Source: Candidatus Hodarchaeota archaeon
Lineage (GTDB): Archaea > Asgardarchaeota > Heimdallarchaeia > Hodarchaeales > Hodarchaeaceae
Reading direction: 5' to 3'
NCBI GenBank assembly: GCA_016840035.1
Contig: JAEOTC010000121.1
Coordinates: 33,962 to 97,961 of the forward strand
DNA: 64,000 bases
In this document: piece after piece, positions 1 through 64,000 of the stretch
How positions within the stretch are numbered: position 1 is the stretch's first letter
How the letters are laid out: every line of letters begins with the position of its first letter
The notes under the pieces: model-generated
What the model was told of the DNA's origin: nothing
Database searches by the model: none
The model's input: the letters and a program-made list of their open reading frames with translations, nothing else
Program-made: the position numbers and the translations under genes

Positions 1-142
1 GAAATATTGATGAAAAGGGTATGGATGGCTTCCAATGGTTGTGATAAGTCAAATCTGGATTCAACACCTAAACTGTACTCAGATAATCGGTCACTGTCAT
101 CTTAGAACGGGAAGTGAACTTGACCCTTTCTTAGGAGGAAGT

Positions 143-913
143 ATGTTTACTGCTTTGGAAGCTACTTTAGCAGATATTGAGCAAGAATTTAATTACACAA
201 TGAGTGGATTTTATGGATATAGAATCCCTGAAATCGAAGGGATGGGACTATTTACGGTTTCAGATAAAAATTTTAGAGTATATTTCTTATGTGAAGGGTT
301 ATACACCAAGGGGATTCCATATTTGGCAGGGAAAGCAATTTCTAGTAAGGTAAAGATGCTTTTTGATCATCTTCAAGATAAATCGTATGCAACTTCCTGT
401 ACACTAGCTCACAAATTGGAACAAGGGTCATATTGGTTTGATCTGATGTGTTCTGTAGGATTTGGAGGAGAAATTTCAGTTGAAATGATCGATGAGATTT
501 ACCCCTTGAGAAGCGTTACGATTCATACTAAATCTCATCTACAAACAAATTTTACCAAGATTTTTCAGCTAGAATCTTCTCTATTAGGTTCGTTAGGGTA
601 TGGATGGAAAGAGAGAGATGATATGATTGCTTCAAAAATTGAAGGAATTTTTAGAGAACCAGAGCGAAGCTACCTGTTTTATGTGACTATATTCAAGCAG
701 ATACGAGAATTCATACCTGCTTTCGAACCAAATACAGTTATCTTAACTTACCAACCTTCTGCAAGTTCAAGAACTGAGAATGCTCTTGTGGCATTTCTGT
801 CTGCAAGAGGTGATTCACTTGATATTCGATATTGTATACCTGTAGTGAAGAGTTCGGGACTCGAAGGAACACCAACCAATCTCTTTTTACAAAACTTATT
901 CCTGGATTCCTAA
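143..913 (+). CDS. hypothetical protein; longest ORF begins at 35, ATG at 143 preferred
   Basis: Long ORF ending at 913. The ATG at 143 is preceded by AGGAGG (134-139). No recognisable catalytic motif. The true N-terminus may lie upstream of the window. Confidence 0.45.
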   Translation: MFTALEATLADIEQEFNYTMSGFYGYRIPEIEGMGLFTVSDKNFRVYFLCEGLYTKGIPYLAGKAISSKVKMLFDHLQDKSYATSCTLAHKLEQGSYWFDLMCSVGFGGEISVEMIDEIYPLRSVTIHTKSHLQTNFTKIFQLESSLLGSLGYGWKERDDMIASKIEGIFREPERSYLFYVTIFKQIREFIPAFEPNTVILTYQPSASSRTENALVAFLSARGDSLDIRYCIPVVKSSGLEGTPTNLFLQNLFLDS

Positions 914-935
914 TAAGTATCCTCTGTGGAGTATT

Positions 936-1688
936 TTATGGATTTCCAAGGATTAGATTGAACAGCTTCAAGTAATCTTTTAATTGATACTTATAACCTC
1001 GACTAAGAGAAAGGTCAATAAAATCATCGTATTCAAAATCATGGATAAAATCTCTAATATCCGAACAAATTGAGAAGTGGGGCTGTTGTTTAAGTGAAGA
1101 AATCCAATAAGAAGAATGTATTATCTCTGGGACTAACAAAACAACCCTAGGTATATCAACCGCAATGGGAACAGAAGTTTTTTTCTCAACCAATTTGATT
1201 AGATTCTTTGCTGTTTCCTTTAGTTGCTTTTCTGAATTTCCCTTTACTGCTAATACGTTCATACATTCAAGGTATGAGTAATAATCATCGAACTCCCTCC
1301 CATGCTTTGAATGGAATTTTTCAACAATCCCCTGTTTTTGAAGAAAATTATAGGAGATGATATGAATCGTTAATTCTACTGAATGAGAATTAATTAGCTT
1401 TTCTAAGTCGGTTGACCACCCAAATCTTTCTTTGACACGTGTTTCGATGTCTTTATCAAAATCGTATCCGTAAAAGGTACTATGTGGAGTAAACCACATA
1501 GTTGAATCGTCTTTTCCCATCTGAGTATGCTCCATGTCAATGAAACATATTTTGAGCTTCTTACGGGCAGGTGGACTCTCATCCATTTCCATTCTCTCAC
1601 TCATAGTATTTTTTACATAGTTATAACTTAATTTGTAAGACTTCTCTTTGCCATAAGAAGCATACTTATATTTATCAAACTGTAACAT
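936..1688 (-). CDS. hypothetical protein
   Basis: 250-aa ORF on the minus strand, acidic C-terminal half. No motif recognised by eye. An internal ATG (MSERMEMD...) is an alternative start. Confidence 0.45.
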   Translation of the reverse strand: MLQFDKYKYASYGKEKSYKLSYNYVKNTMSERMEMDESPPARKKLKICFIDMEHTQMGKDDSTMWFTPHSTFYGYDFDKDIETRVKERFGWSTDLEKLINSHSVELTIHIISYNFLQKQGIVEKFHSKHGREFDDYYSYLECMNVLAVKGNSEKQLKETAKNLIKLVEKKTSVPIAVDIPRVVLLVPEIIHSSYWISSLKQQPHFSICSDIRDFIHDFEYDDFIDLSLSRGYKYQLKDYLKLFNLILGNP

Positions 1689-1758
1689 ACATACAGAACT
1701 ATTTCAGATATTATCTAAACCCAATTTCAAACGCCGTAAATTGAAGGTATCAGTGACA

Positions 1759-3057
1759 ATGGACACAGAAAACACAGTGAATTCTTCTTTTGAATCCTTG
1801 GAAAACTCAAATGAAACATCAAATCTTTCAGGTTATCTATTAATTTGGATAGGACAATTAATATCAATTTTAGGATCAGGTATTGTACAATTCGCCATAA
1901 TATGGTGGTTAACTGAAGAAACTGGTAGTACATTTGTGCTCGCACTAGCAACTTTTGTAGGATTAGTACCCATGGTACTTATTGGTCCGTTTTCAGGAGT
2001 ATTAGCAGATAGATGGTCAAGAAAAAAAATTCTACTAGCAACTGATTTTTTCCAAGCTTTTGCTACAATAGGCCTTATTATCCTCTTTTGGTTGAATATT
2101 GCTGAAGTTTGGCATGTCCTCGTGTTAATTGCAATACGAGGGTCTTTTCAAGCGTTTCAAATGCCAGCAAGTGTTTCTATTGTCCCTCAAATGGTACCAA
2201 AAACTCAATTGACTCGAATTAATGGTTTAGGACAAATTTTCAATAATTTAATTTTCATAGTGAGTCCTGTCTTGGGAGCTATCATCCTAGAATACTATAC
2301 TATTAATGTCATACTATGGGTTGATGTTATTACTTTTTTTATTGCAGTATTCACGCTTATTCTTGTAACAATACCGCCCATAATTGCACGATCACAAGAA
2401 GGAGCTAAACCTGAAAGTGCTTCATTCAAAGACCAATTTTTCGAAACATTTCACTATTTGAAGGAACATGGATGGTTACCGCTCATCTTTGGTTTTACCC
2501 TTGGGAATATCTTAATTAATCCATTGTTTAGCTTACTGCCATTATACATTAAGGAGGTGCATCTAGGAGGTGCATTTGAGCTCGCTATTATCATTGGTGT
2601 TTTTCAGGTAGGAAGTTTAGTAGCGTCATTCTTGATTGCAGTAAGTAATTTCTCACCAAAAGTTAGCACAATTGTTGGATTTGTTTTCTCAGCTTTTGTT
2701 GGATTATTTGTAATGGCATTGGCCCCTAAGGGTATCTTCGAAGTAATGGTTATAGGGGCATTAGTAATTGGATTTTCTGTCGCATTCATTGATGTAGGGA
2801 TCATAACTTTGCTTCAAGTGCATATACCACAGGAATTGCATGGTAGGATATTTTCGATCACTTTTACCTTAGTTAAATCTGTTTTACCAATAGCATTACT
2901 CTTCATTGGAGGTATTGCAGAATTTATTCCATTAAAAATCATCTATCTAACTTGTCCAGTTTTAGGTGTCTTTTTAATCATTTATTTAACCTTTATAGCA
3001 AATGTTTCATCACTAGACACAAAATTAGCTGAATCTGTTCTCACTTCGCAAACATAA
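1759..3057 (+). CDS. MFS-family transporter, 12 TM
   Basis: About 12 hydrophobic helices. The loop between TM2 and TM3 reads G..ADRWSRKK, the typical MFS signature. The ORF opens with TTG at 1741; the first ATG is at 1759. Confidence 0.85.
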   Translation: MDTENTVNSSFESLENSNETSNLSGYLLIWIGQLISILGSGIVQFAIIWWLTEETGSTFVLALATFVGLVPMVLIGPFSGVLADRWSRKKILLATDFFQAFATIGLIILFWLNIAEVWHVLVLIAIRGSFQAFQMPASVSIVPQMVPKTQLTRINGLGQIFNNLIFIVSPVLGAIILEYYTINVILWVDVITFFIAVFTLILVTIPPIIARSQEGAKPESASFKDQFFETFHYLKEHGWLPLIFGFTLGNILINPLFSLLPLYIKEVHLGGAFELAIIIGVFQVGSLVASFLIAVSNFSPKVSTIVGFVFSAFVGLFVMALAPKGIFEVMVIGALVIGFSVAFIDVGIITLLQVHIPQELHGRIFSITFTLVKSVLPIALLFIGGIAEFIPLKIIYLTCPVLGVFLIIYLTFIANVSSLDTKLAESVLTSQT

Positions 3058-3181
3058 CATTTAATCCATCATTCTCCTCCCTTTTTACTTACTACTTCAG
3101 GGAAATTACATTTATTTAACTTAAGGGGTAAGTTAACACCAACAGATTATCATCCCAACCAGTATCTTGAGCGTTTGCTGT

Positions 3182-4099
3182 ATGCCATCTGACCTCTCCT
3201 ATAAGTTTATCCGTCGTTTAGTCAAATTTAGTGCCAGAATCGGGTACAGACTAGAGGTAAAGGGAAGTGAGAATCTCGCGAATCATCTTGATGGATTGGG
3301 TGACGGAGTCATCTTTGCAGCTAATCATGAAAGTGTCATCGACGCGTTTCTCATGGGATTAATTGTACCACCAGAAATATCTCGAGTCTTTTTCCTTGGA
3401 AAACAATCTGCCCTCTGGAGAAACCAAATCTGGGGAACAATGATGGATTATTTCGGAGTTATTCCTGTTCAAAAGAAAAATAATGATGAAGCTATTCGTA
3501 GAGGTTTAGAGGTACTGCATAAAAACCAAGCATTAGGAATTTTTCCAGAAGGACATATCAGATATTCCCGTAAAACTCTTGATGGTAAAGTGGGAGTTGC
3601 TAGATTTGCTTTTGAAACTGAATCTCCAGTTGTTCCTGTAGGGATTGTAGGAACCGATGGTGTTCTTCCTTATGGAGGGAATTGGCCAAGTGCAGGAAAA
3701 AAGGTTACTCTTACTGTTGGTGAACCAATTTATCTGTCATATGATTTTGATAAGTCTGATATTTATAGCTTAGGTGCCTTACGTCAAGCCACTGACCTTG
3801 TTATGTATAATATTCGACATTTAAGTTCAGGTTATGGCGTCAATCCCCATGATGCCTCAAGTTTAAAGAGTATGAAGGGGGTTGATAAAATTCTAATACC
3901 ACGCAGAAGAATGCAAGTACTTCGTTCTCAACAGTTACTTCAAAGCCAGAAGAAAGATGTTGTGGATCATTTCACAGAGTGGATGTCTTCACTTGAAAAT
4001 GATTGGGAGAGAAATCCCGCAAATGAAGAAATCAGTCGGCCTATTCCGGCAAAAGGTGCTAGCGAAGAGTTTCTTGGATGGTTGAACGATCAATTATAA
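3182..4099 (+). CDS. lysophospholipid / 1-acyl-sn-glycerol-3-phosphate acyltransferase, PlsC/LPLAT family
   Basis: Acyltransferase motif I NHESVID (HX4D). Motif III is FPEG and motif IV is VPVGIVG. ORF opens with TTG at 3167; first ATG is at 3182. Confidence 0.8.
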   Translation: MPSDLSYKFIRRLVKFSARIGYRLEVKGSENLANHLDGLGDGVIFAANHESVIDAFLMGLIVPPEISRVFFLGKQSALWRNQIWGTMMDYFGVIPVQKKNNDEAIRRGLEVLHKNQALGIFPEGHIRYSRKTLDGKVGVARFAFETESPVVPVGIVGTDGVLPYGGNWPSAGKKVTLTVGEPIYLSYDFDKSDIYSLGALRQATDLVMYNIRHLSSGYGVNPHDASSLKSMKGVDKILIPRRRMQVLRSQQLLQSQKKDVVDHFTEWMSSLENDWERNPANEEISRPIPAKGASEEFLGWLNDQL

Positions 4100-4122
4100 G
4101 AAAACAATTTGGGGAGTTTAGC

Positions 4123-5178
4123 TTAGGAGTTAAATTGAGCATTTATTTGTTTTATCAAAGGCCTAAACCATGCAAGAAGAGTTAAATGACCACCAGGGTA
4201 ACGATATAGCTGTTTGTCCAGCAATCTTGCAAGTTTATAAACACGATTGAAGGGAACGATCCTATCATATAAACCTCCAATGATCACAGTATTCTCGTTG
4301 GTTGTAAACGGATAGAAAGATTTTATATTAGTTGGATATAAGATTTTATAACCAGAGCTTAGACCTTGCTCCTTATACTGTTGAATATAATTATTTGCGA
4401 TTGGTACAATCTTGGTTTTTGAAGCAAGACCAAAAAGAAAAGGACTAGCTAAGGCTGCTATACAATCAATACCTGAAAGAACTTGAGAAGAAAGGGCAAC
4501 AAGGTGACCCCCAAGAGATACACCGAAAAGTATCACACGATCGTACTCCTTCTTTAGATACTTGATTAGGAATTGAATCTCGATAATAGATTGATTAAAT
4601 GCCTCAAACATCCTAATAGGGTTACCATTTATAAAATATGCACCAGAAAAGGGAGAATCATAAGGAACGCGATGATGATGGTATGGTAATTCTAAAGCAA
4701 AAATATCACTTTTGAATTGATTGAAAATGAGACGAAAGTAAAATTGTTCATGAAATATAAAATGCGATTCTGCATAACCATGAATGAAAAGAAAAGCTGT
4801 TTTCAACGGTTTAGATTTCTTTTTTCGATATTTATGTATTATAATTTGTTTAAGGGGATCGAATTTAGAGTCATTAAATACTTCATTGGATATTGGTTGA
4901 TAAGGAGTATATACGGATCCAATCGATTCATGAAATAACCCTCGTTTAACTGTATCTTTCCAAAGGATCTCTCTATCATTTGAGTTCTTTAGAGTGAATA
5001 TCTTACGTGGATTCTTCTTGTAAAAGGGTAAATATTCTTGGATTAAGCTATCATTAAGCAGAAAATCTTCTAAATATCCATTATTTCGGTATTGAAAATA
5101 GGATATGACCGGATATTCAAGTAAATCAGATGGAACAATCTGGAATGTCTCAAAAAGTTGTTTAATGATTGCACTCAA
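4123..5178 (-). CDS. alpha/beta-hydrolase fold protein
   Basis: Contains FIHGY..., a nucleophile elbow GVSLGG (GxSxG), and downstream His/Asp candidates. Confidence 0.7.
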   Translation of the reverse strand: MSAIIKQLFETFQIVPSDLLEYPVISYFQYRNNGYLEDFLLNDSLIQEYLPFYKKNPRKIFTLKNSNDREILWKDTVKRGLFHESIGSVYTPYQPISNEVFNDSKFDPLKQIIIHKYRKKKSKPLKTAFLFIHGYAESHFIFHEQFYFRLIFNQFKSDIFALELPYHHHRVPYDSPFSGAYFINGNPIRMFEAFNQSIIEIQFLIKYLKKEYDRVILFGVSLGGHLVALSSQVLSGIDCIAALASPFLFGLASKTKIVPIANNYIQQYKEQGLSSGYKILYPTNIKSFYPFTTNENTVIIGGLYDRIVPFNRVYKLARLLDKQLYRYPGGHLTLLAWFRPLIKQINAQFNS

Positions 5179-5278
5179 GAAAATCTGTCCCTGATTGTAT
5201 TTAACAATCTTAGAAATTCTTTATTTAAAAACTACTATATTTGAATCTCATTCAACTTGACAGGACGTTCTGAATCAC

Positions 5279-6142
5279 CTACATTCTCTTTTTGAGAAAA
5301 GTGCCGTTCCGATACTCTTCAAATGCTATTCGTAGCTCTTCTTCTGTATTCATAACAATGGGGCCAGCCCATGCAATAGGTTCATTTATCGGCTTTCCTG
5401 AAATTAATAGGAAGCGTACTCCAGTATCCTCATTTGTTGTAACTTGTACAGTTTCTCCTTCTCTTTTGAATATAACTAAATTGTCTTGCTTCGTATATTC
5501 CTGACTATTAGGAGTAAATCGTCCTTTTCCCTCGAAAATATAAGCAAAAACCGTGTATCCATCATTAACTCCATGTTTAAAGGTTACTCCAGGGGGAATT
5601 TCAACATCTAGATAATGAGGTTCTGTAATGATCTCTTTTACTGGGCCTTCGGTTTCTTTATAGTGGCCAGCAAGTACACGTACTTGAGTACCATCTTCTT
5701 CATTTATTACAGGAATGCTAGATGCGTGGATATCTTGGTATCGCGGATCGATTAGTTTTGATACTCTTGGGAGGTTTACCCATAACTGAAATCCTGATAG
5801 CTTTCCTTTTGTTTGTTGGGGCATCTCTTCATGAATAATACCGCTTCCAGCAGTCATCCATTGAATATCACCTTCACTTAAAGCTCCTGAGTTTCCAAGA
5901 CTGTCTTTATGCATGATTAAACCTTCTCGCATGTAAGTAACAGTCTCAATTCCGCGATGAGGATGCCAAGGAAACCCCGCTATGTAATCATTGGGATTGT
6001 CAGATCCAAATGCATCAAGAAGTAAGAAAGGATCGAGTAATTTCGTCTCTTGATGGCTGAAAACCCTTTTTAATTTAACACCCGCCCCATCCATGGTAGG
6101 AATACTTGATTGAATTTTATCAATAGTTCGAAATCTAATCAT
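5279..6142 (-). CDS. pirin-family bicupin protein
   Basis: FPWHPHRGIETVTYMREG ... QWMTAGSGIIHEE matches the pirin N-terminal cupin metal site (HxH...H...E). Confidence 0.85.
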   Translation of the reverse strand: MIRFRTIDKIQSSIPTMDGAGVKLKRVFSHQETKLLDPFLLLDAFGSDNPNDYIAGFPWHPHRGIETVTYMREGLIMHKDSLGNSGALSEGDIQWMTAGSGIIHEEMPQQTKGKLSGFQLWVNLPRVSKLIDPRYQDIHASSIPVINEEDGTQVRVLAGHYKETEGPVKEIITEPHYLDVEIPPGVTFKHGVNDGYTVFAYIFEGKGRFTPNSQEYTKQDNLVIFKREGETVQVTTNEDTGVRFLLISGKPINEPIAWAGPIVMNTEEELRIAFEEYRNGTFLKKRM

Positions 6143-6345
6143 AAGAAGAAGAGATTCTTGGATTCATTTAAGCTTCTCTCTGATAAAATCACAATTTAGG
6201 ATTTCAAAAAATCGAAAGAAGTAAGTTATTCGAACCTAGATACCCCTAGAAGATGGATAGTAATACAAATTCATGGATTGAATTAACTGCTCTCTAAAAT
6301 CTCAGAGAGACAATAAATGAATAAATAAAATGTGAGGGGGAGTAT

Positions 6346-6618
6346 TCACATCTTAGATGCTGCTAATCTAATATCATCACTCTTTACAGTTTTACGACCA
6401 GAGTTATTGCAAATTTCAACAGCATACTTTGACAGTTTTAAGCTGTGTTCGGTCAGAACTGTATTAAGTGCGTCTACTGCATCAGCGGAAACTCGGAATG
6501 CACCTGCATCACGAATTAATCTTTCAACTCTAGCACTAGCAAATCCACCAGCTCCAGAGCTTGATTTCTTTGCGGGTGCGGCTTTTTTGACTTTTTTAGC
6601 GACTTTCTTCTTAGCCAT
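6346..6618 (-). CDS. archaeal histone-fold protein with lysine-rich N-terminal tail
   Basis: Core RVERLIRDAGAFRVSADAVDALNTVL...AVEICNNSGRKTVKSDDIRLA aligns to HMfB-type archaeal histones (DAGAERVS...GRKTIKAEDI.LA). It is preceded by a 28-aa tail MAKKKVAKKVKKAAPAKKSSSGAGG. ATG at 6618; the ORF track extends to a TTG at 6627. Confidence 0.9.
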   Translation of the reverse strand: MAKKKVAKKVKKAAPAKKSSSGAGGFASARVERLIRDAGAFRVSADAVDALNTVLTEHSLKLSKYAVEICNNSGRKTVKSDDIRLAASKM

Positions 6619-6689
6619 ATTTTTCAATTCCTTTTCTCTTAAGGTAAGTTTAGTAACTTGTCGTGAGTTCTACATAAGGAACTATTCCC

Positions 6690-6697
6690 TTTAAAAA
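6690..6697 (-). promoter_or_regulatory. putative TATA box upstream of histone gene
   Basis: TTTTTAAA read on the minus strand, about 70 nt upstream of the histone ATG. AT-rich context, so weak. Confidence 0.25.
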
Positions 6698-7072
6698 CTT
6701 ATTCCATTATATCCGGTGCATTCTAGAAAGCTAACCTCAGACAACAATCATCTGAGGGAACATGAACAATTAGAGATATAGCTAGAGGAGGGAAGCTAGA
6801 ACTTTCAACTATCTCGGAAAATATGAGAAACCTGATAAAGGTACTACTTGATTATGACCAAAGAGATTCTCATATTCAGATATAGATTTTCATGAATAAG
6901 GACAATCACTCTTAGCCAATTTAAAAGAAATATAAAAATATTGATTCTCAACAGATTATATGAAGTTTAAAGCGCTATGCTTGTCTAATTTTGAATAAAT
7001 TTGCCATTTAAAAAAAAGAATTATGAAATAGGACAAGGAGTTAAAATAAATTTCAAAATAAGAAAATGGTAA

Positions 7073-8005
7073 ATGCTCTGCGAAAATATGAAATACTCCT
7101 CTGAACAAGATGGTGAGTGGAGATTATATCCAGTGAAAACGAAATTCTATACAGATCTAAATGTATTTTATCAACATGTTATCTCATTTCTGCTTAACCA
7201 TGAAGCGGAGAATAATCTCCTTTTAGGAATCCTAAATACTTTGAAAAAAGATATTGCTACTTATAGTAAGGAAAATCCCCCTATTTTTATTTCAGTAGAA
7301 TCGGAAGATATGATTGAATTAGTTTCTATAAGGACTCCACCTTATAATCAACTTATATCATATACCAAGGATTTGAAAATGATAGATAGATTGGTAGAAG
7401 AGCTCAACAGGAAGAAAATGAAAGTTCCGGGAGTTTTAGGTTTTAAGGAAGGTGCCTTAAGATTTGCAGAGAAGTGGTGTGAACTACATAGTCTGGAATT
7501 TAAGCTGGAAGTTAATGAAAGGATCTATAGGCTAGAACAGGTGAATCCAGAAACACTCGGAACAAATCAAGTTGAACTAGCAACAGATGAAGATGAGACT
7601 ATTATTTTAGAAATGTCTAAGGGTTTTTTCTTTGAAGCCCTTCCTGAAGAGGCGATTGAAGTGACTGATCTTGAAGCTTCGCAGCAGAGGATGAAGAAAT
7701 CGTTACAAGATAAAATGATTTTCGTTTTAAAGGTTGGAGGGCAAATTGTATCTATGGTCAAACAGGGTCATCATACACCAAATGGCCAGATAATAAGCGC
7801 AGTTTATACACCTCCTCAAAAGCGTAGGAAAGGATATGCAACTGAACTCGTAGCTAAAGTGAGTCAAAAAACTCTCTCTAAAGGGAAAAAATATTGTTTT
7901 CTATTTACTGATCTCTCCAATCCTACATCAAATAAGATTTATCAAACAATAGGATATCGTCCGGTCACTGATATGGATTTATATCGTTTTCATGAAAGGA
8001 AATAA
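7073..8005 (+). CDS. GNAT-family N-acetyltransferase with N-terminal extension
   Basis: C-terminal region ...ISAVYTPPQKRRKGYATELVAKV... carries the acetyl-CoA binding motif (R/Q-x-x-G-x-A/G) of the GNAT fold. Confidence 0.6.
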   Translation: MLCENMKYSSEQDGEWRLYPVKTKFYTDLNVFYQHVISFLLNHEAENNLLLGILNTLKKDIATYSKENPPIFISVESEDMIELVSIRTPPYNQLISYTKDLKMIDRLVEELNRKKMKVPGVLGFKEGALRFAEKWCELHSLEFKLEVNERIYRLEQVNPETLGTNQVELATDEDETIILEMSKGFFFEALPEEAIEVTDLEASQQRMKKSLQDKMIFVLKVGGQIVSMVKQGHHTPNGQIISAVYTPPQKRRKGYATELVAKVSQKTLSKGKKYCFLFTDLSNPTSNKIYQTIGYRPVTDMDLYRFHERK

Positions 8006-8240
8006 GATGAAAAAGAAACAAAAGTGTGTAAAATGTGGAGGAGCTTACACAGTTAATGTTCCTAATAGTTTTTTCGAGAGGGAGGAACATCTAGTCATTA
8101 AATGCCCATATTGTAGCTCCATTACATCTATGATGATAGAAGATGGAAAATTGATTCCTGAATCCGAAGCAAGCACTTATCTAAGAAGTTTACCACAAAA
8201 ACAAGTCGAAACTGAACCTTGGGTTCAATTAATTAAATGA
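7992..8240 (+). CDS. small zinc-ribbon protein
   Basis: CVKCGG...x21...CPYCSS gives two CxxC pairs. Start may be the ATG at 8007. Confidence 0.4.
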   Translation: MKGNKMKKKQKCVKCGGAYTVNVPNSFFEREEHLVIKCPYCSSITSMMIEDGKLIPESEASTYLRSLPQKQVETEPWVQLIK

Positions 8241-8332
8241 GAATAATTTTCAACTATTCTGAAAGATCTGAGAAGTTAAACCTTCGTTTTTTATAAAAAA
8301 AGATTTTGAATTGACTTATAGTCAAAACAAAT

Positions 8333-10105
8333 CTAAGCAATGTCTCTTCTCGGGGTCCAATACTTTAAGACAGATATAAAGAAAATAATACTTACTACCC
8401 CAAATAGAATTGTTTCTGGAATTACTTGTTCTAGAAGAATATCATTCAAAAGAATTCCCGCCACATCAATGTAATAGAAGGGAGAAAGATACAATAACCA
8501 ATCCAATTCTTGATTTATATACCATATCATCGGTATGAAGAGCGCAATTAGAAAAGCACCAACTAGAGTTATTGGGATGTACTTTAAACGTGGAATAGAG
8601 GCAAATGCTACAAATAAAACAAGAAATAGACTATAACCGATCCCTAAAAATATAAAAGTTAATACAGTTGCCCAAAAATCAGTAATTACGATATCTGAGT
8701 AAGTACTCATAAGTATCTCACTACTATACATTGCAATAAAATTACAGATCAGGATGATCCATAAACATAGGATAGTGGCCATTGTTCTTTGGAACAAAAT
8801 TCGTGGACGTGTACGGGGCATAGACCAGGTAATTTCATCGTAACCAGCATTTTTATCACGTAAGACAATAGTATAGGTCATTATGAATAGAAATGGACCA
8901 TAGAAAATCCAATGGAGGGTGAAATACTTTAAAATTACAAATCCTGCAAAAGTTGGAGTCATTGAATGTCCAAAAGTAAAAGCTGCTAAGATAGGAGAAT
9001 CTAGCACAGCAGTCATTTCAGCAAATAGCAATGTCATTTCCTCGTCTCCAGGGTAATTTTGTGCGATTAATGCTTGCAAAATACTAGTTACAAATAAATA
9101 GATTAAGATAATTCCTGCAGTAGATTGGAGTTGATCTCTAAATGCCGGATATCTCCATCCAATTCGTGAAAGTATTGATTCAATTGGTGTTCGAAAAATA
9201 GAGATTTGTTTAATCTTAGTAATCAACTTATTTTGCCCATCTTCATCCCTTCCACTTTTAGTATGAGATGATCGTGTTTCAATGTAATCTGTTCGATATA
9301 AGAAGAAGAGGATTAGGGAGATCAAAATAACTCCTAGAAAAAGGCATTTAACAATATATTCTTCATTCCAAGTTCCTGCTAAACCATGTCGGAGGGAACC
9401 AATTTGAGACATGAGATTAAGATCATTTATAAATGCTAAGGCGTCAATTCGCTCGATTTCAGCATATAATAGATTTAATGTAAAAGAAACGATAAAGAAT
9501 ATACCACCAAAAGCGTATCCTGTTCTGGTAGAGCTTTTGATAGAGCTACCTAGTGTTGTTACCATTGTTACAATGAAAACAAAAAAAATAGGAAGAACAG
9601 AAGCGATTGTAAATGCAGACAAATTAGTACTGGTATCATTTGATATTAAGAGTCCAGCACTGATTAGATAAGCAGGAAGTATTGTAAGGGGTATTAAAAG
9701 ACAAATCATGATTAAATTTTCAATAAAGTTCCATAAAATTGATTTTTCAGTGCTAAAAATTAATTCTTTTCCATCTTTTTCATTGAAGGGTAACATCTTC
9801 ACTCCTAAAAAGATCCCTATAACTGGATAAAAATTTGTTAATGCGAAAGTAGAGAAGAACATTAATAACCATATCAACATACCATATTCACTCACATCTG
9901 CCACACCCATTAACATTTGAAATAAGGGTATTGAAACAAATGTTTGAACCGCTTCAGGACCTGGGTAAATAAATCCAAACAATAGAGATATTACTGTAAA
10001 GATTATTAATGCAAGAAAAAAATAACCTCTGTATCTCTTGAAGTTCAACCAATAACGCTGAACTATATACTTAATTATCAACGATTTCACCCTTTTTTCC
10101 TTCAT
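8333..10105 (-). CDS. ABC-2 type transporter permease, unusually large
   Basis: Polytopic membrane protein immediately downstream of, and overlapping, the ABC ATPase gene. The ORF track starts with TTG at 10150; first ATG is at 10105. Confidence 0.7.
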   Translation of the reverse strand: MKEKRVKSLIIKYIVQRYWLNFKRYRGYFFLALIIFTVISLLFGFIYPGPEAVQTFVSIPLFQMLMGVADVSEYGMLIWLLMFFSTFALTNFYPVIGIFLGVKMLPFNEKDGKELIFSTEKSILWNFIENLIMICLLIPLTILPAYLISAGLLISNDTSTNLSAFTIASVLPIFFVFIVTMVTTLGSSIKSSTRTGYAFGGIFFIVSFTLNLLYAEIERIDALAFINDLNLMSQIGSLRHGLAGTWNEEYIVKCLFLGVILISLILFFLYRTDYIETRSSHTKSGRDEDGQNKLITKIKQISIFRTPIESILSRIGWRYPAFRDQLQSTAGIILIYLFVTSILQALIAQNYPGDEEMTLLFAEMTAVLDSPILAAFTFGHSMTPTFAGFVILKYFTLHWIFYGPFLFIMTYTIVLRDKNAGYDEITWSMPRTRPRILFQRTMATILCLWIILICNFIAMYSSEILMSTYSDIVITDFWATVLTFIFLGIGYSLFLVLFVAFASIPRLKYIPITLVGAFLIALFIPMIWYINQELDWLLYLSPFYYIDVAGILLNDILLEQVIPETILFGVVSIIFFISVLKYWTPRRDIA

Positions 10106-11006
10106 AGAATTGTAAGAAAAACTCTTCGAGACTTGCAGGGGGATAGACAAGTTCTTCAGGATCCATAGCGAGAAGAGCTCCCATATTATCTTTAATTGAG
10201 TCCTCTGTTCTTATTAATAACCTAACGAAATTATCCTGTTTCCTATATTCTAGAAGTCTTTCACCAAACTCATTAAGACGGGATTCATCTGGGTTTTTTA
10301 GACGAGCTTCAAGAACACGTGGTACATCTTTATTTAAATCGTTAATATCTTCAACACTAATCAGAATACCATCTTTTACAATCCCAACACGATCACATAC
10401 TTTTTGTACCTCTTCCAGATTATGTGAACTCATGAATAACGTTTTACCCTCATTTTTAGATTGTAATAAAAGCTTAAACACTTCTTGTTGTAGTAATGGA
10501 TCTAATCCTGAGGTAGGTTCATCCATGATAAGAACGTCAGGATCATTCATAAAAGCAGAGACAATGCCTACCTTTTGTTTATTCCCTTTTGATAATTCAC
10601 CAATTTTTTTAGTTAGATGAGGAGTTAATTCAAACCGATCAATGATCTCTTGACGTCGTGATGCAGGTTTAGCGCGCATAGCTTCAATGTAATTAAGAAA
10701 TTCTTTAATCGTATAATACTCTGGAAGAGCTAACTCTCCAGGTATATAACCTATCTTCTCACGGAGCTTTGGATTATCACGAGTAACATTTTCTCCATTT
10801 ATTTTTATATATCCACTTGTTGGCAGTAATGTATTTATCATACAACGAATAGTTGTTGTTTTTCCAGCTCCATTTGGACCAAGAAAACCAAAAATTTCCC
10901 CACTTTTAACATTTAAATCTAAATTCTCTATCCCACAGGTTTTTCCATAATATTTTGTTAATCCTTTAATTTCTATTGTAATATCAGAGCTCAAATTCTT
11001 CACCAC
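10071..11006 (-). CDS. ABC transporter ATP-binding protein
   Basis: Walker A GPNGAGKTT, signature LSKGNKQKV, Walker B VLIMDEPTSGLD. Probable GTG/TTG start; the ORF track extends to 11030. Confidence 0.85.
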   Translation of the reverse strand: MVKNLSSDITIEIKGLTKYYGKTCGIENLDLNVKSGEIFGFLGPNGAGKTTTIRCMINTLLPTSGYIKINGENVTRDNPKLREKIGYIPGELALPEYYTIKEFLNYIEAMRAKPASRRQEIIDRFELTPHLTKKIGELSKGNKQKVGIVSAFMNDPDVLIMDEPTSGLDPLLQQEVFKLLLQSKNEGKTLFMSSHNLEEVQKVCDRVGIVKDGILISVEDINDLNKDVPRVLEARLKNPDESRLNEFGERLLEYRKQDNFVRLLIRTEDSIKDNMGALLAMDPEELVYPPASLEEFFLQFYEGKKGEIVDN

Positions 11007-11337
11007 GATTAGAAATAGAAATAAAAACAATAATCTGTTTAAATTGAATAAAAATTATGCTAGAATCAATATCTAAAATTTATCTGTTTAGTTACAATTT
11101 TTCAAAGTCCGAATTTAAAGACTGTTGGTTTAGGTAATTTGGTTTGAAAAAGAACCATTTCAGGCCAGTTCTTCTTCTATATATGTTTTATATTGAAAAT
11201 AAGATTGAAAAACCTAGTAGAACGCAAACAATGAATTCTTCTTTCAGAAAATTACTCGAATTAACCTCAATGATATTTGTAAATAGTTTTAATGTATGAT
11301 AAAGATTGAAAGTTCGGTAACACTCCTAGGTGTTTGA

Positions 11338-12444
11338 ATGGCTTATACATTTCCCCAAATGCAATATATAGTACTCTCGTGGTTATCCGTCCTTTTGGCT
11401 ATAAGTGGAACAATTATTGTATTTAGGATATATCGGAAACTTAGAGCTAAACCATTGATCTATCTAGAATTAATTTTAATATTTCTGATCCCATATAATA
11501 TTTCTCATGGTTTGTTATTTCTTGTGGGGTTTGAGGACCAGTCTGTAATGGAACTACTTTTTCGAATTCAAATGGTTTTCCTTTTCATTGTAGTTTTCTT
11601 CCTAGTTTTCTTTATAGAGTCACTAAGAGCTGATAGTCCTTCACCATTCATCTTGATGGCGCTTGGTTTAGGAATAGGTAATGGATTAGTCATGGCTATC
11701 ATTCCTGACTCCATTCAATTCGATCTTGAAATAGGCCCTTATCTTGCAGATTTTGCACGGATAGTATTTGGAATTGATCTAGTGTGTCTAGCAATTCTTT
11801 TAACCTTAAGAATTGGTAGGTTCATTCCATACGTCCCCGAAAAATACTTTAAACCGGCTCTCCTCTTTTATTTTGGGTGTTTAAGCCCTATCTTATTTCC
11901 ATTGGTATTAGTAAGTACAAAAATATCGTTAGTGATATTAGGGATAGAAATCTTAAGTGTAGCATTAGGTACATTCATTGTAATTATTGCAATATTACTT
12001 GATGAACGTGTATTACGAGTTTTACCTTTCAATGCTTATCGAATATCTGTCATCAATATGAACATTGGATTATCGATTTTTGATGTTCTTTTTAAGGCAA
12101 AACAATCAGGCCCTAATTCTAGTGTCCTCATTCCACATTTAATGACTGCAAATTTCCAGTTTGTACAATCTGTTATCCATGATACGGAAAAAATTAAATC
12201 AATTGAGACTGATAATTATTATTTCATATTTGAAGCTTATAAAGATATAGTAGCGTTTGTCATCGCTGATAAAACCTCAATGTTGATCAAATCTTCATTA
12301 AAGGAATTTGTTAAGAGCTTTTATGAAAAGTTTGGAGAAACTATTGACTCCTCCGAGATTAGTCAATATACCAACGCAGGAGCATTATTGGAATTATATT
12401 TTGCTTATCTCCCAGCATATAAAATTGTTTCTATCGGTTCTTAA
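11338..12444 (+). CDS. polytopic membrane protein (7–8 TM) with cytoplasmic C-terminal domain
   Basis: Hydrophobic N-terminal 230 aa, soluble C-terminal 130 aa. Lies directly upstream of the PAS histidine kinase on the same strand. Confidence 0.6.
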   Translation: MAYTFPQMQYIVLSWLSVLLAISGTIIVFRIYRKLRAKPLIYLELILIFLIPYNISHGLLFLVGFEDQSVMELLFRIQMVFLFIVVFFLVFFIESLRADSPSPFILMALGLGIGNGLVMAIIPDSIQFDLEIGPYLADFARIVFGIDLVCLAILLTLRIGRFIPYVPEKYFKPALLFYFGCLSPILFPLVLVSTKISLVILGIEILSVALGTFIVIIAILLDERVLRVLPFNAYRISVINMNIGLSIFDVLFKAKQSGPNSSVLIPHLMTANFQFVQSVIHDTEKIKSIETDNYYFIFEAYKDIVAFVIADKTSMLIKSSLKEFVKSFYEKFGETIDSSEISQYTNAGALLELYFAYLPAYKIVSIGS

Positions 12445-12547
12445 GAGACGATACCCCTTTAGACCAATCCCTTGGGTATCCATTCATTTACTCATTTCTG
12501 GAGGGGGAAATTTTTATTTTATACATAGTTACCCTTATTGATACTTC

Positions 12548-13987
12548 ATGGGACAAAATATACTCAGTTCACAACTCATTTCGGTACTTGATGCCATGAT
12601 AGATCCAGTCCACATTATAGATAGAGATTTCACAATCATATTCATGAATGAGGCGTTTAAAAAATGGAACGCCCATTTTGGGTTTAAATCACAAGTGATT
12701 GGGAAAAATTTGACTGAAATTTTTCCTTTTTTGTCAGATAGACCATTAGCCGAGTATAAATATATTTTTGATACAGGGGAGGCAATGGCCATTGCTGAAA
12801 GGACAAATCATCGACGAGAAGAATTCTATAATATCCAACGCATCCCAATAATGGACGGGGTTACCAATGAAGTTTCTAACATAGTTACAATTATCCGTGA
12901 TGTAACTAAAAGTGTTAGTGTTATGGAAGCGCTTAAAGAATCGGAAAGAAAGTACCGATCGCTAATTCAGACAATGGGAGAAGGAGTATGGGTAACAGAC
13001 AGATTAGATAGAACGATCTTAGTTAATTCAACACTCTTAAAGATGCTAGACTATTCGGAAAGCGAAATGCTCGGAAGAAAAGTAAGCGAGTTTTTAAGCC
13101 CAGAGTATCTTGATGCATTTGAGGAGGTACGGGAACAACGTTTGTCTGAAGAAGTACCTGCTTCAACTTATGAATTGGTGTTTTTAACGAGAAACGGTTT
13201 AACAGTCCATACTAGAGTGGCAGGGACAGCATTATATAATGAAGAGAATGAGATGATTGGTTCATTTGGAGTGATCTCTGATATTTCGACTGAAAAAAGA
13301 TTTCAACAGCTTCAAGAACGATTTATTGGAGTAACAGCTCACGAATTAAGAACGCCTTTAGCGATTATTTCTGGGTACTTAGAACTTCTACTAAAAAATC
13401 CCTCAAATACTAAAGAACATCAAGACATTTATGATGCAATGTTCAAAAACGCAGCAAGGTTGCATCAGCTCGTACAATCGGTACATGACCTAACGGCAAT
13501 CCAAGCTAATGTTTTTACCATCAATCCAACAAAAACCAATCTATTTGAGTTTATTTCCCAATTTAAAATACAAATCAAAATGCTTTATCCAGATCGAATG
13601 ATTATTATTGACGAATTACTCCACACACTTCAGATTGATCTAAATATAGATGCTAATAGAATAACACAGGTATTAGAGAATCTTGTGGATAACGCAGCTA
13701 AAAATTCACCTAAAAACAAGATCATAGCAATCAGCTTTAGTCATACGGAGGATTCTCTCCATGTTACAGTTCAGGATGAGGGAACGGGAATATCCAACCA
13801 GAAACTCTTTCAATTATTTCAACCCTTTTCTCATATCCCTAGTGAGTACTCTCAACGAGGGACAGGTTTGGGACTTTACATTGTAAAATCCATTATTTCT
13901 GCACATAATGGGATAATGAGTGTCTTTACACAGGAAAACAAAGGTAGCTGTTTTTCTGTATCGATTCCTAGCATTGATGAACAGTGA
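12548..13987 (+). CDS. PAS-domain sensor histidine kinase
   Basis: Two PAS-like modules. H-box is VTAHELRTPL; the ATP-lid region shows N-box DNAAKNS... and G-boxes QDEGTGIS and GTGLGLYIV. Confidence 0.85.
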   Translation: MGQNILSSQLISVLDAMIDPVHIIDRDFTIIFMNEAFKKWNAHFGFKSQVIGKNLTEIFPFLSDRPLAEYKYIFDTGEAMAIAERTNHRREEFYNIQRIPIMDGVTNEVSNIVTIIRDVTKSVSVMEALKESERKYRSLIQTMGEGVWVTDRLDRTILVNSTLLKMLDYSESEMLGRKVSEFLSPEYLDAFEEVREQRLSEEVPASTYELVFLTRNGLTVHTRVAGTALYNEENEMIGSFGVISDISTEKRFQQLQERFIGVTAHELRTPLAIISGYLELLLKNPSNTKEHQDIYDAMFKNAARLHQLVQSVHDLTAIQANVFTINPTKTNLFEFISQFKIQIKMLYPDRMIIIDELLHTLQIDLNIDANRITQVLENLVDNAAKNSPKNKIIAISFSHTEDSLHVTVQDEGTGISNQKLFQLFQPFSHIPSEYSQRGTGLGLYIVKSIISAHNGIMSVFTQENKGSCFSVSIPSIDEQ

Positions 13988-13996
13988 GAGTTAAAT

Positions 13997-14881
13997 TTAC
14001 CCTTGTAAGCTATTACTCAAAAAATCAAGAACGGTATGTTTATATTCAGGTAAATATTCATGATTGAAGTGGGTACCTTCCTCTGGAGTCCATAATTGTG
14101 CATGTTTAATCGTTGTGCTTAATTCCTTGGAATAAGTGTAGGGGAAAATAATATCCTGTTTTCCATGAATTATTAAAGTAGGGACACTTATTTGTGGTGC
14201 AACATCTAAAGGACTGTAATCTCCTCTTTTAAACCTTCTAAATATTCTCCGAGTAATAAATGAAATACCTGGCATTAATACCGGTGTTAGTATCCGAAGT
14301 GCAGGCTTGTAGACAAATCTTAAACTGAAGGGAAATGCATACGGAGGAGATTCTGCAATGATTGCTTTAACTTGGGAATTTTTTACACCAGCCAAGAGCG
14401 CTGCTCCTCCTCCGATTGAATGGCCACATAAAATTACCTGTTTAGACCACCAAGAAATTGTTGCTTTTAGATCCTGAGTAAAACGTATTATACTCATCCC
14501 GAAAAATTCTTTATCGGAATTTCCATGATCTCTTGCAGAGATAAGAATTGTTGTATAACCTTTTTCACCAAAAATCTTTGCTCGTGCAACCATACGTCCT
14601 CTATTACGTCCCCAACCATGAAGAAGTATTACTGCTGGCTTACTATCCTCTGATTCCTCTTTATTGTCTAAATTTTCACTAGGTACAACAACCCAGCATT
14701 CTAATTTTTTATTATTTACTGTAGGAATCGAATATTCTTCTATCCTTCCCCAATCAGGGATATCTGGCACTGGATCCCTCGGAAGTTTAGCTAAAATAAA
14801 CATGATTACGATGCAGAGTATTAAGTAACCCAGGATTAAGGAAATCATAACTAGACTTAATTGGAGAAGAATTTCGACCAT
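13997..14881 (-). CDS. alpha/beta hydrolase with N-terminal membrane anchor
   Basis: N-terminal TM helix, then HGWG and a nucleophile elbow GHSIGG. Confidence 0.75.
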   Translation of the reverse strand: MVEILLQLSLVMISLILGYLILCIVIMFILAKLPRDPVPDIPDWGRIEEYSIPTVNNKKLECWVVVPSENLDNKEESEDSKPAVILLHGWGRNRGRMVARAKIFGEKGYTTILISARDHGNSDKEFFGMSIIRFTQDLKATISWWSKQVILCGHSIGGGAALLAGVKNSQVKAIIAESPPYAFPFSLRFVYKPALRILTPVLMPGISFITRRIFRRFKRGDYSPLDVAPQISVPTLIIHGKQDIIFPYTYSKELSTTIKHAQLWTPEEGTHFNHEYLPEYKHTVLDFLSNSLQG

Positions 14882-15064
14882 AAAATGACCCTCTTTAGAG
14901 GAAATGTTTATGAGTTCTCATACTCCTTGGATTAACAATCTTTCAACAATCCTTTATATTTCATTCTTGATCTTGAATAAAATATTAATTATAAGAAAAT
15001 AAGGAAGTTTCTAACGAATTAAATTCTAGAATCCCTGGAAAACCAATTAGAAGAGGAAATAATA

Positions 15065-15643
15065 ATGAGTGATAAAGCAGAATATGAATACTGTCGATTA
15101 TGTGGGTATGTACGACGAGTGGGTAAAGGAGGAGTATGTCCTGCGTGTGGAGCAAGAGAAAGAGCATTCCTACCATATGAACATAAAGCTTCAGAGCAGA
15201 GACGCATGTTCTTAAAATTAGATGTACATCCTGTATCTGTTCACTTCACGATTTCCTATATTGCAGTGATCGCATTGCTGTATATAATCTCTATATTCTC
15301 TTCTGAATTGGTTGGAATATCAATAGAAGGAACGAGAGATCTTCAAATTATCTTTTTCCCATTTCTAGTCATTGGAGGTGGAATTACAGGGATTATTGAC
15401 GGAAAAATTCGTTTTAGAAAGCTTACCACTCCTTATCTACAACGAAAAATTATTTTAGGAAGCGGTCTATTTGTTATTTCAGTTCTGATCTTTTTCGTAC
15501 ATAATCTTAGCACAACAGATGGATTGATCGGATTACTTGAAGGATTGTTGATTTTCTCAGCATTTGGAATTGCAAGCTACCTAGGTTGGATTGGTGCAGA
15601 AATGATATGCCCCATAGTTCCAGTCGGAAGACCGAAAGAGTAA
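15065..15643 (+). CDS. membrane protein with N-terminal zinc ribbon
   Basis: CRLCG...x11...CPACG followed by four hydrophobic helices. Confidence 0.6.
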   Translation: MSDKAEYEYCRLCGYVRRVGKGGVCPACGARERAFLPYEHKASEQRRMFLKLDVHPVSVHFTISYIAVIALLYIISIFSSELVGISIEGTRDLQIIFFPFLVIGGGITGIIDGKIRFRKLTTPYLQRKIILGSGLFVISVLIFFVHNLSTTDGLIGLLEGLLIFSAFGIASYLGWIGAEMICPIVPVGRPKE

Positions 15644-15718
15644 TATTGAAATCAAAATGGATCAAAATTAGGATGCAAGAGGTAATCATAACTGTCACCA
15701 CAAGTAAGGTCTGTTAAA

Positions 15719-15835
15719 ATGATCTGCCCATCCTGTGGAAAACGACAAGGAAATTGTTTCGTATATTGTGTGATGTGTGGAACAAGACTTAAAACCGACT
15801 CTATCCAATTAACCCATCAAATCGAAAAAGAATGA
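15719..15835 (+). CDS. candidate 38-aa zinc-ribbon micro-protein
   Basis: MICPSCGKRQGNCFVYCVMCGTRL... has CPxCG...CVMCG. Too short for the ORF track. Confidence 0.3.
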   Translation: MICPSCGKRQGNCFVYCVMCGTRLKTDSIQLTHQIEKE

Positions 15836-15838
15836 GCA

Positions 15839-16948
15839 TCAGCGCTCAATTTTGGGAAACGATTTGATATTGGAGAGAGGTTCTTCTACCATATAATCAT
15901 AAGATGTTTTCCACTCTTGTTTATTAAAATCAAAGTTCTCAGGATAGAAATAGTAAAGCATAGATCCTTGAACTTTCGTGTCAAGCACATGTACCTTAAA
16001 ATTCGGGATATTTTGCCATCCTGCATAAGTGAAATCAGAAGCCTGTCCTGGACTCATGGTTATCCAAACGAGAAGTTTATTGTCTTTCAGAATATCTAGC
16101 GATAAAAAGAAAGGGGGAGCATCTGTTCTTACTCTATCATATAATTGCTCTTGTTTATGTTGATCAACTTCCGATCCGAAGGCGATAATAGTTTCAGTAA
16201 GGTCAAAAATCTCTCTATCATACATGAATCTATATGAACCAATAAATTTTTCTTTGACTGTTATATAATCTTTCAGAACAACATCTTTGTCTTGACCTGT
16301 TTTAATACAAATGTCATCTACTGTTAAAGAGGCATTGGCAGTAATCAATCTTAGAATTTTTGCTTGGGAGGGTGTAAATTCTGAAAGATTCTTCTTAGAT
16401 TCATCTGGAGTGGGTAAAGGAGGTGGATCAGTATCAAAAGTTGCGAACCAAATAGACCAAATGAAACTCCAACTTGATGTTCCTGAGTTATATTTTTCTA
16501 AGTCTGGATGAGAAGTTACTCTTATTCCACTGCTTTCTGAAATTTCGAACGAAGTAACAATTCTCTGTTCCAAAAGTTTATCAAATAAAATTTGGATGTT
16601 TCTCTTTGTTCCAATCGGGATGTCAAATTGAATAAACATCCCTATATTTCCACCAAATATTCTAGTCCGATAGTGAGTATATGGATGAGCCGTACATAAT
16701 TCTTCGATAATTTCAAGACATGAAAAATTGGGAAGTATAGTGATAACGTGTATACGCTCCAATCCCAATGATTCAGGGTTATATATTGCAATTGGATCTT
16801 GGATTACACCTTCGGTTTTTAAGAAAGAATACCGTTTTACTGCTTCTTGTTCTGTTAAATTTACTTGTCTGGCGAGCTCACTCATAGACATAAAAGGATC
16901 TTGATTTAATGCAAGTAAAATTGCAAAATCCTCAAATTTGAGCTCCAT
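15839..16948 (-). CDS. putative transcriptional regulator with two winged-HTH-like regions
   Basis: The N-terminus FAILLALNQDPFMSMSELARQVNLTEQEAVKRYSFLKTEGVI resembles Lrp/AsnC/TrmB-type HTH. A second HTH-like stretch sits around LTVDDICIKTGQDKDVV. Confidence 0.55.
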   Translation of the reverse strand: MELKFEDFAILLALNQDPFMSMSELARQVNLTEQEAVKRYSFLKTEGVIQDPIAIYNPESLGLERIHVITILPNFSCLEIIEELCTAHPYTHYRTRIFGGNIGMFIQFDIPIGTKRNIQILFDKLLEQRIVTSFEISESSGIRVTSHPDLEKYNSGTSSWSFIWSIWFATFDTDPPPLPTPDESKKNLSEFTPSQAKILRLITANASLTVDDICIKTGQDKDVVLKDYITVKEKFIGSYRFMYDREIFDLTETIIAFGSEVDQHKQEQLYDRVRTDAPPFFLSLDILKDNKLLVWITMSPGQASDFTYAGWQNIPNFKVHVLDTKVQGSMLYYFYPENFDFNKQEWKTSYDYMVEEPLSNIKSFPKIER

Positions 16949-16984
16949 CTATTTTCACACGCTAATTATTAAAGTATTTTAAGT

Positions 16985-17545
16985 TTAAATCATTAACAAC
17001 GTTCTTACAGGTTCAGTACCACCTCGTCCTCCAGGTGGGTCAAAGATTAGAGAGTCATACGAGTGAATTGCACTTTTATAAGCTATATATGCGGTACAAT
17101 GTATACCAACTGTATACCAGCCTGATTCTGTTGCATGATTAAACATATACAGGACCGACTGTTCGGAGGGTTCCGTCTTAAGATAATATCTATGTTTAAA
17201 CGTCAAACCAGATGGGAGTTCTAAGCCAACATCAAGCTTATAAAAATAAATAATATCCCAATCTTCTAAATGAAAATCTAAGGTAAAATGAACCACGATG
17301 TCGTCTTCTTCACCATCAAAATCTGCATCACAATAGTAGGCACGGTCAATGGTAATTGTCATTTTTACAGGTTTGATTCTTTCCCATTCAACCTCATCCT
17401 TTTCAACGTCGTCCCTTTCTTCCTCAACCCATTCGTCATCATAAATCGTGTAACCTTCGTGAGCTAAAATTGGAAAAGAAGAAGCGCTTATAAGAAAAAT
17501 AAAGAGAATAAGACAACCTAATCCTAGAAACTGTTTCTTTTTCAT
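16985..17545 (-). CDS. secreted hypothetical protein
   Basis: N-terminal signal peptide MKKKQFLGLGCLILFIFLISASS, followed by an acidic region. Confidence 0.55.
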   Translation of the reverse strand: MKKKQFLGLGCLILFIFLISASSFPILAHEGYTIYDDEWVEEERDDVEKDEVEWERIKPVKMTITIDRAYYCDADFDGEEDDIVVHFTLDFHLEDWDIIYFYKLDVGLELPSGLTFKHRYYLKTEPSEQSVLYMFNHATESGWYTVGIHCTAYIAYKSAIHSYDSLIFDPPGGRGGTEPVRTLLMI

Positions 17546-17629
17546 AGAAAATATACTCCTGTGTAAATTGAGGAATTATAACTACGACATAATTTTTATA
17601 CATTTGCGAGGATAGATTTACTAGACCGG

Positions 17630-17639
17630 TTTATATATA
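17630..17639 (-). promoter_or_regulatory. putative TATA box (TTTATATATA)
   Basis: Strong TATA-like element, about 85 nt upstream of the minus-strand ATG at 17545. Confidence 0.25.
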
Positions 17640-17778
17640 GACGGGTGCAAAAATATGCGTCCATTCGTAAAAAACGAGTTCCTAGGATTCGTTTTAAACT
17701 TTTTTAATTTTTAGAAAGGGAGTAAATAGAAAAAAAAGAATTTTCTCCCTCTGATCCCTTGTTCAATTTTTTTGGTAT

Positions 17779-19371
17779 CTATTCGAGTCTATCTAAATGG
17801 CGCACACCAATGTAGAGAAGTAAAGCCCCAAGAGATAGTGTAGAAAATGCAACAACCACCATAATATAATAAAACGAGTCTATGATCCCAAAAGTTACAT
17901 AGAGATACATATCCAGCATGATTAAACCAAAGAAAAAAGGAATCATTATTACAAATATGATAACCTGCATGTTGATCATGTATTCGGGAGCTTTTTCGTG
18001 ATATGCAGGATTACGAAGGAATAAACCGGTGGAAAACAAAGTTAATCCAATGGCCATGGCCATTTGAAATCCTACATTAAAAAATATTTCATAAAGCTTG
18101 ATTCCAGGAACCAGAAGAGAAATGATGACTTCTAGTATAATGGCTAGTGGAACGATAATTAGGAAATAATGAGTTAATTTCATTTTGACAAAGGAGGTAG
18201 TGGTCACAGGCGTTTGTTTGTAAAGCAAAAGATTTTCTTTTCCTTGTATCGCTATTTCTCCTACAATAAAAGCTGTAAGAAGCGGCGTGATCATTATTGT
18301 ACTAACGATTGCTCCTTCAGAGTCTTCAGGTTGCATCAAAAAAATATTCATCGCTGCAACCAACGCGATAACATACAATAACATTGTCAAATTACGAATG
18401 GTTCTAACATATCCTTTCCAACTAGCAACTACCATCGTAGCAAAGGGGCCATTTCCGAGTAACTGTCTTAAGAATCGGTAAAACATCCTATCGGGTTTAG
18501 CCTTAGCAGCTGAAAAAGATTTAAGTTCTAAACTGTATAAACGATTTGCTAGTACTATTCCAAAAAGAAACACAAGAGCGGTGAAAACCACAAGAAATAA
18601 AGCAGGAAAAAGTGCATTAGAACTGATTGCGGAAAGATCACCAGGATTTCTAGCAAATTCTATAATTATTTCTGCTCCCCAGGAACTAGGAAATAAGTTT
18701 AAAATATCTTCAAACCATTTTCCTTTCTCAGGATCCAGAAGAAAGTCAAAATAACCACCCATTGCAGCATACATAATCCCAACTAGGGGAATAACCATTA
18801 GAAATGCTACACCTTTTCCAATATCTCGTCCACGAGCATTTTTCATTAGAAATGATCTGACAAGAACAGCTGTAACATTCCCCATCCATGAAGCTGTTAA
18901 AAAGGTCAGAACGAAAATTGCTAGAATAATAAGTACCTGGAAGACATCAATCCCCAGAGGAATCATACCTATTGTGAAAAAACTTCCAATTATCAAAGCA
19001 AAAGTCACATAAAAAGGCATTTTACCAAGGAATTCACCAAAAAGTAAATTTCCAGGACGAATTGGGGTAGAAAACAAATTCTCAAAATGATGGTCCTGGA
19101 TATCTTGGAGAATACTCATCAAGGGGAAAATGAAAAACATTAGGAAGAAGAAAAATAGAATAAATTGGACAAGGACAACGGCGACAAGTGAATATACGTA
19201 AGTATCCATTTCTGAAAGCATAGATTCGGCTAGAGATGGCCCCAAATAGAAAATCCAAAACACTAATCCCCCACCAAGTAGATAAGGAAGGAATGGACGA
19301 AGTTGACGAAAACGACTTGTTATTAGCCGGTAATCTGCCTTTGCAATTATCCACCATTGAAAAGACATCAT
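17779..19371 (-). CDS. ABC-2 type transporter permease, large
   Basis: About 12 predicted helices. ATGATG at 19371 lies 4 nt after the TAG stop of the upstream ATPase gene; the ORF track extends in frame to 19443. Confidence 0.7.
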   Translation of the reverse strand: MMSFQWWIIAKADYRLITSRFRQLRPFLPYLLGGGLVFWIFYLGPSLAESMLSEMDTYVYSLVAVVLVQFILFFFFLMFFIFPLMSILQDIQDHHFENLFSTPIRPGNLLFGEFLGKMPFYVTFALIIGSFFTIGMIPLGIDVFQVLIILAIFVLTFLTASWMGNVTAVLVRSFLMKNARGRDIGKGVAFLMVIPLVGIMYAAMGGYFDFLLDPEKGKWFEDILNLFPSSWGAEIIIEFARNPGDLSAISSNALFPALFLVVFTALVFLFGIVLANRLYSLELKSFSAAKAKPDRMFYRFLRQLLGNGPFATMVVASWKGYVRTIRNLTMLLYVIALVAAMNIFLMQPEDSEGAIVSTIMITPLLTAFIVGEIAIQGKENLLLYKQTPVTTTSFVKMKLTHYFLIIVPLAIILEVIISLLVPGIKLYEIFFNVGFQMAMAIGLTLFSTGLFLRNPAYHEKAPEYMINMQVIIFVIMIPFFFGLIMLDMYLYVTFGIIDSFYYIMVVVAFSTLSLGALLLYIGVRHLDRLE

Positions 19372-19375
19372 CTTT

Positions 19376-20167
19376 CTATGCCCTCCAGGGGAGAGAACTT
19401 GAACTAGGATTACCCCCAGTAATTGCAATAAATGCTTCTTCAAGAGTTTTGGTCTGTGTCTGCTCCTTAATATCTGTGATGGTGCCTACAGCAATCAATT
19501 GACCTTTATGGATAATACCGATACGATCACATAATTCTTCGACTACTGGTAATCTATGACTGCTTATTAGAATAGTTTTACCTCGTTCAGACATGCTTTT
19601 CACCAACTCTTTGACAGTACGAGCAGCTCTCGGATCAAGACCAGCTGTAGGTTCATCTAGAAAGATTACTTCTGGATTATGAATTATCGCGGAAGCTAGC
19701 AACACCTTCTGACGCATTCCTGTGCTGAATCCCTCAATTAGGTCATTTTTTCTATCTGAAAGATCGAAGAATGTTAAGAGTTCATTTATGCGAGTCTTAA
19801 GCTCATTTTTCCTCAGACCATATAGGGCTCCCATAAGCTCTAGAAACTCAAAGGCTGAGAGCTTTGCATGGACTCCAGGAGATTCTGCAAGCAATCCGCA
19901 TATGGATTTAACCTGCTGTGCATCTTTTAAGATGTCAAAACCATTTATACTCGCTGTACCGTTAGTAGGTTTTATCAATCCATTTAACAATCGGAGTGTA
20001 GTTGTTTTTCCAGCTCCATTTGGACCGAGGAGCCCAAAAGTCTCTCCTTGATGAATAGTTAATCGTAATTCATCAACAGCTCTGATTCGTCCATTTGAAT
20101 AATATTTGGAGAGATCTTTGATCTGTATTAAGCCATTTGATATATTTAAACTTTTGTTTGTTTGCAT
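19376..20167 (-). CDS. ABC transporter ATP-binding protein
   Basis: Walker A GPNGAGKTT, signature FSTGMRQKV, Walker B VIFLDEPTAGLD. Confidence 0.85.
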   Translation of the reverse strand: MQTNKSLNISNGLIQIKDLSKYYSNGRIRAVDELRLTIHQGETFGLLGPNGAGKTTTLRLLNGLIKPTNGTASINGFDILKDAQQVKSICGLLAESPGVHAKLSAFEFLELMGALYGLRKNELKTRINELLTFFDLSDRKNDLIEGFSTGMRQKVLLASAIIHNPEVIFLDEPTAGLDPRAARTVKELVKSMSERGKTILISSHRLPVVEELCDRIGIIHKGQLIAVGTITDIKEQTQTKTLEEAFIAITGGNPSSSSLPWRA

Positions 20168-20192
20168 TAGATTTTCAACTTCGTTAATTCAA

Positions 20193-20585
20193 TTATTTGA
20201 TTCTATTTCCACACGTTGTACAAAAGAAATCATTTCTATTAACTATAGAACCGCAATCGGAGCAGTAATCATATTTCAATCTGGAGTGGTCAATCCATTC
20301 TGTTTGAAGGTGGTTAGAAGGACTCACTTTGTATTTAATTGATCGACCAGTAGCTCTATTAGACTGTTTTGACTCTAGTACAACTATTATAGGAATTACA
20401 GACGCAATGATCATAATTATTCCCAGTATAACAAATACACTAGAGATAGAAATCTCTTTTACGAAAATTATTCCAATCATACCTAGTGCAAGGAATATTA
20501 AGAGAAAAGATGCAATTAATAGACCTACTAAGTTGGGTTTCTGCCCATCATTTGAAGGTGGAATGTATGGAATTATTGGAATCAT
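20193..20585 (-). CDS. membrane protein with C-terminal zinc ribbon
   Basis: Three hydrophobic helices, then CSDCG...x12...CTTCG. Confidence 0.55.
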   Translation of the reverse strand: MIPIIPYIPPSNDGQKPNLVGLLIASFLLIFLALGMIGIIFVKEISISSVFVILGIIMIIASVIPIIVVLESKQSNRATGRSIKYKVSPSNHLQTEWIDHSRLKYDYCSDCGSIVNRNDFFCTTCGNRIK

Positions 20586-20905
20586 AATTTTTCACTGTTT
20601 GATTGACATTAATCGTCAATTACTAATTTTTGGTAACATACTTAAATATTCTTCGAATGGGGAAAAATTCTAAAAAAAGAAGTAAATAGTCTTTAATGAG
20701 AAAAAAATTGTGAAATTCCATCATAGAATTGCCAAAGATGTGTGAAATTAACCAAGAAATATCATTGGATAATACTCAAATCGGTATTCTTATATTTTGA
20801 ACTGAAGGAGGTGTGAATGTCTGTTTAGGACAACCAGAAGGTTTAAAAGGAAAATGGTAATTAACTTAAATTGGTAATATCAACTTTCGAAAGTGTGGAC
20901 TTCTA

Positions 20906-21442
20906 ATGAAAAAGCTTTCTGACTCCGAGTTCATTGTTATTTCAGAGATATTTAGAAAGCCATCTATTACATTAAACGAATTAGCAGAAGTTTTAGAGAA
21001 CGCAAAAAATAGGAAAGTTAGAGAACCGGATAAAGCAGTTGATTTAAGATCTGTCTCTAAATTTAAATCTGTTGGATATAAAAAAATCAGAGAAGGATTA
21101 GAGAAATTAGCAACCGATTTTCGTCTTGATTTATCATTGCAAGCTGATAATCCTGAAGAGAAAAAAGAGGAAGAAAGCATTAATCACATTCTACTCAGAA
21201 ATGGAATTTTACGCGGTTTTGACTTTCGAGCAAATGCCATGGTATATTTATTTTATATTCTTGAGGAGCAGTCAATCCTTCCTTGGCAGGCTCATCATTG
21301 CAGACCAGAGTGTGAAACCGATTGTAATCACATTCTTGATAGTCTCCGCTCTGAACATGGATTACCCTCGACAAACATACAGTTGGAAGTACTCGAATTA
21401 ATTGAAATTACTATTAAAGAAATAATAGCTCGTGAAACGTGA
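20906..21442 (+). CDS. hypothetical protein, possible HTH
   Basis: Soluble 178-aa protein. Its stop lies 5 nt before the next gene's ATG. Contains a His/Cys cluster HHCRPECETDCNH. Confidence 0.5.
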   Translation: MKKLSDSEFIVISEIFRKPSITLNELAEVLENAKNRKVREPDKAVDLRSVSKFKSVGYKKIREGLEKLATDFRLDLSLQADNPEEKKEEESINHILLRNGILRGFDFRANAMVYLFYILEEQSILPWQAHHCRPECETDCNHILDSLRSEHGLPSTNIQLEVLELIEITIKEIIARET

Positions 21443-21447
21443 TTAAA

Positions 21448-22200
21448 ATGTCTGATCTCCCACATATAATTGGTTCTGATGTTCCTTCTTCACCACCAGA
21501 AAAACCACGAATCATTCGTCCTAGTCGGAATTTTTTGTATAAAAACTATTTTCTTTTCTTATTAACGGCCATTCTTTTTATTGCGTCAATGGTAATTTTC
21601 TTCTTTATTATTAATACCTTTATTGGCAGTTCTCAAGGCCCAGGAACCCAAAAACAATTAACAGATATGTCAGTCCTCATGACAGTGGGATTTTCATTAC
21701 TCTGGGTGATTCTTTTTGTAATTTATGGAGTGGGGATGTTTATTTATGTAAAACAAATGGTATTCATCGTACATGGAAGTGAAATTGTGGTTAAGAAGGG
21801 ACTCATTAATAAGACGGAAAAACATGTTCCATACAGAACTGTTACTCACATCAGTATGCGATCAGGACCATTTGACAGATTATTTAACATTGGAACTGTA
21901 GAAATCCAAACAGCTGGTGGACCAAGTTCTTCTCTAGAATCAATGGCGGAAGAAAAACTCGAAGGAATAATCATTTATCGAGAAGTCCGTGATTATATCC
22001 TGACCCAGCTTCGTCTTTTCCAACAACAACAAAAAGGAGAGATATCTTCTGATGAGTCTGCCATAATTCCCTCAAACGAAACTGATCTTTTAAACGCTCT
22101 CTTGGATATAAAAGTAATCCTAAAAAACAAGTTCGAGAGTTTAGAGGAGAAATTCAGTCAATTGTCTGACCAATTAAAAAATCAGAGGAAATCCTATTAG
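21448..22200 (+). CDS. membrane protein with bacterial-type PH (bPH_2/YdbT-like) domain and C-terminal coiled coil
   Basis: Two TM helices, then ...VVKKGLINKTEKHVPYRTVTHISMRSGPFDRLFNIGTVEIQTAGG, the bPH_2 pattern. ORF opens with GTG at 21439; ATG at 21448. Confidence 0.6.
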   Translation: MSDLPHIIGSDVPSSPPEKPRIIRPSRNFLYKNYFLFLLTAILFIASMVIFFFIINTFIGSSQGPGTQKQLTDMSVLMTVGFSLLWVILFVIYGVGMFIYVKQMVFIVHGSEIVVKKGLINKTEKHVPYRTVTHISMRSGPFDRLFNIGTVEIQTAGGPSSSLESMAEEKLEGIIIYREVRDYILTQLRLFQQQQKGEISSDESAIIPSNETDLLNALLDIKVILKNKFESLEEKFSQLSDQLKNQRKSY

Positions 22201-22247
22201 AAATTAACGTATGAGAAATAAATGTACCGTCTGATGTGTTCCTAAAA

Positions 22248-22706
22248 ATGTCAGCTAATAAAGATTCGGTAGAAGAACGAATTCTGATCGATTTAAATCC
22301 TGAGATTACTGCAAAGATAGATGTTTTAGTGGAAAAAGGATTATATCCTGATAAAAAGGAGTTTCTTGAACAAGCAATAAGAGCTCAATTAAATATCCAT
22401 CAGGAAACCTTTCAAGAGTTAGAAAGAGTACAAAATTTTGTAATGGGCATCGTGAATTTTTCTGCGGAGGATCTGGAAAAAACAGTAGCAAAAGGAAAGA
22501 AACGAGTTATTAAGGTTGTAGGACGGTTATCTTTCTCATCTAATGTTACTCCTGAGCTGATAGACCGTTCAATTGACAAAATTATCATTGCAGGAATTTT
22601 AAAAGCTCCTTCAAATGTTATGGAAACACTGAATTCTAAACGTTATAGTATTTTGGGATCAAAATATACAGAAAGTCATAGGTTAACTTCTAGAACGGAG
22701 GAATAG
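22248..22706 (+). CDS. putative ribbon-helix-helix (CopG/Arc-like) protein
   Basis: EERILIDLNPEITAKIDVLVEKGLYPDKKEFLEQAIRAQL reads as β-strand, helix, helix. ORF opens with GTG at 22236. Confidence 0.45.
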   Translation: MSANKDSVEERILIDLNPEITAKIDVLVEKGLYPDKKEFLEQAIRAQLNIHQETFQELERVQNFVMGIVNFSAEDLEKTVAKGKKRVIKVVGRLSFSSNVTPELIDRSIDKIIIAGILKAPSNVMETLNSKRYSILGSKYTESHRLTSRTEE

Positions 22707-22866
22707 TCTAAAGATTATTTGGAAGTAATTTCCTGTTAAAGAAATTCATGATTTTTTACATATTTTTTTAGATAGTATGAAAAATCCAAATTATTCGAAG
22801 TTCAGAGACGATTGATATTAATTGTTGACCCTTTTTTTGTCCTCTACATCATAAATTTCACCCCCG

Positions 22867-23652
22867 ATGGAGAATTCAAAGATGAACCACCACAAAATAT
22901 CTAAAACGCGGATATTCCCTGTAAATACACAGATTCTCACCTTATTTCTAGTAACTTTAGTGATAATTTCTACTATCAGGATAATTGAAGCAAAACCACA
23001 AAAAACTTCGGAAAATATATTGGACGGTGTAATCAGTCAAGATGAATATTCATATTCACAGAGTACGGAAGATGGTAAATTTATTCTTTATTGGGAACCC
23101 ACAGATGAGAATACAATATTCTTCGCAATGCAAGCATTGACAACTGGTTATATGTCAATAGGAATTAACCCTTCTCAGCGAATGAAGGATGCAGATATGT
23201 ATTTCGGGTGGGTAGACTCAAATGGTTCAGTATTCATGATAGATGCCTTTGCAGTTGATGACATGGGTACTCATCCCCCAGATACTGAATTGGGTGGTAC
23301 AAATGATATTCTGGACTATAATGGGAGTGAAAATGCACAGACTACAATTATTGAATTTAAGAGACTAATAGTATCACCTGATTCAGAATATGATAATGCT
23401 ATTCCGATGGTAGGTGAAATCCCCATTATTTGGGCGTATGGAACTTCGGATAATTTTGAAGTTCACCATGGAGTTGTTAGCCGCGGTACAATGTTCTGGA
23501 GTCTAGAAGGGGCAAGTGTATTAAGGTTTGATTTCAGTCAACCCTTTATCTTGGGGCTAGCTTTTCTGATTACTTTAACAGGATTAGTAATCTATGTGGA
23601 TAGCAAAGGTCGTCCTACCAGTAACAACGAGAAGACAAACAGTGGTGAATAG
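22867..23652 (+). CDS. signal-peptide protein with C-terminal TM anchor, first gene of oxidase operon
   Basis: N-terminal hydrophobic signal/anchor and a C-terminal helix LGLAFLITLTGLVIYV. Stop is 2 nt before the subunit III-like gene. Function unknown; possibly an electron donor or DOMON-like. Confidence 0.5.
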   Translation: MENSKMNHHKISKTRIFPVNTQILTLFLVTLVIISTIRIIEAKPQKTSENILDGVISQDEYSYSQSTEDGKFILYWEPTDENTIFFAMQALTTGYMSIGINPSQRMKDADMYFGWVDSNGSVFMIDAFAVDDMGTHPPDTELGGTNDILDYNGSENAQTTIIEFKRLIVSPDSEYDNAIPMVGEIPIIWAYGTSDNFEVHHGVVSRGTMFWSLEGASVLRFDFSQPFILGLAFLITLTGLVIYVDSKGRPTSNNEKTNSGE

Positions 23653-23654
23653 CT

Positions 23655-25100
23655 ATGGCTGAATTACATCCTATCGTTTTACATTTTCATATTGCCAATC
23701 TGGCATTGAGTATCTTTACCTTACTACTTGCAATCACTGTGTCTGCATTTGAGCGAACAGATTTTTTTAATCGAAAGCTCGTAAAAAGAACATTTCGTGG
23801 TAGGGAGCTTTTGAGTCAGCAAACTTGCAGAACGTATGCTGATAAATTTGAATTTGTAGCATTCATGTTTCTTCTTTATGGAATTGTAACTTTTTTTGTA
23901 GCAGGAGTTGCAGGTTTTCTAGATGCCTCAGGAAATATTGGGATTGGGGAAATTAATCTAGATAATCTTCTCTTAGGGATATCAGAAGCAAGTCTCAGCT
24001 CAATACTTGGTTATAAAGTTATATATTCCATTATTGGAGTCTCCTACTTCCTCTTCGCAGCGCTTATCCGCATATATTTTGCCAGTTACCGCAAAGAAAG
24101 AATTTTTTCACAACATCCATTATATTGGATAGTCCTTCTCTTAAGTCAAATTCTTGGTTACATTCTTTTAACGCTCGTTTCTGGAGCTGGAGCAATTAGA
24201 GTTTATGGTGGAACCTTAATTTCTGATATTCCAATCTTTGGGGAGTTCTTACCTAATGGATCACTGGATCCTACCCCCATCGTCCTTTTGGGTACTGTAT
24301 TAATCGTCTTCCTCATTATCATTGCTGGTTTTTCAAAGAAACCTCCAGAAATCGAACCTCCTCACGAAGGAGAGCATGAAGAACATGAAATAACTCTTTG
24401 GCCTGCAGCACTAGCATTCGGCACAGTCTTTGTTGCAGCTGCTATCATTAACTTTACTGATGGCAACGAATTAGCAGCTTTCGGTTTCTTCTGGACATTT
24501 TTTATTGTACTGATTGGTTTCATCTTTAATGAAGCATTTAAACAAGATTTGTTTAGAAGACCACGTGAAGGATGGATTTGGTTATTCCTTGGGAGTGAAG
24601 TGATTCTATTCTCTATGATAATTGGGACAAGTTTCGGTCTAAGAGTTGCGTCTGGGAGTAATTGGCCTGATCAGAGTCAGATTCTAGATATCCCTCTAAC
24701 AGCAATTAATACATTTATCTTAATAATTAGTAGTTTTACTATGGTGAAATCGGTAGATGCAATACAGCAAGGTAAACAAAAGTTATCGCGAGATTATCTT
24801 CTCGCAACTGCGGGATTGGGAACACTATTCCTTGGTATTCAACTAACAGAATATCTAGAGTTGTTTGCACATCATTTTACACCAACTACGAACCTATTTG
24901 GATCCACATTTTATGTCCAAACAGGCCTTCATGGAGCTCACGTATTCTTCGGTGTCCTTCTAGTTATCTTTACAACACTGAGAGCTCATCAAGGTGGATT
25001 TACCAAAGAAAATCACGGCAGTTTAGAGTTAGTTGGGCTCTATTGGCATTTCGTTGATCTTGTATGGATTGTATTATTTACATTAGTATATCTAATATAG
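23655..25100 (+). CDS. heme-copper oxidase subunit III-like protein, extended (481 aa)
   Basis: C-terminus LHGAHVFFGVLLVIFTTLRAH...GLYWHFVDLVWIVLF matches the conserved end of COX III/CyoC. N-terminal half carries extra helices. Confidence 0.75.
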   Translation: MAELHPIVLHFHIANLALSIFTLLLAITVSAFERTDFFNRKLVKRTFRGRELLSQQTCRTYADKFEFVAFMFLLYGIVTFFVAGVAGFLDASGNIGIGEINLDNLLLGISEASLSSILGYKVIYSIIGVSYFLFAALIRIYFASYRKERIFSQHPLYWIVLLLSQILGYILLTLVSGAGAIRVYGGTLISDIPIFGEFLPNGSLDPTPIVLLGTVLIVFLIIIAGFSKKPPEIEPPHEGEHEEHEITLWPAALAFGTVFVAAAIINFTDGNELAAFGFFWTFFIVLIGFIFNEAFKQDLFRRPREGWIWLFLGSEVILFSMIIGTSFGLRVASGSNWPDQSQILDIPLTAINTFILIISSFTMVKSVDAIQQGKQKLSRDYLLATAGLGTLFLGIQLTEYLELFAHHFTPTTNLFGSTFYVQTGLHGAHVFFGVLLVIFTTLRAHQGGFTKENHGSLELVGLYWHFVDLVWIVLFTLVYLI

Positions 25101-25132
25101 AAGAGAAATTGATTGAATGGGTGAAATAAAAA

Positions 25133-25786
25133 TTGAAAATAAAAACCAAAGTCTCGCTAGCTAGTGTACTATTTGGATTATTCTTTGCAGGACCAGTTAT
25201 TTCAGGGAGAGCTTCCACGGCTCAATCTACATATACCTCTCAGATTGAGTTTTTATTCCTCCTTGTTGTGCTGGTATCAATTTTAATTGCTTCTATAGTT
25301 TTTGGATTATTGATATACATAATAATCCGCTTTAGAGAAGGAAACACAAATACTGTAAGAAAACCGATCCAAAACGGAATGCGCTTGGAAATCGGTTGGA
25401 TAATATTCGCCACGATAATTGTAGTTTCCCTCTTTGCTGCAAGCTTACCCGCAACTAGTTCGTATTTTACAGAGCGAGATGATTATGACGAAGAAATCCG
25501 TGTTGTTGCATATCAGTATAACTTCACATTTACCAAAGAAAATGGGAATACAACAACAGGATTTGTCGAAATTGAAGTAAATAGAGTATATATGCTTAAT
25601 ATTACTTCTATCGATGTAATACATTCATTTTATGTCCATGAACTGAGTATAAAGCTTGATATGGTTCCAGGGCGTTACAATATTGTATATTTGCAAGTTC
25701 TGGTGCCGGGAACTTATGAAGTTCATTGTGCGGAATATTGTGGATTTGGACACTATATCATGGAAGCGAGGATAATCGTAAAGTAA
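25133..25786 (+). CDS. heme-copper oxidase subunit II (CuA)
   Basis: Two N-terminal helices plus a cupredoxin domain with CuA ligands H...CAEYCGFGHYIM. Apparent TTG start. Confidence 0.85.
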   Translation: MKIKTKVSLASVLFGLFFAGPVISGRASTAQSTYTSQIEFLFLLVVLVSILIASIVFGLLIYIIIRFREGNTNTVRKPIQNGMRLEIGWIIFATIIVVSLFAASLPATSSYFTERDDYDEEIRVVAYQYNFTFTKENGNTTTGFVEIEVNRVYMLNITSIDVIHSFYVHELSIKLDMVPGRYNIVYLQVLVPGTYEVHCAEYCGFGHYIMEARIIVK

Positions 25787-25802
25787 ATAAGAGGAAATTA
25801 AT

Positions 25803-27482
25803 ATGAGCTCTCACAGTAGTATAATTAAAGACGGTCAATTCAAACTTTTTCCGCTCTTTGTAGGCATTCCGTTTGCAATAATTGTATTCATAGTTTTGAA
25901 GATTTTACTTGGTTCTTTTGGTTTCATACCAGAATTAGTTTTCTTATCTATTCTTAGTTTCACAATTTATTTGTCCACTTATGATAAAATTGATTATATT
26001 AGATTAATTGGAACCACAAATCATGCTGAAATTGGTATTCTGTATATTCTTTTAGCTATCGTAAGTGTATTTATTGGAGGGACGCTAGCTATAATCATGA
26101 GAACTGAACTGGCTTTTCCGGGTGCTACACTTGTAGATTCGGAACTGTATTCAGTTATTTTTACCGCTCACGGTACAATTATGATATTTATGGTTATTTT
26201 CCCATTAGGTGCAGGTTTTGGTAATTATCTTGTTCCTAGATTAATAGGAGCACCTGATATGTATTGGCCTAGGTGGAACAACGCAGCTTTATGGCTGCTA
26301 ATCCCTTCAGGGGTTTTAATCTTTACTGCACAATCGTCTGTGGGTTGGACATTGTACACTCCTTTAAGTGCTGAACTCTGGGGTGTGGGTGTAGATATGT
26401 GGATTATAGGAGTATTACTTGCGGGTGTTTCCTCTTTAGTGTCTGCGATTAATTTCATTATGACTGTTGCTACCATGCGTAAACCTGGATTGACATGGGG
26501 GAAGCTAGATCTTTTTAGTTGGTCCATTGTAGCCACATCAATTATCCAATTATGTGCCACTCCCTTAATAACAACTGGACTCGCTCTCTTACTCTCAGAT
26601 CGTATATTGGATACAGCATTCTTCTCAGCAGTAGGATTTGGAGTAGGTTCGTTTTTATGGCAACATGTGTTCTGGAGTTATTCTCATCCTGCGGTTTATA
26701 TTATGATTCTTCCTGCGATGGGATTAACTTCCCTTATGGTTTCAAAGTTTTCTAGAAATGAAATCTTTGGATACGAGCTAATGGTAATATCTATGATGGC
26801 TATTGTCTTTCTTGGTTTCCTAGTGTGGGGTCACCATCAGTATACTCTTTATGGTGCAGCCACAGATGCGTTTACAACCACCTTGTTCTCCTTATTAACC
26901 TCATTAATAGCTGTACCTTCGGGAGTCAAAACTTTTAATTGGCTATTTACAATGTGGGGAGGTAATGTCAAGTTAGAGATCCCGATCGTGTTTCCGTTTG
27001 GTTTCATTATCGGGTTCGTCATTGGAGGAATAACTGGGGTTTGGTTGAACATTGTTCCAGTGGATATAATTGTTCATGATACAGCATTTGTGGTGGGTCA
27101 TTTTCATATGATCATTTTAGGAGGAGCACTTACTGCGCTTATTGGTGCCTTCTATAATTATTTCCCCGAAATAACTGGGAAAATGTATAATCGACCCCTT
27201 GCTTGGGTTCATTGTATCATGTGGATCATTGGTTTTTTGATAACATTTAATTCTATGATGATAGCAGGATTACATGGAATGCCTCGTAGATATTTCGATT
27301 ATTCAACATTTGGTAATGTTGATGTTCTCGCGTTTTGGAACTTTTTAGCGACCGTAGGTGCATATTTGATGTTCCTCTCTGGTGTAATCTTTGTAATCAA
27401 CATGATTTACAGCTTAAGTAAAGGTCCAGAAGCAGGCGATGATCCATTTAACCTATCACTTGATGAGGTCCCCACAGTTTAA
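25803..27482 (+). CDS. heme-copper oxidase subunit I
   Basis: WSYSHPAVYI, W..HHQYT (CuB His pair), HDTAFVVGHFHMII (heme a3/heme a His), and about 12 TM helices. Confidence 0.9.
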   Translation: MSSHSSIIKDGQFKLFPLFVGIPFAIIVFIVLKILLGSFGFIPELVFLSILSFTIYLSTYDKIDYIRLIGTTNHAEIGILYILLAIVSVFIGGTLAIIMRTELAFPGATLVDSELYSVIFTAHGTIMIFMVIFPLGAGFGNYLVPRLIGAPDMYWPRWNNAALWLLIPSGVLIFTAQSSVGWTLYTPLSAELWGVGVDMWIIGVLLAGVSSLVSAINFIMTVATMRKPGLTWGKLDLFSWSIVATSIIQLCATPLITTGLALLLSDRILDTAFFSAVGFGVGSFLWQHVFWSYSHPAVYIMILPAMGLTSLMVSKFSRNEIFGYELMVISMMAIVFLGFLVWGHHQYTLYGAATDAFTTTLFSLLTSLIAVPSGVKTFNWLFTMWGGNVKLEIPIVFPFGFIIGFVIGGITGVWLNIVPVDIIVHDTAFVVGHFHMIILGGALTALIGAFYNYFPEITGKMYNRPLAWVHCIMWIIGFLITFNSMMIAGLHGMPRRYFDYSTFGNVDVLAFWNFLATVGAYLMFLSGVIFVINMIYSLSKGPEAGDDPFNLSLDEVPTV

Positions 27483-27508
27483 TAAAGTAACCCTAGGAGA
27501 TAAAAAAG

Positions 27509-27850
27509 ATGGTAACACAAGTTGAAACACAAGATACTCATGAGTATATTAAACGGCCGTATTTCTTAGTTTTTCTAATGCTGGGGTTTTTGACGGTTCT
27601 TGAACTGAATGTTGGATTTATTTCTGATATAGCAGGAGAAGGATCAAATGTTGAGGGATTTATTAATTTAGCGCTAATTACATTAGCAATTCTCAAAGCT
27701 TATCTTGTTGCTGCATTTTTTATGGGAATTAAATATCAAGATAATCCCAAGGTGGTTTGGGGGGTAATGTTTGGGATTCCTATGTTCATAGCATTACCAG
27801 TAGTTGTAATCCCTGCCTTAGGGACAATTGTCTATCTTTGTGGAATATAA
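27509..27850 (+). CDS. small 3-TM membrane protein, possible oxidase subunit IV-like
   Basis: 113 aa, three helices, placed between subunit I and SCO1 as prokaryotic subunit IV genes are. Confidence 0.45.
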   Translation: MVTQVETQDTHEYIKRPYFLVFLMLGFLTVLELNVGFISDIAGEGSNVEGFINLALITLAILKAYLVAAFFMGIKYQDNPKVVWGVMFGIPMFIALPVVVIPALGTIVYLCGI

Positions 27851-27877
27851 TATAAAGTGTATAATCGATGTGTAGGT

Positions 27878-28546
27878 ATGGAACAAAGCACTGTAGTCGG
27901 AACAATTATAGGATTTATGATTCTAGCTGGAATTGGGTCTGCTTTCATCCTCTATCCCTTAAGTCAAAATCAAGTATTACCCGTTATTAAACCCGCACCA
28001 GAATTTAGCTTAGTAAACCAGGATAATGAAACTGTGGACTTACAGTCATTTTCAGGAAAGGTTATAATGCTGGGTTTCCTTTATACTCAATGTACTGATG
28101 ATTTATGCTCACTGATGACTCAAGATTTCAAAACACTCCAAACCTTACTTGGATCCTCATTTGGTATGGATACTATGCTTATTTGTATTTCATTAGATCC
28201 ATTATTTGATACTCCTACGGTATTAAGAAACTACGCTCTATCCAATGGGGTTAATCTAAGTGGGTGGCAATTTCTGACGGCCTATGAATTAGATACAATC
28301 CAAAAGGTTGTTGATGATTACGGAGTGTTGTCTTATGTCAATGAATTTGAGGGATTGGTAAATACAACTGAAAATAACACCACCTTCAATCTAAAGATCA
28401 GTCATGGTAATGATACTCAACCGAGTATCCTAATCCATTCTTGGGTGAGTATGCTAATAGATCAAGATCTTTTGATACGAAAGGTATATACTCGTGTAAG
28501 CTGGGTTGTGAGCGCTGCACTTGAGGATATGAGGAGTTTATTGTAA
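27878..28546 (+). CDS. SCO1/SenC-family copper chaperone (thioredoxin fold)
   Basis: N-terminal anchor, CxxxC motif YTQCTDDLC, and ISLDPLFDTPTVLRNYA as in SCO1/SenC. ORF opens with GTG at 27857. Confidence 0.7.
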   Translation: MEQSTVVGTIIGFMILAGIGSAFILYPLSQNQVLPVIKPAPEFSLVNQDNETVDLQSFSGKVIMLGFLYTQCTDDLCSLMTQDFKTLQTLLGSSFGMDTMLICISLDPLFDTPTVLRNYALSNGVNLSGWQFLTAYELDTIQKVVDDYGVLSYVNEFEGLVNTTENNTTFNLKISHGNDTQPSILIHSWVSMLIDQDLLIRKVYTRVSWVVSAALEDMRSLL

Positions 28547-28567
28547 GGAAAGAACGTGGTACTATCA

Positions 28568-29584
28568 CTATTTCTTTTTCTTTCTTGAAAGTACAGTAAC
28601 CATTGCTAGTAGTCCTAAACCAAGTGAGATAATGGGGAATTCATATCCAGAAATTTCTTTTTCATCCGTAAAGGTAATTACAAATGGTTTTGCTGATTCA
28701 TTTCCGATTATTGGATCATCAAAGGCGGGAGAGAATAGATGAGTATCTACTGTTTTATTAAATAATCCATAATCTCTATTATCCCAGTGAAGGTGTGCAA
28801 ATACAGCCAATTCTGAAGGAAGGGTTCCTGCTTCTTTATTTGACAAGACATACTCATTGATATCTACATATAGATCAGTATTGACTCCTTGTTTCAATGG
28901 AATATGTCGTCTTCCAACCATTGGGCCTAAACCACTGTCGTTGATATGAATTACAAGCCATGCAGGTCCAGGAACAATGACTTGATCAATGAAAACTTTA
29001 GCGTTTGTTGTGTTCACATCTTGATCACTTACGATTATTGTGGTAGAAAAGGTCTCTGTGCTCGAAAATTGTTCTACGGCCTCTACACTATTTTGATCCT
29101 CCAGAATGAGGTCCGCTCCGTCAGGCTCAAACATCATATTCATATTCGTATCATTATAAAGTTTGGCGACTAGCTGAGTAGTTCTCCCCATTAGGGGTAA
29201 AGTTATTCTGACATAAAGGGTGTGGTTAACTCCTGAATCGGAACTGGTGAGGATTTTTGGAGATATCTGGGTATGATTATGACTCATCCCCACATCCTCC
29301 ATCGTTGAACTATATCCAAGTAAATCGCTAGTTGAATTATAAATTGCTACAAAACCCATATGATGGACATTTACTCTTACTACTACCTGATCATCAACTA
29401 TAGGTTGATCTTTTACTATAAAATCAAACCCAACATACTCTGTTACAGTTTTTGAAATAGTTATCGTACTTGAATTTTGATTTATCGAAAATAAAATCAT
29501 TACAAATAGAATTAAAGATAAGTACTTACTGTGTCTCATAAATACCGCCAATTTACCTTTTATGTATCTAACTAATAAAATCAA
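28568..29584 (-). CDS. secreted surface protein with C-terminal TM anchor and KKKK tail
   Basis: Signal peptide, about 280-aa β-rich ectodomain with NxS/T sequons, then C-terminal ...EFPIISLGLGLLAMVTVLSRKKKK. Confidence 0.55.
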   Translation of the reverse strand: MILLVRYIKGKLAVFMRHSKYLSLILFVMILFSINQNSSTITISKTVTEYVGFDFIVKDQPIVDDQVVVRVNVHHMGFVAIYNSTSDLLGYSSTMEDVGMSHNHTQISPKILTSSDSGVNHTLYVRITLPLMGRTTQLVAKLYNDTNMNMMFEPDGADLILEDQNSVEAVEQFSSTETFSTTIIVSDQDVNTTNAKVFIDQVIVPGPAWLVIHINDSGLGPMVGRRHIPLKQGVNTDLYVDINEYVLSNKEAGTLPSELAVFAHLHWDNRDYGLFNKTVDTHLFSPAFDDPIIGNESAKPFVITFTDEKEISGYEFPIISLGLGLLAMVTVLSRKKKK

Positions 29585-29750
29585 GTCTGTGGAATTAGTA
29601 ATATTAATAGAGACATGAGAGGTGAGAAGAAATTATTTCTTTTGTAGATAAAAATTCCCGAGAAATTAAAAGTTTTTATTACAGAGTATCTTAAACAATT
29701 TTTCACTCAAGGAAAGATTTTATAATGAGTGATATTAGAGGATTAAAAAT

Positions 29751-31091
29751 ATGAGAAGATATTACGCAGTCTTATCTGTATTATTACTTAGTTCTTGTTG
29801 TTTAACTGTTCTAACTACTAATAAATTTGTACTTAACAAGGCACACGGGGAAAATAGGACTAATGATATTTTGATAACTTCTAATAAGACAATTCCAGTC
29901 GATTTTTCTGAGTTCTTACCTGAGATTATATTACCTACAACAGATAATCATTTTATCCTGGTTAATAATGATAATCCATACGCAGACATTAATATTAGGA
30001 AAATTGATCAAAACGGTGAATTAGTATGGAATAATTCATTTGGGGGAGAGGCCTATGAATACCCATCCTCGGTCATTGAAACACAAGACCACAAGTATGC
30101 AATTCTTGCTCAAACTGAATCCTACGGAAACGGATGGAATGATATTTGGCTTTTGAAACTAAACTCTGATGGAGAAGTAGAGTTAAATAAAACCTTTGGG
30201 TGGGAATATAGCGATTATGGTAGTGAAGTTATCCAAACAAGTGAGGGTAACTACGTTATTTTCGGTTCTACCAAATCGGAAATATTAGATGATGATTATG
30301 ACTTTTTATTGCTCAAAGTTGCTTCATCAGGAGCAATGAGTGATTTTTTTACTTACCATCAACGAGATAGAGATTATGGACAGTCTTTTACACAAACTCA
30401 AGATGCAGGATACCTTTTAATTGGCTCTACGCTTACTTTTGGTAGTGTAAATCACAAAGATGGATGGATTATTAAAACTGACCAAACAGCAGAAGTAATT
30501 TGGAAGTACACTTATCAAAGTCAATTGGATGAACTTCTAAAGAAAGGAATCCAGACTGAAGATGAAAACTATGTAATCACTGGGATTGCTGAGAATGAGA
30601 CTGCTTCTTATTCCAAGAATTTCTTTGTATTCAAACTTAATTCGGAAGGAAATTTAATGTGGGACACATCCTTTGGTAATTACTCACATATTCAAGATCT
30701 TGACATTCTTGAAATAGGAAATGACCAAATAATCATTTCAGGATATGTAAAGACCTTTGAGAAAGAGTATTTTATCAATACAGAACTTCTGCTGATTGGG
30801 GAAGATGGAGTTCTTTTAACAAATAAGACCTTAAGTGATTGTATGCCTGTGAAATTAGATCAAGGTATCGAGGAAGGAACGTTTTCATTTCTGGGTATTA
30901 AGTATCAAATAGAGATGGAATTGGATGAAATGAAGGTCAATTATTTTCTTTCCCGCTTAGAGTTTAAATGTCCAAATGGTTTTAAAGCTGACTCATCAAT
31001 TTCAGGGTTCATTTTCCCTTTTGTTATTACTTTTGGAGTGATTGTATCACTTGTTCGGAGAAGGAATGGCTTAAAATTAAGGAATCAGTGA
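29751..31091 (+). CDS. secreted β-propeller-repeat surface protein with C-terminal anchor
   Basis: Signal peptide, then roughly 6–7 repeats of about 45 aa (...YG...D.G....TSDGNYV..GST...). C-terminus is ...GFIFPFVITFGVIVSLVRRRN. Confidence 0.55.
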   Translation: MRRYYAVLSVLLLSSCCLTVLTTNKFVLNKAHGENRTNDILITSNKTIPVDFSEFLPEIILPTTDNHFILVNNDNPYADINIRKIDQNGELVWNNSFGGEAYEYPSSVIETQDHKYAILAQTESYGNGWNDIWLLKLNSDGEVELNKTFGWEYSDYGSEVIQTSEGNYVIFGSTKSEILDDDYDFLLLKVASSGAMSDFFTYHQRDRDYGQSFTQTQDAGYLLIGSTLTFGSVNHKDGWIIKTDQTAEVIWKYTYQSQLDELLKKGIQTEDENYVITGIAENETASYSKNFFVFKLNSEGNLMWDTSFGNYSHIQDLDILEIGNDQIIISGYVKTFEKEYFINTELLLIGEDGVLLTNKTLSDCMPVKLDQGIEEGTFSFLGIKYQIEMELDEMKVNYFLSRLEFKCPNGFKADSSISGFIFPFVITFGVIVSLVRRRNGLKLRNQ

Positions 31092-31250
31092 TTTTTACCA
31101 GTTTATTTTGATTAAAGATAATTCATCCAATTTAATTTTTCCTGAAAGACCACCAAATGTCAAGATTATTTCGAAAATAATTGATATGATGACTTACATT
31201 GGTGAATAACTCTCCAAAGATGTCGATTATTTGAGCCTCAAACAATTTGA

Positions 31251-31259
31251 TTTATAAAA
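31251..31259 (+). promoter_or_regulatory. putative TATA box upstream of GlnRS gene
   Basis: TTTATAAAA, about 76 nt upstream of the TTG start. Confidence 0.25.
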
Positions 31260-31334
31260 TTCAAACAAAAGGCCTCTTAGACTGATTTGCCCAAAGGTTT
31301 CAGATTCAGTCAATCTCCCTAATGTGGAATAACC

Positions 31335-33077
31335 TTGAAATCCTCTAAAGACCTTACAGATGAAAGTTCAGACACTGGATTGGATTTTATCCGAAAAATA
31401 GTGGAAGAAGATATAAGGAATAATAAAAATGAAGGACGAGTTCACACGCGTTTTCCTCCTGAACCAAATGGTTGGATGCATATCGGACATGCAATGGCAA
31501 TCTATCTCAGTTACAGCATTGCACAGGAATATAGTGGCCTTTTCAATTTACGCTTCGATGATACCGACCCATCAAAAGAAAGTATGGAGTATGTTGAAGC
31601 AATTAAAGAGGATATACAATGGTTAGGGGCGGATTGGGAAGATAGATTATATTTTGCATCAGATTATTTTGAAAAATTATATGATTTTGCCGTTGGGCTT
31701 ATTAAAGCTGGCAAAGCATATGTATGTGACCTAAATGTCGATGAAATTCGAGAACAAAGAGGATCTTTAACAGAACCGGGTGTTAATAGCCCCTTTAGAG
31801 ATAGATCAGTCGAGGAGAATCTTGACTTATTCAAGCGTATGCGTGAAGGTGAGTTTGAAGATGGTTCTCGAGTTTTAAGAGCAAAAGTGGATATGGCATC
31901 GCCAAACTTACTTATGCGAGATCCTATCATGTATCGGATAAAAAGAGTAAGTCATTATCGGACTGGAGATGACTGGATAATTTATCCTAGCTATGACTAT
32001 ACTCATGGAGAGTCTGATGCGATTGAAGGAATTACCCATTCTCTATGCTCACTTGAGTTTGAAACCCATAGACCATTATACGACTGGTTTGTAGATGAAC
32101 TACTAGCCATAGGTAAAATAGAACATAAACCCAGACAAATAGAGTTTTCTCGCTTAAATGTAACGTATACTATCACAAGCAAACGAAGACTATTAGAATT
32201 AGTCGACGGGGGGTACGTTTCTGGCTGGGATGATCCAAGAATGCCGATTCTTGCGGGATTGAGGAATCGTGGTTTTCCAGCAAGTGCTATTAGAATGTTC
32301 TTAGGAAAAGTGGGTGTGACTAAAAGGAAAAAGAATATTGATATGGGTCTATTAGAAGCCTGTGTGCGGGAAGAATTAGATCGTGATGCCAACCGTGTAA
32401 TGGCTGTTTTAAACCCATTAACAGTTATTCTTACCAACTATCCCGAAGGACAAGAGGAATATTTAGAAATACCTAATCATCCAAAAGATGAATCACGAGG
32501 TACTCGTAAAGTCCCGTTTTCAAAAGTCTTACTGATTGAGCGAGACGACTTTATGGAGGATCCTCCAAAGAAATTTTATCGACTAACGCTAGGTAGAGAA
32601 GTTCGATTACGAAATGCATACTTTATTAAATGTAATGATGTTGTTAAAGACAAATCCGGGAATATCGTTGAAGTTCATTGCACCTACGATCCTGAAACGA
32701 AAGGTGGATCTGCTCCTGATGGCAGAAAGGTGAGAGCTACAATTCATTGGGTGTCTAAATCGCATGCTCTTAAATCAGAAATTCGATTATACGATCGATT
32801 ATTTACCCGTGAAGACCCGATAGGGATTTCTGATTATAATCCGGACTCTTTAACGACAATTACTGGTTTTGTAGAACCTAGTGTAGGTGAAGCTGAACCT
32901 GGCACGCATTATCAATTTGAAAGACTAGGGTACTTCTTCACGAATTTACAGGAGTTCTCTAAAGACACGATTGTAATAAATCGAACCATAACGTTGCGTG
33001 ATACGTGGGCCAAAATCAAGAAACAACATTTATCAACAAGAAAGAAGGGTCAACGAAAACAAAAGAAAAAGAACTAG
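31335..33077 (+). CDS. glnS: glutaminyl-tRNA synthetase, bacterial type
   Basis: Collinear with E. coli GlnRS over the whole length as recalled from memory: [17 protein letters not shown] (HIGH), [78 protein letters not shown]. Apparent TTG start. Extra K-rich C-terminal tail. Confidence 0.9.
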
Positions 33078-33472
33078 GTTCGTGGTGTTACCTCTAGATA
33101 TACCCATTCTGTTTTTTTTCTCCAAAAAGCTAATTTGGATACTGCAATCAGAAATTTATAAAAGAGTGTTAGAGCTTCTTTCATTGTTTCAATTGCAAAT
33201 TCTTCCTCCTCCTTCGGAAGTATTTTTACTGTTACATCAATTTTTGGCCCTTTTAATTTCCCCCGCATCGTACATGGAGCAATAGTGGCATTTGAGTTAA
33301 TTTTTAATCGTTTTACTTTGTAGGAATGTATTCTAGTTGATACATACAGACGATCATTTTTCCTAACGAAGTCTACTGGAGTAGCGACTCCTTTTCCACT
33401 CTTATAATAAGTAGTTAGGCTGATTGTTCTGTGACCTGCTAAATAATCGAATAGGTGAGATTGTTGATTCAT
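33074..33472 (-). CDS. PNPOx-like FMN-binding split-barrel family protein
   Basis: [53 protein letters not shown] matches the pyridoxamine-5'-phosphate-oxidase-like pattern. Overlaps the glnS stop by 4 nt on the opposite strand. Confidence 0.55.
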
Positions 33473-33632
33473 AATGACTCAATATTCCAATTCTGTATAA
33501 CTCTTTAATTGATTTTTTCGTAATAACTAGAAAGATTCCTTTATATTTACCACTAAGACATTTTGTAACCTAAGATCGTAAGCATGACATCTATTTTGAC
33601 TGTATGAAAAATTAACTGGAAAAAAGAAGAAA

Positions 33633-33710
33633 TGGCAGCCCCATCCAGATTTGAACTGGAGTCATCAGATTCAGAGCCTGAGGTGCTAAACCAAACTACA
33701 CTATGGGGCT
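33633..33710 (-). tRNA. tRNA-Gln (anticodon CUG), CCA encoded
   Basis: Reverse complement folds as a cloverleaf. Acceptor AGCCCCA/TGGGGCT, D-stem GTGT/GCAC, anticodon stem TCAGG/TCTGA, loop CU-CUG-AA, T-arm TCCAG-TTCAAAT-CTGGA, discriminator G, then CCA. An oligo-T tract follows the 3' end. Confidence 0.85.
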
Positions 33711-33753
33711 TTTTTTTAGTGTTTTGCTTCATCTAACGTACATAAAGAATAAA

Positions 33754-33860
33754 TGGCAGCCCCGTCCAGATTCGAACTGGAGTCGAGAGGGTCAAAGCCT
33801 CTTATGATTTTAAGACTTAAGCCCAGTCCAAGCTTAAGTTAGCCTCTACACCACGGGGCT
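33754..33860 (-). tRNA. tRNA-Gln (anticodon UUG) with about 31 nt of non-canonical intron sequence, CCA encoded
   Basis: Acceptor AGCCCCG/CGGGGCT, T-arm TCCAG-TTCGAAT-CTGGA, anticodon arm AGAGG-CUUUGAC-CCTCT. 49 nt lie between position 9 and the anticodon stem where about 18 are expected, so the extra sequence is in the D-arm region and not at 37/38. Confidence 0.7.
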
Positions 33861-34115
33861 ATAGCAATTTTGTGTAAATTTTACCTTTGATTGGTTGAAA
33901 TAATGACCTCTATTTAAATATTATTTCCAGATAGGAAGAATTATGAAATTTTATGTGACTTTCGAATTATTTATTGAACTATATTTTTGTCGTAACTTCT
34001 GAGTTTTAAGTTGTTGTATTATTGTAGAGTGAGTTAATCAGTATTATCACTTGTAGAAACCTTTTTCGCATAAGAATACATAAAAGAAAATTAAGGAAGG
34101 CTTAATTTGAGAACG

Positions 34116-35222
34116 ATGAAACGTAATAGCGATCTTGAAATTACTCCTGAAGAGTTTCATAACCAGATTCGATCAGGAAACGTTCCACTCATTATTGATG
34201 TGCGGAATTCTCAAGCATTTACTGATTGGAATATATTTAATAGCATTAATTTTCCTGTCATGCAGCTTTTAGGGGCAAAATCATACCCAAAGGAATTTAA
34301 TGACAAGGAGATTGTTTTGATATGCGGGAAGGGAAATGATTCTTATTTTGCAGCCGAAAAATTATCTTCTCAGGGTTTCAAAGCGAAATCTCTTGTGGGT
34401 GGTATGACTGCATGGAACCATGTTTTTGATACCATAGAAGTCACAAAAGATACAGATTTGAAATTGATACAATTACGAAGAGTTGCTAAAGGGTGTTTAT
34501 CGTATTTCCTTTATTCAAATGGAGAGGCAATTGTAATAGATCCTGCTCATGACGTTTCACCCTATATTCAAATGGCCGAAGAGAAAGGAGTAGCGATTAG
34601 CACAATTATTGACACACATCTACATGCAGACCATATTTCAGGTGCTAGGGAACTCTCTCGAAGAACTGGAGCAGAATATTTTGTGAATCCCAAAGATCCT
34701 TATGATTTTGAATTTAATCCCATCAATGAAGATACGTCATTTACTATTGAGAATAGTGTTTTACTTCAGGCAATGAGCACACCTGGTCATACACCTGGAA
34801 GTACCTCATTTCGGATGAAAGATTTAGGGATTTTAACGGGTGATATATTATTTATTGATGGTATTGGTAGACCAGATTTGGCTGATAAATCAGCTGAATT
34901 TGCAAAAGACCTATACTCCTCTCTCAATTCTCGTCTGGCAACACTACCTGAAAATATGTTCTACGCCCCAGCACATCATGGAAAATTCTCTCTAGAACAC
35001 TTTAATAACCCACTCATCTCTAACATACAGACCTTTAAAGAAAATACAATACTTGAGAAAGACGAAAAAGCCTTTATAGAGTATGCAGTCCAAACTTCAC
35101 AACAAACGAAACAACCCTCCTCACATCAAACGATTCGAGAAGTAAATTCAGGAAAGTTAGTACTAAGTCCTCTTCAGATTGGCCAACTCGAGGTTGGTCC
35201 AAATCGATGTGCTATCGGTTAA
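34116..35222 (+). CDS. rhodanese-domain / metallo-β-lactamase-fold fusion (persulfide dioxygenase-like)
   Basis: N-terminal rhodanese with candidate active-site Cys loop LICGKGND. C-terminal MBL motif IDTHLHADH with downstream His/Asp. ORF opens with TTG at 34107. Confidence 0.75.
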   Translation: MKRNSDLEITPEEFHNQIRSGNVPLIIDVRNSQAFTDWNIFNSINFPVMQLLGAKSYPKEFNDKEIVLICGKGNDSYFAAEKLSSQGFKAKSLVGGMTAWNHVFDTIEVTKDTDLKLIQLRRVAKGCLSYFLYSNGEAIVIDPAHDVSPYIQMAEEKGVAISTIIDTHLHADHISGARELSRRTGAEYFVNPKDPYDFEFNPINEDTSFTIENSVLLQAMSTPGHTPGSTSFRMKDLGILTGDILFIDGIGRPDLADKSAEFAKDLYSSLNSRLATLPENMFYAPAHHGKFSLEHFNNPLISNIQTFKENTILEKDEKAFIEYAVQTSQQTKQPSSHQTIREVNSGKLVLSPLQIGQLEVGPNRCAIG

Positions 35223-35306
35223 ATGAACGATGTACTACAAAAACCAATAGTAATTGGTATTTTATTAGTGAGAAGGGTCATTCCTTCCTAGGAACGTAGA
35301 TTCGGG

Positions 35307-36806
35307 ATGTCCAGACTTGAAAAGCCCTCTAACCGGTCTTTAAATGCCAAAAGTGATCCTGTTCATGATCTCGAAGTAGATAAATATGTCGAATTTCAAT
35401 ACATTGGATGGAAGTTATGGTCAACTCAGAATACAGTTTTTTTCTTTCTCCTTTTTTTGTTATTTCCTATAGTAATTCTAAATTTTACCGCTTTCTGGAA
35501 AACTGGTCATTTATTATCATCCATTATCAGAATACTAGTTACTGCGCTTCTTGTTCTTGATCTGTTGGCTGTTCTATGTATAAGCTTGGGTATCATCTTA
35601 GAAAGAAAATCTACTACACGGTTAGAAGTGAAGGCTGGATTTGTCACGGTTTCTTGCTTTTGGATTCTTATTACTGGATTAGTGCGTATTCCTTTTCTCT
35701 ATGGAAGTATTTTTTCTCCTTTTTCAAATCTTGATTTCCTTTCTGTGTACTTTGACTACTTTATTGACCCGTTATTCCTATTTCTGTGGAGTATCTCAAA
35801 TATCTTTTTAGTACTCTTTTTGCTTTTTGTTTCGTATATTGAGGGTATAAAACTTGATAAAGATGTTCTAAATTCTCCCCTAATTCTTTTTGGCTTATTC
35901 TCGTTAGGACCTGTTATTATCTTTACTTCTGAAAGGATTTTTAATTTTACCAAGCTATTTCTAGGTAATGGTTTTTCACAACTCTCCTATATAGTCTTTT
36001 TCCTCTTTATAGCCAAGTTTATAATTACTCCGTTGTTGGGTAGAAGAGCAGGAAATTTAGAGATGAAACGCATTATAGATTTAGATATTTCGTCCAAGGT
36101 TGACAACATTAGGCCGAAAATAACAATAAAATTCCATAAAACTCGATTTTTAAAGTATATGAAGAAAGTACAAGCTTCTCTTATACTGCTATTCCTGTTC
36201 TCATTATTACTTCCATTGTCTCCGGTTTTTATTATGAATCTTTACAAAACTCCCCAAATAAGCATTAATCTTGACCGGAACTATGCTGATAACGAATCTA
36301 TGAATGTCATGAATCATGTTGAGGCATTACCCTTACAGGATCTAGCGAGAATTGACTCTGATAATATCATGACAAATCATACATTAACAGAGCGATTGAA
36401 ATTTATCGAAGATGCCCAAATGATGGATATATTCTATTTATTTCGTCGGTCACCCTCCAGTATTTCATTAACATGGCGTGTCAGTATTAAGGATCTAAGT
36501 TCAGTTTTACTTGATACTAATAATCTTGAGACTATAATAGAAACATATTCTGCCTTGGACTGGTGGTTTATTGAGGAAGCATACTTCGTCTACTGGGTGG
36601 ATGGGGATCTTCGTGACGACCATGAATCATTTAATTCTTCCGAATTGTACGCTAAATGGCTATATGTCGGATATTATTATTGGTATACCAATAGTGGATC
36701 AATCTTTGGTGGAAGCTCCACCACTGTGAATCAAATTGTGTTCCTCGATAGTAATCTTGATCCAATCTGTCTTTTTTTTGATGAACCTCATTACGGTTAT
36801 CTCTAG
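35307..36806 (+). CDS. polytopic membrane protein, unknown function
   Basis: About 8 N-terminal helices plus a 200-aa C-terminal soluble domain. Sits between the two MBL genes. Confidence 0.5.
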   Translation: MSRLEKPSNRSLNAKSDPVHDLEVDKYVEFQYIGWKLWSTQNTVFFFLLFLLFPIVILNFTAFWKTGHLLSSIIRILVTALLVLDLLAVLCISLGIILERKSTTRLEVKAGFVTVSCFWILITGLVRIPFLYGSIFSPFSNLDFLSVYFDYFIDPLFLFLWSISNIFLVLFLLFVSYIEGIKLDKDVLNSPLILFGLFSLGPVIIFTSERIFNFTKLFLGNGFSQLSYIVFFLFIAKFIITPLLGRRAGNLEMKRIIDLDISSKVDNIRPKITIKFHKTRFLKYMKKVQASLILLFLFSLLLPLSPVFIMNLYKTPQISINLDRNYADNESMNVMNHVEALPLQDLARIDSDNIMTNHTLTERLKFIEDAQMMDIFYLFRRSPSSISLTWRVSIKDLSSVLLDTNNLETIIETYSALDWWFIEEAYFVYWVDGDLRDDHESFNSSELYAKWLYVGYYYWYTNSGSIFGGSSTTVNQIVFLDSNLDPICLFFDEPHYGYL

Positions 36807-36823
36807 ATGATAGATCTGTATCC

Positions 36824-37843
36824 TTGAAACACTTGAGAAAAGCTAAAAGGATTCCCCTTAAATTAGGGCATATGAAGTCTTTGGGGATTTTTCATTCATC
36901 TGGATTAATTACAAACAATGTTATTCATATCGATCTTGAGCAGTATAATTCTACAGAAGTTTGCTCTGCGTTCTTGGTCACTACTCCGGAATCGAACGTA
37001 ATTTTAGATTGTGGGACTTCGAATGATGTTCCTACATTATTAACACATATAACAACGAATTTACGAATTTCTCTCAAGAAAATTAAGTATCTGATTCCTA
37101 CACATTACCATTTTGATCATTTTGGGGGAGGATGGTTCTTATGGAAACAAATTAAAGAGTACAATCCAGAAGTAAAGATTTTAACAACGTTGAAGACAAA
37201 AGAGCAACTTCAAGAACCCACACTTCACATGAAAAGAGCAGGTCGAACCTTTGGTAACATGATTGGGGAAATGCAAGGGATTCCAGAGGAAGCGTTTGAA
37301 ATAATATTCCCAGATGAAGAAATCTTATTACCTGGATTTAATGAAACCCAGTCATTGTCTTTAGTACCGTCTCCTGGCCATTGTGATGATCATGTTTGTC
37401 CCACATTGTTCAATAATTACGAAACAGAGTTTATGTTTCTGGGGGAAGCTGCAGGTACTAGAATGAACCCTAAGAACTTACTTACATTAGGGACAAGTAT
37501 GCCCCCTGAATTTAATTTTACCACTTATGTACAAAGTTTGGAACGTTTAATAAAGTTTAACCCGAAAAATATTGGATTAGGTCACTTTGGAGTAATAAAA
37601 GGTCAAGAATTTGCTCTTCAGCTGATGAAAGAAAACTTAGAATTTACTCATCATTTTCGAACATTTGTTAAAGATAAGTATGAAGAGAAAAATGAAACCA
37701 AATGGATTGTTGATCAGTTTATTGAACATGAATTGGAAGGACGTGTAGATCCATCACAGATCGATATGAGATTTCTTACACGGATTATTGTCGCTCTTGT
37801 TTATGGTCAGCTGATTGATCTTGGATTTCGTAAACCAAAATGA
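36824..37843 (+). CDS. metallo-β-lactamase-fold hydrolase
   Basis: THYHFDHFGG (HxHxDH) and downstream His residues. TTG at 36824; first ATG at 36872. Confidence 0.7.
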   Translation: MKHLRKAKRIPLKLGHMKSLGIFHSSGLITNNVIHIDLEQYNSTEVCSAFLVTTPESNVILDCGTSNDVPTLLTHITTNLRISLKKIKYLIPTHYHFDHFGGGWFLWKQIKEYNPEVKILTTLKTKEQLQEPTLHMKRAGRTFGNMIGEMQGIPEEAFEIIFPDEEILLPGFNETQSLSLVPSPGHCDDHVCPTLFNNYETEFMFLGEAAGTRMNPKNLLTLGTSMPPEFNFTTYVQSLERLIKFNPKNIGLGHFGVIKGQEFALQLMKENLEFTHHFRTFVKDKYEEKNETKWIVDQFIEHELEGRVDPSQIDMRFLTRIIVALVYGQLIDLGFRKPK

Positions 37844-37861
37844 AAGGAGTTTGAAGCTTTC

Positions 37862-38803
37862 ATGACCTTATATGAAGAACAGAATCCCAAGGACATCGAA
37901 TATTCTCAAGTAATTTCTGAAATCAGTAAGTTTCTATCAAACATCAAGGATTCAGATGTGAAGTTCATCTATCATGGTACATATAACGTTTTCACTGTGA
38001 AGGATGAGTATATTTTCCGTATCCCGGACAGAACCTTACGAAATCAAAAGGGGATTCAATTAATAAAACGAGAAGTAGAAGTTCTCCAATTTTTAAATTC
38101 TAATATGTCTATGTCGATTCCAGAGCCGAAATTTACGAATTACGATGAAAAAACTCCAATGATGGCATATAAGAAACTACCTGGGATTTCACTATCTAGA
38201 TGTATTAATGAACTAGAAGAAACCTGTCTTGAAACAATAGCAAGAGACGTGGGAACATTCTTAACTCAGTTACACTCAAAAAATCTTCTAGAAAAGTCTG
38301 TTGGCCTCTTCAAGCTAAATGATTTAGATTTTCTTTCATATTATCGGAATGTTTGGGAAAAAGAATATCGAGAGGTAAAACAACTAGCTTGGACCTCTCT
38401 TAGTAATCAACAGAGAAACTGGTTAGACTCTCTCTACAATAGTTTTTTTTCCAAAATTCAAGGATATACGTTTGATCCAACAATAATTCATGGAGATTTT
38501 GATACGTCAAATATCCTGGTCAACCCTGAAACCTGTGAACTTTCAGGTATAATTGACTTTGAAGAAGCAAGTATATTTGATCCTGCAGCTGATTTCTTAT
38601 TTTTCCGAGAGGGAAAATTATTTCTTGACGTAATTATGGACTTTTATGAGGGAGAAATAGATGAAACGTTCCATGAACGAATGCAATTTCTCTTTTCAAG
38701 AGCTTGCGTTCCATACATGATTTATGGCGTTAAGAATAACCTTCCCTCTCTGGTTGATGCTGGTTTGGAACTTCTCTCGGACCGAATGAAGTTTTTTCCT
38801 TGA
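37862..38803 (+). CDS. aminoglycoside-phosphotransferase-like (APH/ChoK family) kinase
   Basis: Catalytic loop IIHGDFDTSNILV and the Mg-binding IDFEE, typical of the APH/protein-kinase-like fold. AAGGAG lies upstream of the ATG. Confidence 0.7.
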   Translation: MTLYEEQNPKDIEYSQVISEISKFLSNIKDSDVKFIYHGTYNVFTVKDEYIFRIPDRTLRNQKGIQLIKREVEVLQFLNSNMSMSIPEPKFTNYDEKTPMMAYKKLPGISLSRCINELEETCLETIARDVGTFLTQLHSKNLLEKSVGLFKLNDLDFLSYYRNVWEKEYREVKQLAWTSLSNQQRNWLDSLYNSFFSKIQGYTFDPTIIHGDFDTSNILVNPETCELSGIIDFEEASIFDPAADFLFFREGKLFLDVIMDFYEGEIDETFHERMQFLFSRACVPYMIYGVKNNLPSLVDAGLELLSDRMKFFP

Positions 38804-38819
38804 TTTCTTTTTCCTATTC

Positions 38820-39662
38820 TCAGCTCAAGGAGAATTGGGTTTTTTCATGAGAAGAAATTCTACAAATTGAGTTTAAACCTTTTCTCCTTAGAAACTTCAT
38901 AGTAGATTCAAAAGCATATCCAACATCATCTGGTCGATGGGCATCGCTACTCATAACTAACGGGATCTTTCTCTGGATTAATTCGTTGATGATCAGTTTA
39001 TTAGGATACAGTTCATTTCCTGGTTTTCTTAATCCCGAAGTATTAATTTCTACAGCCATATTGCTGACTTCAAGCGCATCTAGCACTCGAAATACGCGCT
39101 CATTTATCAGATCCAAATTTTCTGGGATAAAACCAAGTTTCCTTATCACATCAAAATGTCCAAGGACATCATAGTAATTACTCTTAACCAAATCAAGTAA
39201 TTCATCGTAATAAGCAAGGAGTAAGGAGTCTGTCCCATTGTCATTCTGTTTCAATTCGTTTGGAAGTGAAAATGAACTATCAATTGGAATAATATACCCA
39301 TTCCACGAACAACCGTGTATAGATCCGATTAAATAGTCTAAATCAGGTAAAATCGGCTTTAATGCCTGTTTATATTGTGATAATATCGGTTTATGAAAGT
39401 CTACCTCAAAGGCAATTTTTGTTTCAATTTTTGAACTAAACTTCTTCTTTAACTCCTTTGCAGAGTTTAGATATGAGTTTAATTGTGAAATACTCATTGC
39501 ATATTTATGAAACTGGGAAGGTAACAGGTGCATCGGAAAATGACCACTTAATCCGATCTCAGGAAGTCCCAGAGATATTGCAGCGTGAATATAATCACTC
39601 AATTGTCCAGTGGCATGATTACAAAGGAATGAATGTGTGTGGTAGTCACCAGGAAGAGACAT
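38820..39662 (-). CDS. PHP-domain histidinol-phosphatase-like (HisJ family) protein
   Basis: N-terminus MSLPGDYHTHSFLCNHATG is the PHP motif I. Downstream His/Asp/Glu ligands are present (HFDV, SSDAH). Confidence 0.75.
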   Translation of the reverse strand: MSLPGDYHTHSFLCNHATGQLSDYIHAAISLGLPEIGLSGHFPMHLLPSQFHKYAMSISQLNSYLNSAKELKKKFSSKIETKIAFEVDFHKPILSQYKQALKPILPDLDYLIGSIHGCSWNGYIIPIDSSFSLPNELKQNDNGTDSLLLAYYDELLDLVKSNYYDVLGHFDVIRKLGFIPENLDLINERVFRVLDALEVSNMAVEINTSGLRKPGNELYPNKLIINELIQRKIPLVMSSDAHRPDDVGYAFESTMKFLRRKGLNSICRISSHEKTQFSLS

Positions 39663-39836
39663 TGTGGATCTGATCTCCGAATTTTATAGTAAGAAGTAAA
39701 TAGGTGCGGTTCAAACGTTTAATTGTGAGGTTTACAAGCACTCGCTAACTGGATGTTAGGTAGGTATTTCGTATTGTATTTAACCAATCAGAATAGAGCT
39801 ACATTATACATTTCACACTTATTTCTGGGTCGATAA

Positions 39837-41540
39837 ATGATGACAATTTTCGAAGATGCCGAGAAACTGTGGAAAACTTATGTTGGGCATAGAAAATGGG
39901 CCTCCACAGTTTTTGGTGAAACTTGGTATGTACGGTATCCTGTAGATACTATAGGAACAGAAGAAGCAAAAACTTACAAACGATCATTATTCTTAGGTGA
40001 TGATTCTGTGCACGCGTGGGAGGCGACTGGTGTCCGTCACAAGATTATACAAAGATTAATCGATAGTACCGAATGGAAGATTCGTCCATGGTATGGAGAT
40101 CTCGGATTTTTTGCGGATCAAATAAGATTCCTGCCTCCAATGCCAGAGAGTGAACTGGATTTTGTTGTAAGAAAATCTCTGTTGGCCGAAGATCACTTCT
40201 CCAGTCGAGACCGGTTTAAGGAAACTCGAATAGAACTTCTTAGCTTTTTAGATCCAGACTTGACAGAAAGGCCTGAACAATCGTTTTTATATGATATTAA
40301 TAGACCAGAGGACATTGCAAAGAAGTATTCTAAATGCCAGATAGAACTGTACGGATTATTATTCATTATAATAACAAAACTTTATACATTGACTGATGAG
40401 GAGATTTTGGAAGTTATAGATTTTCTTTTTGATGTGGAAACTGCTGATCAGTTATTGGTACGTCGATTCATTCATCCAAATAAAGATGATAACAGACCAT
40501 TCATTGGAGAGCAAAATCCTCATACAAAGTTAAAACCAAATTTCCTCCTTCGGTATATTGCAGGGGAAAATCGTGAATTTTACCCCTTTCGAATCTTTCA
40601 TCTATGGTTACGTTTATTATTAGCATTTGACGCGAAGGCTGTTACTAAGATAGAAGATATGGAAATCGATATTGTTGATACATTTTCAGATATTGAAACA
40701 ATGAAGGAAGCTCTGCTATACGCTATTAAATTAAACCAGTTTAATACAGTAAAAGATAATTTTAAGGCTAGATTAAGAAGTGAATATGCACAACAACGAA
40801 ATTATAGTGGGTATATGTCGGAATTTATTCATATCCTCCAGAGTCAAAAAGAACTCTTTATGGATAAACCAAATTCTCTTGTACTATCACTAATCGATTC
40901 TGCAAATTACCAACCTCAGTTTTTATGTCGAGAATTAGGGGATACAATGACCTCTTCAGTCTTGAAGAATCTAGGGAGACAAGTCCCCGAACCTGAGGGT
41001 GTAAGTAAGATTCAATCAAGATTGATTCTTAATCGAAGAATACACAATCTTGAAAAACATGTTTTAACTGATGAAATCGAAGCTGAACTCTTGGAGAAAG
41101 TAACTAGTATGTTTACATACCTTGGGAGTGATACAGAGGAGCAAGCAATTGAAGATACTTTTAAATTAACCTATGACACGTTGGTTCCAAGAGGAGAAGT
41201 TTACTTTAGTGAATTAGAAAAAGAAGTCAAAGCTGCGCTTACTGAAACGGGTGACATGGATATTAGAAAGGAATTGATGGAAACTACGGATACACCGCAG
41301 AATTTAGCTAAACAATATGGAAATAAAGCTTTAAATTTAGTTGATGATGATGCTTCCATTGCAGAAATTTACTCAAGTATTTTAGCATTAAAAAGCACAG
41401 AATTGGCTTTTGGAGGAGGAAAGATTTCTATTCTGCAACAGAGGAAGATAACCCAATCATTTATTGATTTATTTAAGGAAGAGTTTAGATTTCTAGAATT
41501 ATTAACGAAAATCTCCACTGAAGGAGTACAGGAGGAATAA
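39837..41540 (+). CDS. large soluble hypothetical protein (567 aa), first gene of GTPase operon
   Basis: No TM segments and no enzymatic motif recognised. Its stop is 4 nt before the next ATG. Confidence 0.6.
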   Translation: MMTIFEDAEKLWKTYVGHRKWASTVFGETWYVRYPVDTIGTEEAKTYKRSLFLGDDSVHAWEATGVRHKIIQRLIDSTEWKIRPWYGDLGFFADQIRFLPPMPESELDFVVRKSLLAEDHFSSRDRFKETRIELLSFLDPDLTERPEQSFLYDINRPEDIAKKYSKCQIELYGLLFIIITKLYTLTDEEILEVIDFLFDVETADQLLVRRFIHPNKDDNRPFIGEQNPHTKLKPNFLLRYIAGENREFYPFRIFHLWLRLLLAFDAKAVTKIEDMEIDIVDTFSDIETMKEALLYAIKLNQFNTVKDNFKARLRSEYAQQRNYSGYMSEFIHILQSQKELFMDKPNSLVLSLIDSANYQPQFLCRELGDTMTSSVLKNLGRQVPEPEGVSKIQSRLILNRRIHNLEKHVLTDEIEAELLEKVTSMFTYLGSDTEEQAIEDTFKLTYDTLVPRGEVYFSELEKEVKAALTETGDMDIRKELMETTDTPQNLAKQYGNKALNLVDDDASIAEIYSSILALKSTELAFGGGKISILQQRKITQSFIDLFKEEFRFLELLTKISTEGVQEE

Positions 41541-41544
41541 TTTT

Positions 41545-43491
41545 ATGGTAGACTTGTCAAATATTGAAAATCAATTAGAAGAAGAATATGGAGAATTAGG
41601 CGTCAATTATCTTTTTCCACAATTAGACATCATTCGTTCTGCACGTAATCTACCATCAAATATTGAAGATGCACAATTAATGACTGAGAAACTCTTCATG
41701 TCGTATCAAATGATTGAGCAATGGTTAGCTCCAGTAATCGTTCCTATTAATGACAATTTGTTTGGTTTAGAAACACATCTACATGATCTACAAACCCAAA
41801 TAAAGCATTATATTGCACAAGATGAGATTTCATATTGGAACGATGTTGTCAACAGTGAAAATGCTAGCGTCAAGTCTCTATTTTCTGATATTAGTTCGTT
41901 ACGCAAATATATTCTAGACCAACGTCTGAAATTACTCCAATCTGCTCATCGTCAAGAATTACCTGAACTCTTCGGTTTGGTTCTTTGGCCTTATAGTGAA
42001 TATACTGATGTCAAGGATGCGATCAATGATGTTCGGAATATCTATTTCGGACCGAATAATCACTATCGTAAACAAAATGTGTTAACAGATGCTCTAATGC
42101 TAACTGCTTTATCAGAGGATGTTTTAACTCACAAAACTCAAACAAAACAATCATTCCATCATATTGATAGTTTAATCGAGACCTCACTAACCTTCCGACG
42201 TATTGAAGAGCAATTTGAATGGTCAAAATATCAACGGGATCCCAGTGATGGACATTTTACTGAAGGTCAGGTGTTTTCGATCATGGATAGTTTGATGCCA
42301 GGATATCCACGTGATCAGCTGAGAAAAGGGTTGAATACTTTCTATGATTCATCATTAGATAAGTATCCTATCGGAAAATTTATTGCGTGGCTTTCTGATG
42401 TAATGCGAATGAAAACTATGAGTAAAAGTGAGGGGGATGATCAACCAGGAGAATTACGTTTGAAAAAAGAACATTTACTCGGCCTGGCTGTAATGGATAA
42501 ACATAGGAATAGTGAAATCCTCGGCAATATTGGGAATTTGCAGGGTACTTTTGACCGGATCCTTGCTCCATTTCATGAATTAAAACAAAATAACGCATTT
42601 ATGCAGAGTTCACAGTTCGTGATCGATAATGTCGTAGAAATTCCTTCACGAGCATGGATATACGATTATAGCGGTGTGGAAACAGAAATATTGCGATCAA
42701 CACTATTTATGTTGAGTGATCGTCAACCTAAATTTGATGTACTAGAAATTTGTCAAAAGCTCGCGAATATTGTATTATCTGGAAGAGTAGACAGAAATGA
42801 TTTGGTGGACGGTAATTATGTTCGCACAAATAAGTTACCTATTCGATTATGGAATTCTATAAGCGAGCAGTTAATGAAAATTCTTGAAGAAACACTCATT
42901 CACGAAGAGATTCACTCGGTAAGGCTTTTGAAAAAAATCTTCTCCAGTGAAGATACCACCTCACTAATTACTGCAAAGAAATTTGTACCAATCTTTCAGG
43001 TAAAGACAGATTTTAAACGCGGAATCTATCATGATGAGAAAGGATTCCAAGCTGAATCTATGAGCATTTGGGTTCGTTCAGGTTTTCATTTTGAATACCG
43101 TTATGCCCAAATGGCAGGTTATCCCTGGTTTTTTGATACTAATCTTTTACTTGAGTCTCTTGTTATTGAAGCATTATCCCTTCCGTCCTTTAAGGTTTCA
43201 TCTCTACATGAGAATGTCAAATTACGTCAGACAGTATTTATTGTCGATGATTTAACATACATAGTATATTACGACCCGACTCCTGAAGGAATTTCGGTAT
43301 TGGCATTTAAAGAAGTTGATATCATGGACGAAGCAGGTATTGATCCTGTGGAAATTGTGTATCGACCACATAAATACCTTTCTTTAGGACCAGACAAAAA
43401 TAATTTGCAATTGGTCTTGGAAAATGCGCGTGCGAGCGACCCAAAGGACCTTATGACCGTTATTGGGAATATAAAATATAACTGGAGTTAG
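41545..43491 (+). CDS. large soluble hypothetical protein (648 aa), second gene of GTPase operon
   Basis: GGAGG lies 9 nt upstream of the ATG. No recognisable motif. Its stop is 5 nt before the GTPase ATG. Confidence 0.6.
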   Translation: MVDLSNIENQLEEEYGELGVNYLFPQLDIIRSARNLPSNIEDAQLMTEKLFMSYQMIEQWLAPVIVPINDNLFGLETHLHDLQTQIKHYIAQDEISYWNDVVNSENASVKSLFSDISSLRKYILDQRLKLLQSAHRQELPELFGLVLWPYSEYTDVKDAINDVRNIYFGPNNHYRKQNVLTDALMLTALSEDVLTHKTQTKQSFHHIDSLIETSLTFRRIEEQFEWSKYQRDPSDGHFTEGQVFSIMDSLMPGYPRDQLRKGLNTFYDSSLDKYPIGKFIAWLSDVMRMKTMSKSEGDDQPGELRLKKEHLLGLAVMDKHRNSEILGNIGNLQGTFDRILAPFHELKQNNAFMQSSQFVIDNVVEIPSRAWIYDYSGVETEILRSTLFMLSDRQPKFDVLEICQKLANIVLSGRVDRNDLVDGNYVRTNKLPIRLWNSISEQLMKILEETLIHEEIHSVRLLKKIFSSEDTTSLITAKKFVPIFQVKTDFKRGIYHDEKGFQAESMSIWVRSGFHFEYRYAQMAGYPWFFDTNLLLESLVIEALSLPSFKVSSLHENVKLRQTVFIVDDLTYIVYYDPTPEGISVLAFKEVDIMDEAGIDPVEIVYRPHKYLSLGPDKNNLQLVLENARASDPKDLMTVIGNIKYNWS

Positions 43492-43496
43492 AAAAG

Positions 43497-44600
43497 ATGT
43501 CAGATACACGTGAAGAATCAATTAATGCGGGAAGATTTCTCGTAGTTGGGACACAAGCTGGTGGAAAAACAGCCTTAGTTACGAAACTAGCAGCACGTAC
43601 GGATCAATCAATGAGATATGAAGAAGATTTCGGAGGAACAATCGAGACAGAATACTTACGAATATCATTCGATGAAGGAAAATTCTTCAGTTTATTGTTA
43701 CCAGTGGGAGGACAGGAAAAATGGCAAAAATTACGTGAACGATTTGGTAGTACTGCAGAAGGAATGATAGTCATATTAGATTCTTGCACTAAGAAGTTTT
43801 GGGTTAACTCTTTATCACAAGCATCTTCCATCTCTTCCTTTTTACCTTATGATAATTATCCAATTGCTGCGGTTATTACAAAACGCGATTTAAACGATGT
43901 TATTCGAAAAGAAGCTGAAAATTTCGCTCAAGCTATTATGGAGGGATTAGAACAGGCTAAGACCGCTCCAATCGTGTATTATAGTCGTGGATTTCGGATT
44001 ACCGAAAGGAAAATCCACCTCTTAAGCGATGTTCTACCATTCACAACTCTAGAACAAGTGATTGTCAATAGTCTTGAATCCAAGTATTTCTCAAACTTGG
44101 TTCCAGGTAATGCCCAACAAGGGAAAGTCCTACTTCCTGGTTTTAGTTTAGTAAATTGTCGAATTTTTAGTCGTGCATTAACTCAAGAGTTATGTACTTC
44201 TACAGGAGGGGATCAAATGCAGGTACTCAGTTTATTGAATGATATGCGTCCGAGTATGCTCGAATTAGATACGAGTTGGGTAGATTTACTCCAGAAATAC
44301 CCTAAAGCAGGTGCAGAACCTCAAGTAAATATGGCTGAATTATCAGTAGATGTAATAAAAAAGGCAATACTGAACAATCTGTTAGCCAGTGAAACTGATA
44401 TCAATAATTTTACATCAGAACTTAAAACTCTCTCTTCCAAAACTGGATGGAAAGTTAGTGGTCACGAACATCTATCAATTTTTGAGGAAGAAGGATTAGA
44501 ATCAGGGGCCGCTCTTATAAATCAGATGATGGTAGATGTAAAAGAAAGTGTACGAGTAGACAAGTTTAATCTCTTCAATCCTATTGAAGAGTTATTCTAG
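43497..44600 (+). CDS. divergent small-GTPase domain protein with about 190-aa C-terminal extension (Rag/Gtr- or Roc-like?)
   Basis: P-loop GTQAGGKTAL, switch-I Thr (GGTIETEY), G3-like LPVGGQEKW (compare DCGGQ of Rag GTPases), and G4-like ITKRDL. Confidence 0.65.
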   Translation: MSDTREESINAGRFLVVGTQAGGKTALVTKLAARTDQSMRYEEDFGGTIETEYLRISFDEGKFFSLLLPVGGQEKWQKLRERFGSTAEGMIVILDSCTKKFWVNSLSQASSISSFLPYDNYPIAAVITKRDLNDVIRKEAENFAQAIMEGLEQAKTAPIVYYSRGFRITERKIHLLSDVLPFTTLEQVIVNSLESKYFSNLVPGNAQQGKVLLPGFSLVNCRIFSRALTQELCTSTGGDQMQVLSLLNDMRPSMLELDTSWVDLLQKYPKAGAEPQVNMAELSVDVIKKAILNNLLASETDINNFTSELKTLSSKTGWKVSGHEHLSIFEEEGLESGAALINQMMVDVKESVRVDKFNLFNPIEELF

Positions 44601-45345
44601 TATCTATTGTGCCATTATGGAAGAGCATTGAGGGAAATTAAGGGGGGAGAATTACTAAAGGAGAACATGGTTTTTTCATTGAATTCCTCTAGTGAATATT
44701 GCTGCCCTTCCTCATCTCTTATATGGAAGCGTGATTCCTTCACAAGGATTTCAAATACATCCACTGCCATGGTCGGATAAAATGTATTATGACTTAGCAC
44801 TCCAAGAGATATGATTTTAGTATTGGTTGGGGAGGAAATTCGCTCAAGATAGAAGTGTGAATTCATGTCACAAAAGATAGAAAATAATAATATAATCGGG
44901 GATGTTACCTAAGAATTATGACGTTGAACTAGATTCATCAAAATAATACCAGATATTTTCATCGGTTTCAAACTTAATAAGATTCCAAAAGTCAATAATG
45001 ATTCAATAAATCCCGGAATTACCCCCTGTATATCTATTGACAAGGATGTTAACAGGAAAAAATTAATAATAACTAGAATCCTATAAAAATCCTAACATAT
45101 TGATTTTTAAATACTCTATCAACAAATAAGCACTTTACGTGTTTAACGGAATGCACCCAAGGAATTTTCAGGTCAGGAAATTACATCGACTGTTCTAGCA
45201 AAGGAGAATTGATGAGTTCTTTTCTATATTATCTGAAGAGTGTTCGAAAATCGAAGGAAATCCACACTTATGGAGTAAACTAAATCAAACCACCAAAAAA
45301 ATATAAAACTTTCAATATTTTACGTCTAGCCCCCCGGATTCGTTT

Positions 45346-47205
45346 TTGAGGCCAATTAAATTGACACATGACTCCGCTAGTACTAGTCCACTCTATCTTT
45401 CCCAACGTTGGTACACACGCGGATACAAGTGGTGGCTCTTAGGACATGTTCTGAAGCATCGGTGGAAGATTTTAGTTATTTCAGTAACTACGGTAGTGGG
45501 TATTTTTCTTCAAACCTTGATCCCCTTTATCCTTGGATATGTGTTTGCGACTATTCCCTCTGGAGATTTGAGCTTAATTTTAAGTGCAGGAACTCTTGTA
45601 ATTGCTATTGGACTCATGAAACTTGTCACAAACTCAATCGCGGCTGCTCTCAATGAAATCATTGCGCAATATGTCGAAATGCAAATCCGAATTGAATTTT
45701 ATCATAATTTAGAAACCAAATCCATGAGCTTTCATGATTCGACAAGAGCAGGGGATTTGATTCAAATGGCGACTGGGGATACTCGTCAAATCAATGCATC
45801 GATCTCTCCTGGAGTTCGAATAACGGTAACTACTATATCGACCTTACTCTTTACATGGATTGCCATGTTCATTGCCTCCCAGACACTTTCATTGGTATTT
45901 TTACTCACTCTTCCCCTATATATTTTCTTCTTGACAAGATTTGGACGAAAACTCCATCCCCTCTCCAAAAAGCGTCAAGCGATTGTCGCTCGTATGAACG
46001 CAGAATTACAAGAGAACCTGACAGGGGTCCGAGTGGTTAGAACGTTTTCTGTTCAAGATCAAGAAATTAAGAAATTTCAGGACACTCTTGAAGATTTAGA
46101 AGATATCCTCAAGGTCCGTGGAGTAACTTCTGCATTTTACATCCCTAGCCTAATTTTAGGAATTACTACGGCATTGATATTTATAGCAGGAGTATACCTC
46201 ATTGACATCACATTGGCAGGAGCAACTAATATCAGTATTTTTGGTTTTTCTATGTATGTTCAAACAGTTGGCATGGCAGAACTAATTACGTTCCTAGGGC
46301 TTACAAGTATCCTAGCAATGCCAACCATGTTCCTTCGTTGGATCTTAGATATGACATTATTAGGTTTTGCGGGAGCCGCACGAATATTTAACGTGGTAAT
46401 TCATGACAATGTAATTGAAACGGGAGATTATATACCGGAAAAAACCGCTCAGGGTCACATCGAGTTTAGAGATGTCTCTTTCTCATATACAGAGGATAGT
46501 CCATCCGTTCTCAGTAATATTTCTTTAACCATTAATCCAGGAGAGACTGTAGCGATCATTGGACCCACGGGATGTGGAAAGACCACAGTAGGAAAAATGA
46601 TTTACCGGTTATATGATGTAACGAAAGGAGCTGTATTCATAGACGGGGTAGATGCAAAAAAGTGGGATGTAAAGACTCTACGTCGTCTTGTTGGTGTAAT
46701 TGAACAGGATACATTTCTTTTTTCAACATCGATAAGAAATAACATTACCTATGGCAAGGATAATGCAACAAATGAGGAAATAATGGCTGCAGCAATTGCA
46801 GCCCAAGCACACGATTTTATAGAAGATTTTCCTGAAGGATATGATACTCTTGTAGGAGAAAGAGGAGTCACACTTAGTGGTGGTCAACGTCAACGAATAG
46901 CGATGGCCCGTGGATTCCTTGCTGATCCCAGGATACTTATCATGGATGATGCCACATCAGCGGTTGATGCTGCCACTGAAGCCCGAATCCAACAAGCAAT
47001 AGCAAATATTCAGAAAGGACGAACAACTATCATTATTACACACCGATTAGCAACATTAAAAACTGCAAATAAGATTATATTCATGGAAAAAGGGAATATT
47101 GTACGTGTTGGAACACATGCGGATTTAATAACAAGTTTTGCCCCCTATAGACGAATCTTTAAACGATACATGACCTTACCACCATTGGTAATAGAAGGAA
47201 ATTAA
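45346..47205 (+). CDS. ABC exporter, fused permease-ATPase (half of heterodimer)
   Basis: Six TM helices, then Walker A GPTGCGKTT, signature LSGGQRQRIA, and Walker B ILIMDDATSAVD. Apparent TTG start. Confidence 0.85.
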   Translation: MRPIKLTHDSASTSPLYLSQRWYTRGYKWWLLGHVLKHRWKILVISVTTVVGIFLQTLIPFILGYVFATIPSGDLSLILSAGTLVIAIGLMKLVTNSIAAALNEIIAQYVEMQIRIEFYHNLETKSMSFHDSTRAGDLIQMATGDTRQINASISPGVRITVTTISTLLFTWIAMFIASQTLSLVFLLTLPLYIFFLTRFGRKLHPLSKKRQAIVARMNAELQENLTGVRVVRTFSVQDQEIKKFQDTLEDLEDILKVRGVTSAFYIPSLILGITTALIFIAGVYLIDITLAGATNISIFGFSMYVQTVGMAELITFLGLTSILAMPTMFLRWILDMTLLGFAGAARIFNVVIHDNVIETGDYIPEKTAQGHIEFRDVSFSYTEDSPSVLSNISLTINPGETVAIIGPTGCGKTTVGKMIYRLYDVTKGAVFIDGVDAKKWDVKTLRRLVGVIEQDTFLFSTSIRNNITYGKDNATNEEIMAAAIAAQAHDFIEDFPEGYDTLVGERGVTLSGGQRQRIAMARGFLADPRILIMDDATSAVDAATEARIQQAIANIQKGRTTIIITHRLATLKTANKIIFMEKGNIVRVGTHADLITSFAPYRRIFKRYMTLPPLVIEGN

Positions 47206-47206
47206 A

Positions 47207-48994
47207 ATGTCGTTCAGTAGTGCACAAAAGAGTGATTATGACCAAGATTATTCTATTGGTGATATTCTATCTCGTTTATGGGCATTTGCAGTTACTGAAA
47301 AGATGAGATTACTTCTTGTACTTGCACTTTTTATGTTAAATACAGTAATTAGTATTATTGTACCCTTATTTCTCAGAGAAGCGATCAATGAGCTGAACAA
47401 GGGAGAAACGAATTTTGAATATGTCCAATTACTAGGATGGGGGAATTTAATTGGTACTATTACTCTGTGGATAGCATTCTATCTGATTATTCGGTCAGAA
47501 TGGGCAATTATCGCCAAAACGGTAACTACACTGAGGTTACGTATGTTCATTCAACTCCAAGCGCATGACTTATCATTTTATGACAAAAGTAAGACAGGTC
47601 GTATCATGAGTCGTGTCGTGAATGATGCCTGGGAACTTGGCAATTTTATGCTTATTTTCGTAGAACTATTGGCAAATCTCATTACTATTGTAGGAATGAT
47701 TGGAATTCTATTTTATATTCATTCTGTTTTGACTTTAACTTTATTCATGATTGCTCCGATAATATTTGCCGCTACTATTGGATTAGGCTTTTTATTAATG
47801 CGGTTTAATCGTGTTTGTAGACGAACTGTTGGAGCTGTGAATGGAGCGACTCAGGAAAGTATTGCAGGAATAATGGTTACAAAGAGCTTTGCTCGTGAGG
47901 CTCAAAATATTGAAGAATTTATGGAATTGAACAATGATAACTTACGTGCAAACATCAAACGTTCCCTCGTATTCTCCACCATGTTCCCAATCCTAGAATT
48001 TGTCTCTACATTAATTTATTTCTTGATTATCACAGCGGGGGGTGGGTATGTCATAAAAAATTCCATTACTTTGGGAGACTTATGGTTATTCTATAGCTAT
48101 TCCCTTCTCTTGATTCAACCGTTGATAAGCTTTTCACAACAAATTGCTCAATTCCAAATAGGCCGAGCTGCCGCAGAACGAATTTTTTCTTTGATTGAAG
48201 TTCCGAGTGAAATGAAATGGGGGAATATTATCCCAGGAGCTGACGTTAAAGGACATATTGAATTTAAGGATGTAACTTTTGGTTATTCAAAGGATGAGCC
48301 CCCTTTATTCTCACATTTAAATATAACAATTCCTGAAGGACAAAATATCGCCTTAGTTGGACATACTGGATCAGGAAAAACCTCCTTTATATCCTTACTA
48401 GCACGTTTTTATGAGTTTCAAGCAGGCGATATATATTTAGATGGTTATTCAATAAAAGCATATGATATCGACGCTTATCGTAGTACGCTAGGTATCGTAC
48501 TACAGGATCCATTTTTATTTAGTGGATCGATTGAGGAAAACATTAGGTATGGATCTCACAAGGAAATTGATGCAGAAACACTTCAATCAGCAATCATGTC
48601 AACTCACGTTATAGATTTTGTAGAGTTTTTACCTGAAGGATTACAAACTGATGTTGGTGAAAGAGGAGCAAAAGTCTCCCTAGGTCAAAGACAGCTAATT
48701 TCGTTTGCTCGTGCCTTAGTGGCTGACCCTAAAATCTTAATTCTTGACGAGGCTACTGCCTCAGTGGATGCTTATACAGAAAGCTTAATTCAGGATGGTA
48801 TTGACAATCTATTCGAGGGTAGAACGAGTATTGTAGTTGCACATAGACTTTCGACAATAATTTCCGCCGATCGAATTTTAGTTTTTAATCAGGGTGAGAT
48901 TATTGGTGATGGTACTCATGAAGAGCTAATGGCAAATAATGACGTGTATCGCGATTTATACTCTCGGTATTACGAGTTTCAGGGGAGAGTATGA
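47207..48994 (+). CDS. ABC exporter, fused permease-ATPase (second half)
   Basis: Six TM helices, then GHTGSGKTS, degenerate signature VSLGQRQLIS, and ILILDEATASVD. Starts 2 nt after the upstream stop. Confidence 0.85.
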   Translation: MSFSSAQKSDYDQDYSIGDILSRLWAFAVTEKMRLLLVLALFMLNTVISIIVPLFLREAINELNKGETNFEYVQLLGWGNLIGTITLWIAFYLIIRSEWAIIAKTVTTLRLRMFIQLQAHDLSFYDKSKTGRIMSRVVNDAWELGNFMLIFVELLANLITIVGMIGILFYIHSVLTLTLFMIAPIIFAATIGLGFLLMRFNRVCRRTVGAVNGATQESIAGIMVTKSFAREAQNIEEFMELNNDNLRANIKRSLVFSTMFPILEFVSTLIYFLIITAGGGYVIKNSITLGDLWLFYSYSLLLIQPLISFSQQIAQFQIGRAAAERIFSLIEVPSEMKWGNIIPGADVKGHIEFKDVTFGYSKDEPPLFSHLNITIPEGQNIALVGHTGSGKTSFISLLARFYEFQAGDIYLDGYSIKAYDIDAYRSTLGIVLQDPFLFSGSIEENIRYGSHKEIDAETLQSAIMSTHVIDFVEFLPEGLQTDVGERGAKVSLGQRQLISFARALVADPKILILDEATASVDAYTESLIQDGIDNLFEGRTSIVVAHRLSTIISADRILVFNQGEIIGDGTHEELMANNDVYRDLYSRYYEFQGRV

Positions 48995-49959
48995 AGTTCT
49001 TTGAGGATAATGACTTTTTTCTTAAAGTCAGATCTATTGGTCCTTATTTATCGTTACTCAGTGCTGCAGTATTATGGGGAACTACCTATCCGATAGTTAA
49101 AATAGGTTTGTCTGTTCTCTCACCACCCCTTCCTCCTCTAGGCTATTTGTTTCTGCGGTTTACAGTTGCTTTACTTGTACTGATTCCTATTTTACCGATG
49201 ATAACTTCATTAGATAACATCAAGTCTCTATTATCGAATAATCTTATAATTTTACTAGGAATTGTAAATGGAGGGTCGTACATATTACAATTCTTAGGCC
49301 AAAAAGGGACAACTGCTGGAATGGCAACCTTGATGATTAATACATACTTGATCTCGACCCCGATTTTAGCAAGCTTATACTTGAACTTGAAAATAACACG
49401 TAAATTAAGAATTTCAATCTTTCTGGGAATTTTAGGAGTAACAATTTCAGCCCTTAGTGTTATTGCTGCTGATGTCCCTCCTGGAAATATCCCATATTTT
49501 CTGATAAACACGACTGTTGTTTTATTTTCTGGTCTGATTTGGGGTGGCTATTCCGTTATTTCAAATGAGTTCTTTCGTGTAACCAGAAAACGTCCATTAG
49601 AAACTTCATTCCATCCAATCACAGTATTTTTTGTGTCAAACGCGTATTCTGTAATTTTAATAGGTGTAAGCATGCTTATACTCCAACAAACTCCCGATTT
49701 TCTCAATTTATCACTCAAAGGATGGACTTCAATTCTTTATCTTGGGATTGCTTGTACTTCAACAACGTATATCCTATATATCTACGCATCTAAATCCGTA
49801 TCTCCTGCCGTTCTTAATGTGATCTTGTTATTAAACGTAATTATTGGACTAATCCTATCCAGACTACTATTAGGGGACAATTTTTCAGTTTTTATGATAC
49901 TTGGTAGCATAATAATTCTTCTAGCAATCTACTTGGCAAGTGGAACAGAAAAATCGTAA
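48991..49959 (+). CDS. EamA/DMT-superfamily transporter (10 TM)
   Basis: Two 5-helix repeats. ATGA overlap with the upstream gene. Confidence 0.75.
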   Translation: MKFFEDNDFFLKVRSIGPYLSLLSAAVLWGTTYPIVKIGLSVLSPPLPPLGYLFLRFTVALLVLIPILPMITSLDNIKSLLSNNLIILLGIVNGGSYILQFLGQKGTTAGMATLMINTYLISTPILASLYLNLKITRKLRISIFLGILGVTISALSVIAADVPPGNIPYFLINTTVVLFSGLIWGGYSVISNEFFRVTRKRPLETSFHPITVFFVSNAYSVILIGVSMLILQQTPDFLNLSLKGWTSILYLGIACTSTTYILYIYASKSVSPAVLNVILLLNVIIGLILSRLLLGDNFSVFMILGSIIILLAIYLASGTEKS

Positions 49960-50089
49960 CTGTATAATCCAAGTTAGAGGGAAGACAAATAGGACCTCAA
50001 CTCATGGAAAAATATAAATAAAGCGACTTATGTTTATAATGTCAGACATTATTATTTATCGTCTGACATTAAATCTCCTGGTTATCAAG

Positions 50090-50368
50090 ATGCCACGAAA
50101 AAGTTTATCGAAGGGTGAATCCGCACGATTAACCATTCGAATCTCAAGTGAAGTTGAACAGATCCTATCGCTAGTTAATCAAAAACGAAAATCTCTTTTC
50201 GTTCGTGATGCGATTCTTTATTATGCCAAGTATGGAAATAGTCCTGATCTGAGTCCCAAGACATATAGTGATCTACCCTCAAAAAAGTATGCAGATTCTA
50301 TTGAAGAAAAAGGTAGCCCAGACTCTGCTCCTGTTGTAATCGTAAATAAACCTGCTTGGCAAAGATAA
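50090..50368 (+). CDS. small putative ribbon-helix-helix protein
   Basis: MPRKSLSKGESARLTIRISSEVEQILSLV... reads as a β-strand followed by helices. The ORF track opens at 50030. Confidence 0.4.
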   Translation: MPRKSLSKGESARLTIRISSEVEQILSLVNQKRKSLFVRDAILYYAKYGNSPDLSPKTYSDLPSKKYADSIEEKGSPDSAPVVIVNKPAWQR

Positions 50369-50389
50369 AAAATGATAGAGAAGAAGTTC

Positions 50390-52339
50390 TCAATAATCCC
50401 AGAAATACTTTCGATAGAACTCTTCAATTTTCTCAGGTCCTGGGATTTTCATATTATCCCAGACATAGATAATTTCTTCCAGTTCTTTTTCGCAGGTTTG
50501 TCCTTTGAATAATTTTTTTAGGAAAGCACCACGTTCTTTGATGTCACGTTTAACGAAGGCAAGGTATTCTTTTTCACTATAGTAGCGAAGACGGTTAAAC
50601 ATCCGACCAAATCGTTTCATTTCCCACTTATTTTCAAGTTCACTCGGTTGTGGTAACATGATTCGTTCTCCAAAGATAGGATGGGGTAACCAACTCTCAA
50701 TTTTCCGATGTTCGGCTAAATCGAGAAGTTTCTTGGAATGTGGGACACGAATTTTCTTCCCTTGGCCTTGGTAAACTATCTCGCCTAGTTCGTTTCGTAG
50801 AATTTTTCCTGTATTCCGGTCAATCTTGGGAATAAAATCCCCATTTTCATCAGTTAGTCGAATTTGATTACCGTTCAGGTCGTGTTCACCAATTGCTCCC
50901 GTATTAATAACAATAAAAGCTAGCTTTCCATCGGGACCTAGACCCAAATCTCTATACATTTCCCATTTTAATAGTGCTTGATGACAATGCTCTCGTGCCA
51001 TAAAATCAGTAGCAGAGTAACTACGCACGCGTGTACCTGGTTTTTGAGCCGCAATGGCTGAAGTAATAATTGATTCGACCCCACTGTCTAGTGCCACTGC
51101 AACAATAGGATCAACAACTCGAAACATTGGATGCATATAGTCAAATCGTTTCATAGAAAGAACAACGGTTTTCAAATAGCGTGGTTCTTTACTCTTTCCC
51201 CAGTCAGGATTTAATTCTGAAAATAAGAAGATAAAGCGTCCATTGGTGGTGCCAGAACTATGATATCGAGTACATAATAGGGAACCAGGTTCCTTTCCTT
51301 CATCCGTTACAGGAATTTTTACTGTATAACCATTGATTTTTTTTAGTTTATAGCTCACATTTTCACAATCTATGTTCATGGCTAGGACAACGGGATGTTC
51401 TCCATTCTCATCAACTTCTTTAGATTTCATTAGACCTGGCCATTCAGGGCATAAAGGACCAAGGTTTTGTGATTTTGCAAAAGAACCCGCTTCTAATCCA
51501 ATTAATTGGACTTTTTCGATTTTATTGGTTTCAGGGTTTCGAATGATCTTCCCGATGCACGCATCATCTTGTTCAAGTTCTGGTCCGACCGTTAATGTAG
51601 TTTTCCCAGTACCAGATAGGCCTTTAAGAACTCTATCTGATGTCATTCCTGCATGATACGAAATAAAACCATCTGATTCCGCTTTATTCCAAACCATGGT
51701 TAGGTGAGGTTTCTTATACGCACCACCAAAATAATCTACTCGTAGACTGATGACCCGACGTTTATTTTGATCCATTTCCGTAAAATCATATAAGGTAATT
51801 GGCTCATTCGGATCAAAGTTTGGCCAAAACTCTCGAATTTCGTTTACATATCGTAATGGCAATCGTTCTTGGACAATAAAGTTCCAACAATCGATATTTT
51901 GGTTTTCTTTTGGTGGAAATACCATTAATTTCCCAAACCAGCCGATATAAGCGGAATGGGGGTTCTTTACACTAATTGCTACTCGAAGGCCAATTTCGTA
52001 TCCATGTTCTCCTTGAATTCCCTCCTGAACAATTATGGGTACTTTTTCCTCTCTAAGGTATCTAAGGACAACATCATATAATTTTTTCCCTCTTTCTCTA
52101 TCAAAAGCTCTTTGTCCCTGTCCTAAACGGTATCCTTCTGGTACCATGTAGTAGGCCCGATCAGGACGTCTTCCAGGTTGAGTAGATCCGAAAAGATATT
52201 GATGGTCTTTAGTATGAACATAATATCTTCGTAAAAAGATCCTAAACCAATCATGGTCAGGATTCTTAACAATCAGACTGTCTTTTGAAATCTGACAATC
52301 GTAACCAATATCGATAATGGCCTCAGTCACATCTTCCAT
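50390..52339 (-). CDS. phosphoenolpyruvate carboxykinase (ATP)-like protein, divergent and enlarged
   Basis: Kinase-1a motif GLSGTGKTTL as in PckA. Surrounding YFGGAYKK / YHAGMT align loosely to PckA. 649 aa against about 540. Confidence 0.5.
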   Translation of the reverse strand: MEDVTEAIIDIGYDCQISKDSLIVKNPDHDWFRIFLRRYYVHTKDHQYLFGSTQPGRRPDRAYYMVPEGYRLGQGQRAFDRERGKKLYDVVLRYLREEKVPIIVQEGIQGEHGYEIGLRVAISVKNPHSAYIGWFGKLMVFPPKENQNIDCWNFIVQERLPLRYVNEIREFWPNFDPNEPITLYDFTEMDQNKRRVISLRVDYFGGAYKKPHLTMVWNKAESDGFISYHAGMTSDRVLKGLSGTGKTTLTVGPELEQDDACIGKIIRNPETNKIEKVQLIGLEAGSFAKSQNLGPLCPEWPGLMKSKEVDENGEHPVVLAMNIDCENVSYKLKKINGYTVKIPVTDEGKEPGSLLCTRYHSSGTTNGRFIFLFSELNPDWGKSKEPRYLKTVVLSMKRFDYMHPMFRVVDPIVAVALDSGVESIITSAIAAQKPGTRVRSYSATDFMAREHCHQALLKWEMYRDLGLGPDGKLAFIVINTGAIGEHDLNGNQIRLTDENGDFIPKIDRNTGKILRNELGEIVYQGQGKKIRVPHSKKLLDLAEHRKIESWLPHPIFGERIMLPQPSELENKWEMKRFGRMFNRLRYYSEKEYLAFVKRDIKERGAFLKKLFKGQTCEKELEEIIYVWDNMKIPGPEKIEEFYRKYFWDY

Positions 52340-52629
52340 CTCTAATGGGTGAGTAATATACTATGTCAATTAATTTCGAATTGACTGTATGGAGTCGGCG
52401 ATTTTATTGGGTTTTTTATTTCTATTGTAATAAATTACAGCAAATTCAGCTTCAAATTGGAAATATATATCAGCAGGAAGATCTTTGGATAATAACATAG
52501 GTTATATCAGTAATACTCAATTACAGATATGGTACTTGATAATTATATAATCCGCTCAAGAGATCATTATAAGTGAGAGGAAAAGGGTCAAACATACCTG
52601 AGGAAGAATACATCGTGTCACGAGCAAAA

Positions 52630-53241
52630 ATGGACTTTGCTGAGGGAGTATTCCGTACAAATTTCAAGGTATGTGTGATTGGTGATGGAGGAGTAGGAAA
52701 AACCGCCCTTATCCAGCATTTATTGGGGAAAGAATTTTCCAGTAATTATTTACTGACCATTGGAACTGACATTTCCACCTTTCAGCTGGAACACAATGGT
52801 AAAATACTGAGTCTCCAGCTATGGGATCTTGCGGGACAATCACGGTTTGATGTCATTCGGAATATGTATTTTAGCGGTGCACGTGCCGGCGTACTTGTAT
52901 TTGATCTTACAAGACAAAATTCGTTACAATCATTGTCAAAATGGAAGGATGAGATTTTTACATACTCTGACAGAAAAATTCCAATCCTTCTTCTCGGAAA
53001 TAAATCTGACCTTAAAGACTCTCATTTTCCCTTTCTTGAAATGGTTGAAGGATTAAAAAACGAAATCGAACAGGAATACAATATAGTTTATGAAAATAAC
53101 CAGATCACCGTTCCATTTTTTCCCACTTCAGCAAAAACTGGTGAAAACGTTATCGAAGCATTTGAAGCTTTAGGGCAGGAACTACTTACTTACCAAAAGC
53201 AATTTACAATACTACAGAAGAAATCTCAAGAAGATTCGTAA
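52630..53241 (+). CDS. Rab/Ras-like small GTPase
   Basis: G1 GDGGVGKT, Rab-like switch I YLLTIGTDI, G3 WDLAGQ, G4 GNKSDL, G5 TSAKTGENV.EAF. GTG at 52573 gives a 19-aa longer form. No C-terminal prenylation Cys. Confidence 0.85.
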   Translation: MDFAEGVFRTNFKVCVIGDGGVGKTALIQHLLGKEFSSNYLLTIGTDISTFQLEHNGKILSLQLWDLAGQSRFDVIRNMYFSGARAGVLVFDLTRQNSLQSLSKWKDEIFTYSDRKIPILLLGNKSDLKDSHFPFLEMVEGLKNEIEQEYNIVYENNQITVPFFPTSAKTGENVIEAFEALGQELLTYQKQFTILQKKSQEDS

Positions 53242-53263
53242 AGTCATTTACCTAATTATGTCT

Positions 53264-54091
53264 TTAGAAGTATTCCTTCATTTTAGACAAGTGTAGACTT
53301 GCTAAATCCAAGGAAATCGGGGAAACAGTGATTTCTTTCTCATGGATTAAGACATAACTATCCGTCTCTTTCGGGAGATCATCTTGAACTTCACCCCACA
53401 ACCAATAAACTGGAATTTCTCGTGGATCCAACGCTTCAATAGCTTCGTCAATATACTTTACTGGACAAAGTTTAACAACTCTAATATTTGTTGTTAAATC
53501 GACACTATTTGGGAAGTTGATATTGAGAATGTTTACTGGTTTCGGGAGTGGATGAGATATAAGATGTGAAATAATTTCTTTAGCACGAATGGCCGCAATT
53601 TTGAATATTGAAGAAGAGTTCTGGGTTTTTTCGAAGAGCTCATTTTCAGGTAGTTCCAAAGAAAAGGCTAGAGAGGTAATTCCTAGAATTCCTCCCTCTA
53701 ATGCCGCTGCACATGTGCCTGAAGTAAAAATCGCGTGAATAGAGGTGTTATCGCCGTGATTTATCCCACTCAAAATAAAATCAGGTTTTTTATCGAAATG
53801 TTTTTTACATAATTTTTGACCGATTATAACGCTATCTGCTGGAGTTCCATTGACAGAATATGCCAAAATCTCTAGTTCGGGTAAAAAATCTTCTTCCCGA
53901 TGAATCCTAACTGGTCGAGTATAGGTTACTGATTTACCTTTTCCAGATTGTTGGGTTGAGGGAGCGATTACAATTACTTTCCCTAAACTGCTTATTTGAA
54001 TAGCTAATTCTTTTAAACCGACGGCATCTACCCCATCATCATTTGTTAATAGAAAAAGCAGATTTTTACTCTCCTTCAAGCAAAAAACCAA
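53264..54091 (-). CDS. surE: 5'/3'-nucleotidase SurE
   Basis: N-terminal LLTNDDGVDAVGL is the SurE signature. GINHGDN is also present. Confidence 0.85.
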   Translation of the reverse strand: MVFCLKESKNLLFLLTNDDGVDAVGLKELAIQISSLGKVIVIAPSTQQSGKGKSVTYTRPVRIHREEDFLPELEILAYSVNGTPADSVIIGQKLCKKHFDKKPDFILSGINHGDNTSIHAIFTSGTCAAALEGGILGITSLAFSLELPENELFEKTQNSSSIFKIAAIRAKEIISHLISHPLPKPVNILNINFPNSVDLTTNIRVVKLCPVKYIDEAIEALDPREIPVYWLWGEVQDDLPKETDSYVLIHEKEITVSPISLDLASLHLSKMKEYF

Positions 54092-54100
54092 GATTTTTTC

Positions 54101-55012
54101 TTATTTATTAATTTCTAATGAATAGAGGGAATAATTTTCAGAAATTGAGGGTTCAAACTTTAATAGTGTATTAGCAATCGTACTGCCTTCATCGGTACTT
54201 AGATGTAAAGGATACTTAGACCAACCTGCTTTGATGCATTCTTTGGCAATTTCTGGAAGTAAAAGTGACCATGTATCCTCAAAACCAGGACGAGTCGCCG
54301 TAAATCGTAAAAAAAGATAGGGCTCTTCACTAGAAGGACGATCTAACAATGGAGCACTCGCACTAAGATCCTGTTTTCCATCCGAGACAATTATACAGTG
54401 GCCATCTTTAAGTACTTTATTCTTGAAGTAGTCCTGGAAGAACTCTTCTGTTAGACCTGCTTCATGCAATTCTTTATCAGCTCTACCAAGCTCAATAAGT
54501 GATTCAATATCAATTTCTGTTGCAAGACGAGATGTATAGATCGAGGAAACATCAGAGGTTCGTTTACTGAGTTTTTCAATATCGAAACTATAATCTAAAC
54601 CTTTGACTTTGAGTTTAAAACCCTGTATTGTAAAAAACTCTTTTACTTTAGGCCACTTATGGTTAATCCAGTATTGAATTTCCTTAGGTCTTCGTGATTT
54701 TATATGCGCTAGCATATCCGAGAAGAGTTTATTCTGTATTTCTGGAGGACAATCCGTCGTTGCCCAAGGGTAGCCTAAGTAATAGATAGTAGTTGAGACT
54801 TGAGAAGCCTGAATATAAGCTAAGGGTTTATTATCTGCAGTAAAAGCATAACGTATCAAGCGAGGATCTTTTGAATTTTTGAGGATTTTTTTTTCGATAT
54901 CTTCTGCGCTAACATTGCTCCCAGTATTACTGTTAAATAAATCAGCTTGAATTTTTTCAAAACCTTTTCCTGACTCATAGAACTTATATTCCACTTTTTC
55001 CATACTTATCAC
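54101..55012 (-). CDS. hypothetical protein
   Basis: 303-aa soluble ORF, no recognised motif. Confidence 0.5.
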   Translation of the reverse strand: MISMEKVEYKFYESGKGFEKIQADLFNSNTGSNVSAEDIEKKILKNSKDPRLIRYAFTADNKPLAYIQASQVSTTIYYLGYPWATTDCPPEIQNKLFSDMLAHIKSRRPKEIQYWINHKWPKVKEFFTIQGFKLKVKGLDYSFDIEKLSKRTSDVSSIYTSRLATEIDIESLIELGRADKELHEAGLTEEFFQDYFKNKVLKDGHCIIVSDGKQDLSASAPLLDRPSSEEPYLFLRFTATRPGFEDTWSLLLPEIAKECIKAGWSKYPLHLSTDEGSTIANTLLKFEPSISENYSLYSLEINK

Positions 55013-55117
55013 TCTGGGAGTAAATTCACTAACTATGAGGGGTAATTTTTTTTTCTTTTTTAATGTACCTCTGAAGGCAAGAGCAAAGGAGGATTCTTCA
55101 TATGATCTCTGATGATA

Positions 55118-55648
55118 TCACGAAGTTTGAGCTTGAAAACTTACCAACAGCTGATCCAATTCCTCCAACATAATCTTTGTGGCGGATAATAGATTTTCAA
55201 GAGTATCATGAAAACGTTTTGTCTCAGCTCTTTCTCTAAGTTCTTTGCTTAAATTCCCCATTCGTTGTAAAGCACTTGTCATTGGTGAAACGTTATTTCT
55301 GAGTATATTAATGAAAGAAAGAATCATTCCAGAAAGAAGAACAACAGGTGTATTTGCCCGTTTTTCATATTGCCACTCCTTAGTATTTGGAATTTTAGTT
55401 TTAATAATTAGGGGAGGATTATCAGTTATTAACTTAATATTCCGTGAAACGGTTGATACAGAAATTCCTAATTTAGCAGCGATGTCTTTTTGAGTTAGAG
55501 GTTCATTAGAAAGTAATATCGTCATTAAGATACGTCCTGCATAAGGTCCAGCACCCGCACCAGTATCGAGCATTTGTTCGAATAAGGTGGTAAACTCAGA
55601 GATTACTTGGTTCAAGGTCTCCTCATCGGGAACATTTGAGGGCAACAT
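55118..55648 (-). CDS. HTH transcriptional regulator (TrmB/MarR-like)
   Basis: LTQKDIAAKLGISVSTVSRNIKLI is a classic HTH. Divergent from the giant MMPL gene. Confidence 0.55.
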   Translation of the reverse strand: MLPSNVPDEETLNQVISEFTTLFEQMLDTGAGAGPYAGRILMTILLSNEPLTQKDIAAKLGISVSTVSRNIKLITDNPPLIIKTKIPNTKEWQYEKRANTPVVLLSGMILSFINILRNNVSPMTSALQRMGNLSKELRERAETKRFHDTLENLLSATKIMLEELDQLLVSFQAQTS

Positions 55649-55792
55649 AGTTTCAACTTGATCTTCCTAGAATTTTTGCATTTTTTAATGTTTTCCATAA
55701 TTGCATACTATTGAAATATTTATAAAGGAGAAAGCGTTTAGTGCAATCTCGATGTTTATTTGAATTTCTAAATAAAAAACTGAGGGATTGTA

Positions 55793-58700
55793 TTGAGAAA
55801 CCCGTTTGAAATAATTGCAGATATAAATCAATCATATAAGAAATTTACTATTCCATTTGTTCTAATTTTAACCATCATGTTTGTACCTCTTGCTTTAAGA
55901 GGTATAGCAGCAACTAATGCTGATTTTGCAACATTTCTTCCACAAAATTTGGAATCAAGCCATGCTGACCAAATACTTGCCGAAGAGTTCCCAGATCAAT
56001 CAGAATCTAGTATTGTAATCTTACTCCAGAGTAAGAATGAGTCACTGGATATCTATAATGAACAGATTATTTCACTAATTCAGGATCTAGATTCAGGACT
56101 TGAAACTGAGGAAGATATTCCAGAGGTGAATTTGACCTCTTGGGTGTCATTGGAAGATAATGTGCAAGAAATTTTCCAAGAAACAATAATAGATCTCCAA
56201 TTAATGATTGCTGAGAACATGATACCGATATTGAATGATTATCAAGGTAATATCTCCATGATGAAGGAATTACTAGGTGAATTCACCATCTTAGCGAAAT
56301 CCATTGAATTATTTTCCCAGATGTTAGATTTTTACTTATTAACGTATTATGACTTTGCGAGGAGCATCTATTATCTTTCAAATCAGACAAATGCGTATGA
56401 ATCATATTTCCGTTCATCTGATTATAGTCCTCTTTATTCAGTTTGGGACAATACAACAGGAGAACTTAATCAACTTATGGTCCTTCAGGTATATCTGGCT
56501 ACATTCGATGTGATAGACCCACTGCTAATGCCCGATTTTATGATGGATGGATTGCTGAATGATTTAGTTTTAGGTTTTTTTAATCAATCAATGGGAAGTG
56601 TTGTGCCAGCTCCCTATATTCCTGCAGTCAATCAGCTTCTACTCCTTTTAAATAGTACTTGGAGTACGAACTTCGCTATTGAAACTCCAACTAACCAGTC
56701 CATGTATGGAGTTTTGGATTATTCACCAATCCCAACAGTTAATCAACTTCAACAACAATACATGCTTGGCCGATTAGTAAATGTATCGGTCTTAACTTTA
56801 AGTGATTTATTCACAGCAATTATGGCCGATCCTCAATTACAATCAAGTTTAGAATCCCTCCAAGACGTATTGGATTTGTCTGGAGATTTAATTCCAACAG
56901 TAAATAGTTCATTTATGGAAAGTTTGCATGATGCCCCACTTCAATATATGGGGTTATGGTTTGACCTTTCACGAGCAATCTATTATTTAAATAACGCTAC
57001 TGCAGCTTACCAAGATGGATTAAATAGCACTCATCTTGATATTATAAATAATACATGGGCTGGAGCACTGTACGGATTACCTAACCAAGATTATACTGTT
57101 TCAGCCTTAGCCTATACTTCAACAAGTATGCCAATTCCCCCGTCTGGATTCCCTCTCGGGGTAATAATGTCAACCAATTCTACCCTTGCAGACTCTACTA
57201 CTGATGATATAGTGTTTAATATCTTTAATGGTACTGCTTTTCAACAGTGGGCAATTGAGAACCCTGGGGATCTTCCAGGTTACTTCCAATCACAGGAGTA
57301 TCAATCTCTCCTTGTTTTAAGAGATACTTGGGCAACTTTTAGAGGAATATCTTCTCTTATAAATAATCCATTGTTTGGTGATTATGTTGGGATTCCTCCT
57401 GGAACTCCACTTGCAGAATTATCTCAGTTGGGTGTTATGGATCGATTGATGGACATTGCTAACTCTACATTCCAGGTTTATGCGAGTATGCTCTTTAGTA
57501 GTATGAACTTCAGTGAATCTGGAGTACCTCTTTCCTTGAAGATTGCGGAAACGGAATCGCTTAACTCGATAACTGAAGCTATAGGATTGACGATAAAGAA
57601 CGAAACAGAGCTACAGACCTTCGTAACACAGTTATCGGCTGGAATACTCACTCAATATATTGCTGATATTCCTATCAATATTTCAATCCTAACTACGGCA
57701 TTAAACACACAAATTATTCCATTGGCAGTGTTATATCGAGATTCCGGATTCCCAGATCAAGTTCTCCAAGATATTATTGTGAATCTGTTTATAACAATCC
57801 TTCAAAGCACTGATTTAACCTCATTTTTCGATCCCACCATGTTTGGAGAAACTGATCTTGGATCGTATGAGTTCAATATATCACAACTATTAACCTCGAT
57901 CAATTTCACAACACTAGTCGAAAATCTCTACCTTTCAACCATTCCTGGAAGCAATGTTACTACCACACTTATTGCAGCAGGAATCAGTCAAGGATTAATA
58001 TCGCAAATTACTTTAATTATTCCTGAACCAACGATTCACACCCTCCCTAATGCTGTAACTAAATCACTGATTTCTGCGGATAATAAAACCACTTTATTGG
58101 TAATTTCTTTCCCAAACAATGGTGAGGAAGAAAGTTATTCAGATTCTGTGGAAGCAATTCGAACATTGTTGCACCAGGTAGTTGTTGAAAATGATCTTGA
58201 GGATGATCTCGACTATTGGGTAACTGGGGGACTAGCCCAGTTATATGATAGTTCACACTCGATCAATGAGGATATTGAAACAGTGGATATCGTTGCAGTA
58301 ATATTAGTTGTATTACTCCTATCTCTCGTATTTCTAAGCATTATTGCACCAGTTATACCCTTACTGGCTATTGGTATTGCAATCGTTGAAGCTATTGGTT
58401 TCGTGTTTATTATTGTGACATTGGGTAGTCAAGAAATTCCTACATTGATGTTGGCACTCCTCTCTGTTACTATGCTCGGAGCAGGAGTTGATTATTGTCT
58501 GTTTATTTTATGGCGTTACAAGGAAGAACGACAATATGGACGGAACAGATATTTAGCAATCCGAGAAGCCACAATTCATGCAGGTGAATCTGTGGTATCA
58601 TCTGGTTCAACAGTTATGATTGGATTTGGTAGTCTTCTTCTATCAACATTTCCATTACTTAATCAACTCGGTTTAGGACCGATGGTTGGAATTGCGTTTT

Positions 58701-60418
58701 CACTGTTAGCTGCTTTGACGATTATTCCAATTTTTCTACATTTACTTGGAGATAAAGCATTTTTTCCACGTAATTTTGCGAAAGATTACGATAAAAATCG
58801 TGAAAGGATTCGGGCGGAGATTAAAGCCGAGAAAGAAGGCCGTAGGAGCGAGAATAAACCCCGTCGCTTCTCAATTAAATGGATGAGTCACTGGACAGTT
58901 AAACATCCTTGGCCTGTTATTTTAGCCTTCCTCGCAGTCACTGCATTCTTTGGTGTGAAAATGCTTGACATTCGTGTAAGTTACGACACCGCGGATCTAC
59001 TCCCTCTAAATGTGGAGTCCATGGATGGTTTTCAAGCAATGGAAGGTAACTTCCCCAAAGGCCAGCTGTACCCAATTAAGATCGTCTTAAAGTTTGAGGA
59101 TCCGCTTTCTGCCCCAACTGATCCGATGTATGACCTGACAAAGCTACAGCAGATAGAATCTTTTGCACAGGCTATAGAGCAAGAATTCAGATTAACATCA
59201 GGTGGAGAAACATTGGTTAGCCAAATTAATACGGTAACAAGGCCTAATGGAGTACCCATTAATTTCTCTGAATCCCTTGATCCGTTAACATTTGGATTAC
59301 TAACTCAATTTGTTGGTCCTACCACTAACACTACCGTTGTTCTTGATGTGGTTATGGATGTTGACCCAATAGGCGGTGAATCCCTTAGATTTGTTGGTAA
59401 TCTTCGTTTATTCGTGGAGGAATACCAAATCGACAATGAAGGAACCGTTTTTGGGACTCAGGACTTAGAAATAGTCATTGGGGGTACCACTGCACATTTC
59501 AAGGATATGTCAGAAATAATCGAACGCGAAACTCCCATGATCGTTGCTTTTGTATTGATAGGGATCTTTATTGTCTTATATCTGATAACTGGCTCACTTT
59601 TTACACCTATTCGCTTAGAACTGACTATTCTAATGACAGTTATCATCACGCTGGGTGCTAGCCAAATTTTCTTTGTAGAGTTCCTTGGTTATGGAATCTC
59701 ATGGGTAATGCCGATAATGTTATTTGTCTTAATCTTTGGATTAGGAATGGACTATGACATCTTCATTATCACACGAATGCGTGAAGAAGTGGCACTACGA
59801 GGATTATCAGATGAAGATGCAATTTTAGAAGCATTAGATAAAAGTTCAACCATTATCACAGCAGCAGGCCTTATCATGGCTTCTTCATTGGGCTCTCTCT
59901 ACGTAGGTGATTCGGCTATCCTTAAATTATTTGGTTTTGCATTTTTCGTAGGAATTTTATTAGATGCTACTCTTGTAAGGCAGTTACTTGTCCCTGCTAT
60001 CATGGTAGTTGCTAAAAGAGCCAATTGGTGGAATCCAATCAAAGCGCTACAGCGAGTACCTAGTGAAGAAAAACGAGAATGGATCCGTGAAGCTCAACTA
60101 GAGAAACTCGAGCAAGAACATAAACAAAAAGATCTAACTGATAATCAGTTGAAAGAATTCCGAGGAAAGATGAAAAAGTATTGGAAAGAAGTCTCAAAAC
60201 TTGAGAAAATGCGTAAAGAGATGTCAGACGATGAATATCTTAATAATTTGTCAAGAGTTGAGAAATCTATTAGGAATCTACCCCGTAATGTCCGTCAAAC
60301 TTTTATTCTCGATGTTCGAAGATTGATTGGGAAAATTGAGAAGTTACGTGACAAGACTGCAGGGAAGATCTACAATACGATCGAAATCGATAATCTCAAA
60401 TTTAAACTGGAGAAATAG
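55793..60418 (+). CDS. giant MMPL/RND-superfamily membrane protein (1541 aa)
   Basis: N-terminal TM1, then an ~800-aa extracytoplasmic domain and TM cluster 1 with the MMPL motif GAGVDYCLF. A second ~330-aa extracytoplasmic domain precedes TM cluster 2 with GLGMDYDIF, followed by a ~115-aa coiled-coil tail. Apparent TTG start. Confidence 0.8.
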   Translation: MRNPFEIIADINQSYKKFTIPFVLILTIMFVPLALRGIAATNADFATFLPQNLESSHADQILAEEFPDQSESSIVILLQSKNESLDIYNEQIISLIQDLDSGLETEEDIPEVNLTSWVSLEDNVQEIFQETIIDLQLMIAENMIPILNDYQGNISMMKELLGEFTILAKSIELFSQMLDFYLLTYYDFARSIYYLSNQTNAYESYFRSSDYSPLYSVWDNTTGELNQLMVLQVYLATFDVIDPLLMPDFMMDGLLNDLVLGFFNQSMGSVVPAPYIPAVNQLLLLLNSTWSTNFAIETPTNQSMYGVLDYSPIPTVNQLQQQYMLGRLVNVSVLTLSDLFTAIMADPQLQSSLESLQDVLDLSGDLIPTVNSSFMESLHDAPLQYMGLWFDLSRAIYYLNNATAAYQDGLNSTHLDIINNTWAGALYGLPNQDYTVSALAYTSTSMPIPPSGFPLGVIMSTNSTLADSTTDDIVFNIFNGTAFQQWAIENPGDLPGYFQSQEYQSLLVLRDTWATFRGISSLINNPLFGDYVGIPPGTPLAELSQLGVMDRLMDIANSTFQVYASMLFSSMNFSESGVPLSLKIAETESLNSITEAIGLTIKNETELQTFVTQLSAGILTQYIADIPINISILTTALNTQIIPLAVLYRDSGFPDQVLQDIIVNLFITILQSTDLTSFFDPTMFGETDLGSYEFNISQLLTSINFTTLVENLYLSTIPGSNVTTTLIAAGISQGLISQITLIIPEPTIHTLPNAVTKSLISADNKTTLLVISFPNNGEEESYSDSVEAIRTLLHQVVVENDLEDDLDYWVTGGLAQLYDSSHSINEDIETVDIVAVILVVLLLSLVFLSIIAPVIPLLAIGIAIVEAIGFVFIIVTLGSQEIPTLMLALLSVTMLGAGVDYCLFILWRYKEERQYGRNRYLAIREATIHAGESVVSSGSTVMIGFGSLLLSTFPLLNQLGLGPMVGIAFSLLAALTIIPIFLHLLGDKAFFPRNFAKDYDKNRERIRAEIKAEKEGRRSENKPRRFSIKWMSHWTVKHPWPVILAFLAVTAFFGVKMLDIRVSYDTADLLPLNVESMDGFQAMEGNFPKGQLYPIKIVLKFEDPLSAPTDPMYDLTKLQQIESFAQAIEQEFRLTSGGETLVSQINTVTRPNGVPINFSESLDPLTFGLLTQFVGPTTNTTVVLDVVMDVDPIGGESLRFVGNLRLFVEEYQIDNEGTVFGTQDLEIVIGGTTAHFKDMSEIIERETPMIVAFVLIGIFIVLYLITGSLFTPIRLELTILMTVIITLGASQIFFVEFLGYGISWVMPIMLFVLIFGLGMDYDIFIITRMREEVALRGLSDEDAILEALDKSSTIITAAGLIMASSLGSLYVGDSAILKLFGFAFFVGILLDATLVRQLLVPAIMVVAKRANWWNPIKALQRVPSEEKREWIREAQLEKLEQEHKQKDLTDNQLKEFRGKMKKYWKEVSKLEKMRKEMSDDEYLNNLSRVEKSIRNLPRNVRQTFILDVRRLIGKIEKLRDKTAGKIYNTIEIDNLKFKLEK

Positions 60419-60537
60419 TTTTCATATAACTACTCTCCAACTCTTTTTTCATTCTCTCTAGAAGATAACTTCTTATAAAAACGCTTAGAGGTATCACAAT
60501 TGAGCTCACAAGTTGAGCTTTAATAACATAAATCTGA

Positions 60538-60583
60538 TGGCTCTTCAGAGGAAGGTGTGAAGACTTGTGTTAGTGAAGAGCCA
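60538..60583. repeat. 10-bp perfect inverted repeat (TGGCTCTTCA / TGAAGAGCCA) with 26-nt spacer
   Basis: Read directly in the intergenic region between the MMPL gene and the hybrid kinase. A-run on the plus strand and T-run on the minus strand flank it. Confidence 0.4.
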
Positions 60584-60711
60584 AAAAAGATGCCCAATAA
60601 GTCTCGTATAAATAACTGAGATTCTAACTATTAATTCGATGAGTTTATTTGGATTGATCTTTTAAGTGGAAATTCTATCATTCATTCAAAGTCATCATTG
60701 AGGAGGAAAAA

Positions 60712-62217
60712 ATGATGGGATCGAAGATTTCTATACTCCATGTGGATGATGAACCGAGTTTCCTAGATTTATCCCAGAAATTTATGCAATTAATTGGAGA
60801 TGAAGATCTACAAATATATTATTTGTCAGATCCGACGAGGGTTTTTGAAGAGCTGGAGCTCAAAGAGATTGATGTTATAGTAACGGATTATCAGATGCCG
60901 TTAATGGATGGCTTGGAATTATTAGGAAAATTAAGAGAGGCAAACAATGATATTCCGGTTATTTTTTTGACTGGAAAAGGCAGAGAAGAGGTAGCAATTA
61001 GAGCATTAAATTTAGGTGCCAACTATTATATGGAAAAGCGAGGGGATATGAAGACTCTATTTGGTGAACTTCGACATAATATTCATCAAGTAACAAAACA
61101 TAAGCGTATAGAAAGAGCTCTGAAAGAAAGTGAGGAACGATATCGGATCATTTTCGATGAATCACCCATTAGTTTATGGGAGGAAGATTTCTCTGAGGTT
61201 CGAAAGCATTTCGACCAATTGAGGAACAAAGGGATAGAAGATTTACGAGCATTTCTTGATTCAAATCCTGACGAAATTGAAAAAATCTCTAATTTAGTCA
61301 AAATAATAAATGTAAACAATGCCACTATAAAATTGTATAATGCTAAGAATAAAATAGAGTTTTTTGAAGGATTGGCGACTTTCTTTAATGCAGAAGCTCT
61401 GGTGCTATTTAAAGAAGAACTTATTGCACTCTTTAATGGAAAAACTATCTATCAAAGTGAATTTCCTGGGTATAAATTTTCAGGGGAGAAAATTGACGTC
61501 ATTGTTCGATTATCGGTTATTCCTGGGTACGAAAAGACCTTGGAAAGAATAATAGTATCCGTAATCGACATTACAAAATTAAAAATCGTTGAAACTACCT
61601 TAAGACGACAGAAAAAGGAACTCAGCGAATTTGCGCATTTTATTGCTCACGATATTAGTAATTGTTTGGTTACAATTGAGGGTTATGCTTCATTATTGGA
61701 TATGGAGTATGATGAAGCTTCAATAATTAATCGACAAGTTGAATATATGAAGACTTTATTGCAGCGATCACTGACCCTTGCCGACGCAGGGGTGGTTGTT
61801 GAGCTCAAAGAGATGGTTGATCTAAATGATCTTGTACAAAGTGTCGCTAAAACAGTAATTCCAGCTTCTATAGCGTTTACTAATGATATTCTACCAGAAG
61901 TTTTGGGAGATGTTGAAAAACTCTTTCAAGTGTTCAAGAACATGTTTGAGAATGCTGTCATTCATGGAAAACCTCAAAATATTGAAATAAAATTAATAGA
62001 GGATTATGACTTCCTTCATATGCTTGTAATAAATGATGGTGTCCCAATCCCAATCGGTATCCAAGAGAATATCTTTGATTATGGATTTACAACGGAAACT
62101 GGTAATATGGGTCTTGGATTATCCATTGTCAAGAAAATCATTGAGGCTCATGGATGGCACATTTCTATTCACTCCAGTCAAGAGTCAACATATTTTCAAA
62201 TTTCAATTCCAACTTAG
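60712..62217 (+). CDS. hybrid sensor: receiver (REC)-PAS-histidine kinase
   Basis: REC has acidic HVDDEP, phospho-acceptor VIVTDYQMP, and TGKG. PAS-like middle. H-box FAHFIAHDISN, with N and G boxes (NAVIHG, GLGLSIVKK). Confidence 0.85.
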   Translation: MMGSKISILHVDDEPSFLDLSQKFMQLIGDEDLQIYYLSDPTRVFEELELKEIDVIVTDYQMPLMDGLELLGKLREANNDIPVIFLTGKGREEVAIRALNLGANYYMEKRGDMKTLFGELRHNIHQVTKHKRIERALKESEERYRIIFDESPISLWEEDFSEVRKHFDQLRNKGIEDLRAFLDSNPDEIEKISNLVKIINVNNATIKLYNAKNKIEFFEGLATFFNAEALVLFKEELIALFNGKTIYQSEFPGYKFSGEKIDVIVRLSVIPGYEKTLERIIVSVIDITKLKIVETTLRRQKKELSEFAHFIAHDISNCLVTIEGYASLLDMEYDEASIINRQVEYMKTLLQRSLTLADAGVVVELKEMVDLNDLVQSVAKTVIPASIAFTNDILPEVLGDVEKLFQVFKNMFENAVIHGKPQNIEIKLIEDYDFLHMLVINDGVPIPIGIQENIFDYGFTTETGNMGLGLSIVKKIIEAHGWHISIHSSQESTYFQISIPT

Positions 62218-62254
62218 GAGACTAAGTGAGTCCCGAAATCAACAAAAAATTAGT

Positions 62255-62632
62255 TTATAATTCATCGCAGCTTCTACATTTACCGAAGAAGGTCGTTTCG
62301 GCACTATTAATTCTAAAACCTTTATAATCTTTAATTAATTTTAGTGAATAATTAACTAAATCATCAGATTCAAAATCAATAATTTTTGCACAAGTCTTAC
62401 ATATTATATGGTGATGTGGTTCGATTTTTGCTTCAAATCTTGAAACTCCCCTTACATTGACTTCTTTTAAGAACCCTTTATCTGCCAGTACCTTGAGGTT
62501 TTTATAAACTGTGGCCTTAGTTATCCGTGGAAGGGATACTTTCACATTTTCGTAAATTTCCTCAACATTTGGATGATCGAAATTATCTTTGAGGAACTCT
62601 AAAATAGCAGCTCGTTGATTGGTAAGTTTCAT
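62255..62632 (-). CDS. Fur-family regulator (PerR-like)
   Basis: Winged-helix N-terminus and metal sites HHHIICKTC ... CRSC. Divergent from the catalase gene. Confidence 0.85.
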   Translation of the reverse strand: MKLTNQRAAILEFLKDNFDHPNVEEIYENVKVSLPRITKATVYKNLKVLADKGFLKEVNVRGVSRFEAKIEPHHHIICKTCAKIIDFESDDLVNYSLKLIKDYKGFRINSAETTFFGKCRSCDEL

Positions 62633-62708
62633 GTTCAGGTTTCCATGTATGAACTTGGTACGAGACGAATTATTCTTTTTATAAATGATATTTCGTAAAT
62701 ATCTTACT

Positions 62709-62759
62709 TGATAATAATGAATATCATTTAACTCGCATTACTACATAATAATCATTATC
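62709..62759. promoter_or_regulatory. Fur/PerR-box-like AT-rich palindromes in the perR–catalase intergenic region
   Basis: AATGA-ATA-TCATT palindrome at 62716-62728. CTACATAATAATCATTATC (62741-62759) matches 14/19 of the Fur box GATAATGATAATCATTATC, including the entire right half. Confidence 0.35.
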
Positions 62760-62833
62760 TTTATAAAGAAAGCTATGTTTTTTACTCCTTAATTCCTAAA
62801 AAGAATGTTCGAATAAATATCCAGGTGAATAAG

Positions 62834-64000
62834 ATGAATGACAAAAAAGAAAAGGTTTTAACCACATCAGCAGGAAATCCGGTGGCTGATAACCAAAATT
62901 CACTCACTGCAGGTCCTAGGGGTCCTGTTCTCATACAAGATTATCAACTGATCGAAAAACTTGCTCATCAAAATAGGGAAAGAATTCCAGAGCGAGTTGT
63001 ACACGCCAAAGGTTGGGGTGCATTTGGGACATTAATTGTGACTCATGATATTACGAAATATACAAAAGCCAATATTTTTAGTGAAATAGGTAAAAAAACC
63101 GGTATGTTAGCTAGATTTTCTACTGTTGCAGGCGAAATGGGTGCTGCGGATGCAGAGAGAGATGTCCGTGGATTTGCTTTAAAATTCTACACCGATGAGG
63201 GTAATTGGGATATGGTTGGAAATAATACACCGGTGTTTTTCATACGAGATCCACTGAAATTTCCAGATTTTATTCATTCTCAGAAACGACATCCGAAAAC
63301 TAATCTTCGATCTAATACTGCCGCTTGGGATTTCTGGAGTCTTTCACCAGAAAGTCTTCACCAAGTAACCATATTAATGTCTGACCGAGGTATTCCAACA
63401 GCTCCTATGTACATGAATGGGTATGGATCCCATACTTATAGCTTCATCAATGCAAATAATAAGCGTTTTTGGGTGAAATTTCACTTTAAAACTCAACAAG
63501 GACATAAACATTATACCAACGAAGAAGCAGCTGAGGTTATAGGTAGGACAAGGGAATCCTATCAAGAAGAACTCTTTGGAACTATAGAACGGGGTGATTT
63601 CCCAAAATGGACTTTGTATGTTCAAATCATGCCAGAGGAAGATGCATTAAAGACAAGTTATAATCCATTTGATCTTACAAAAGTCTGGCCTCATAGTGAA
63701 TATCCTTTAATTGAAGTAGGCGTTATGGAACTCAACAGAAATCCAAATAATTACTTTACAGATATAGAACAAGCAGCATTCTCTCCCTCAAATATTGTAC
63801 CTGGAATTAGCTTTTCCCCTGATAAAATGTTACAGGCAAGGATCTTTTCTTACGCAGATGCACACAGGTATCGATTAGGTACACACTATGAGTCATTACC
63901 TGTAAATAGACCAAAAAGTGGAGTAGCTCATTACCATAAGGATGGCCATATGAGATTCTTTGATAATTTTGAGGATAATCCTGATGCATATTATGAACCA
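62834..64000 (+). CDS. monofunctional heme catalase, 5' partial (runs off the window)
   Basis: Own translation: ...[21 protein letters not shown]...[18 protein letters not shown]...[10 protein letters not shown]...[14 protein letters not shown]. Open frame to position 64000, so absent from the ORF track. Confidence 0.9.

Follow-up and report, generated by a model that had tools for sequence, protein, structure and literature searches.

The gene at positions 6346..6618 of the window, as we term the whole 64,000-nt stretch of Hodarchaeota DNA analysed here, raises the question of whether a histone fold preceded by a lysine-rich, eukaryote-like extension is a genuine tailed chromatin protein and, if so, of which kind and with what role for its tail. 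Taken as a whole, together with the mechanism proposed below, the interpretation of its product as an archaeal nucleosomal histone belonging to the long-tailed Asgard type is very probably correct. The gene and the parts of its product are as follows:

6346..6618, minus strand: entire coding region of the tailed histone (ORF list, PF00808/PF00125, NCBIfam archaea_histone, homologues)
6565..6615, minus strand: basic segment of the tail, AKKKVAKKVKKAAPAKK, residues 2-18 (translation, pLDDT <50, homologue composition)
6544..6564, minus strand: Ser/Gly linker SSSGAGG, residues 19-25 (translation)
6349..6543, minus strand: histone fold, residues 26-90 (AlphaFold2 model, Foldseek/phmmer to HHoB, HPhA and HMfA/B)

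The protein has, with high confidence, an HMf-type archaeal histone fold. This assignment, already made in the preliminary description, was borne out by PF00808, NF043032, the AlphaFold2 model and the match to HHoB. The PF00808 profile search that had been proposed there gave a match to residues 28-86 with E = 1.8e-13 and 51 bits (cut-off 21.4), while PF00125 scored 31.5 bits, which is above its cut-off and weaker than PF00808, and NCBIfam archaea_histone NF043032 scored 76.3 bits (cut-off 50). The AlphaFold2 model revealed a short-long-short three-helix fold without extra globular domains, with helices alpha-1 (28-37), alpha-2 (45-73) and alpha-3 (80-89) at pLDDT >90. Its best PDB matches were the Asgard HHoB nucleosome and hypernucleosome structures 9qv5/9qv6 (65% identity, rmsd 0.7-0.9 Å), and the rmsd to HHoB, HMfA/B and HPhA together was 0.6-0.9 Å. 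Eukaryotic nucleosome chains were matched by Foldseek at just 24-28% identity; the protein has no H3/H4 tail motif and fits none of the H2A/H2B/H3/H4 families.

In the alignment, the HMfB DNA contacts R10, R19 and R52-K53-T54 correspond to R33, R42 and R75-K76-T77 of the window histone, with R42, R75, K76 and T77 being invariant across 54 homologues. Mapping on HHoB predicted Y65, E68, I69, N72, D82 and L85 as dimer-dimer residues. The canonical tetramerisation set of HMfB (L46, H49, D59, L62) is incomplete, in that I69, D82 and L85 are kept and the conserved interface His (HMfB H49, HHoB H51) is Asn72. This exchange lowers confidence in a stable hypernucleosome and leaves the identity as a histone unaffected. 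Of the stacking residues of HHoB, K29, E32, D36, R50 and K63 correspond to A50, T53, E57, N71 and R84; the charged positions K29, E32, K39 and R50 are neutralised to A50, T53, L60 and N71. The HMfB stacking pairs K30-E61, E34-R65 and R48-D14 become T53-R84, E57-S88 and N71-D37, so that by this mapping the majority of the charge pairs forming the stacking salt bridges of the closed hypernucleosome are absent. Because of Asn72 at the interface and three or four neutralised stacking charges, the prediction for the window histone is that looser assemblies, 'open' or short, prevail over tightly stacked hypernucleosomes. The HHoB stacking mutant K29A/E32A/D36A showed normal DNA binding in EMSA. In the mechanism we propose, the protein would form handshake dimers, each binding approximately 30 bp, and these would oligomerise along the DNA, possibly co-assembling with untailed paralogues from elsewhere in the genome.

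The tail consists of a basic segment (residues 2-18) with 9 Lys, 6 Ala, 1 Pro and 2 Val and of the neutral linker SSSGAGG, which connects this segment to helix alpha-1. Over residues 2-25, 9 of 24 residues are Lys (37.5%), and Arg, Asp and Glu do not occur; the pI is 10.9 for the tail and 10.3 for the whole protein. The extension had previously been described as basic, of low complexity and 28 residues long; the composition was confirmed, whereas the length was revised to 24 residues (about 21-25), with untailed HHoB as the reference (M1-A2-G3-N4-F5 aligned with A23-G24-G25-F26). The disorder expected from an AlphaFold check was predicted by pLDDT values <50 at residues 4-22. A likeness to H1-type AKP repeats holds for composition and does not extend to the linker-histone globular domain: no winged-helix (H15) domain was found in the protein, for which Pfam gave histone-fold families only.

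With the window's own Lys frequency of 5.4% as background, the occurrence of at least 9 Lys in the 17 residues 2-18 has a binomial p of ~6e-8. More tellingly, tails recur in 42 homologues, with 22 residues and 37% Lys as median values, and the K/A/P-rich MAKKK... segment keeps its composition across them. Linkers of homologues at the position of SSSGAGG are also rich in S/G/T (ASSDVSG, SSGGTG, VASGSAG). AT-rich codon bias could account in part for the use of Lys rather than Arg; the GC content of the source genome is low (about 35%). Mechanistically, the basic segment would be able, by virtue of the Ser/Gly linker, to leave between the DNA gyres. The nine tail lysines may there bind DNA in cis or trans, and methylation or acetylation, to which they would be exposed, could tune this binding.

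A search with the window histone yielded 60 homologues at E<=1e-7. Those labelled by taxon came from MAGs of Hodarchaeales/Hodarchaeota, Heimdallarchaeota, Promethearchaeota, Hermodarchaeota and Thorarchaeota, in agreement with the earlier statement that tailed variants have been reported mainly from Asgard lineages, and all 44 genome loci retrieved for homologues belonged to Asgard MAGs. In MAGs of Hodarchaeales, Heimdall and Loki type, >40 homologues had an equivalent tail. The 90% cluster of the window histone contains PWI46740.1 of Heimdallarchaeota B3_Heim, and the genes neighbouring the window histone show synteny with Hodarchaeota MAGs. A homologue from Promethearchaeota, P0037 (MAKKKTPAKK...), is 62% identical to the window histone. 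Its equation with Loki HLoB.2, suggested by an identical N-terminal peptide, was rejected, since the window histone shares just 32% identity with HLoB.2; the fold of the family thus differs from that of HLoB.2.

At the level of orthologues, the window histone is related to HMpB.1 (BEU34764.1) from cultured Ca. Margulisarchaeum peptidiphilum HC1 (Hodarchaeales) and to histone HA of Heimdallarchaeota (Hodarchaeales) LC_3. HMpB.1 is 56% identical over the tail end and the fold (E=4e-27), and this value, set against just 32% for HLoB.2, places the window histone with the Hodarchaeales branch. Both proteins (93 aa and 90 aa, respectively) carry a Lys-rich disordered N-terminal tail, have Asn in place of the interface His and have the motifs AGAFRVSA and KYAVEI in common. 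They differ in ARNSNRRT (NSNRRT) of HMpB.1 versus CNNSGRKT (NSGRKT) and in the linker, which is Arg-rich (KKRRTSRSRG) in HMpB.1 where the window histone has SSSGAGG. The tails do not align residue by residue, and modification sites are therefore not transferable. HMpB.1 is an abundant histone with methylated tail lysines (Cho et al., bioRxiv 10.64898/2026.07.02.735847); such measurements of abundance and tail modification come from cultures, for HMpB.1 and HLoB. In the same study, long-tailed histones were among the most abundant proteins, with Lys methylation detected by MS of tail peptides, and the Loki counterpart co-localised with DNA. The Asgard long-tailed class is defined there by a disordered N-terminal extension of about 16-32 aa, with >30% Lys and a pI of about 10.5, that precedes a complete histone fold (bioRxiv 10.64898/2026.07.02.735847), into which the window histone fits with its 24-residue tail, 37.5% Lys and tail pI of 10.9.

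LC_3 histone HA (OLS22332.1) combines an N-terminal Lys-rich tail with H49N (Henneman et al. 2018, PMC6136690), as does the window histone; the likeness is known from that description. For HA, few stacking contacts and a 'floppy', less stable hypernucleosome were predicted, H49N weakening the interface, and R17-R19 at the tail exit were modelled as threading the minor groove (PMC6136690). HA and HMpB.1 both have an Arg cluster at the tail exit, whereas the window tail has no Arg, so that it may take another route through the DNA. The closest solved structure is HHoB of Hodarchaeales LC_3 (9qv5/9qv6/9qv7; Ranawat et al. 2025), which has an identical DNA-contact motif, SGRKTVK, and whose Y44/E47/I48/R54/D61/L64/K68 have kept equivalents. 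HHoB, however, is tail-less, with His51 and charged K29/E32/K39/R50, in contrast to the tailed window histone with Asn72 and A50/T53/L60/N71.

HLoB.1-3 of Ca. Lokiarchaeum ossiferum B35 resemble the window histone in the style (MAKKK..., K/A/P-rich), length and pI of the tail, but their fold, at just 32% identity, represents a different histone-fold subfamily, so that the tails owe their similarity either to an ancient origin or to convergence. In vitro, LoHAT2 adds acetyl groups to HLoB tails and LoSIR2b removes them. Eukaryotic H3/H4 tails are likewise disordered, basic, Lys-rich and N-terminal to the histone fold, yet are longer (32-64 aa); the 24-aa window tail is richer in Lys and has no sequence homology to them. 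Unlike eukaryotic H3/H4, the window histone is presumably capable of homodimerisation and stands outside the H2A/H2B/H3/H4 octamer.

Whether the tail is regulated by modification bears on its role, and it is possible, if rather unlikely, that in this organism it is a purely constitutive electrostatic arm for DNA binding and compaction without regulatory modification, comparable to the Lys/Ala/Pro-rich C-terminal tail of HupB or to H1 tails. The K/A/P repeats, the complete lack of acidic residues and the pI of 10.9 would suit a non-specific DNA clamp; the tail drifts in sequence and length across relatives at constant composition, as fits a bulk-charge function, and Asgard genomes are without any found reader domains. 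Against this, HMpB.1 and HLoB carry methyl or acetyl groups on tail lysines, the modified peptides being enriched over the unmodified ones, such tails are in vitro substrates of Asgard GNAT and SIR2 enzymes, and GNAT genes are recurrently linked to long-tailed histone genes. The previous suggestion that the tail may be a target of Lys modification agrees with the published MS data on the 56%-identical HMpB.1.

The DNA flanking the histone gene and the neighbouring acetyltransferase gene contain the following features:

6310..6331, minus strand: T-rich tract TTTTATTTATTCATTTATTGT, given as coding strand (sequence)
6619..6686, minus strand: putative 5' leader with conserved blocks ATAGTTCCTTATGTAGAACTCACG.CAAGTTAC ... 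AGAAAAGGAAT.TGAAAAA.ATG (alignment)
6687..6700, minus strand: promoter-like box AAGTTTTTAAAGGG (invariant in all 6 aligned relatives)
6700..6880, strand not assigned: conserved non-coding block in the divergent GNAT-histone intergenic region
7088..8005, plus strand: tandem-GNAT acetyltransferase of 305 aa (Pfam, AlphaFold2)

The box AAGTTTTTAAAGGG lies 72-79 nt 5' of the ATG; its TATA-like TTTTTAAA is preceded by purine-rich sequence, and by consensus the box is a putative archaeal BRE/TATA element. The T-rich tract TTTTATTTATTCATTTATTGT begins about 14 nt past the histone stop and is a plausible candidate for an archaeal terminator. A promoter and terminator scan of the bacterial type, which was not informative in this archaeal host, found no terminator-like site at 6310..6331; its sole terminator-like hairpin (6757-6735) is placed 5' of the histone promoter. 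The block 6700..6880 is ~80% identical across 6 relatives, the adjoining intergenic DNA being poorly conserved, and is possibly shared regulatory DNA. It had no Rfam match at E<=1, and a non-coding RNA in it was not supported by RNAalifold (-6.5 kcal/mol, a positive covariation term and 1 compensatory pair).

The tandem-GNAT gene starts with ATG at 7088, with an alternative ATG at 7073, and is divergent from the histone gene at a distance of 454-469 bp, matching the acetyltransferase gene noted earlier some 450 bp away on the other strand. Pfam families FR47/Acetyltransf_10/_1/_9/GNAT_acetyltran match residues about 188-300, and AlphaFold2 (pLDDT 92) gave 2 GNAT-like lobes. Best fold matches were 3iwg (an uncharacterised Colwellia GNAT), VipF, glycine N-acyltransferase and MshD. 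Neither the tandem-GNAT nor the Eis-type GNAT considered below corresponds to LoHAT1/LoHAT2, which are small RimI/RimL-like GNATs.

That the tandem-GNAT (7088-8005) is a dedicated histone-tail acetyltransferase, co-regulated from the shared divergent intergenic region, was judged distinctly unlikely. The divergent 454-469 bp layout is kept in all 8 loci of the window's close clade, and some 180 nt of the intergenic region are conserved to an unusual degree. Among the structural relatives is VipF, an acetyltransferase effector of the GNAT family that acetylates a protein substrate. Orthologous tailed histones of other lineages are linked to a different, Eis-family GNAT, which indicates that a GNAT beside a histone of this type recurs. 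In close relatives, however, the ABC transporter-GNAT-histone-pirin-hydrolase-acyltransferase-MFS block is syntenic in its entirety, so that adjacency of GNAT and histone says little there. Beyond the close clade the adjacency was rejected in 6/6 contexts: none of the six homologues from other Asgard genomes (46-54% identity) had a histone neighbour. The caution that the neighbourhood 'may be coincidental' was accordingly apt. Further, the tandem-GNAT family is large (1213 matches) and probably multi-copy per genome, its fold relatives are mostly small-molecule acyltransferases (GLYAT, MshD, glucosamine N-acetyltransferase), and GNATs are very common in Asgard genomes, with 63 candidates in one Loki genome.

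An identity as an NF-YB/HAP3-type histone-fold transcription factor subunit, and not a chromatin histone, is very improbable. One homologue is named 'NFYB/HAP3 family transcription factor subunit' by NCBI and NF-YB structures were among the Foldseek matches, but NF-Y matches reached 23-25% identity in comparison to 65% for nucleosome-forming HHoB, the NCBIfam archaeal histone model far exceeded its cut-off, DNA-wrapping and dimer-dimer residues are kept, and the HMpB class occurs at chromatin-scale abundance.

The histone reading frame runs on the minus strand from an ATG start over 90 codons to a TGA stop at 6346-6348. Past codon 1, the frame is free of ATG, GTG and TTG up to codon 90, which rules out an internal start removing the tail; the preliminary description had stated this for ATG between tail and fold, and it extends to GTG and TTG. 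In the alignment of close relatives, the start ATG at 6618 and its upstream context are invariant, and changes in tail length are in-frame 3n indels. A TTG at 6627 (MKNMAKKK...) was considered as an alternative start; it reads CTG in all 5 aligned relatives, leaving the ATG at 6618 as the conserved start. Given the lack of an internal start codon, the conserved ATG, leader and TATA-like box and the in-frame indels, the tail, as read from the DNA, has to be translated. The proposal that the tail is an annotation artefact, with translation beginning downstream or the low-complexity stretch being a non-coding leader, has a negligible probability and is already effectively refuted: AT-rich intergenic sequence can give rise to low-complexity AAA/AAG-rich DNA, but, besides the closed frame, the invariant start context and length changes in multiples of 3 nt, the start M-[AP]-K-K-K is kept in >40 homologues, and MS detected tail peptides of the relatives HMpB.1 and HLoB.2. 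An antisense ORF of 120 aa (6332-6694, plus strand) lies wholly opposite the histone gene and its leader and was therefore treated as a shadow ORF.

In the 64-kb window, a six-frame profile search and tblastn detected no second histone and no Eis-like gene. In other lineages, an Eis-family GNAT lies <=2 genes from an orthologous long-tailed histone at 15 loci in 3 different arrangements. No Eis-family gene turned up around 26 short-tailed or untailed histone loci, whose 84 neighbours were examined by BLAST clustering and through 25 of the 69 Pfam families, those listed. As an analogy only, acetylation of the mycobacterial nucleoid protein HupB/MtHU by an Eis-family GNAT lowers DNA binding, the acetylated lysines sitting in its Lys/Ala/Pro-rich tail; orthologues of the window histone elsewhere adjoin Eis-family genes. 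HU has no histone fold and a C-terminal tail, whereas the tail of the window histone is N-terminal.

From these loci, a physical coupling of long-tailed Asgard histone genes to their own Lys acetyltransferase genes, with Eis swapped for the tandem-GNAT in the window, may be proposed, and we regard it as improbable. In most lineages the Eis-family GNAT would then be the acetyltransferase partner of the tailed histone; in the window's clade the unrelated tandem-GNAT would take the Eis position, divergent across the conserved 180-nt block, and the locus would be a writer-substrate module with a swapped writer. Eis, PF13527, PF17668 and PF08445 are never mentioned in the preprint of Cho et al. and its supplements.

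We conclude that the window histone is an example of an already known, partly characterised kind of tailed Asgard histone and no discovery, given its 56% identity to methylated HMpB.1 and the H49N noted for LC_3 HA in 2018. It provides a clean, well-supported Hodarchaeales case, with the Ser/Gly linker and Asn at the interface His as features of its own, and leaves the picture of Henneman 2018, Grau-Bové 2022, Ranawat 2025 and Cho 2026 unchanged. The gene-neighbourhood (Eis/GNAT) signal could matter more than the histone itself. If the neighbouring Eis-family enzyme or the tandem-GNAT acetylates the tails, specific candidate 'writers' would be named, and these would come from genomic linkage and not from in-silico docking. 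The linkage is directly testable in existing Loki and Hod cultures. If the coupling of writer and substrate genes is true, the Eis-histone pair would represent a unit of chromatin modification, genomically encoded and hitherto unreported, that is older than the eukaryotes.

The window histone is read from 90 codons with an ATG start and a TGA stop, its translation being MAKKKVAKKVKKAAPAKKSSSGAGG-FASARVERLIRDAGAFRVSADAVDALNTVLTEHSLKLSKYAVEICNNSGRKTVKSDDIRLAASKM. No other histone gene was found by a profile search of six frames and tblastn over the 64 kb, and GC content is even along the whole window (~35%). The genes concerned are the following (window coordinates):

6346-6618, minus strand, Lys-tailed histone
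6332-6694, plus strand, antisense ORF of 120 aa with a GTG start, wholly opposite the histone gene and its leader
5279-6142, minus strand, pirin gene, the next gene downstream of the tailed histone in window-clade loci
7073/7088-8005, plus strand, tandem GNAT; C-terminal GNAT domain matching FR47 and Acetyltransf_1/_10/_9 (Pfam)

The antisense ORF was treated as a candidate shadow ORF of the histone CDS.

PF00808 (CBFD_NFYB_HMF; Pfam) covers residues 28-86 with E=1.8e-13, the match to PF00125 being weaker, and the NCBIfam archaeal histone model gave 76 bits versus a cut-off of 50. An AlphaFold2 model with 54 homologues as input revealed short, long and short helices (residues 28-37, 45-73 and 80-89) at pLDDT >90, with residues 4-22 at pLDDT <50. 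By both sequence and fold, the nearest solved structure is that of HHoB, the untailed Hodarchaeales LC_3 histone, as nucleosome and hypernucleosome (9qv5/9qv6; 65% identity, rmsd 0.7-0.9 Å), followed by HPhA and HMfA/B. The preliminary description of an HMf-type fold with a disordered tail is confirmed by these data. The tail spans 24 residues between Met1 and F26, not the 28 first proposed; its basic, Lys-rich character stands, with nine Lys in a K/A/P/V segment (residues 2-18), Arg, Asp and Glu absent, and a pI of 10.9. A neutral SSSGAGG linker joins this segment to the fold.

That the tail is translated follows from four observations. Between codons 1 and 90, no in-frame ATG, GTG or TTG was found; hence, the fold cannot be produced without the tail, and the internal start once considered as a means of removing it does not exist. 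Upon alignment of the upstream and tail DNA of the window and five relatives, the start ATG and the ~20 nt preceding it were invariant, and length differences in the tail-coding DNA were multiples of three. M-[AP]-K-K-K tails are present in 42 homologues (median 22 residues, 37% Lys), and related histones have yielded tail peptides in mass spectrometry (Cho et al., bioRxiv 10.64898/2026.07.02.735847). TTG 6627 was rejected as an upstream start, being CTG in the other aligned relatives.

Full ORFs of related histones, re-derived at 44 genome loci, fall into the following classes:

Long-tailed: MAKKK..., 13-31 residues, including the window histone
Short-tailed: M[AVT]KKPKRKAGF, 7-11 residues
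Untailed: MAGF...

All taxon-labelled homologues stem from Asgard MAGs (Hodarchaeales/Hodarchaeota, Heimdallarchaeota, Promethearchaeota, Hermodarchaeota and Thorarchaeota), which agrees with the earlier remark that tailed variants are reported mainly from Asgard lineages; PWI46740.1 of B3_Heim (Heimdallarchaeota) shares a 90% cluster with the window histone. Of the named Hodarchaeales and Loki histones tabulated in the supplement of Cho et al. (bioRxiv 10.64898/2026.07.02.735847), the long-tailed HMpB.1 of Ca. Margulisarchaeum peptidiphilum HC1 is 56% identical and has the same Asn at the interface-His position, and Loki HLoB.2 is only 32% identical. LC_3 histone HA and HMpB.1 carry an Arg cluster where the window histone has its Ser/Gly linker, a small variation of its own.

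Eukaryote-like Lys-rich N-terminal tails were described for Heimdall LC_3 histones, with H49N noted in HA and a less stable hypernucleosome predicted whose tails exit through the DNA gyres (Henneman et al. 2018, PMC6136690). Such tails are frequent on Loki and Heimdall histones (Grau-Bové et al.), and untailed HHoB was solved in closed and open assemblies with its interface residues listed (Ranawat et al.). HLoB, the Loki long-tailed histone, co-localises with DNA, the histone tails examined there carry methyl and acetyl marks, and tails are substrates in vitro for LoHAT2, a small GNAT, and for sirtuins (Cho et al. 2026, bioRxiv 10.64898/2026.07.02.735847). Because of these results, the earlier interpretation of the tailed histone is supported and its kind already known. 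The window histone belongs, at the level of orthologues, to the long-tailed Hodarchaeales class already published, and novelty is therefore low.

Two further histone types were observed. A variant with a 25-residue N-terminal extension, acidic first and then Arg-rich (MEEYTETIPEPRIARRKAVRRKFGF...; L048:1778-2047 and L052:5935-6120 in locus coordinates), has a tail chemistry unlike that of the Lys-rich class. Untailed MAGF/MVGF-type genes (histone at ~6000) have a conserved neighbourhood in seven loci (L016, L029, L030, L031, L037, L045, L049), with genes for a flavin reductase and an N6/N4 DNA methylase on the upstream side and, downstream, one for a response-regulator receiver protein.

When residues are mapped to HHoB (offset +21) and HMfB (offset +23), the DNA contacts (R33, R42, R75-K76-T77) prove to be retained, as are most dimer-dimer residues (Y65, E68, I69, R75, D82, L85, K89), and Asn72 occupies the interface His position. 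Charge is largely lost at the stacking positions: K29, E32, K39 and R50 of HHoB correspond to A50, T53, L60 and N71, and the HMfB pairs K30-E61, E34-R65 and R48-D14 to T53-R84, E57-S88 and N71-D37. Judging from this mapping, the window histone would bind and bend DNA normally and oligomerise less tightly, probably giving assemblies that are open or short, or taking part in fibres mixed with untailed paralogues; a looser assembly would also leave space for the tails.

In the flanking DNA, an invariant AAGTTTTTAAAGGG box 72-79 nt upstream of the histone ATG in the alignment of relatives looks like an archaeal BRE/TATA, and a T-rich tract after the stop codon is a putative terminator. A ~180-nt block at 6700-6880 in the divergent GNAT-histone intergenic region, containing GGTACTACTTGATTATGACCAAA and a hairpin at 6735-6757, is ~80% identical across six relatives, with the surrounding intergenic DNA not conserved. 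It yielded no Rfam match and no convincing covariation, and may be shared regulatory DNA.

The AF2 model of the window GNAT (pLDDT 92) has a tandem-GNAT fold, most similar to 3iwg (an uncharacterised Colwellia GNAT), VipF, glycine N-acyltransferase and MshD; its family comprises 1213 hits, mostly from Asgards. All eight close-clade loci, whose histone folds share 94-97% identity, keep the GNAT-histone-pirin order, but this adjacency is barely informative because the entire surrounding block is syntenic too. None of six homologues in other genomes (46-54% identity) lies beside a histone, in line with the earlier remark that the adjacency may be coincidental. A specific functional link between this GNAT and the window histone is unlikely. 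One of these six contexts, a Lokiarchaeota-labelled locus (L056), has the GNAT homologue (4001-4864) convergent with a gene for the archaeal chromatin protein Alba (4978-5268, minus strand), a single case. In Sulfolobus, Alba is regulated by lysine acetylation. In Heimdall SZ_4_bin2.246 (L004/L014, ~9893), a pirin gene and the orthologous histone gene lie within ~4.6 kb of each other, which suggests remnant synteny with the window clade.

In other lineages, orthologous long-tailed histones adjoin a different acetyltransferase of ~420 aa (Acetyltransf_9, Acetyltransf_17 and SCP2_2), whose profile matches Eis-family structures over the full length and which NCBI names Eis. It lies at most two genes from the histone in 15 MAG loci (labelled Hod-, Heimdall-, Prometh- and Hermodarchaeota) and in three arrangements:

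Eis-family genes near long-tailed histones (locus coordinates)
L007:3151-4407, upstream, same strand
L013:1025-2281, upstream, same strand
L015:3365-4636, upstream, same strand
L017:4617-5888, upstream, same strand
L026:1410-2696, upstream, same strand
L032:4482-5750, upstream, same strand
L038:4440-5711, upstream, same strand
L041:4475-5746, upstream, same strand
L044:4547-5818, upstream, same strand
L057:3001-4269, metagenome, upstream, same strand
L058:410-1678, metagenome, upstream, same strand
L060:3001-4254, metagenome, upstream, same strand
L061:38-1036, metagenome, upstream, same strand
L131:4417-5685, minus strand, convergent with the histone
L132:4001-5251, one small-GTPase gene between Eis and histone

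Eis is directly adjacent in eight of the nine upstream, same-strand genome loci, a small zinc-ribbon ORF intervening in L013, and the same arrangement holds for 4/4 metagenome orthologues (at least 49% identity) with enough downstream sequence. An upstream metallophosphoesterase and a nearby ABC ATPase are often also kept. Eis homologues at greater distance (~35, with ≤45% identity) have no histone nearby, and BLAST clustering and the 25 Pfam families listed out of 69 gave no Eis-family gene among 84 nearest neighbours at 26 short-tailed or untailed loci. Only three of these neighbours are GNATs, all of one ~178-aa family (Acetyltransf_1/_7) and at most two genes from non-long-tailed histones in three MAGs:

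L019:3174-3704, minus strand, small GNAT
L046:3961-4500, small GNAT
L048:551-1099, small GNAT

A GNAT lies within two genes at 14/15 long-tailed loci versus 3/26 controls (p=2.6e-7, Fisher's exact, a value overstated by the phylogenetic relatedness of the loci). Since the genome DZ2M.341 has both an Eis-histone pair (L032) and a window-type GNAT elsewhere (L053), the two families are distinct. The six-frame profile search and tblastn revealed no Eis-like gene in the 64-kb window. A different long-tailed histone (MPKKKAPKKKPASKKESKPKASKEQVGF...; L132:6596-6874) follows an Eis-like gene and a gene for an Arf/Ras-type GTPase on a Hodarchaeales contig from the JGI sample series common to window-clade loci L001-L003; therefore, the window organism may have a second tailed paralogue with the Eis linkage kept.

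That tailed-histone genes are paired with their own writers, the writer being swapped in the window clade, is improbable for the window GNAT. It is considerably more likely that the Eis-histone pairing elsewhere is functional. A functional analogy is provided by mycobacterial Eis, whose acetylation of the nucleoid protein MtHU makes MtHU bind DNA less strongly. LoHAT1 and LoHAT2 are RimI/RimL-like enzymes, and Eis, SCP2_2-type GNATs and synteny are not mentioned in the preprint and supplements of Cho et al. (bioRxiv 10.64898/2026.07.02.735847). The linkage of Eis-family acetyltransferases with long-tailed Asgard histones may be a new by-product of this analysis.

Follow-up and report, generated by a model that had tools for sequence, protein, structure and literature searches.

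In a heme-copper oxidase operon of the Hodarchaeales, an order to which eukaryotes are more closely related than to any other known archaea, what its sequences indicate to be a complete, apparently functional O2 reductase comes with two co-inherited extra parts: a DOMON protein, which is a putative b-type cytochrome, and a hitherto unremarked DUF2231-type module on subunit III. The overall explanation towards which we lean somewhat is that of an A2-type oxidase with DOMON and the module as its electron-entry device to CuA. Respiration and detoxification of O2 each have a recent study in their favour for Hodarchaeales, the crux of the dispute being that no electron route to their cytochrome oxidase is known (Imachi et al.), and the DOMON/module pair is a candidate for this missing link.

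Operons of this type (coxABC with coxD, SCO1, DOMON and a neighbouring GlnRS gene) have already been reported (Appler et al., 2024, 10.1101/2024.07.04.601786), so the core finding was known. The Hodarchaeales/Kariarchaeaceae Complex IV operons in that report share lineage, gene set and A-type with the operon described here, which matches their layout including GlnRS; however, the report makes no mention of a CoxC roughly doubled by an N-terminal DUF2231-type module, nor of DOMON and the fusion being inherited as a unit.

Locus, host and conservation

The operon occupies positions 22867-28546 on the + strand of the 64-kb stretch of DNA that was analysed, referred to here as the window. Its six co-directional + strand ORFs encode, in order, DOMON, a 481-aa 'subunit III', subunit II, subunit I, subunit IV and SCO1; they confirm the six genes of an earlier note on this DNA, with intergenic gaps of 2, 32, 16, 26 and 6 nt that correct the earlier range of 2-30 nt to 2-32 nt. 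The GlnRS gene lies at 31335-33077 of the window. Of the two genes noted near its end, the PerR is a Fur/PerR-family gene on the - strand (62255-62632), and the catalase is a partial one, spanning 62834 to the window end.

The nearest relatives are Hodarchaeales MAGs, with 84-91% identity in CoxI, and synteny with the Hodarchaeales contig L001 takes in the six operon genes and their flanks (DUF7282, GlnRS and rhodanese-MBL genes). Together with the Ras-family GTPases encoded in the same window and an even GC content of ~35% across it, these matches establish that the host is an Asgard archaeon, and the bacterial contaminant considered in the earlier note is dismissed. Its other concern, loss of ligands through pseudogenisation, has likewise fallen away, as every ligand is kept and related MAGs retain the same genes; with the intact ORFs, this bears out the complete terminal-oxidase operon. 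A decaying or contaminant locus, be it an anaerobe's pseudogenised relic or a mis-binned bacterial contig, is thus extremely unlikely. Such a locus would agree with cultured Hodarchaeales being strict anaerobes (Imachi et al.) and with an odd N-terminal extension on the CoxI of this genome (~55 aa, absent from all sampled homologues), but not with the full set of ligand and channel residues, the strong conservation and synteny over several Hodarchaeales MAGs, the small GTPases in the flanks or the uniform GC; moreover, the cox genes are expressed in the cultured strain HC1 (Imachi et al.). The suggestion that the oxidase was acquired by HGT from a donor is without support in the literature, where two papers argue instead that Asgard archaea have long inherited it vertically and that it is akin to other archaeal oxidases.

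An A2-type core with an intact CuA site

Residues of subunit I (25803-27482, + strand; 559 aa; Pfam COX1 4e-137) were assigned by alignment to mammalian COX1 (8UGH; bovine COX1 numbering). All six His ligands that had been claimed for it, two for the low-spin heme, one for the high-spin heme and three for CuB, are present (H123, H295, H344, H345, H433 and H435), along with the cross-link Tyr299, and the D-channel residues N141, D152 and N159 and K-channel residue K376 correspond to bovine N80, D91, N98 and K319. Helix VI reads YSHPAV (from Y293), with Ala297 where A1-type enzymes have Glu; the mark of the A1 subtype, a helix VI motif GHPEV with its Glu, is therefore absent, while the A2 motif YSHPxV, in which Tyr-Ser stand in for that Glu, was found in 13/13 archaeal and bacterial relatives where the motif could be located. 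The A, B or C classification proposed as a check thus comes out as A-type, with the helix VI motif placing the enzyme in subtype A2.

Subunit II (25133-25786, + strand; 217 aa; Pfam COX2_TM and COX2) has two TM helices and the full CuA site that had been read in it, all six ligands being present (H164, C199, E201, C203, H207 and M210). This ligand set, H...CxExCx3Hx2M, is complete in 9/9 loci. The marks of a strict cytochrome c oxidase are lacking, with Tyr129 standing where the canonical electron-entry Trp (QWYW) would be and no CxxCH ORF within the 64-kb window; so too is the mark of the bo3/aa3-600 quinol oxidases, loss of the CuA ligands. We conclude that the operon very probably encodes an A2-type, CuA-containing, proton-pumping heme-copper reductase with intact D and K pathways, which would reduce O2 to water at heme-CuB and whose CuA would be matured by SCO1; subunits I, II, III and IV would form the catalytic core.

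The best PDB match of subunit II (2YEV) is the caa3 oxidase of Thermus thermophilus, which, like that of Rhodothermus marinus, also has YSHPxV instead of the Glu of A1 enzymes, a D- and a K-channel, and a CuA-bearing subunit II that is devoid of the QWYW entry Trp. In these enzymes, however, the donor heme sits in a c-type cytochrome domain joined to subunit II, whereas cytochrome c is absent from the Hodarchaeales operon, and it is to subunit I that subunit III is fused, rather than to a DUF2231 module with a separate DOMON upstream.

Characterised A-type quinol oxidases (bo3, aa3-600) have lost their CuA ligands. The intact CuA site, conserved in all sampled relatives, sets the Hodarchaeales enzyme apart from them and makes it improbable that it is a direct quinol oxidase (the Asgard "CyoABCD" of a 2025 preprint), oxidising quinol within its core subunits and having no need of DOMON and the module. 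NCBIfam scores point the same way, with CoxB/CtaD above CyoA/QoxA and CyoB/QoxB (for subunit II, 140 bits for CoxB vs 32-45 bits for CyoA/QoxA). The missing entry Trp does favour direct quinol oxidation, as does the finding that E. coli membranes with a Hodarchaeales four-subunit oxidase and no DOMON oxidised ubiquinol and not cytochrome c (2025 preprint); yet that assay had an endogenous bo3 background and residual activity in the mutant control, and one would in any case not expect horse-type cytochrome c to be the partner. That assay left out the DOMON gene, which on our reading of an entry device at CuA belongs in a heterologous reconstitution.

A DUF2231-type module fused to subunit III

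The 481-aa ORF (23655-25100, + strand), previously described as an enlarged subunit III-like protein, deserves that description only in its C-terminal half. Pfam COX3 (3e-23) covers aa 308-480 only, and the COX3 domain proper (aa ~247-481; 24375-25100, + strand), with about seven TM helices, matches subunit III of many solved oxidases in the PDB. It is fused in frame behind aa 1-240 (23655-24374, + strand), which correspond to nothing in any known COX3. This N-terminal module belongs to a rare family (16 matches among 1.84 billion representatives) and matches DUF2231 (PF09990) at E=0.002-0.006 and 18.6 bits, a score below the Pfam cut-off of 26.4. PF09990 is matched by 8/17 members of the module family (best 4.5e-6), the orthologue in lineage L011 has DUF2231 on record, and the DUF2231 motif HPxxxHF(P/H) has a counterpart in the window's module as H5-P-x3-H10-F-H12. 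It appears, from these similarities, that aa 1-240 form a divergent module distantly related to DUF2231. The fusion DUF2231::COX3 appears not to have been described before.

An AF2 model built from the alignment (pLDDT 85.9) gives the module five TM helices, and the positive-inside rule applied over the family gives an N-out/C-in topology. A conserved polar cluster (H5, H10, H12, D90 and K121) is found on the outer face; its conservation in stand-alone homologues of the module as well suggests that it has an intrinsic function. Those stand-alone homologues have no respiratory genes among their neighbours, and a PDB fold search with the module returned no match and no solved-structure relative. 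A b561-like di-heme conduit was considered and ruled out, as inspection of conserved residues found no paired His on separate helices of the module, the second-helix His pair being missing; the hhalign probability against the b561 domains of fused DOMON homologues was 0.3%.

The DOMON protein

The first gene (22867-23652, + strand; 261 aa) encodes an N-terminal signal/anchor, a DOMON domain at aa ~50-207 (Pfam DOMON 8.5e-24; 84.6 bits vs a cut-off of 32.7) and a C-terminal TM helix at aa ~222-245, in keeping with the anchored extracytoplasmic protein that it had been taken for. Of the two identities that had been put forward, DOMON-like and cupredoxin-like, the former holds and the latter does not, and the suggested role as electron donor is plausible, in agreement with the remark by Appler et al. 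(2024; bioRxiv 10.1101/2024.07.04.601786) that the neighbouring DOMON proteins are "putatively electron-transferring". Three residues, M106, H136 and H201, do not vary among 25 diverse homologues, cytochrome b561 fusions included, and the C-terminal TM helix matches the domain core in conservation (mean pairwise identity 0.53 vs 0.54).

We regard the protein as a putative b-type cytochrome, of the kind known from CYBDOM, AIR12 and CDH, with M106 and H201 as its axial ligands. No solved DOMON was alignable by sequence to it, so the ligands are assigned by analogy; a model-based prediction gives the DOMON heme of the plant CYBDOM protein HYP1 a Met/His pair (PMC10784544). CYBDOM proteins of eukaryotes and bacteria (e.g. 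Arabidopsis HYP1) and AIR12-type DOMONs likewise have Met and His at the expected b-heme positions. The CYBDOM architecture, an outward-facing DOMON with a multi-TM partner, also resembles that of the operon, and some close homologues of the operon's DOMON are true b561 fusions. The CYBDOM partner, however, is a b561 with two His pairs, whereas the membrane partner in the operon is not a b561 and has no such pairs, and CYBDOM electrons go to Fe(III) or another apoplastic substrate, the presumed acceptor here being the CuA of the oxidase.

Co-inheritance of DOMON and the fusion

Six independent lineages have an enlarged COX3 (the window, L001/2, L003/4, L011, L012 and L013), and in all six the DOMON gene lies directly 5' of it. 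In L011 and L013, DOMON, the enlarged COX3 and the COX4 that comes after it form a unit on the strand opposite COX2-COX1. DOMON is missing from the four sampled lineages whose COX3 is plain, at 253-296 aa (L005/6, L007, L014 and L015). Within the sampled lineages, DOMON and the DUF2231::COX3 fusion are thus a strictly co-inherited pair.

One of the plain lineages offers a different arrangement, as in L005/6 a cupredoxin gene comes after COX4. The enzyme of L005, a Heimdallarchaeia representative of the cupredoxin-fed archaeal oxidases (halocyanin/sulfocyanin type), is likewise A2-type and shares the core subunits, with a gene for an extracytoplasmic one-electron carrier next to the operon; but there the carrier is a blue-copper protein and COX3 has 253 aa, whereas the window's operon has no cupredoxin and instead DOMON and DUF2231::COX3.

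A proposed route of electrons to CuA

No c-type cytochrome or cupredoxin is encoded within the 64-kb window, and Imachi et al. describe the cultured Hodarchaeales strain HC1 as having no discernible Cox donor. We infer, at about an even chance, that DOMON is the electron donor to CuA. The membrane-anchored protein would bind one b-heme via Met106/His201 and hand electrons to CuA, replacing the cytochrome c or cupredoxin of other oxidases, and would cooperate with the 5-TM DUF2231-type module on the N-terminus of subunit III. Through its fusion to subunit III the module would be stoichiometric on the enzyme, with its His/His/Asp/Lys cluster at the outer membrane face, near the expected positions of the DOMON and CuA domains, and it may either dock the conserved TM helix of DOMON or itself bind an upstream reductant. 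Membrane quinol would be the most likely such reductant, although we hold this specific step to be less likely than not. Less likely again is that DOMON and module together form a self-contained quinol-to-CuA device, in which electrons would pass from quinol at the outer-face site to the DOMON b-heme and on to CuA; if true, the aerobic chain of Hodarchaeales would be short but complete, with no part for complex III, cytochrome c or cupredoxin, and the device would supply the electron route to Cox whose absence lies behind the dispute over oxygen respiration in these relatives of eukaryotes.

Some other homologues of DOMON carry thioredoxin-like Redoxin/AhpC-TSA domains as fusions, and those of Chloroflexota adjoin SOD, Usp and ferritin/rubrerythrin genes rather than oxidases, which points to roles in stress or redox maintenance. 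It is along these lines that DOMON and the module might be accessories of biogenesis or protection, handling copper or heme, reducing the CuA cysteines or SCO1, or dealing with extracytoplasmic reactive oxygen, while electrons come from a carrier encoded elsewhere. We consider this unlikely, though it finds further support in the presence of SCO1 in the same operon, in the possibility that the module's His/His/Asp cluster binds metal, and in the argument of Imachi et al. that Cox serves aerotolerance. A fusion to subunit III implies a permanent 1:1 association, which would be unusual for an assembly factor, and the DOMON-COX3-COX4 unit stays with the structural genes even where SCO1 is missing (L003) or on the other strand (L013). 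In addition, the gene encoded in the one sister operon is a cupredoxin, an electron carrier and not another chaperone, and the b561 fusions indicate an electron-carrying DOMON subfamily.

We know of no characterised heme-copper oxidase with a DOMON cytochrome donor or a COX3 fusion of this kind. Electron entry through DOMON and the module, if true, would give the superfamily a new way of taking in electrons and would be the first case in which a DUF2231-type domain has a function assigned to it.

Subunit IV and SCO1

The small 3-TM protein noted earlier is a subunit IV of the COX4_pro family (27509-27850, + strand; 113 aa; Pfam 9.3e-09). The last gene (27857-28546, + strand; 229 aa) had been called SCO1/SenC and matches that family (Pfam SCO1-SenC 1.9e-17; 63.9 bits vs a cut-off of 22.8); its product is a putative copper chaperone or thiol-disulfide oxidoreductase. 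His194 is present, while the Cys motif is C79-x4-C84 and not the canonical C-x3-C, with alignment to the B. subtilis Sco (1XZO/1ON4) placing a one-residue insertion inside CxxxC. The spacing is also C-x4-C in L001, and C-x5-C in L013.

Operon layout and host genome

ORF calling on the window confirmed the six co-directional open reading frames on the forward strand at 22867-28546 that an earlier note had described; their spacing is small, as claimed, but the gaps of 2, 32, 16, 26 and 6 nt break the upper limit of the 2-30 nt range proposed there. In gene order the products match Pfam DOMON (8.5e-24), COX3 (3e-23), COX2_TM and COX2, COX1 (4e-137), COX4_pro (9e-09) and SCO1-SenC (1.9e-17), and in NCBIfam scoring the CtaD/CoxA and CoxB models outranked those of quinol oxidases. 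Since the window reproduces the gene set, including the glutamine--tRNA ligase (GlnRS), of the operons reported by Appler et al. (bioRxiv 10.1101/2024.07.04.601786), the core finding is already published and this operon is a further example of a known operon type.

The closest relatives of subunit I (CoxI) are 84-91% identical and, where named, belong to Candidatus Hodarchaeales MAGs, with matches farther off in other Heimdallarchaeia; DOMON homologues give the same taxonomic picture, and GC content is ∼35% and even over all 64 kb. Synteny of the window with a comparison locus, L001 (GCA_054388555.1), runs through the operon and past it; shared are the genes for DOMON, the big COX3, COX2, COX1, COX4, SCO1, a DUF7282 protein, GlnRS and a rhodanese-metallo-beta-lactamase (MBL) protein. 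Given the Hodarchaeales relatives, this synteny and the Ras-family small GTPases encoded in the window, a bacterial contaminant is excluded.

Immediately upstream of the operon lie genes for a bPH_2 membrane protein (21439-22200, +) and an RHH_8 ribbon-helix-helix protein (22236-22706, +). From this location, and that of the L001 homologues of both ∼4.5 kb upstream of the operon, the RHH_8 protein could be a regulator of the oxidase genes. Convergent to SCO1 is the DUF7282 gene (28568-29584, −), whose product is anchored at its N-terminus and ends in a TM/KKKK tail; L001 has a counterpart of 70% identity at the equivalent position, which makes the gene a conserved neighbour. GlnRS is unusual in archaea. 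The gene near the oxidase operon (31335-33077, +; TIGR00440, 691 bits) encodes a bona fide enzyme and adjoins a tRNA-Gln(CTG) gene (33633-33710, −), and GlnRS is a consistent neighbour of Hodarchaeales cox genes (Appler et al.).

Catalytic core

Alignment to mammalian COX1 recovered all six histidine ligands claimed for CoxI (heme H123, H433 and H435; CuB H295, H344 and H345), together with the cross-link Tyr299, the D-channel residues N141, D152 and N159, and the K-channel Lys376. Helix VI reads Y-S-H-P-A-V-Y, with the A1-type Glu replaced by Ala297 and the His preceded by Tyr-Ser, which places the subunit in the A-type with an A2 signature, common to all sampled CoxI relatives. The CuA site of subunit II is full, as the earlier note held (H164, C199, E201, C203, H207 and M210), and the canonical QWYW electron-entry site reads Q-Y-N-F; the entry position is Tyr in six loci with DOMON and an enlarged COX3 (DOMON-type) and Phe in three loci with a normal-size COX3 and no DOMON (plain-type). 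The SCO1/SenC-type product aligns with B. subtilis Sco and keeps His194, but its Cys motif is C-x4-C (Cys79-Cys84) rather than C-x3-C, and homologues have C-x4-C in L001 (9971-10642) and C-x5-C in another DOMON-type locus, L013 (2680-3351).

With ligands, channels and CuA all kept, the reading as an oxygen reductase operon is supported: judged by sequence, the genes encode an A2-type O2 reductase that depends on CuA and looks functional, along with its copper chaperone. There is no sign of decay in the catalytic core, and we rejected a pseudogene reading. The intact CuA site also bears on the proposal that the core subunits oxidise quinol directly, a claim made for a Hodarchaeales enzyme produced in E. 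coli (10.1101/2025.11.07.685452); that proposal is weakened both by the site itself and by the assay background of the published work.

Two start sites deserve mention. The GTG start assigned to SCO1 (27857-28546) may lie upstream of the true one, because codon 8 is an ATG and the protein collection lacks this exact product. CoxI has a ∼55-aa N-terminal extension (25803-25985) unique to this genome, with two hydrophobic segments and a good GAGG ribosome-binding site ahead of it; the sampled homologues, even the one with 91% identity, all begin ∼20 aa ahead of the conserved LIGTTNH, with a conserved PFYKNW motif at their starts that the CoxI of the window does not have.

The DOMON protein

Between the DOMON-like and cupredoxin-like alternatives raised for the first gene, the Pfam match decides for DOMON, and the anchored extracytoplasmic architecture ascribed to it holds: an N-terminal signal/anchor, then the DOMON domain, then a TM helix at the C-terminus. 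Across 25 diverse homologues, M106, H136 and H201 do not vary. For HYP1, a plant CYBDOM protein, a prediction based on a structural model and on CDH templates places the DOMON b-heme on the Met/His pair M90/H174 (PMC10784544), to which M106/H201 would correspond by sequence context. Mean pairwise identity is 0.53 in the C-terminal TM helix, 0.54 in the globular core, 0.26 in the linker and 0.18 in the signal region; a TM helix as conserved as the core suggests that it has a specific intramembrane partner. Sequence and profile searches found no PDB relative of the DOMON protein, the profile matches to 4O6Y and 5ZLE being due solely to the b561 portion of fusion homologues.

Several homologues are fused to genuine cytochrome b561 and others to redoxin domains; the metagenomic fusions, to a 4-TM b561 or a CxxC redoxin/AhpC-TSA domain, are P0156, P0166, P0172, P0177 and P0179, and P0169-P0171, P0175 and P0195. 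Those with b561 are prokaryotic CYBDOM-like proteins. Lipoprotein-like Chloroflexota homologues (L016, 3442-6907; L017, 4882-6905) are encoded directly after Fe/Mn-SOD and Usp genes, which suggests an oxidative-stress role for this bacterial branch. The L016 neighbourhood also has ferritin/rubrerythrin, and in both loci an 81-82 aa ORF without a Pfam match follows DOMON.

A probable DUF2231-type module fused to subunit III

The earlier note described an enlarged 481-aa subunit III, which holds for aa ∼247-481, matching subunit III of solved oxidases, but not for aa 1-240, which form a separate module. AlphaFold, run on aa 1-240 with a 15-sequence alignment, gave a confident model with five TM helices (pLDDT 85.9, pTM 0.81); a single-sequence model of all 481 aa was too poor to use (pLDDT 47.5) and was left out. 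By the positive-inside rule the module is N-out/C-in across the family, which fits the textbook topology of COX3, whose domain starts in the cytoplasm.

The module of the window protein matches DUF2231 only weakly, but eight of 17 family members match it (best 4.5e-6), and DUF2231 is recorded for the L011 orthologue. The family is rare, with 16 matches among 1.84 billion representatives (two fused to COX3, most others stand-alone proteins of about 160-260 aa). A word-index homologue search with the module gave only two proteins, and a metagenome scan gave one locus. All three traceable stand-alone loci (L008-L010) are in Asgard MAGs; no respiratory genes were found near them, and their neighbours (MFS transporter, PRPP synthase, radical SAM, TetR) are uninformative.

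The conserved polar residues H5 (invariant), H10, H12 (mostly), D90 and K121 all lie at the outer membrane face, and E/D66 and R139 are buried. Because this His/His/Asp/Lys cluster is also conserved in the stand-alone homologues, it probably binds a ligand in its own right; quinol is the favoured candidate, with a metal or a single heme as alternatives. PDB sequence, profile and fold searches found no solved relative of the module. The idea that the module is a cryptic cytochrome b561 was tested and dropped, as no b561 relationship was found; a Caa3_CtaG, CopD or DUF420 assembly factor is without Pfam support, the one DUF420 match (E=0.006) falling on the COX3 domain and being treated as noise. 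The searchable literature has next to nothing on the domain, and the N-terminal module on CoxC/CyoC goes unmentioned in Appler et al. and in the 2025 oxidase/globin preprint (10.1101/2025.11.07.685452).

Electron input

Neither a CxxCH ORF nor a type-1 copper site besides CuA occurs in the 64-kb window. For the cultured Hodarchaeales HC1, Imachi et al. report no discernible electron donor for Cox and allow for uncharacterised proteins in that place; DOMON and the DUF2231-COX3 fusion together offer one concrete candidate. In this reading, electrons would reach CuA from the b-heme of the membrane-anchored DOMON, which would dock on, or be served by, the DUF2231 module; the fusion would hold this module on subunit III. 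Compared with characterised heme-copper oxidases, the pairing of a DOMON donor candidate with a subunit III fused to DUF2231 represents an uncharacterised variant, and the electron-donor question becomes directly testable. A rival to this electron-input reading makes both proteins accessory, biogenesis or oxidative-stress factors, in line with the SOD/Usp neighbourhoods and redoxin fusions of DOMON homologues.

DOMON lies directly ahead of an enlarged COX3 (480-499 aa) in the window, L001/2, L003/4, L011, L012 and L013, with the DOMON-COX3-COX4 unit on the strand opposite COX2-COX1 in L011 and L013; the plain-type loci L005/6, L007, L014 and L015 have a COX3 of 253-296 aa without DOMON, and L005/6 have a cupredoxin gene after COX4. 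In a rough NJ tree of CoxI the L005/L014 clade is nested among DOMON-type lineages, which is compatible with a swap of input modules, though weakly supported. No firm conclusion on gain or loss of the DOMON unit follows from so crude a tree, in which DOMON-type monophyly had a bootstrap of only 8/100. L011, the more distant DOMON-type locus, also has two cytochrome bd subunit-I-like genes (Cyt_bd_oxida_I; 1242-3872, −) ∼1.7 kb from its DOMON-COX3-COX4 unit and a heme O synthase (UbiA) at its other end, the whole forming a compact oxygen-reductase island.

Other genes in the window

Of the catalase and PerR placed by the earlier note at the end of the window, the first is a monofunctional heme catalase (62834-64000, +, running past the window end); the second, divergent to it (62255-62632, −), is a regulator of the Fur family that matches PerR models best, though all of these matches stay below cut-off. 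According to Imachi et al., Hodarchaeales obtained their catalase from Alphaproteobacteria. The rhodanese-MBL fusion (34107-35222, +), like persulfide dioxygenase/sulfurtransferase enzymes and kept near the operon in L001 at 78% identity, may be a further O2-dependent enzyme. Pirin-family proteins include quercetin 2,3-dioxygenases. A pirin gene (Pirin and Pirin_C) occurs at 5279-6142 (−), and quercetin 2,3-dioxygenases are listed among the O2-dependent enzymes of Heimdallarchaeia (Appler et al.).

The gene at 52573-53241 (+) encodes a Ras/Roc/Arf-like small GTPase (Ras 1.6e-40), and that at 43497-44600 (+) a protein with weaker Ras similarity; the latter gene follows two large ORFs of 567 and 648 aa (39837-43491) that match nothing in Pfam. 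Such genes belong to the 'eukaryotic signature' set typical of Asgard archaea. At 55793-60418 (+) the window encodes an MMPL/RND-family membrane protein of very large size (1541 aa).

Follow-up and report, generated by a model that had tools for sequence, protein, structure and literature searches.

A bacterial-type glutaminyl-tRNA synthetase encoded beside two archaeal tRNA-Gln genes in Hodarchaeales, with probable co-adaptation of enzyme and tRNAs

Archaea are generally held to lack glutaminyl-tRNA synthetase (GlnRS), and reviews up to 2022 do describe archaeal genomes as being without it. The barrier given in these reviews is that archaeal tRNA-Gln, with A1-U72 and A73, co-evolved with GatDE and is no substrate for bacterial or yeast GlnRS. 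A 64,000-nt stretch of a Candidatus Hodarchaeota contig (JAEOTC010000121.1), here called the window, therefore raises the question of how a GlnRS gene came to lie beside two tRNA-Gln genes in an archaeon, and whether the enzyme serves them. An earlier note on this DNA had proposed a co-acquired or co-evolving module for direct glutaminylation that might replace transamidation. The locus is composed as follows.

22867-28546, plus strand: DOMON, COX3, COX2, COX1, COX4 and SCO1 cluster, upstream of glnS (Pfam)
31335-33077, plus strand: glnS, bacterial-type glutaminyl-tRNA synthetase, 580 aa, TTG start, without a YqeY domain
33074-33472, minus strand: PNPOx-like ORF, 132 aa, between glnS and the tRNA pair (Pfam PF01243)
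33633-33710, minus strand: tRNA-Gln(CUG), with an encoded CCA at 33633-33635 (ARAGORN; Rfam RF00005, 57.6 bits)
33754-33860, minus strand: tRNA-Gln(UUG), whole interrupted gene (match to the L083 orthologue; ARAGORN after removal of the insertion)
33754-33807, minus strand: tRNA-Gln(UUG) 3' exon with D-stem 3' strand, anticodon arm (CUUUGAC, A37), T arm, acceptor 3' strand, G73 and CCA (read from the sequence)
33808-33839, minus strand: D-loop insertion of 27-32 nt with a 10-bp hairpin, a putative non-canonical archaeal tRNA intron with uncertain splice sites (absent in L083)
33840-33860, minus strand: tRNA-Gln(UUG) 5' exon with acceptor 5' strand, D-stem 5' strand and D-loop (identical to the intron-less L083 orthologue)
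33911-33918, minus strand: TTTAAATA, possible archaeal TATA box, 51-58 nt upstream of the tRNA-Gln(UUG) 5' end (suggested by sequence reading)

The ORF had been taken for a true bacterial-type GlnRS, not merely a GluRS-like protein, and profile searches agree with that assignment. In an NCBIfam search it scored 691.1 bits against TIGR00440 (glnS; cut-off 425.8) and covered the complete profile (1-524 of 524), whereas the archaeal GluRS models TIGR00463 (336.5 bits, cut-off 401.75) and NF003169 (303.2 bits, cut-off 516) remained below their cut-offs. Pfam assigned tRNA-synt_1c (PF00749, 316 bits) and both C-terminal beta-barrel domains (PF03950 and PF20974). The proposed collinearity with E. 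coli GlnRS was borne out by a phmmer alignment that runs end to end (662 bits, ORF residues 16-561 against 8-551) and in which the E. coli GlnRS motifs are aligned; P. aeruginosa GlnRS gave 679 bits, and GluRS of M. thermautotrophicus (3AII) 166 bits. The E. coli (PDB 1GTS/1QTQ) and P. aeruginosa (PDB 5BNZ) enzymes are equal to the window GlnRS in length and domain order and 54-55% identical to it (55% for E. coli), but their hosts are bacteria, whereas this host is an archaeon. The top NCBIfam model was the GlnRS/YqeY fusion NF011291 (824 bits), whose name NCBI also assigns to the archaeal homologues. Unlike the Deinococcus-type fusion (PDB 2HZ7), which has a YqeY tRNA-binding domain, the window GlnRS lacks YqeY, since NF011291 matched only at 11-577 of its 769 positions and the protein is 580 aa long; Pfam did not find PF02637 in the ORF, and the NF011291 match stops at 577. 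D. radiodurans GlnRS scored 512 bits against the window protein, lower than E. coli GlnRS. Eukaryotic cytosolic GlnRS (human QARS1, PDB 4YE6; yeast Gln4, PDB 4H3S) deserves attention, since Heimdallarchaeia have been proposed as the archaea most closely related to eukaryotes. It has the family and catalytic core in common with the window GlnRS but is less similar (~44% identity, 426 and 384 bits), and its appended N-terminal GatB-like domain is missing from the window protein. A Lys/Arg-rich C-terminal tail was considered as an archaeal novelty and rejected, as bacterial relatives have this tail too.

Every catalytic, Gln-specific and anticodon-reading residue that was tested is kept in the window GlnRS. 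HIGH lies at residues 49-52 (H49-H52), and TSK at 281-283 is the counterpart of E. coli MSK 268-270 in the alignment. R39, Y220, C238 and Q268 stand at the positions of E. coli R30, Y211, C229 and Q255, which we take from the E. coli literature to be the Gln-specific active-site residues separating GlnRS from GluRS; R354, R416, R424 and Q527 stand at those of the anticodon-reading R341, R402, R410 and Q517, and L136, the wedge at 1-72, is also present. In the archaeal clade, R30, E34, D66, Y211, H215, C229, Q255, HIGH and the S-K of MSK are conserved in 50 of 50 members, together with the equivalents of R341, R402, R410, R412, Q517 and R520 on the anticodon side. Asp235 of E. coli GlnRS reads G3:C70, a detail of E. 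coli specificity that does not define the family, and the window GlnRS has Thr244 at this position instead. Threonine, asparagine or serine occupies it in 42 of 50 Heimdall clade members (T32/N9/D7/S1); loss of the aspartate is thus not obligatory, as 7 of the 50 keep it. Aspartate is found in 62 of the 70 nearest bacterial GlnRS (8 are without it), and asparagine in 20 of 20 GlnRS of a Thermoplasmatota clade. By alignment, the E. coli variant in crystal structure 1QRS carries D235N; this variant reportedly has relaxed acceptor-stem specificity. A parallel shift affects R130, which is retained in the window GlnRS and replaced by K, T or S in most of the archaeal clade.

The genome is archaeal, as the earlier note had assumed, and of Asgard, Hodarchaeales type. 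The window encodes Ras-family GTPases as well as the cox/DOMON/SCO1 cluster, and the top homologues carry the names Hodarchaeales, Heimdallarchaeota or Promethearchaeota and come in part from closed genomes (4.9 and 3.2 Mb). Relatives L083-L085 share the gene order of the cox/DOMON/SCO1 cluster and have the same PNPOx-like gene in the same place, as part of a synteny conserved in Hodarchaeales. A preprint (bioRxiv 10.1101/2024.07.04.601786) lists GlnRS as a consistent coxABC neighbour in Hodarchaeales and Kariarchaeaceae. The GC content of ~0.35 is uniform across glnS and therefore gives no sign of recent import. tRNA-Gln(CUG) begins 556 bp past the GlnRS stop codon. GlnRS, tRNA-Gln(CUG) and tRNA-Gln(UUG) are linked in the window and in L081, L083, L086, L087, L088 and L089; the arrangement of a synthetase and two cognate isoacceptors in one locus, which the earlier note had pointed out, recurs in 6 of the 7 Heimdallarchaeia loci that are distinct.

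The ancestry of the enzyme was examined with neighbour-joining trees from corrected p-distances, built without a GluRS outgroup and sampled by similarity to the query. Heimdall GlnRS formed a clade with 97-100% bootstrap support, nested in a group that also contained Desulfobacterales, Dehalococcoidia and Firmicutes sequences and excluded E. coli and P. aeruginosa (100%). Bacterial-type and eukaryote-type GlnRS were split with 91% support (outgroup checked), and the archaeal clade fell on the bacterial side, so the phylogeny places the Heimdall clade among bacterial GlnRS as the earlier note would have it. Identity to the window GlnRS is 63-65% for the nearest bacteria, against 55% for E. coli and ~44% for the eukaryote type; bacterial loci with 57-62% identity, among the matches listed in the contig scan, served as donor-side controls. 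Since the Heimdallarchaeia clade is monophyletic and nested among bacterial GlnRS, an old bacterial origin is indicated. A second archaeal clade, of Thermoplasmatota type (P0272-P0390; loci L116, L135, L144, L170 and L186), shares 59% identity with the window protein versus ~70% with bacteria, and its joint monophyly with Heimdall GlnRS received 2% bootstrap; as judged from these sequences, it is an independent acquisition. Like the window GlnRS, the Thermoplasmatota enzyme is bacterial-type, adjoins an archaeal tRNA-Gln(CUG) with A1-U72, C3-G70 and G73, and has lost Asp235. However, the tRNAs linked to it keep G37, whereas the window tRNAs have A37.

Both window tRNA-Gln genes carry A1-U72, U35-G36-A37 and G73, just as had been noticed. 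E. coli GlnRS recognizes an identity set of G73, A37, U35, G36, C or U34, G10, G2-C71, G3-C70, U38 and a weak 1-72 pair. The window tRNAs match this set at G73, A37, U35, G36, C34/U34, G10, G2-C71 and the weak 1-72 pair and, position 34 aside, have these elements in common with the cognate tRNAs of bacterial GlnRS. They do not match at 3-70, which is C-G, or at position 38, which is A or C; E. coli tRNA-Gln has U1-A72, G3-C70 and U38, in contrast to A1-U72, C3-G70 and A38/C38 in the window. For tRNA-Gln(CUG) the individual elements are A1-U72, G2-C71, C3-G70, G10, A37 and G73. The comparison of identity elements that the earlier note had called for also reveals a departure from the archaeal norm, as sampled in 82 archaeal tRNA-Gln genes from metagenomes: A73 was found in 72 of the 82 and G37 in 72 (72/76), whereas the window genes have G73 and A37. 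A GlnRS gene was present in the same locus for 5 of 9 G73 genes versus 1 of 72 A73 genes (Fisher p = 3e-5). As a counter-example, L168 has an A73 tRNA-Gln beside a 39-aa GlnRS fragment. The only A73/G37 tRNA-Gln of L088, a third gene, has an aberrant C33.

Of the two origins offered for the module, co-evolution fits the data: the tRNAs have changed from A73 to G73 and from G37 to A37 relative to the archaeal norm, and the enzymes have lost Asp235 and Arg130. Because Asp235 was lost in both the Heimdall clade and the independent Thermoplasmatota clade, co-evolution is favored over co-acquisition. The latter is not supported, as the tRNAs are archaeal in sequence and unlike the tRNA-Gln beside glnS in the nearest bacterial relatives. 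A37 appears not to be required in general, because the Thermoplasmatota-type GlnRS would work with G37 tRNAs. We propose that an ancestor of Heimdallarchaeia gained a bacterial glnS by horizontal transfer, which would have been inherited vertically since. The window gene is predicted to encode a canonical class-I GlnRS that most likely charges both adjacent native tRNA-Gln directly with glutamine. Compatibility would have been reached through changes on both sides. The tRNAs would have kept the archaeal acceptor stem (A1-U72, C3-G70) and exchanged A73 for G73 and G37 for A37, both of which belong to the bacterial GlnRS identity set, and the enzyme would have given up Asp235, plus Arg130 in most of the clade. 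The weak A1-U72 pair, also a GatDE identity element, could still open as GlnRS requires. The substitutions in GlnRS and tRNA may well be adaptive. We consider this explanation as a whole, namely ancient acquisition of a bacterial glnS, two-sided retuning and direct charging beside ND-GluRS/GatDE, to be quite probable.

Default ARAGORN and Rfam searches found no tRNA-Gln(UUG) at 33754-33860, because of the ~32-nt D-loop insertion, and ARAGORN in intron mode miscalls the locus as Tyr. With the 32-nt insertion removed, ARAGORN returned a normal 75-nt tRNA-Gln(UUG), and relative L083 has an intron-less tRNA-Gln(UUG) with matching exons at the same syntenic position. The sequence thus speaks for a real tRNA-Gln(UUG) at these coordinates. 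The earlier note did not mention the insertion. Insertions also occur in the L086 (D-loop) and L089 (variable/T region) orthologues and, at non-canonical sites, in many metagenomic archaeal tRNA-Gln genes. We applied a BHB rule (two 3-nt bulges, a 4-bp helix between them and a cut after the second bulge nucleotide), which gave the expected splice sites in the canonical L102 and in the D-loop introns of L147 and L149, the latter two with a relaxed motif lacking the outer helix. For the insertion in the window, splice sites that restore an L083-like D-loop allow no strict hBHBh' motif. A relaxed motif (H = GGCU/AGUC, 4-nt bulge), read partly by hand, can be drawn and would yield a 27-nt intron and a 13-nt D-loop. 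The insertion is presumably spliced out.

Alternatively, the insertion may have broken tRNA-Gln(UUG) into a pseudogene, leaving tRNA-Gln(CUG) as the only functional gene here. The missing strict motif and the rejection by default tRNA finders would suit such a gene. However, its exons are intact, the 27:43 pair differs from L083 in a compensatory manner (A-U in the window, U-A in L083), the insertion folds into a clean 10-bp hairpin, this is the sole UUG isoacceptor seen in the window, and insertions at non-canonical sites also occur in the genes named above, with a relaxed motif in the two D-loop cases L147 and L149; we find a pseudogene rather improbable. That the locus is an artefact, with a contig that is bacterial or chimeric or with an archaeal non-discriminating GluRS that was mis-called, deserves almost no credence. 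This reading could draw on the bacterial nearest non-archaeal homologues (62-65% identity) and on the 'Nitrosopumilus' GlnRS contig L075, which is probably misbinned, but is refuted by the Asgard-type genes around glnS, the adjoining archaeal tRNAs, the synteny conserved in several independent assemblies and two closed genomes, and the uniform GC. A non-discriminating GluRS is ruled out by the scores below the TIGR00463 and NF003169 cut-offs and by the Gln-specific C229/Q255 pair.

The layout of the locus also allows for a bacterial glnS-tRNA-Gln(CUG) cassette that moved as a unit, with its tRNA later overwritten by native genes or the cassette integrated at them, in which case the shared layout would reflect common descent. 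L001, L009 and L047, from the nearest bacteria, have tRNA-Gln(CUG) just downstream of glnS on the opposite strand, a layout matched by L081, L086 and L089, and ~10 of 60 bacterial loci, among those listed, have a tRNA-Gln less than 6 kb from glnS that is always CUG. However, archaeal tRNA-Gln sequences and those beside bacterial glnS differ along the whole of the acceptor, D and anticodon stems. Three separate GlnRS types (Heimdall and Thermoplasmatota, separated by tree, and L121, separated by similarity only) each adjoin an archaeal-type tRNA-Gln, and repeated selection for linkage or tRNA-targeted integration fits at least as well as descent; we regard a transferred cassette as unlikely. 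We give similarly little weight to replacement, in which GlnRS took over fully, gatD and gatE were lost and the archaeal GluRS became discriminating. No gatD or gatE was found in the 64-kb window, both isoacceptors show the full G73 and A37 switch, and the L088 A73/G37 tRNA-Gln with C33 could be a decaying relic. However, GlnRS-bearing relatives are reported to have GatD and GatE, and the suggestion that the transamidation route may be replaced is not supported. Both closed Heimdallarchaeum genomes, which carry a GlnRS of the Heimdall clade, are reported to have complete coverage of an archaeal marker set that includes GatD and GatE, an implicit statement in a marker summary rather than a gene listing, and Gerdarchaeote AC18 is reported to have duplicated GatD/GatE and duplicated GlxRS domains (Wu et al. 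2022). A1-U72, a GatDE identity element according to the review literature, is kept in every GlnRS-linked tRNA-Gln, which argues that direct charging probably occurs alongside ND-GluRS/GatDE and does not replace it. In Eme 2023, COG0252, which merges gatD with asparaginases, is reconstructed with ~3 copies in the Hodarchaeales ancestor, a count that is not decisive against replacement.

Direct charging alongside the ancestral ND-GluRS/GatDE route is therefore the reading we prefer as probable, and GatDE is presumably present in the window's own genome. L094 has gatD-gatE 5.6 kb from a G73 tRNA-Gln, and G73 is thus compatible with a GatDE genome. The ND-GluRS and GatDE route, acting on tRNA-Gln with A1-U72 and A73, leads to the same end product as GlnRS, but is indirect, whereas the window GlnRS is predicted to aminoacylate directly as a class-I synthetase. 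The window tRNAs keep the A1-U72 of the GatDE route and differ from its archaeal-norm A73 and G37 by G73 and A37. More tentatively, the two routes may coexist in one Heimdallarchaeia cell, with GlnRS serving the G73/A37 tRNAs. ND-GluRS/GatDE could act on these tRNAs as well, by way of A1-U72, or else on an A73/G37 tRNA of its own, for which the third gene of L088 is an example. If this is true, Heimdallarchaeia would represent, among living cells, an intermediate stage on the way from transamidation to direct glutaminylation, a switch that the field held to be blocked by archaeal tRNA-Gln identity and that eukaryotes completed in the cytosol. L179 also carries gatD/gatE.

The genes are already public and named GlnRS, and one preprint names GlnRS as a cox neighbor; what is new is the interpretation and not the sequence. 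Our literature search found no analysis of archaeal GlnRS or of its tRNA identity. The locus indicates that nature has found a way across the barrier described in reviews, and a path can be suggested: a change of the discriminator to G73, a change of position 37 to A and loss of the aspartate that reads G3:C70. The G73 change and the Asp235 loss are repeated in a second, independent archaeal clade, and the locus provides a defined set of mutations suited to aminoacylation kinetics. In the lineage nearest to eukaryotes, a core function of translation would have passed to an enzyme of bacterial origin, and a 2026 preprint describes a comparable case, that of bacterial-type CCA-adding enzymes in Heimdallarchaeia.

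By every family-defining criterion applicable to sequence, the 580-aa product of the window's glnS ORF is a GlnRS. The features on which the analysis turns are:

22867-28546: DOMON, COX3 (long), COX2, COX1, COX4 and SCO1 cluster, directly upstream of glnS
31335-33077, plus strand: glnS ORF, 580 aa, TTG start
33633-33710, minus strand: tRNA-Gln(CUG), called by ARAGORN and Rfam
33754-33860, minus strand: tRNA-Gln(UUG), from an orthologue in locus L083 and from ARAGORN after a 32-nt deletion
43497-44600: Ras/Arf-family small GTPase, 367 aa, GTPase domain N-terminal
52573-53241: Ras/Arf-family small GTPase

On TIGR00440, the NCBIfam glnS equivalog, the protein scored 691 bits against a cut-off of 426; NF011291 gave 824 bits, and the score fell under the cut-off of both archaeal GluRS models. 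Pfam placed the class-I E/Q catalytic domain and both C-terminal beta-barrel domains on it. End-to-end alignment to solved structures gave 679 bits with P. aeruginosa GlnRS and 662 with E. coli GlnRS; scores were 555 for T. thermophilus, 512 for D. radiodurans, 426 for human and 384 for yeast, and only 166 for the archaeal GluRS 3AII. The ORF is thus collinear with E. coli GlnRS and not merely GluRS-like, as an earlier note had it. Tests of an archaeal GluRS identity failed, as did those of a GlnRS/YqeY fusion, the YqeY domain being absent. The archaeal homologues P0004-P0051 (555-583 aa) are named "glutamine--tRNA ligase/YqeY domain fusion protein" at NCBI and also have no YqeY domain; this name is misleading because it was taken from the best-scoring model.

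Reviews of 2008, 2020 and 2022 state that archaea lack GlnRS and explain why, in line with the general view cited in the earlier note. Our literature search found no paper analysing an archaeal GlnRS, the only mention being as a cox-gene neighbour (bioRxiv 10.1101/2024.07.04.601786). Archaeal GlnRS sequences are already public and correctly named as GlnRS. What is new is how they are interpreted: the enzyme is a familiar one, its presence in archaea was not expected, and the sequences still show how it and the identity of its tRNAs were fitted to each other.

The host is archaeal, as first supposed. GC content is uniform at about 0.35 over the window, including the GlnRS gene, and the two Ras/Arf-family GTPases belong to the "eukaryotic signature" proteins typical of Asgard archaea; the window also encodes two-component kinases and an MMPL protein. 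The nearest GlnRS homologues, at 65-82% identity, carry the names Hodarchaeales, Hodarchaeota, Heimdallarchaeota or Promethearchaeota; two of them are encoded on closed chromosomes (4.94 and 3.16 Mb). Gene order in locus L083, part of a Hodarchaeales MAG, is collinear with that of the window from the cox cluster across GlnRS, a PNPOx-like gene and both tRNAs to past a rhodanese/MBL gene. GlnRS is a consistent coxABC neighbour in Hodarchaeales and Kariarchaeaceae, and the order of the window's terminal-oxidase cluster matches the Hodarchaeales arrangement (both bioRxiv 10.1101/2024.07.04.601786). Together, base composition, neighbours, homologue names, collinearity and the preprint identify the window as Asgard DNA and exclude contamination. 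A thaumarchaeal candidate was rejected: at 63% GC and with a tRNA-Glu of bacterial type, L075 (CAXQPB010000155.1, labelled Nitrosopumilus sp.) is probably a misbinned bacterial contig.

The origin of the enzyme was examined in a neighbour-joining tree of 211 sequences and 536 columns, comprising the 120 closest database matches, 89 full-length representatives of a 50%-identity library, and the E. coli and P. aeruginosa enzymes. With this simple method, sampling driven by similarity and no GluRS outgroup, all archaeal-labelled sequences (P0001-P0049 and P0051) formed a single clade at 97% of 100 bootstraps (100% in a second run). This Heimdall clade was nested with Desulfobacterales, Dehalococcoidia and Firmicutes in a group that excluded E. 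coli and P. aeruginosa (100%). The split between bacterial-type and eukaryote-type GlnRS had 91% support, and the assignment of the eukaryote-type group was borne out by human GlnRS being the best match over the full length. Identity to the window protein is 63-65% for the nearest bacterial relatives, 55% for E. coli and about 44% for eukaryote-type enzymes. In the reconstruction of Eme et al. (2023), most Asgard ancestors have about 1.1 copies of COG0008, the GluRS/GlnRS family, and the Heimdall and Hodarchaeales ancestors 2.2-3.2. We conclude that glnS was probably gained in one old transfer from bacteria to an early Heimdallarchaeial ancestor.

Five metagenomic GlnRS genes (in L116, L135, L144, L170 and L186) belong to a group distinct from the Heimdall clade, which takes in over 120 database clusters of at least 79% identity, one of them named Thermoplasmatota. 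This second archaeal clade (proteins P0272-P0390) is abundant. These enzymes are 59% identical to the window protein and about 70% to bacterial sequences, and form a monophyletic clade (100%) whose joint monophyly with the Heimdall clade had 2% support; we therefore treat them as a putative independent acquisition from bacteria. The tRNA-Gln(CUG) beside them has A1-U72, C3-G70 and G73, but keeps G37. Locus L121 hints at a third type. Its GlnRS (1546-3624; contig GC 0.35) is 55% identical to the window protein and about 62% to bacterial enzymes, and three genes follow it on the same strand: tRNA-Gln(UUG), a tRNA-like gene that is aberrant in having an A1.G72 mismatch and an irregular anticodon loop, and a tRNA-Gln(CUG) with G73.

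Both window tRNAs carry A1-U72, G2-C71, C3-G70, G10, U35-G36-A37, G73 and an encoded CCA, which confirms the identity elements originally read from them. The gene at 33754-33860 was missed by default tools and miscalled by ARAGORN in intron mode; it is nonetheless a tRNA-Gln(UUG) gene. The syntenic position in L083 is occupied by an intron-less tRNA-Gln(UUG) that matches the window exons except at pair 27:43, which shows a compensatory A-U/U-A change; once 33808-33839 (32 nt) is deleted, ARAGORN recognises the remaining 75 nt as tRNA-Gln(UUG). Insertion sites in UUG genes differ, lying in the D-loop (window, L086) or the variable/T region (L089); all are non-canonical, as is typical of archaeal tRNA genes. 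Under a bulge-helix-bulge cleavage rule validated on canonical and D-loop introns of metagenomic tRNA-Gln genes, the window insertion shows only a relaxed motif, and its junction is putative. The encoded CCA (33633-33635 and 33754-33756) is absent from the CUG orthologues of L081, L083, L086, L087 and L089 and the UUG orthologues of L081, L086, L087 and L089.

A scan of a metagenome collection with the 15-mer that starts these tRNAs, AGCCCCGTRGTGTAG, returned 120 loci, from which 82 archaeal-type tRNA-Gln genes were parsed. Position 73 was A in 72, G in nine and U in one, in agreement with the A73 reported for archaeal tRNA-Gln in the literature; position 37 was G in 72 and A in four of the 76 genes with a parsable anticodon loop. 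A GlnRS gene shared the locus with 5/9 G73 genes and 1/72 A73 genes (Fisher p = 3e-5), which shows that the G73 change travels with GlnRS. The sole exception is L168 (1-1157), where an A73/G37 tRNA-Gln(CUG) and an N-terminal GlnRS gene fragment are about 1 kb apart on a 348-kb contig of 55% GC.

On the enzyme side, E. coli residue numbers were mapped onto an alignment of 70 nearest bacterial, 50 Heimdall and 20 Thermoplasmatota GlnRS. Catalytic, Gln-specific and anticodon-reading residues are all invariant in the 50 archaeal sequences, and two acceptor-stem positions differ.

Acceptor-stem residues that differ (E. coli numbering)
Asp235: nearest bacteria D 62/70; Heimdall (50) T 32, N 9, S 1, D 7; Thermoplasmatota N 20/20
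Arg130: nearest bacteria R 64/70; Heimdall (50) K 36, R 7, T 5, S 2; Thermoplasmatota S 16, T 4

Asp235 of E. coli GlnRS makes contact with the G3:C70 pair, and D235N is the classic relaxed-specificity mutant; PDB entry 1QRS has N at this position in the alignment. Since tRNAs of both archaeal clades have C3-G70, convergent loss of Asp235 would be the expected enzyme-side adjustment to them.

The arrangement glnS, tRNA-Gln(CUG), tRNA-Gln(UUG), with the tRNAs on the opposite strand, recurs among Heimdall loci. The pair lies 60-400 bp from glnS in L081 (a closed Heimdallarchaeum genome), L086 and L089, is separated from it by one gene in the window and L083, and lies 1.3-2.8 kb away in L088 and L087; among the Heimdall loci compared, only L082 lacks the linkage. 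Linkage to cox is restricted to Hodarchaeales-type loci. The layout might descend from a transferred bacterial cassette, as the nearest bacterial relatives (L001, L009 and L047) also have tRNA-Gln(CUG) directly downstream of glnS on the opposite strand.

Bacterial tRNA-Gln(CUG) genes adjoining glnS, among others
L001: 7796-7869
L009: 7809-7882
L047: 1929-2002
L055: 3398-3471

However, the bacterial glnS-linked tRNAs, with U1-A72, G3-C70 and a bacterial D arm, differ throughout from the Heimdall ones, which all have A1-U72, C3-G70, A37 and G73. The archaeal tRNA genes are thus native and retuned rather than imported. The layout itself may have come from a cassette, which we consider unlikely, or from insertion of glnS beside native tRNA genes. 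Of the two origins first offered for the module, co-acquisition is disfavoured, and co-evolution is supported by the association of G73 with GlnRS and the loss of Asp235. Among the closest bacterial relatives, about 10/60 loci have a tRNA-Gln(CUG) within 6 kb of glnS, far above chance expectation; tRNA-Gln(CUG) adjoins glnS, mostly on the opposite strand, in Desulfobacterales, Syntrophales, Anaerolineales and Bacteroidota.

Most parsimoniously, the direct route came in addition to the indirect GatDE route and did not replace it, and we infer the same for the window genome. Neither gatD nor gatE lies within the 64-kb window. Wu et al. (2022) class GatD and GatE as archaeal single-copy markers and state that marker coverage is verified as complete in two closed Heimdallarchaeum genomes, the sources of L081 and L082, each of which encodes a Heimdall-clade GlnRS. 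In Gerdarchaeote AC18, Glu/Gln-tRNA-synthetase domains are duplicated, and so are GatD and GatE (Wu et al. 2022). Locus L094 has a bona fide gatD-gatE operon (5799-8245), with NCBIfam scores of 560 and 487 bits, and 5.6 kb away a tRNA-Gln(CUG) with G73 and a long anticodon-loop intron (78-200), so G73 and GatDE can occur in one genome. The elements that GatDE reportedly recognises are A1-U72 and the D-loop, and A1-U72 is kept in every GlnRS-linked tRNA. In L088, a third tRNA-Gln(UUG) (16503-16578, minus strand), 3.3 kb from the G73 pair, has A73 and G37, the ancestral states, together with an odd C33, and may be either a relic or a substrate of the GatDE route.

Follow-up and report, generated by a model that had tools for sequence, protein, structure and literature searches.

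A tRNA-Gln(UUG) gene of a Hodarchaeales archaeon with a probable 32-nt intron in the D-loop

Introduction

CAA codons, which need tRNA-Gln(UUG), make up 70% of the 292 glutamine codons in 17 open reading frames of the DNA studied here, a 64-kb stretch of an archaeal contig that is referred to as the window. A gene for this tRNA is located at 33860..33754 on the minus strand and comprises 107 nt including an encoded CCA; no second copy was found within the 64-kb window. Is this overlong gene functional, and what is the nature of its surplus sequence? The initial annotation had contrasted the 107 nt with the 78 nt of the neighbouring tRNA-Gln(CUG), a difference that is borne out by the sequence and by ARAGORN (78 nt), and had offered two readings for a surplus of about 31 nt, namely two short introns on either side of a D-arm or a single intron inside the D-arm. 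The known non-canonical intron sites include position 20/21 (PMC4090602), and other Asgard classes are rich in non-canonical as well as multiple tRNA introns (PMC11291895). A literature search directed specifically at tRNA introns in Hodarchaeales found no paper.

Results

The 107-nt gene and its recognition by standard tools

The two tRNA genes of the locus are:
33754..33860, minus strand: tRNA-Gln(UUG) with its putative intron; CCA at 33754-33756, anticodon UUG at 33793-33795; assigned from the sequence and the orthologue alignment
33633..33710, minus strand: neighbouring intronless tRNA-Gln(CUG), 78 nt with CCA; called by ARAGORN, 57.6 bits with the Rfam tRNA model

The tRNA-Gln(CUG) gene follows 43 nt downstream of tRNA-Gln(UUG) on the same strand. 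Read along the minus strand, the 107 nt are AGCCCCG-UG-GUGU-AGAGGCUAACUUAAGCUUGGACUGGGCUUAAGUCUUAAAAUCAU-A-AGAGG-CUUUGAC-CCUCU-CGAC-UCCAG-UUCGAAU-CUGGA-CGGGGCU-G-CCA, in which the acceptor stem, the anticodon arm and the T-arm are all intact. Sequence and orthologue alignment thus agree with the initial annotation that the anticodon arm is undisturbed and that the surplus lies at a non-canonical site between position 9 and the anticodon stem. ARAGORN left the 107-nt gene uncalled in the window, and the Rfam tRNA model gave no match to it at the gathering score (29 bits); at a permissive threshold the unspliced gene was matched in part (25.6 bits), and the 5' end of this match was spurious. The minimum-free-energy fold of the 107-nt single strand is not a cloverleaf. 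An independent Logan assembly of run SRR14699980 contains the identical sequence of the gene with its insert, so that the insert is no assembly artefact of the metagenome-assembled genome. This allele has been seen in one population only.

Comparison with orthologous loci

Orthologous loci were retrieved from related contigs with the glutaminyl-tRNA synthetase (GlnRS) and the downstream rhodanese/MBL protein as anchors, the former being:
31335..33077, plus strand: GlnRS; NCBIfam glnS equivalog, 691 bits; synteny anchor

The closest GlnRS homologues come from Hodarchaeales (81-82% identity), followed at 63-70% by proteins of Hodarchaeales, Hodarchaeota and Heimdallarchaeota; bacterial GlnRS proteins share about 60-65% identity, which suggests a bacterial origin of this GlnRS. 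In the closest relatives the gene order is GlnRS, PNPOx (minus strand), tRNA-Gln(CUG) and tRNA-Gln(UUG) (both minus strand), and rhodanese/MBL. The pairing of GlnRS with tRNA-Gln is kept out to relatives with 70% GlnRS identity, and GlnRS stands beside both tRNA-Gln genes across the loci of Hodarchaeales and Heimdallarchaeia (L081-L088, L094). Upstream of GlnRS the window contains genes for DOMON, COX3, COX2, COX1 and SCO1, a cox-SCO1-DOMON-GlnRS neighbourhood that has been described for Hodarchaeales (bioRxiv 10.1101/2024.07.04.601786), and two Ras-family GTPases are encoded elsewhere in the window. Because of the GlnRS homologues, this cluster and the GTPases we assign the contig to an Asgard archaeon. 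The rhodanese/MBL protein likewise has its closest homologues in Hodarchaeales/Heimdallarchaeota, so that the archaeal rather than bacterial origin proposed in the initial annotation is confirmed.

In L081-L084, L085, L090 and L094 (Heimdallarchaeota B3_Heim) the tRNA-Gln(UUG) gene is uninterrupted and 75 nt long, with the sequence AGCCCCG UG GUGU AGAGGCUA UCAU A UGAGG CUUUGAC CCUCA CGAC UCCAG UUCGAAU CUGGA CGGGGCU G CCA; no interruption is seen either in L088 and L087 (CP070695.1, a complete genome of 4.9 Mb), which are more distantly related, and overall the intronless orthologues in related contigs of Hodarchaeales and Heimdallarchaeia measure 75-76 nt. The D-arm GUGU-AGAGGCUA-UCAU is base-for-base identical in seven intronless orthologous loci (five distinct sequences), all of which run through ...GUGUAGAGGCU AUCAUA... 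without a break and keep the GlnRS-linked synteny. Among the matches listed in a GlnRS search of genome contigs, nearly all loci were labelled bacterial (about 60% identity) and no useful orthologues emerged; a metagenome search with a gapped pattern for intron-bearing alleles gave no match, and one with a 3'-half pattern gave one further intronless orthologue, L090. Where DNA was at hand, the more distant rhodanese/MBL homologues (P0127, P0132) had other neighbours and no adjacent tRNA.

Aligned with its orthologues, the window gene equals the orthologous tRNA plus one contiguous block of 32 nt:
33841..33860, minus strand: exon 1; 5' strand of the acceptor stem, U8 G9, D-stem 5' strand GUGU and D-loop A14-U20a (AGAGGCU)
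33809..33840, minus strand: putative intron of 32 nt, AACUUAAGCUUGGACUGGGCUUAAGUCUUAAA, at D-loop position 20a/21 (between U20a and A21); the only contiguous block that is absent from the orthologues
33754..33808, minus strand: exon 2; A21, D-stem 3' strand UCAU, A26, anticodon arm AGAGG-CUUUGAC-CCUCU, variable loop, T-arm, acceptor 3' strand, G73 and CCA

With a slash at each junction, the gene reads GUGU AGAGGCU/A ... A/UCAU, followed by A and the anticodon arm AGAGG CUUUGAC CCUCU; a shift of the intron by one base (21/22) gives the same spliced product. In the sequence alignment the insert is a single block with these boundaries and is absent from relatives, so that the alternative reading of the initial annotation, a single intron inside the D-arm, proves correct, and its estimate of about 31 nt of intron-like sequence holds in kind and is corrected to 32 nt against the 75-nt intronless orthologues. 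Exon 1 is identical to positions 1-20 of the intronless L081, L085, L090 and L094. The sole difference of exon 2 from these four is a compensatory swap in the anticodon stem, A27-U43 in the window against U27-A43; the A27-U43 state is also present in L087/L088. Removal of 33809-33840 leaves a 75-nt sequence that equals the intronless orthologues save for this one compensatory pair and that ARAGORN calls as tRNA-Gln(ttg). The Rfam tRNA model assigns 56.9 bits to a near-identical intronless orthologue against the 25.6 bits of the unspliced window gene. The heptamer AGAGGCT, which had been noted as duplicated at both sides of the intron, does occur twice (pre-tRNA positions 14-20 and 59-65); one copy represents the D-loop and the other the 5' side of the anticodon stem, and both are unrelated to the intron borders, since the intronless orthologues show the same likeness of D-loop and anticodon stem (AGAGGCU and UGAGGCU).

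As an intron locator we also tried an ARAGORN deletion scan (all starts, 8-49 nt). More than 1000 deletion variants were accepted; for this reason the scan cannot place the intron, and only the orthologue comparison does so.

Predicted splice-site geometry

The bulge-helix-bulge (BHB) layout used here, with cuts after the second base of two 3-nt bulges and a 4-bp helix between them, was derived from the canonical 37/38 case and agrees with the description in PMC4090602. Two pairs of cuts restore the orthologous sequence, and one of them has BHB geometry. Its elements are:
33843..33846, minus strand: central helix, 5' strand; exon bases G15 A16 G18 G19 (GAGG)
33840..33842, minus strand: bulge of the 5' splice site, CU/A (C20 U20a/A); three unpaired bases between the central helix and the hairpin
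33815..33839, minus strand: intron hairpin, outer helix h', ACUUAAGC(UU)-GGACU-(GG)GCUUAAGU; 8 Watson-Crick pairs and 2 G.U pairs
33811..33814, minus strand: central helix, 3' strand; intron bases CUUA, immediately contiguous with the hairpin on its 3' side, which BHB geometry calls for
33808..33810, minus strand: 3' splice site, AA/A (A21), directly after CUUA; the surrounding loop is not closed to a 3-nt bulge

The 5' cut would fall after U20a, between 33841 and 33840, and the 3' cut presumably between 33809 and 33808, where the exact cut positions carry a one-base sequence ambiguity. The intron hairpin (8-10 bp, starting one base past the 5' junction) is present in the minimum-free-energy and in the centroid fold and appears as H3 of at least 8 bp in the BHB scan. 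The central helix GAGG:CUUA forms three of its four pairs (G-C, G.U, A-U) with a G/A mismatch at the outer end, and the outer helix on the exon side is nearly absent (H1 = 1 pair), which is why the 3' site lies in a larger loop. The BHB inspection proposed in the initial annotation thus finds a motif at the junctions of the single intron, of the relaxed kind: a strict hBHBh' motif, which demands four base pairs in the central helix, 3-nt bulges on the two opposite strands and, on either side, an outer helix of 2 bp or more, is absent, and because of the mismatch in the central helix and the missing exon-side helix the motif falls into the relaxed HBh'/BHL class (relaxed criterion HBh'/hBH/BHL), with one site in a 3-nt bulge and the other 4 bp away on the opposite strand. 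A fold that combines this motif with the acceptor, D, anticodon and T stems has a predicted energy of -34.3 kcal/mol against the minimum free energy of -37.6. When the insert was shuffled with the exons held fixed, 560 out of 200,000 sequences (0.28%) reproduced the geometry, as did 1 of 31 circular rotations.

The top motifs of a generic BHB scan over the 107 nt have formally better scores; excision at these motifs would take away part of the anticodon arm or keep the hairpin, and the products are not tRNAs. Since better-scoring motifs lie elsewhere in the 107 nt, the motif score alone would not identify the intron. Other kinds of insert were considered and rejected. A self-splicing group I or group II intron has a catalytic core of hundreds of nucleotides against the 32 nt found here, and there was no Rfam intron match at E <= 1; for a C/D-box guide RNA inside the intron, 32 nt are too short and neither a CUGA nor an RUGAUGA box is present; and an attachment-site duplication by an integrative element is contradicted by the lack of a duplicated tRNA 3' half and of a large insert.

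A second insert in a sister lineage

The same gene is interrupted at another point in L086, L091 and L092, which represent one sister lineage from two JGI samples and carry a 35-nt insert, ACCAGGUGUAGAGAUUAUCUACGCUCUGGGUGAAA, after G15 (15/16):
L086 5360-5469, minus strand: tRNA-Gln(UUG) of the sister lineage with its 35-nt insert; identical in L091 and L092

This insert has no sequence similarity to the window intron. Its hairpin has 11 bp and is separated by 1 nt from the junction-compatible cut on its 5' side and by 6 nt from that on its 3' side; AAA again makes up the 3' bulge, and three of four pairs form in the central helix, all three of them G.U. The geometry test is passed by 0.5% of shuffled sequences and by 3 of 34 rotations. 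As the unrelated sequences of the two inserts share the spacing that is measured by the splicing endonuclease, both are most likely introns, and we regard this as the strongest internal argument. Nine nucleotides of the sister insert (GGTGTAGAG) additionally repeat the spliced exon junction (GGUGUAG/AG) without a mismatch, a length reached by 29 of 5000 shuffles, and the arms of its hairpin resemble an inverted duplication of the segment at the exon junction. The 9-nt copy hints at a de novo origin of the L086 intron by local duplication instead of transposition of an existing intron. Copies of exon sequence inside the window intron did not exceed chance.

With respect to gain or loss, the GlnRS of the window lineage shares 81-82% identity with those of three sister lineages, which share 84-85% among themselves, and all four lineages show about 70% identity to the intronless outgroup (L087, L088). 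These pairwise identities place the window lineage slightly outside the three others, two of which are intronless. Given different positions, unrelated sequences and an intronless outgroup, two independent recent gains are the most parsimonious solution, and the window intron was presumably acquired recently in its own lineage. The complete proposition, that one gene independently and recently gained two unrelated introns in sister lineages of Hodarchaeales, at 20a/21 and at 15/16, is put forward tentatively and with more doubt than confidence. The window intron occurs once in the window (no further copy with up to 3 mismatches), and no copy was found in viral contigs; no further copy turned up in two metagenome searches either, and these searches together give no sign of transposition from another tRNA.

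Discussion

The comparison with relatives and the geometry of the junctions are best explained if the locus is that of the syntenic tRNA-Gln(UUG), in an Asgard archaeon of the Hodarchaeales, and if the gene carries one protein-spliced archaeal intron of 32 nt in the D-loop, between U20a and A21, a reading that we hold to be very probable. Cleavage and ligation of the precursor are proposed by analogy with known archaeal systems. In the precursor the acceptor, anticodon and T arms would fold normally and the intron would form its own hairpin of 8-10 bp. The intron segment CUUA, just 3' of this hairpin, could then pair with G15-G19 of the D-loop (GAGG), by which the 5' junction would be left in a 3-nt bulge (CU/A) and the 3' junction in an A-rich loop (AA/A). 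An Asgard (alpha-beta)2 splicing endonuclease with a broad-specificity L1 loop presumably cuts after the second base of each bulge, after which the exons would be joined by a ligase of the RtcB type. The predicted product is a tRNA of 75 nt (72 + CCA), ...GUGUAGAGGCU-AUCAUAAGAGG..., with a D-arm identical to that of the intronless relatives. According to Kaneta et al. (PMC5829648), the (alpha-beta)2 EndA encoded in Asgard genomes, that of a Heimdallarchaeote included, has the L1 loop to which broad specificity is due, and in experiments a relaxed HBh' intron is spliced from D-loop position 20b/21 of Methanopyrus kandleri tRNA-Glu. No gene for EndA or RtcB/ligase was found among the 47 window ORFs scanned, and the presence of these enzymes rests on the literature for other Asgard genomes.

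A gene that standard tRNA finders reject and whose BHB motif is imperfect might also be a pseudogene inactivated by the 32-nt insertion, with CAA being read by another tRNA-Gln(UUG) gene elsewhere in the genome, and the search for such a second copy covered the 64-kb window. However, every stem outside the insert is intact, the exons differ from those of the closest relatives by no more than a compensatory pair in the anticodon stem, and the insert has an endonuclease-type geometry that 99.7% of shuffled sequences lack. The gene has also kept its encoded CCA and a T-rich trailer, and its upstream region contains a conserved element, which may be a TATA/BRE promoter:
33911..33927, minus strand: A/T-rich block GAAATAATATTTAAATA, putative promoter, 51-67 nt upstream of tRNA-Gln(UUG); conserved upstream of the orthologues in L086, L081, L085 and L090

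Furthermore, a tRNA-Gln(UUG) beside GlnRS is the syntenic copy in every relative examined, and the prevalence of CAA among the glutamine codons speaks for a functional decoder. Taken together with the identical independent assembly, these features make a pseudogene unlikely.

We consider it more improbable still that the 32 nt are retained and that the mature tRNA carries them as an expansion segment, an extra hairpin emerging from the variable beta region (20a/20b). Such a tRNA is conceivable in so far as both inserts (20a/21 in the window, 15/16 in L086) occupy the two length-variable pockets of the D-loop with their extra bases pointing outward, G18 and G19 are preserved, and the D-loop of the neighbouring tRNA-Gln(CUG) also varies there, from 8 to 11 nt. 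Yet each insert is confined to one lineage and missing from close relatives, and the two have unrelated sequences, as befits mobile or neutral introns rather than a functional expansion; the shared offsets of 1 nt and 6 nt between junctions and hairpin are predicted by endonuclease recognition and would be unneeded in a structural expansion; and D-loop introns at 20b/21 have been spliced experimentally in other archaea. We know of no cytosolic tRNA that retains a 25-nt hairpin in its D-loop. Least credible of all, with a probability close to nil, is the first reading of the initial annotation, according to which two introns of about 16 nt each flank a D-arm AAGC-UUGGACUGG-GCUU. These strands can indeed pair and the loop contains GG, but the proposed loop lacks A14 and A21, the AAGC...GCUU segment is absent from all orthologues and represents the hairpin of the intron itself, and the segments that would be discarded (GUGUAGAGGCUA and UCAU) are the conserved D-arm of the seven intronless orthologous loci. 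The single contiguous insert, without a middle exon in any orthologue, refutes that reading.

A single D-loop intron in tRNA-Gln(UUG) would most closely resemble those of Methanopyrus kandleri pre-tRNA-Glu(UUC) (20b/21) and Aeropyrum pernix pre-tRNA-Thr(UGU), which are likewise short, located in the D-loop next to position 21 and of the relaxed type with one well-formed bulge (PMC5829648). Efficient removal of these two introns needs the broad-specificity (alpha-beta)2 EndA (PMC5829648), and by the same likeness this is predicted for the window intron. In contrast to both, the host is an Asgard archaeon of the Hodarchaeales, the tRNA is that for glutamine, the intron has another sequence and it is known from sequence alone; moreover, the M. 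kandleri tRNA has a canonical intron in addition, whereas tRNA-Gln(UUG) of the window has the D-loop intron only. Introns of Thermoproteales and of the Asgard Atabeyarchaeia and Freyarchaeia are similar in being of BHB type at non-canonical positions, including 20/21, and in being often lineage-specific, which has been read as recent gain or transposition (PMC4090602; PMC11291895). In those groups, however, 70-95% of the tRNAs contain introns, often several per gene, whereas one of the two tRNAs visible in the window does so and most relatives have none. Compared with the canonical hBHBh' motif at 37/38, the presumed enzymology (EndA cutting after the second bulge base, ligation by RtcB) and the spacing of helix and bulges are the same, but the D-loop takes the place of the anticodon loop as the site, three of four pairs form in the central helix and the exon-side outer helix is missing. 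Relaxed D-loop introns at 20/21 are already known in other archaea, and there is no new mechanism here.

The practical consequence concerns gene finding: as ARAGORN and the Rfam tRNA model at default thresholds miss the gene, the genome would seem to have no tRNA for CAA, i.e. for 70% of its glutamine codons in the window, and a tRNA-Gln(UUG) missed in this way is of consequence when the completeness of Asgard metagenome-assembled genomes is estimated or when they are screened for codon reassignment. Near relatives present one gene in what appear to be three states, intronless, with an intron at 15/16 and with an intron at 20a/21, and would thus offer a dated, small-scale case of intron turnover in Hodarchaeales. 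The two inserts may also serve as natural relaxed-BHB substrates for the specificity of the Asgard splicing endonuclease. The two parallel gains, if true, would show an ongoing gain of tRNA introns in that archaeal order which is placed nearest to the eukaryotes.

Further observations on the window

Both tRNA-Gln genes have A1-U72, which we take to be the archaeal tRNA-Gln type. The D-loop of tRNA-Gln(CUG) differs in length among close relatives, with 11 nt (AGUUUGGUUUA) in the window (33633-33710, minus strand), 10 nt in L086 (5242-5318) and 8 nt in L081 (6272-6346); the extra bases lie in the same two variable pockets as the putative introns of the UUG gene. CCA is encoded in the window copy of tRNA-Gln(CUG) and not in the copies of the relatives.

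The window has a G+C content of about 35%. Other features observed in it are:
22867-28546, plus strand: terminal-oxidase cluster of DOMON, a 481-aa COX3 ORF, COX2, COX1 and SCO1; matches the aerobic-respiration neighbourhood of Hodarchaeales
43497-44600 and 52573-53241, both plus strand: genes of Ras/Roc/Arf-family small GTPases, typical Asgard 'eukaryotic signature' proteins
31664-31930 and 32003-32437, both minus strand: two ORFs within the GlnRS gene, in antisense to it (88 and 144 aa)
5317-5373, plus strand: sub-threshold match to the Rfam ClpQY_promoter model (E = 0.043; 28.5 bits, threshold 42 bits), within or bordering a Pirin gene on the opposite strand
55793-60418, plus strand: very long ORF of an MMPL-family transporter, 1541 aa, with two MMPL stretches

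The antisense ORFs are most likely non-coding shadows of the GlnRS frame, and the ClpQY_promoter match is almost certainly a chance match in an archaeon. The COX3 match is confined to the C-terminal 170 residues of its ORF, the N-terminal part of about 300 aa being without a Pfam match, and in the GTPase encoded at 43497-44600 (367 aa) the match is restricted to the N-terminal 150 residues.
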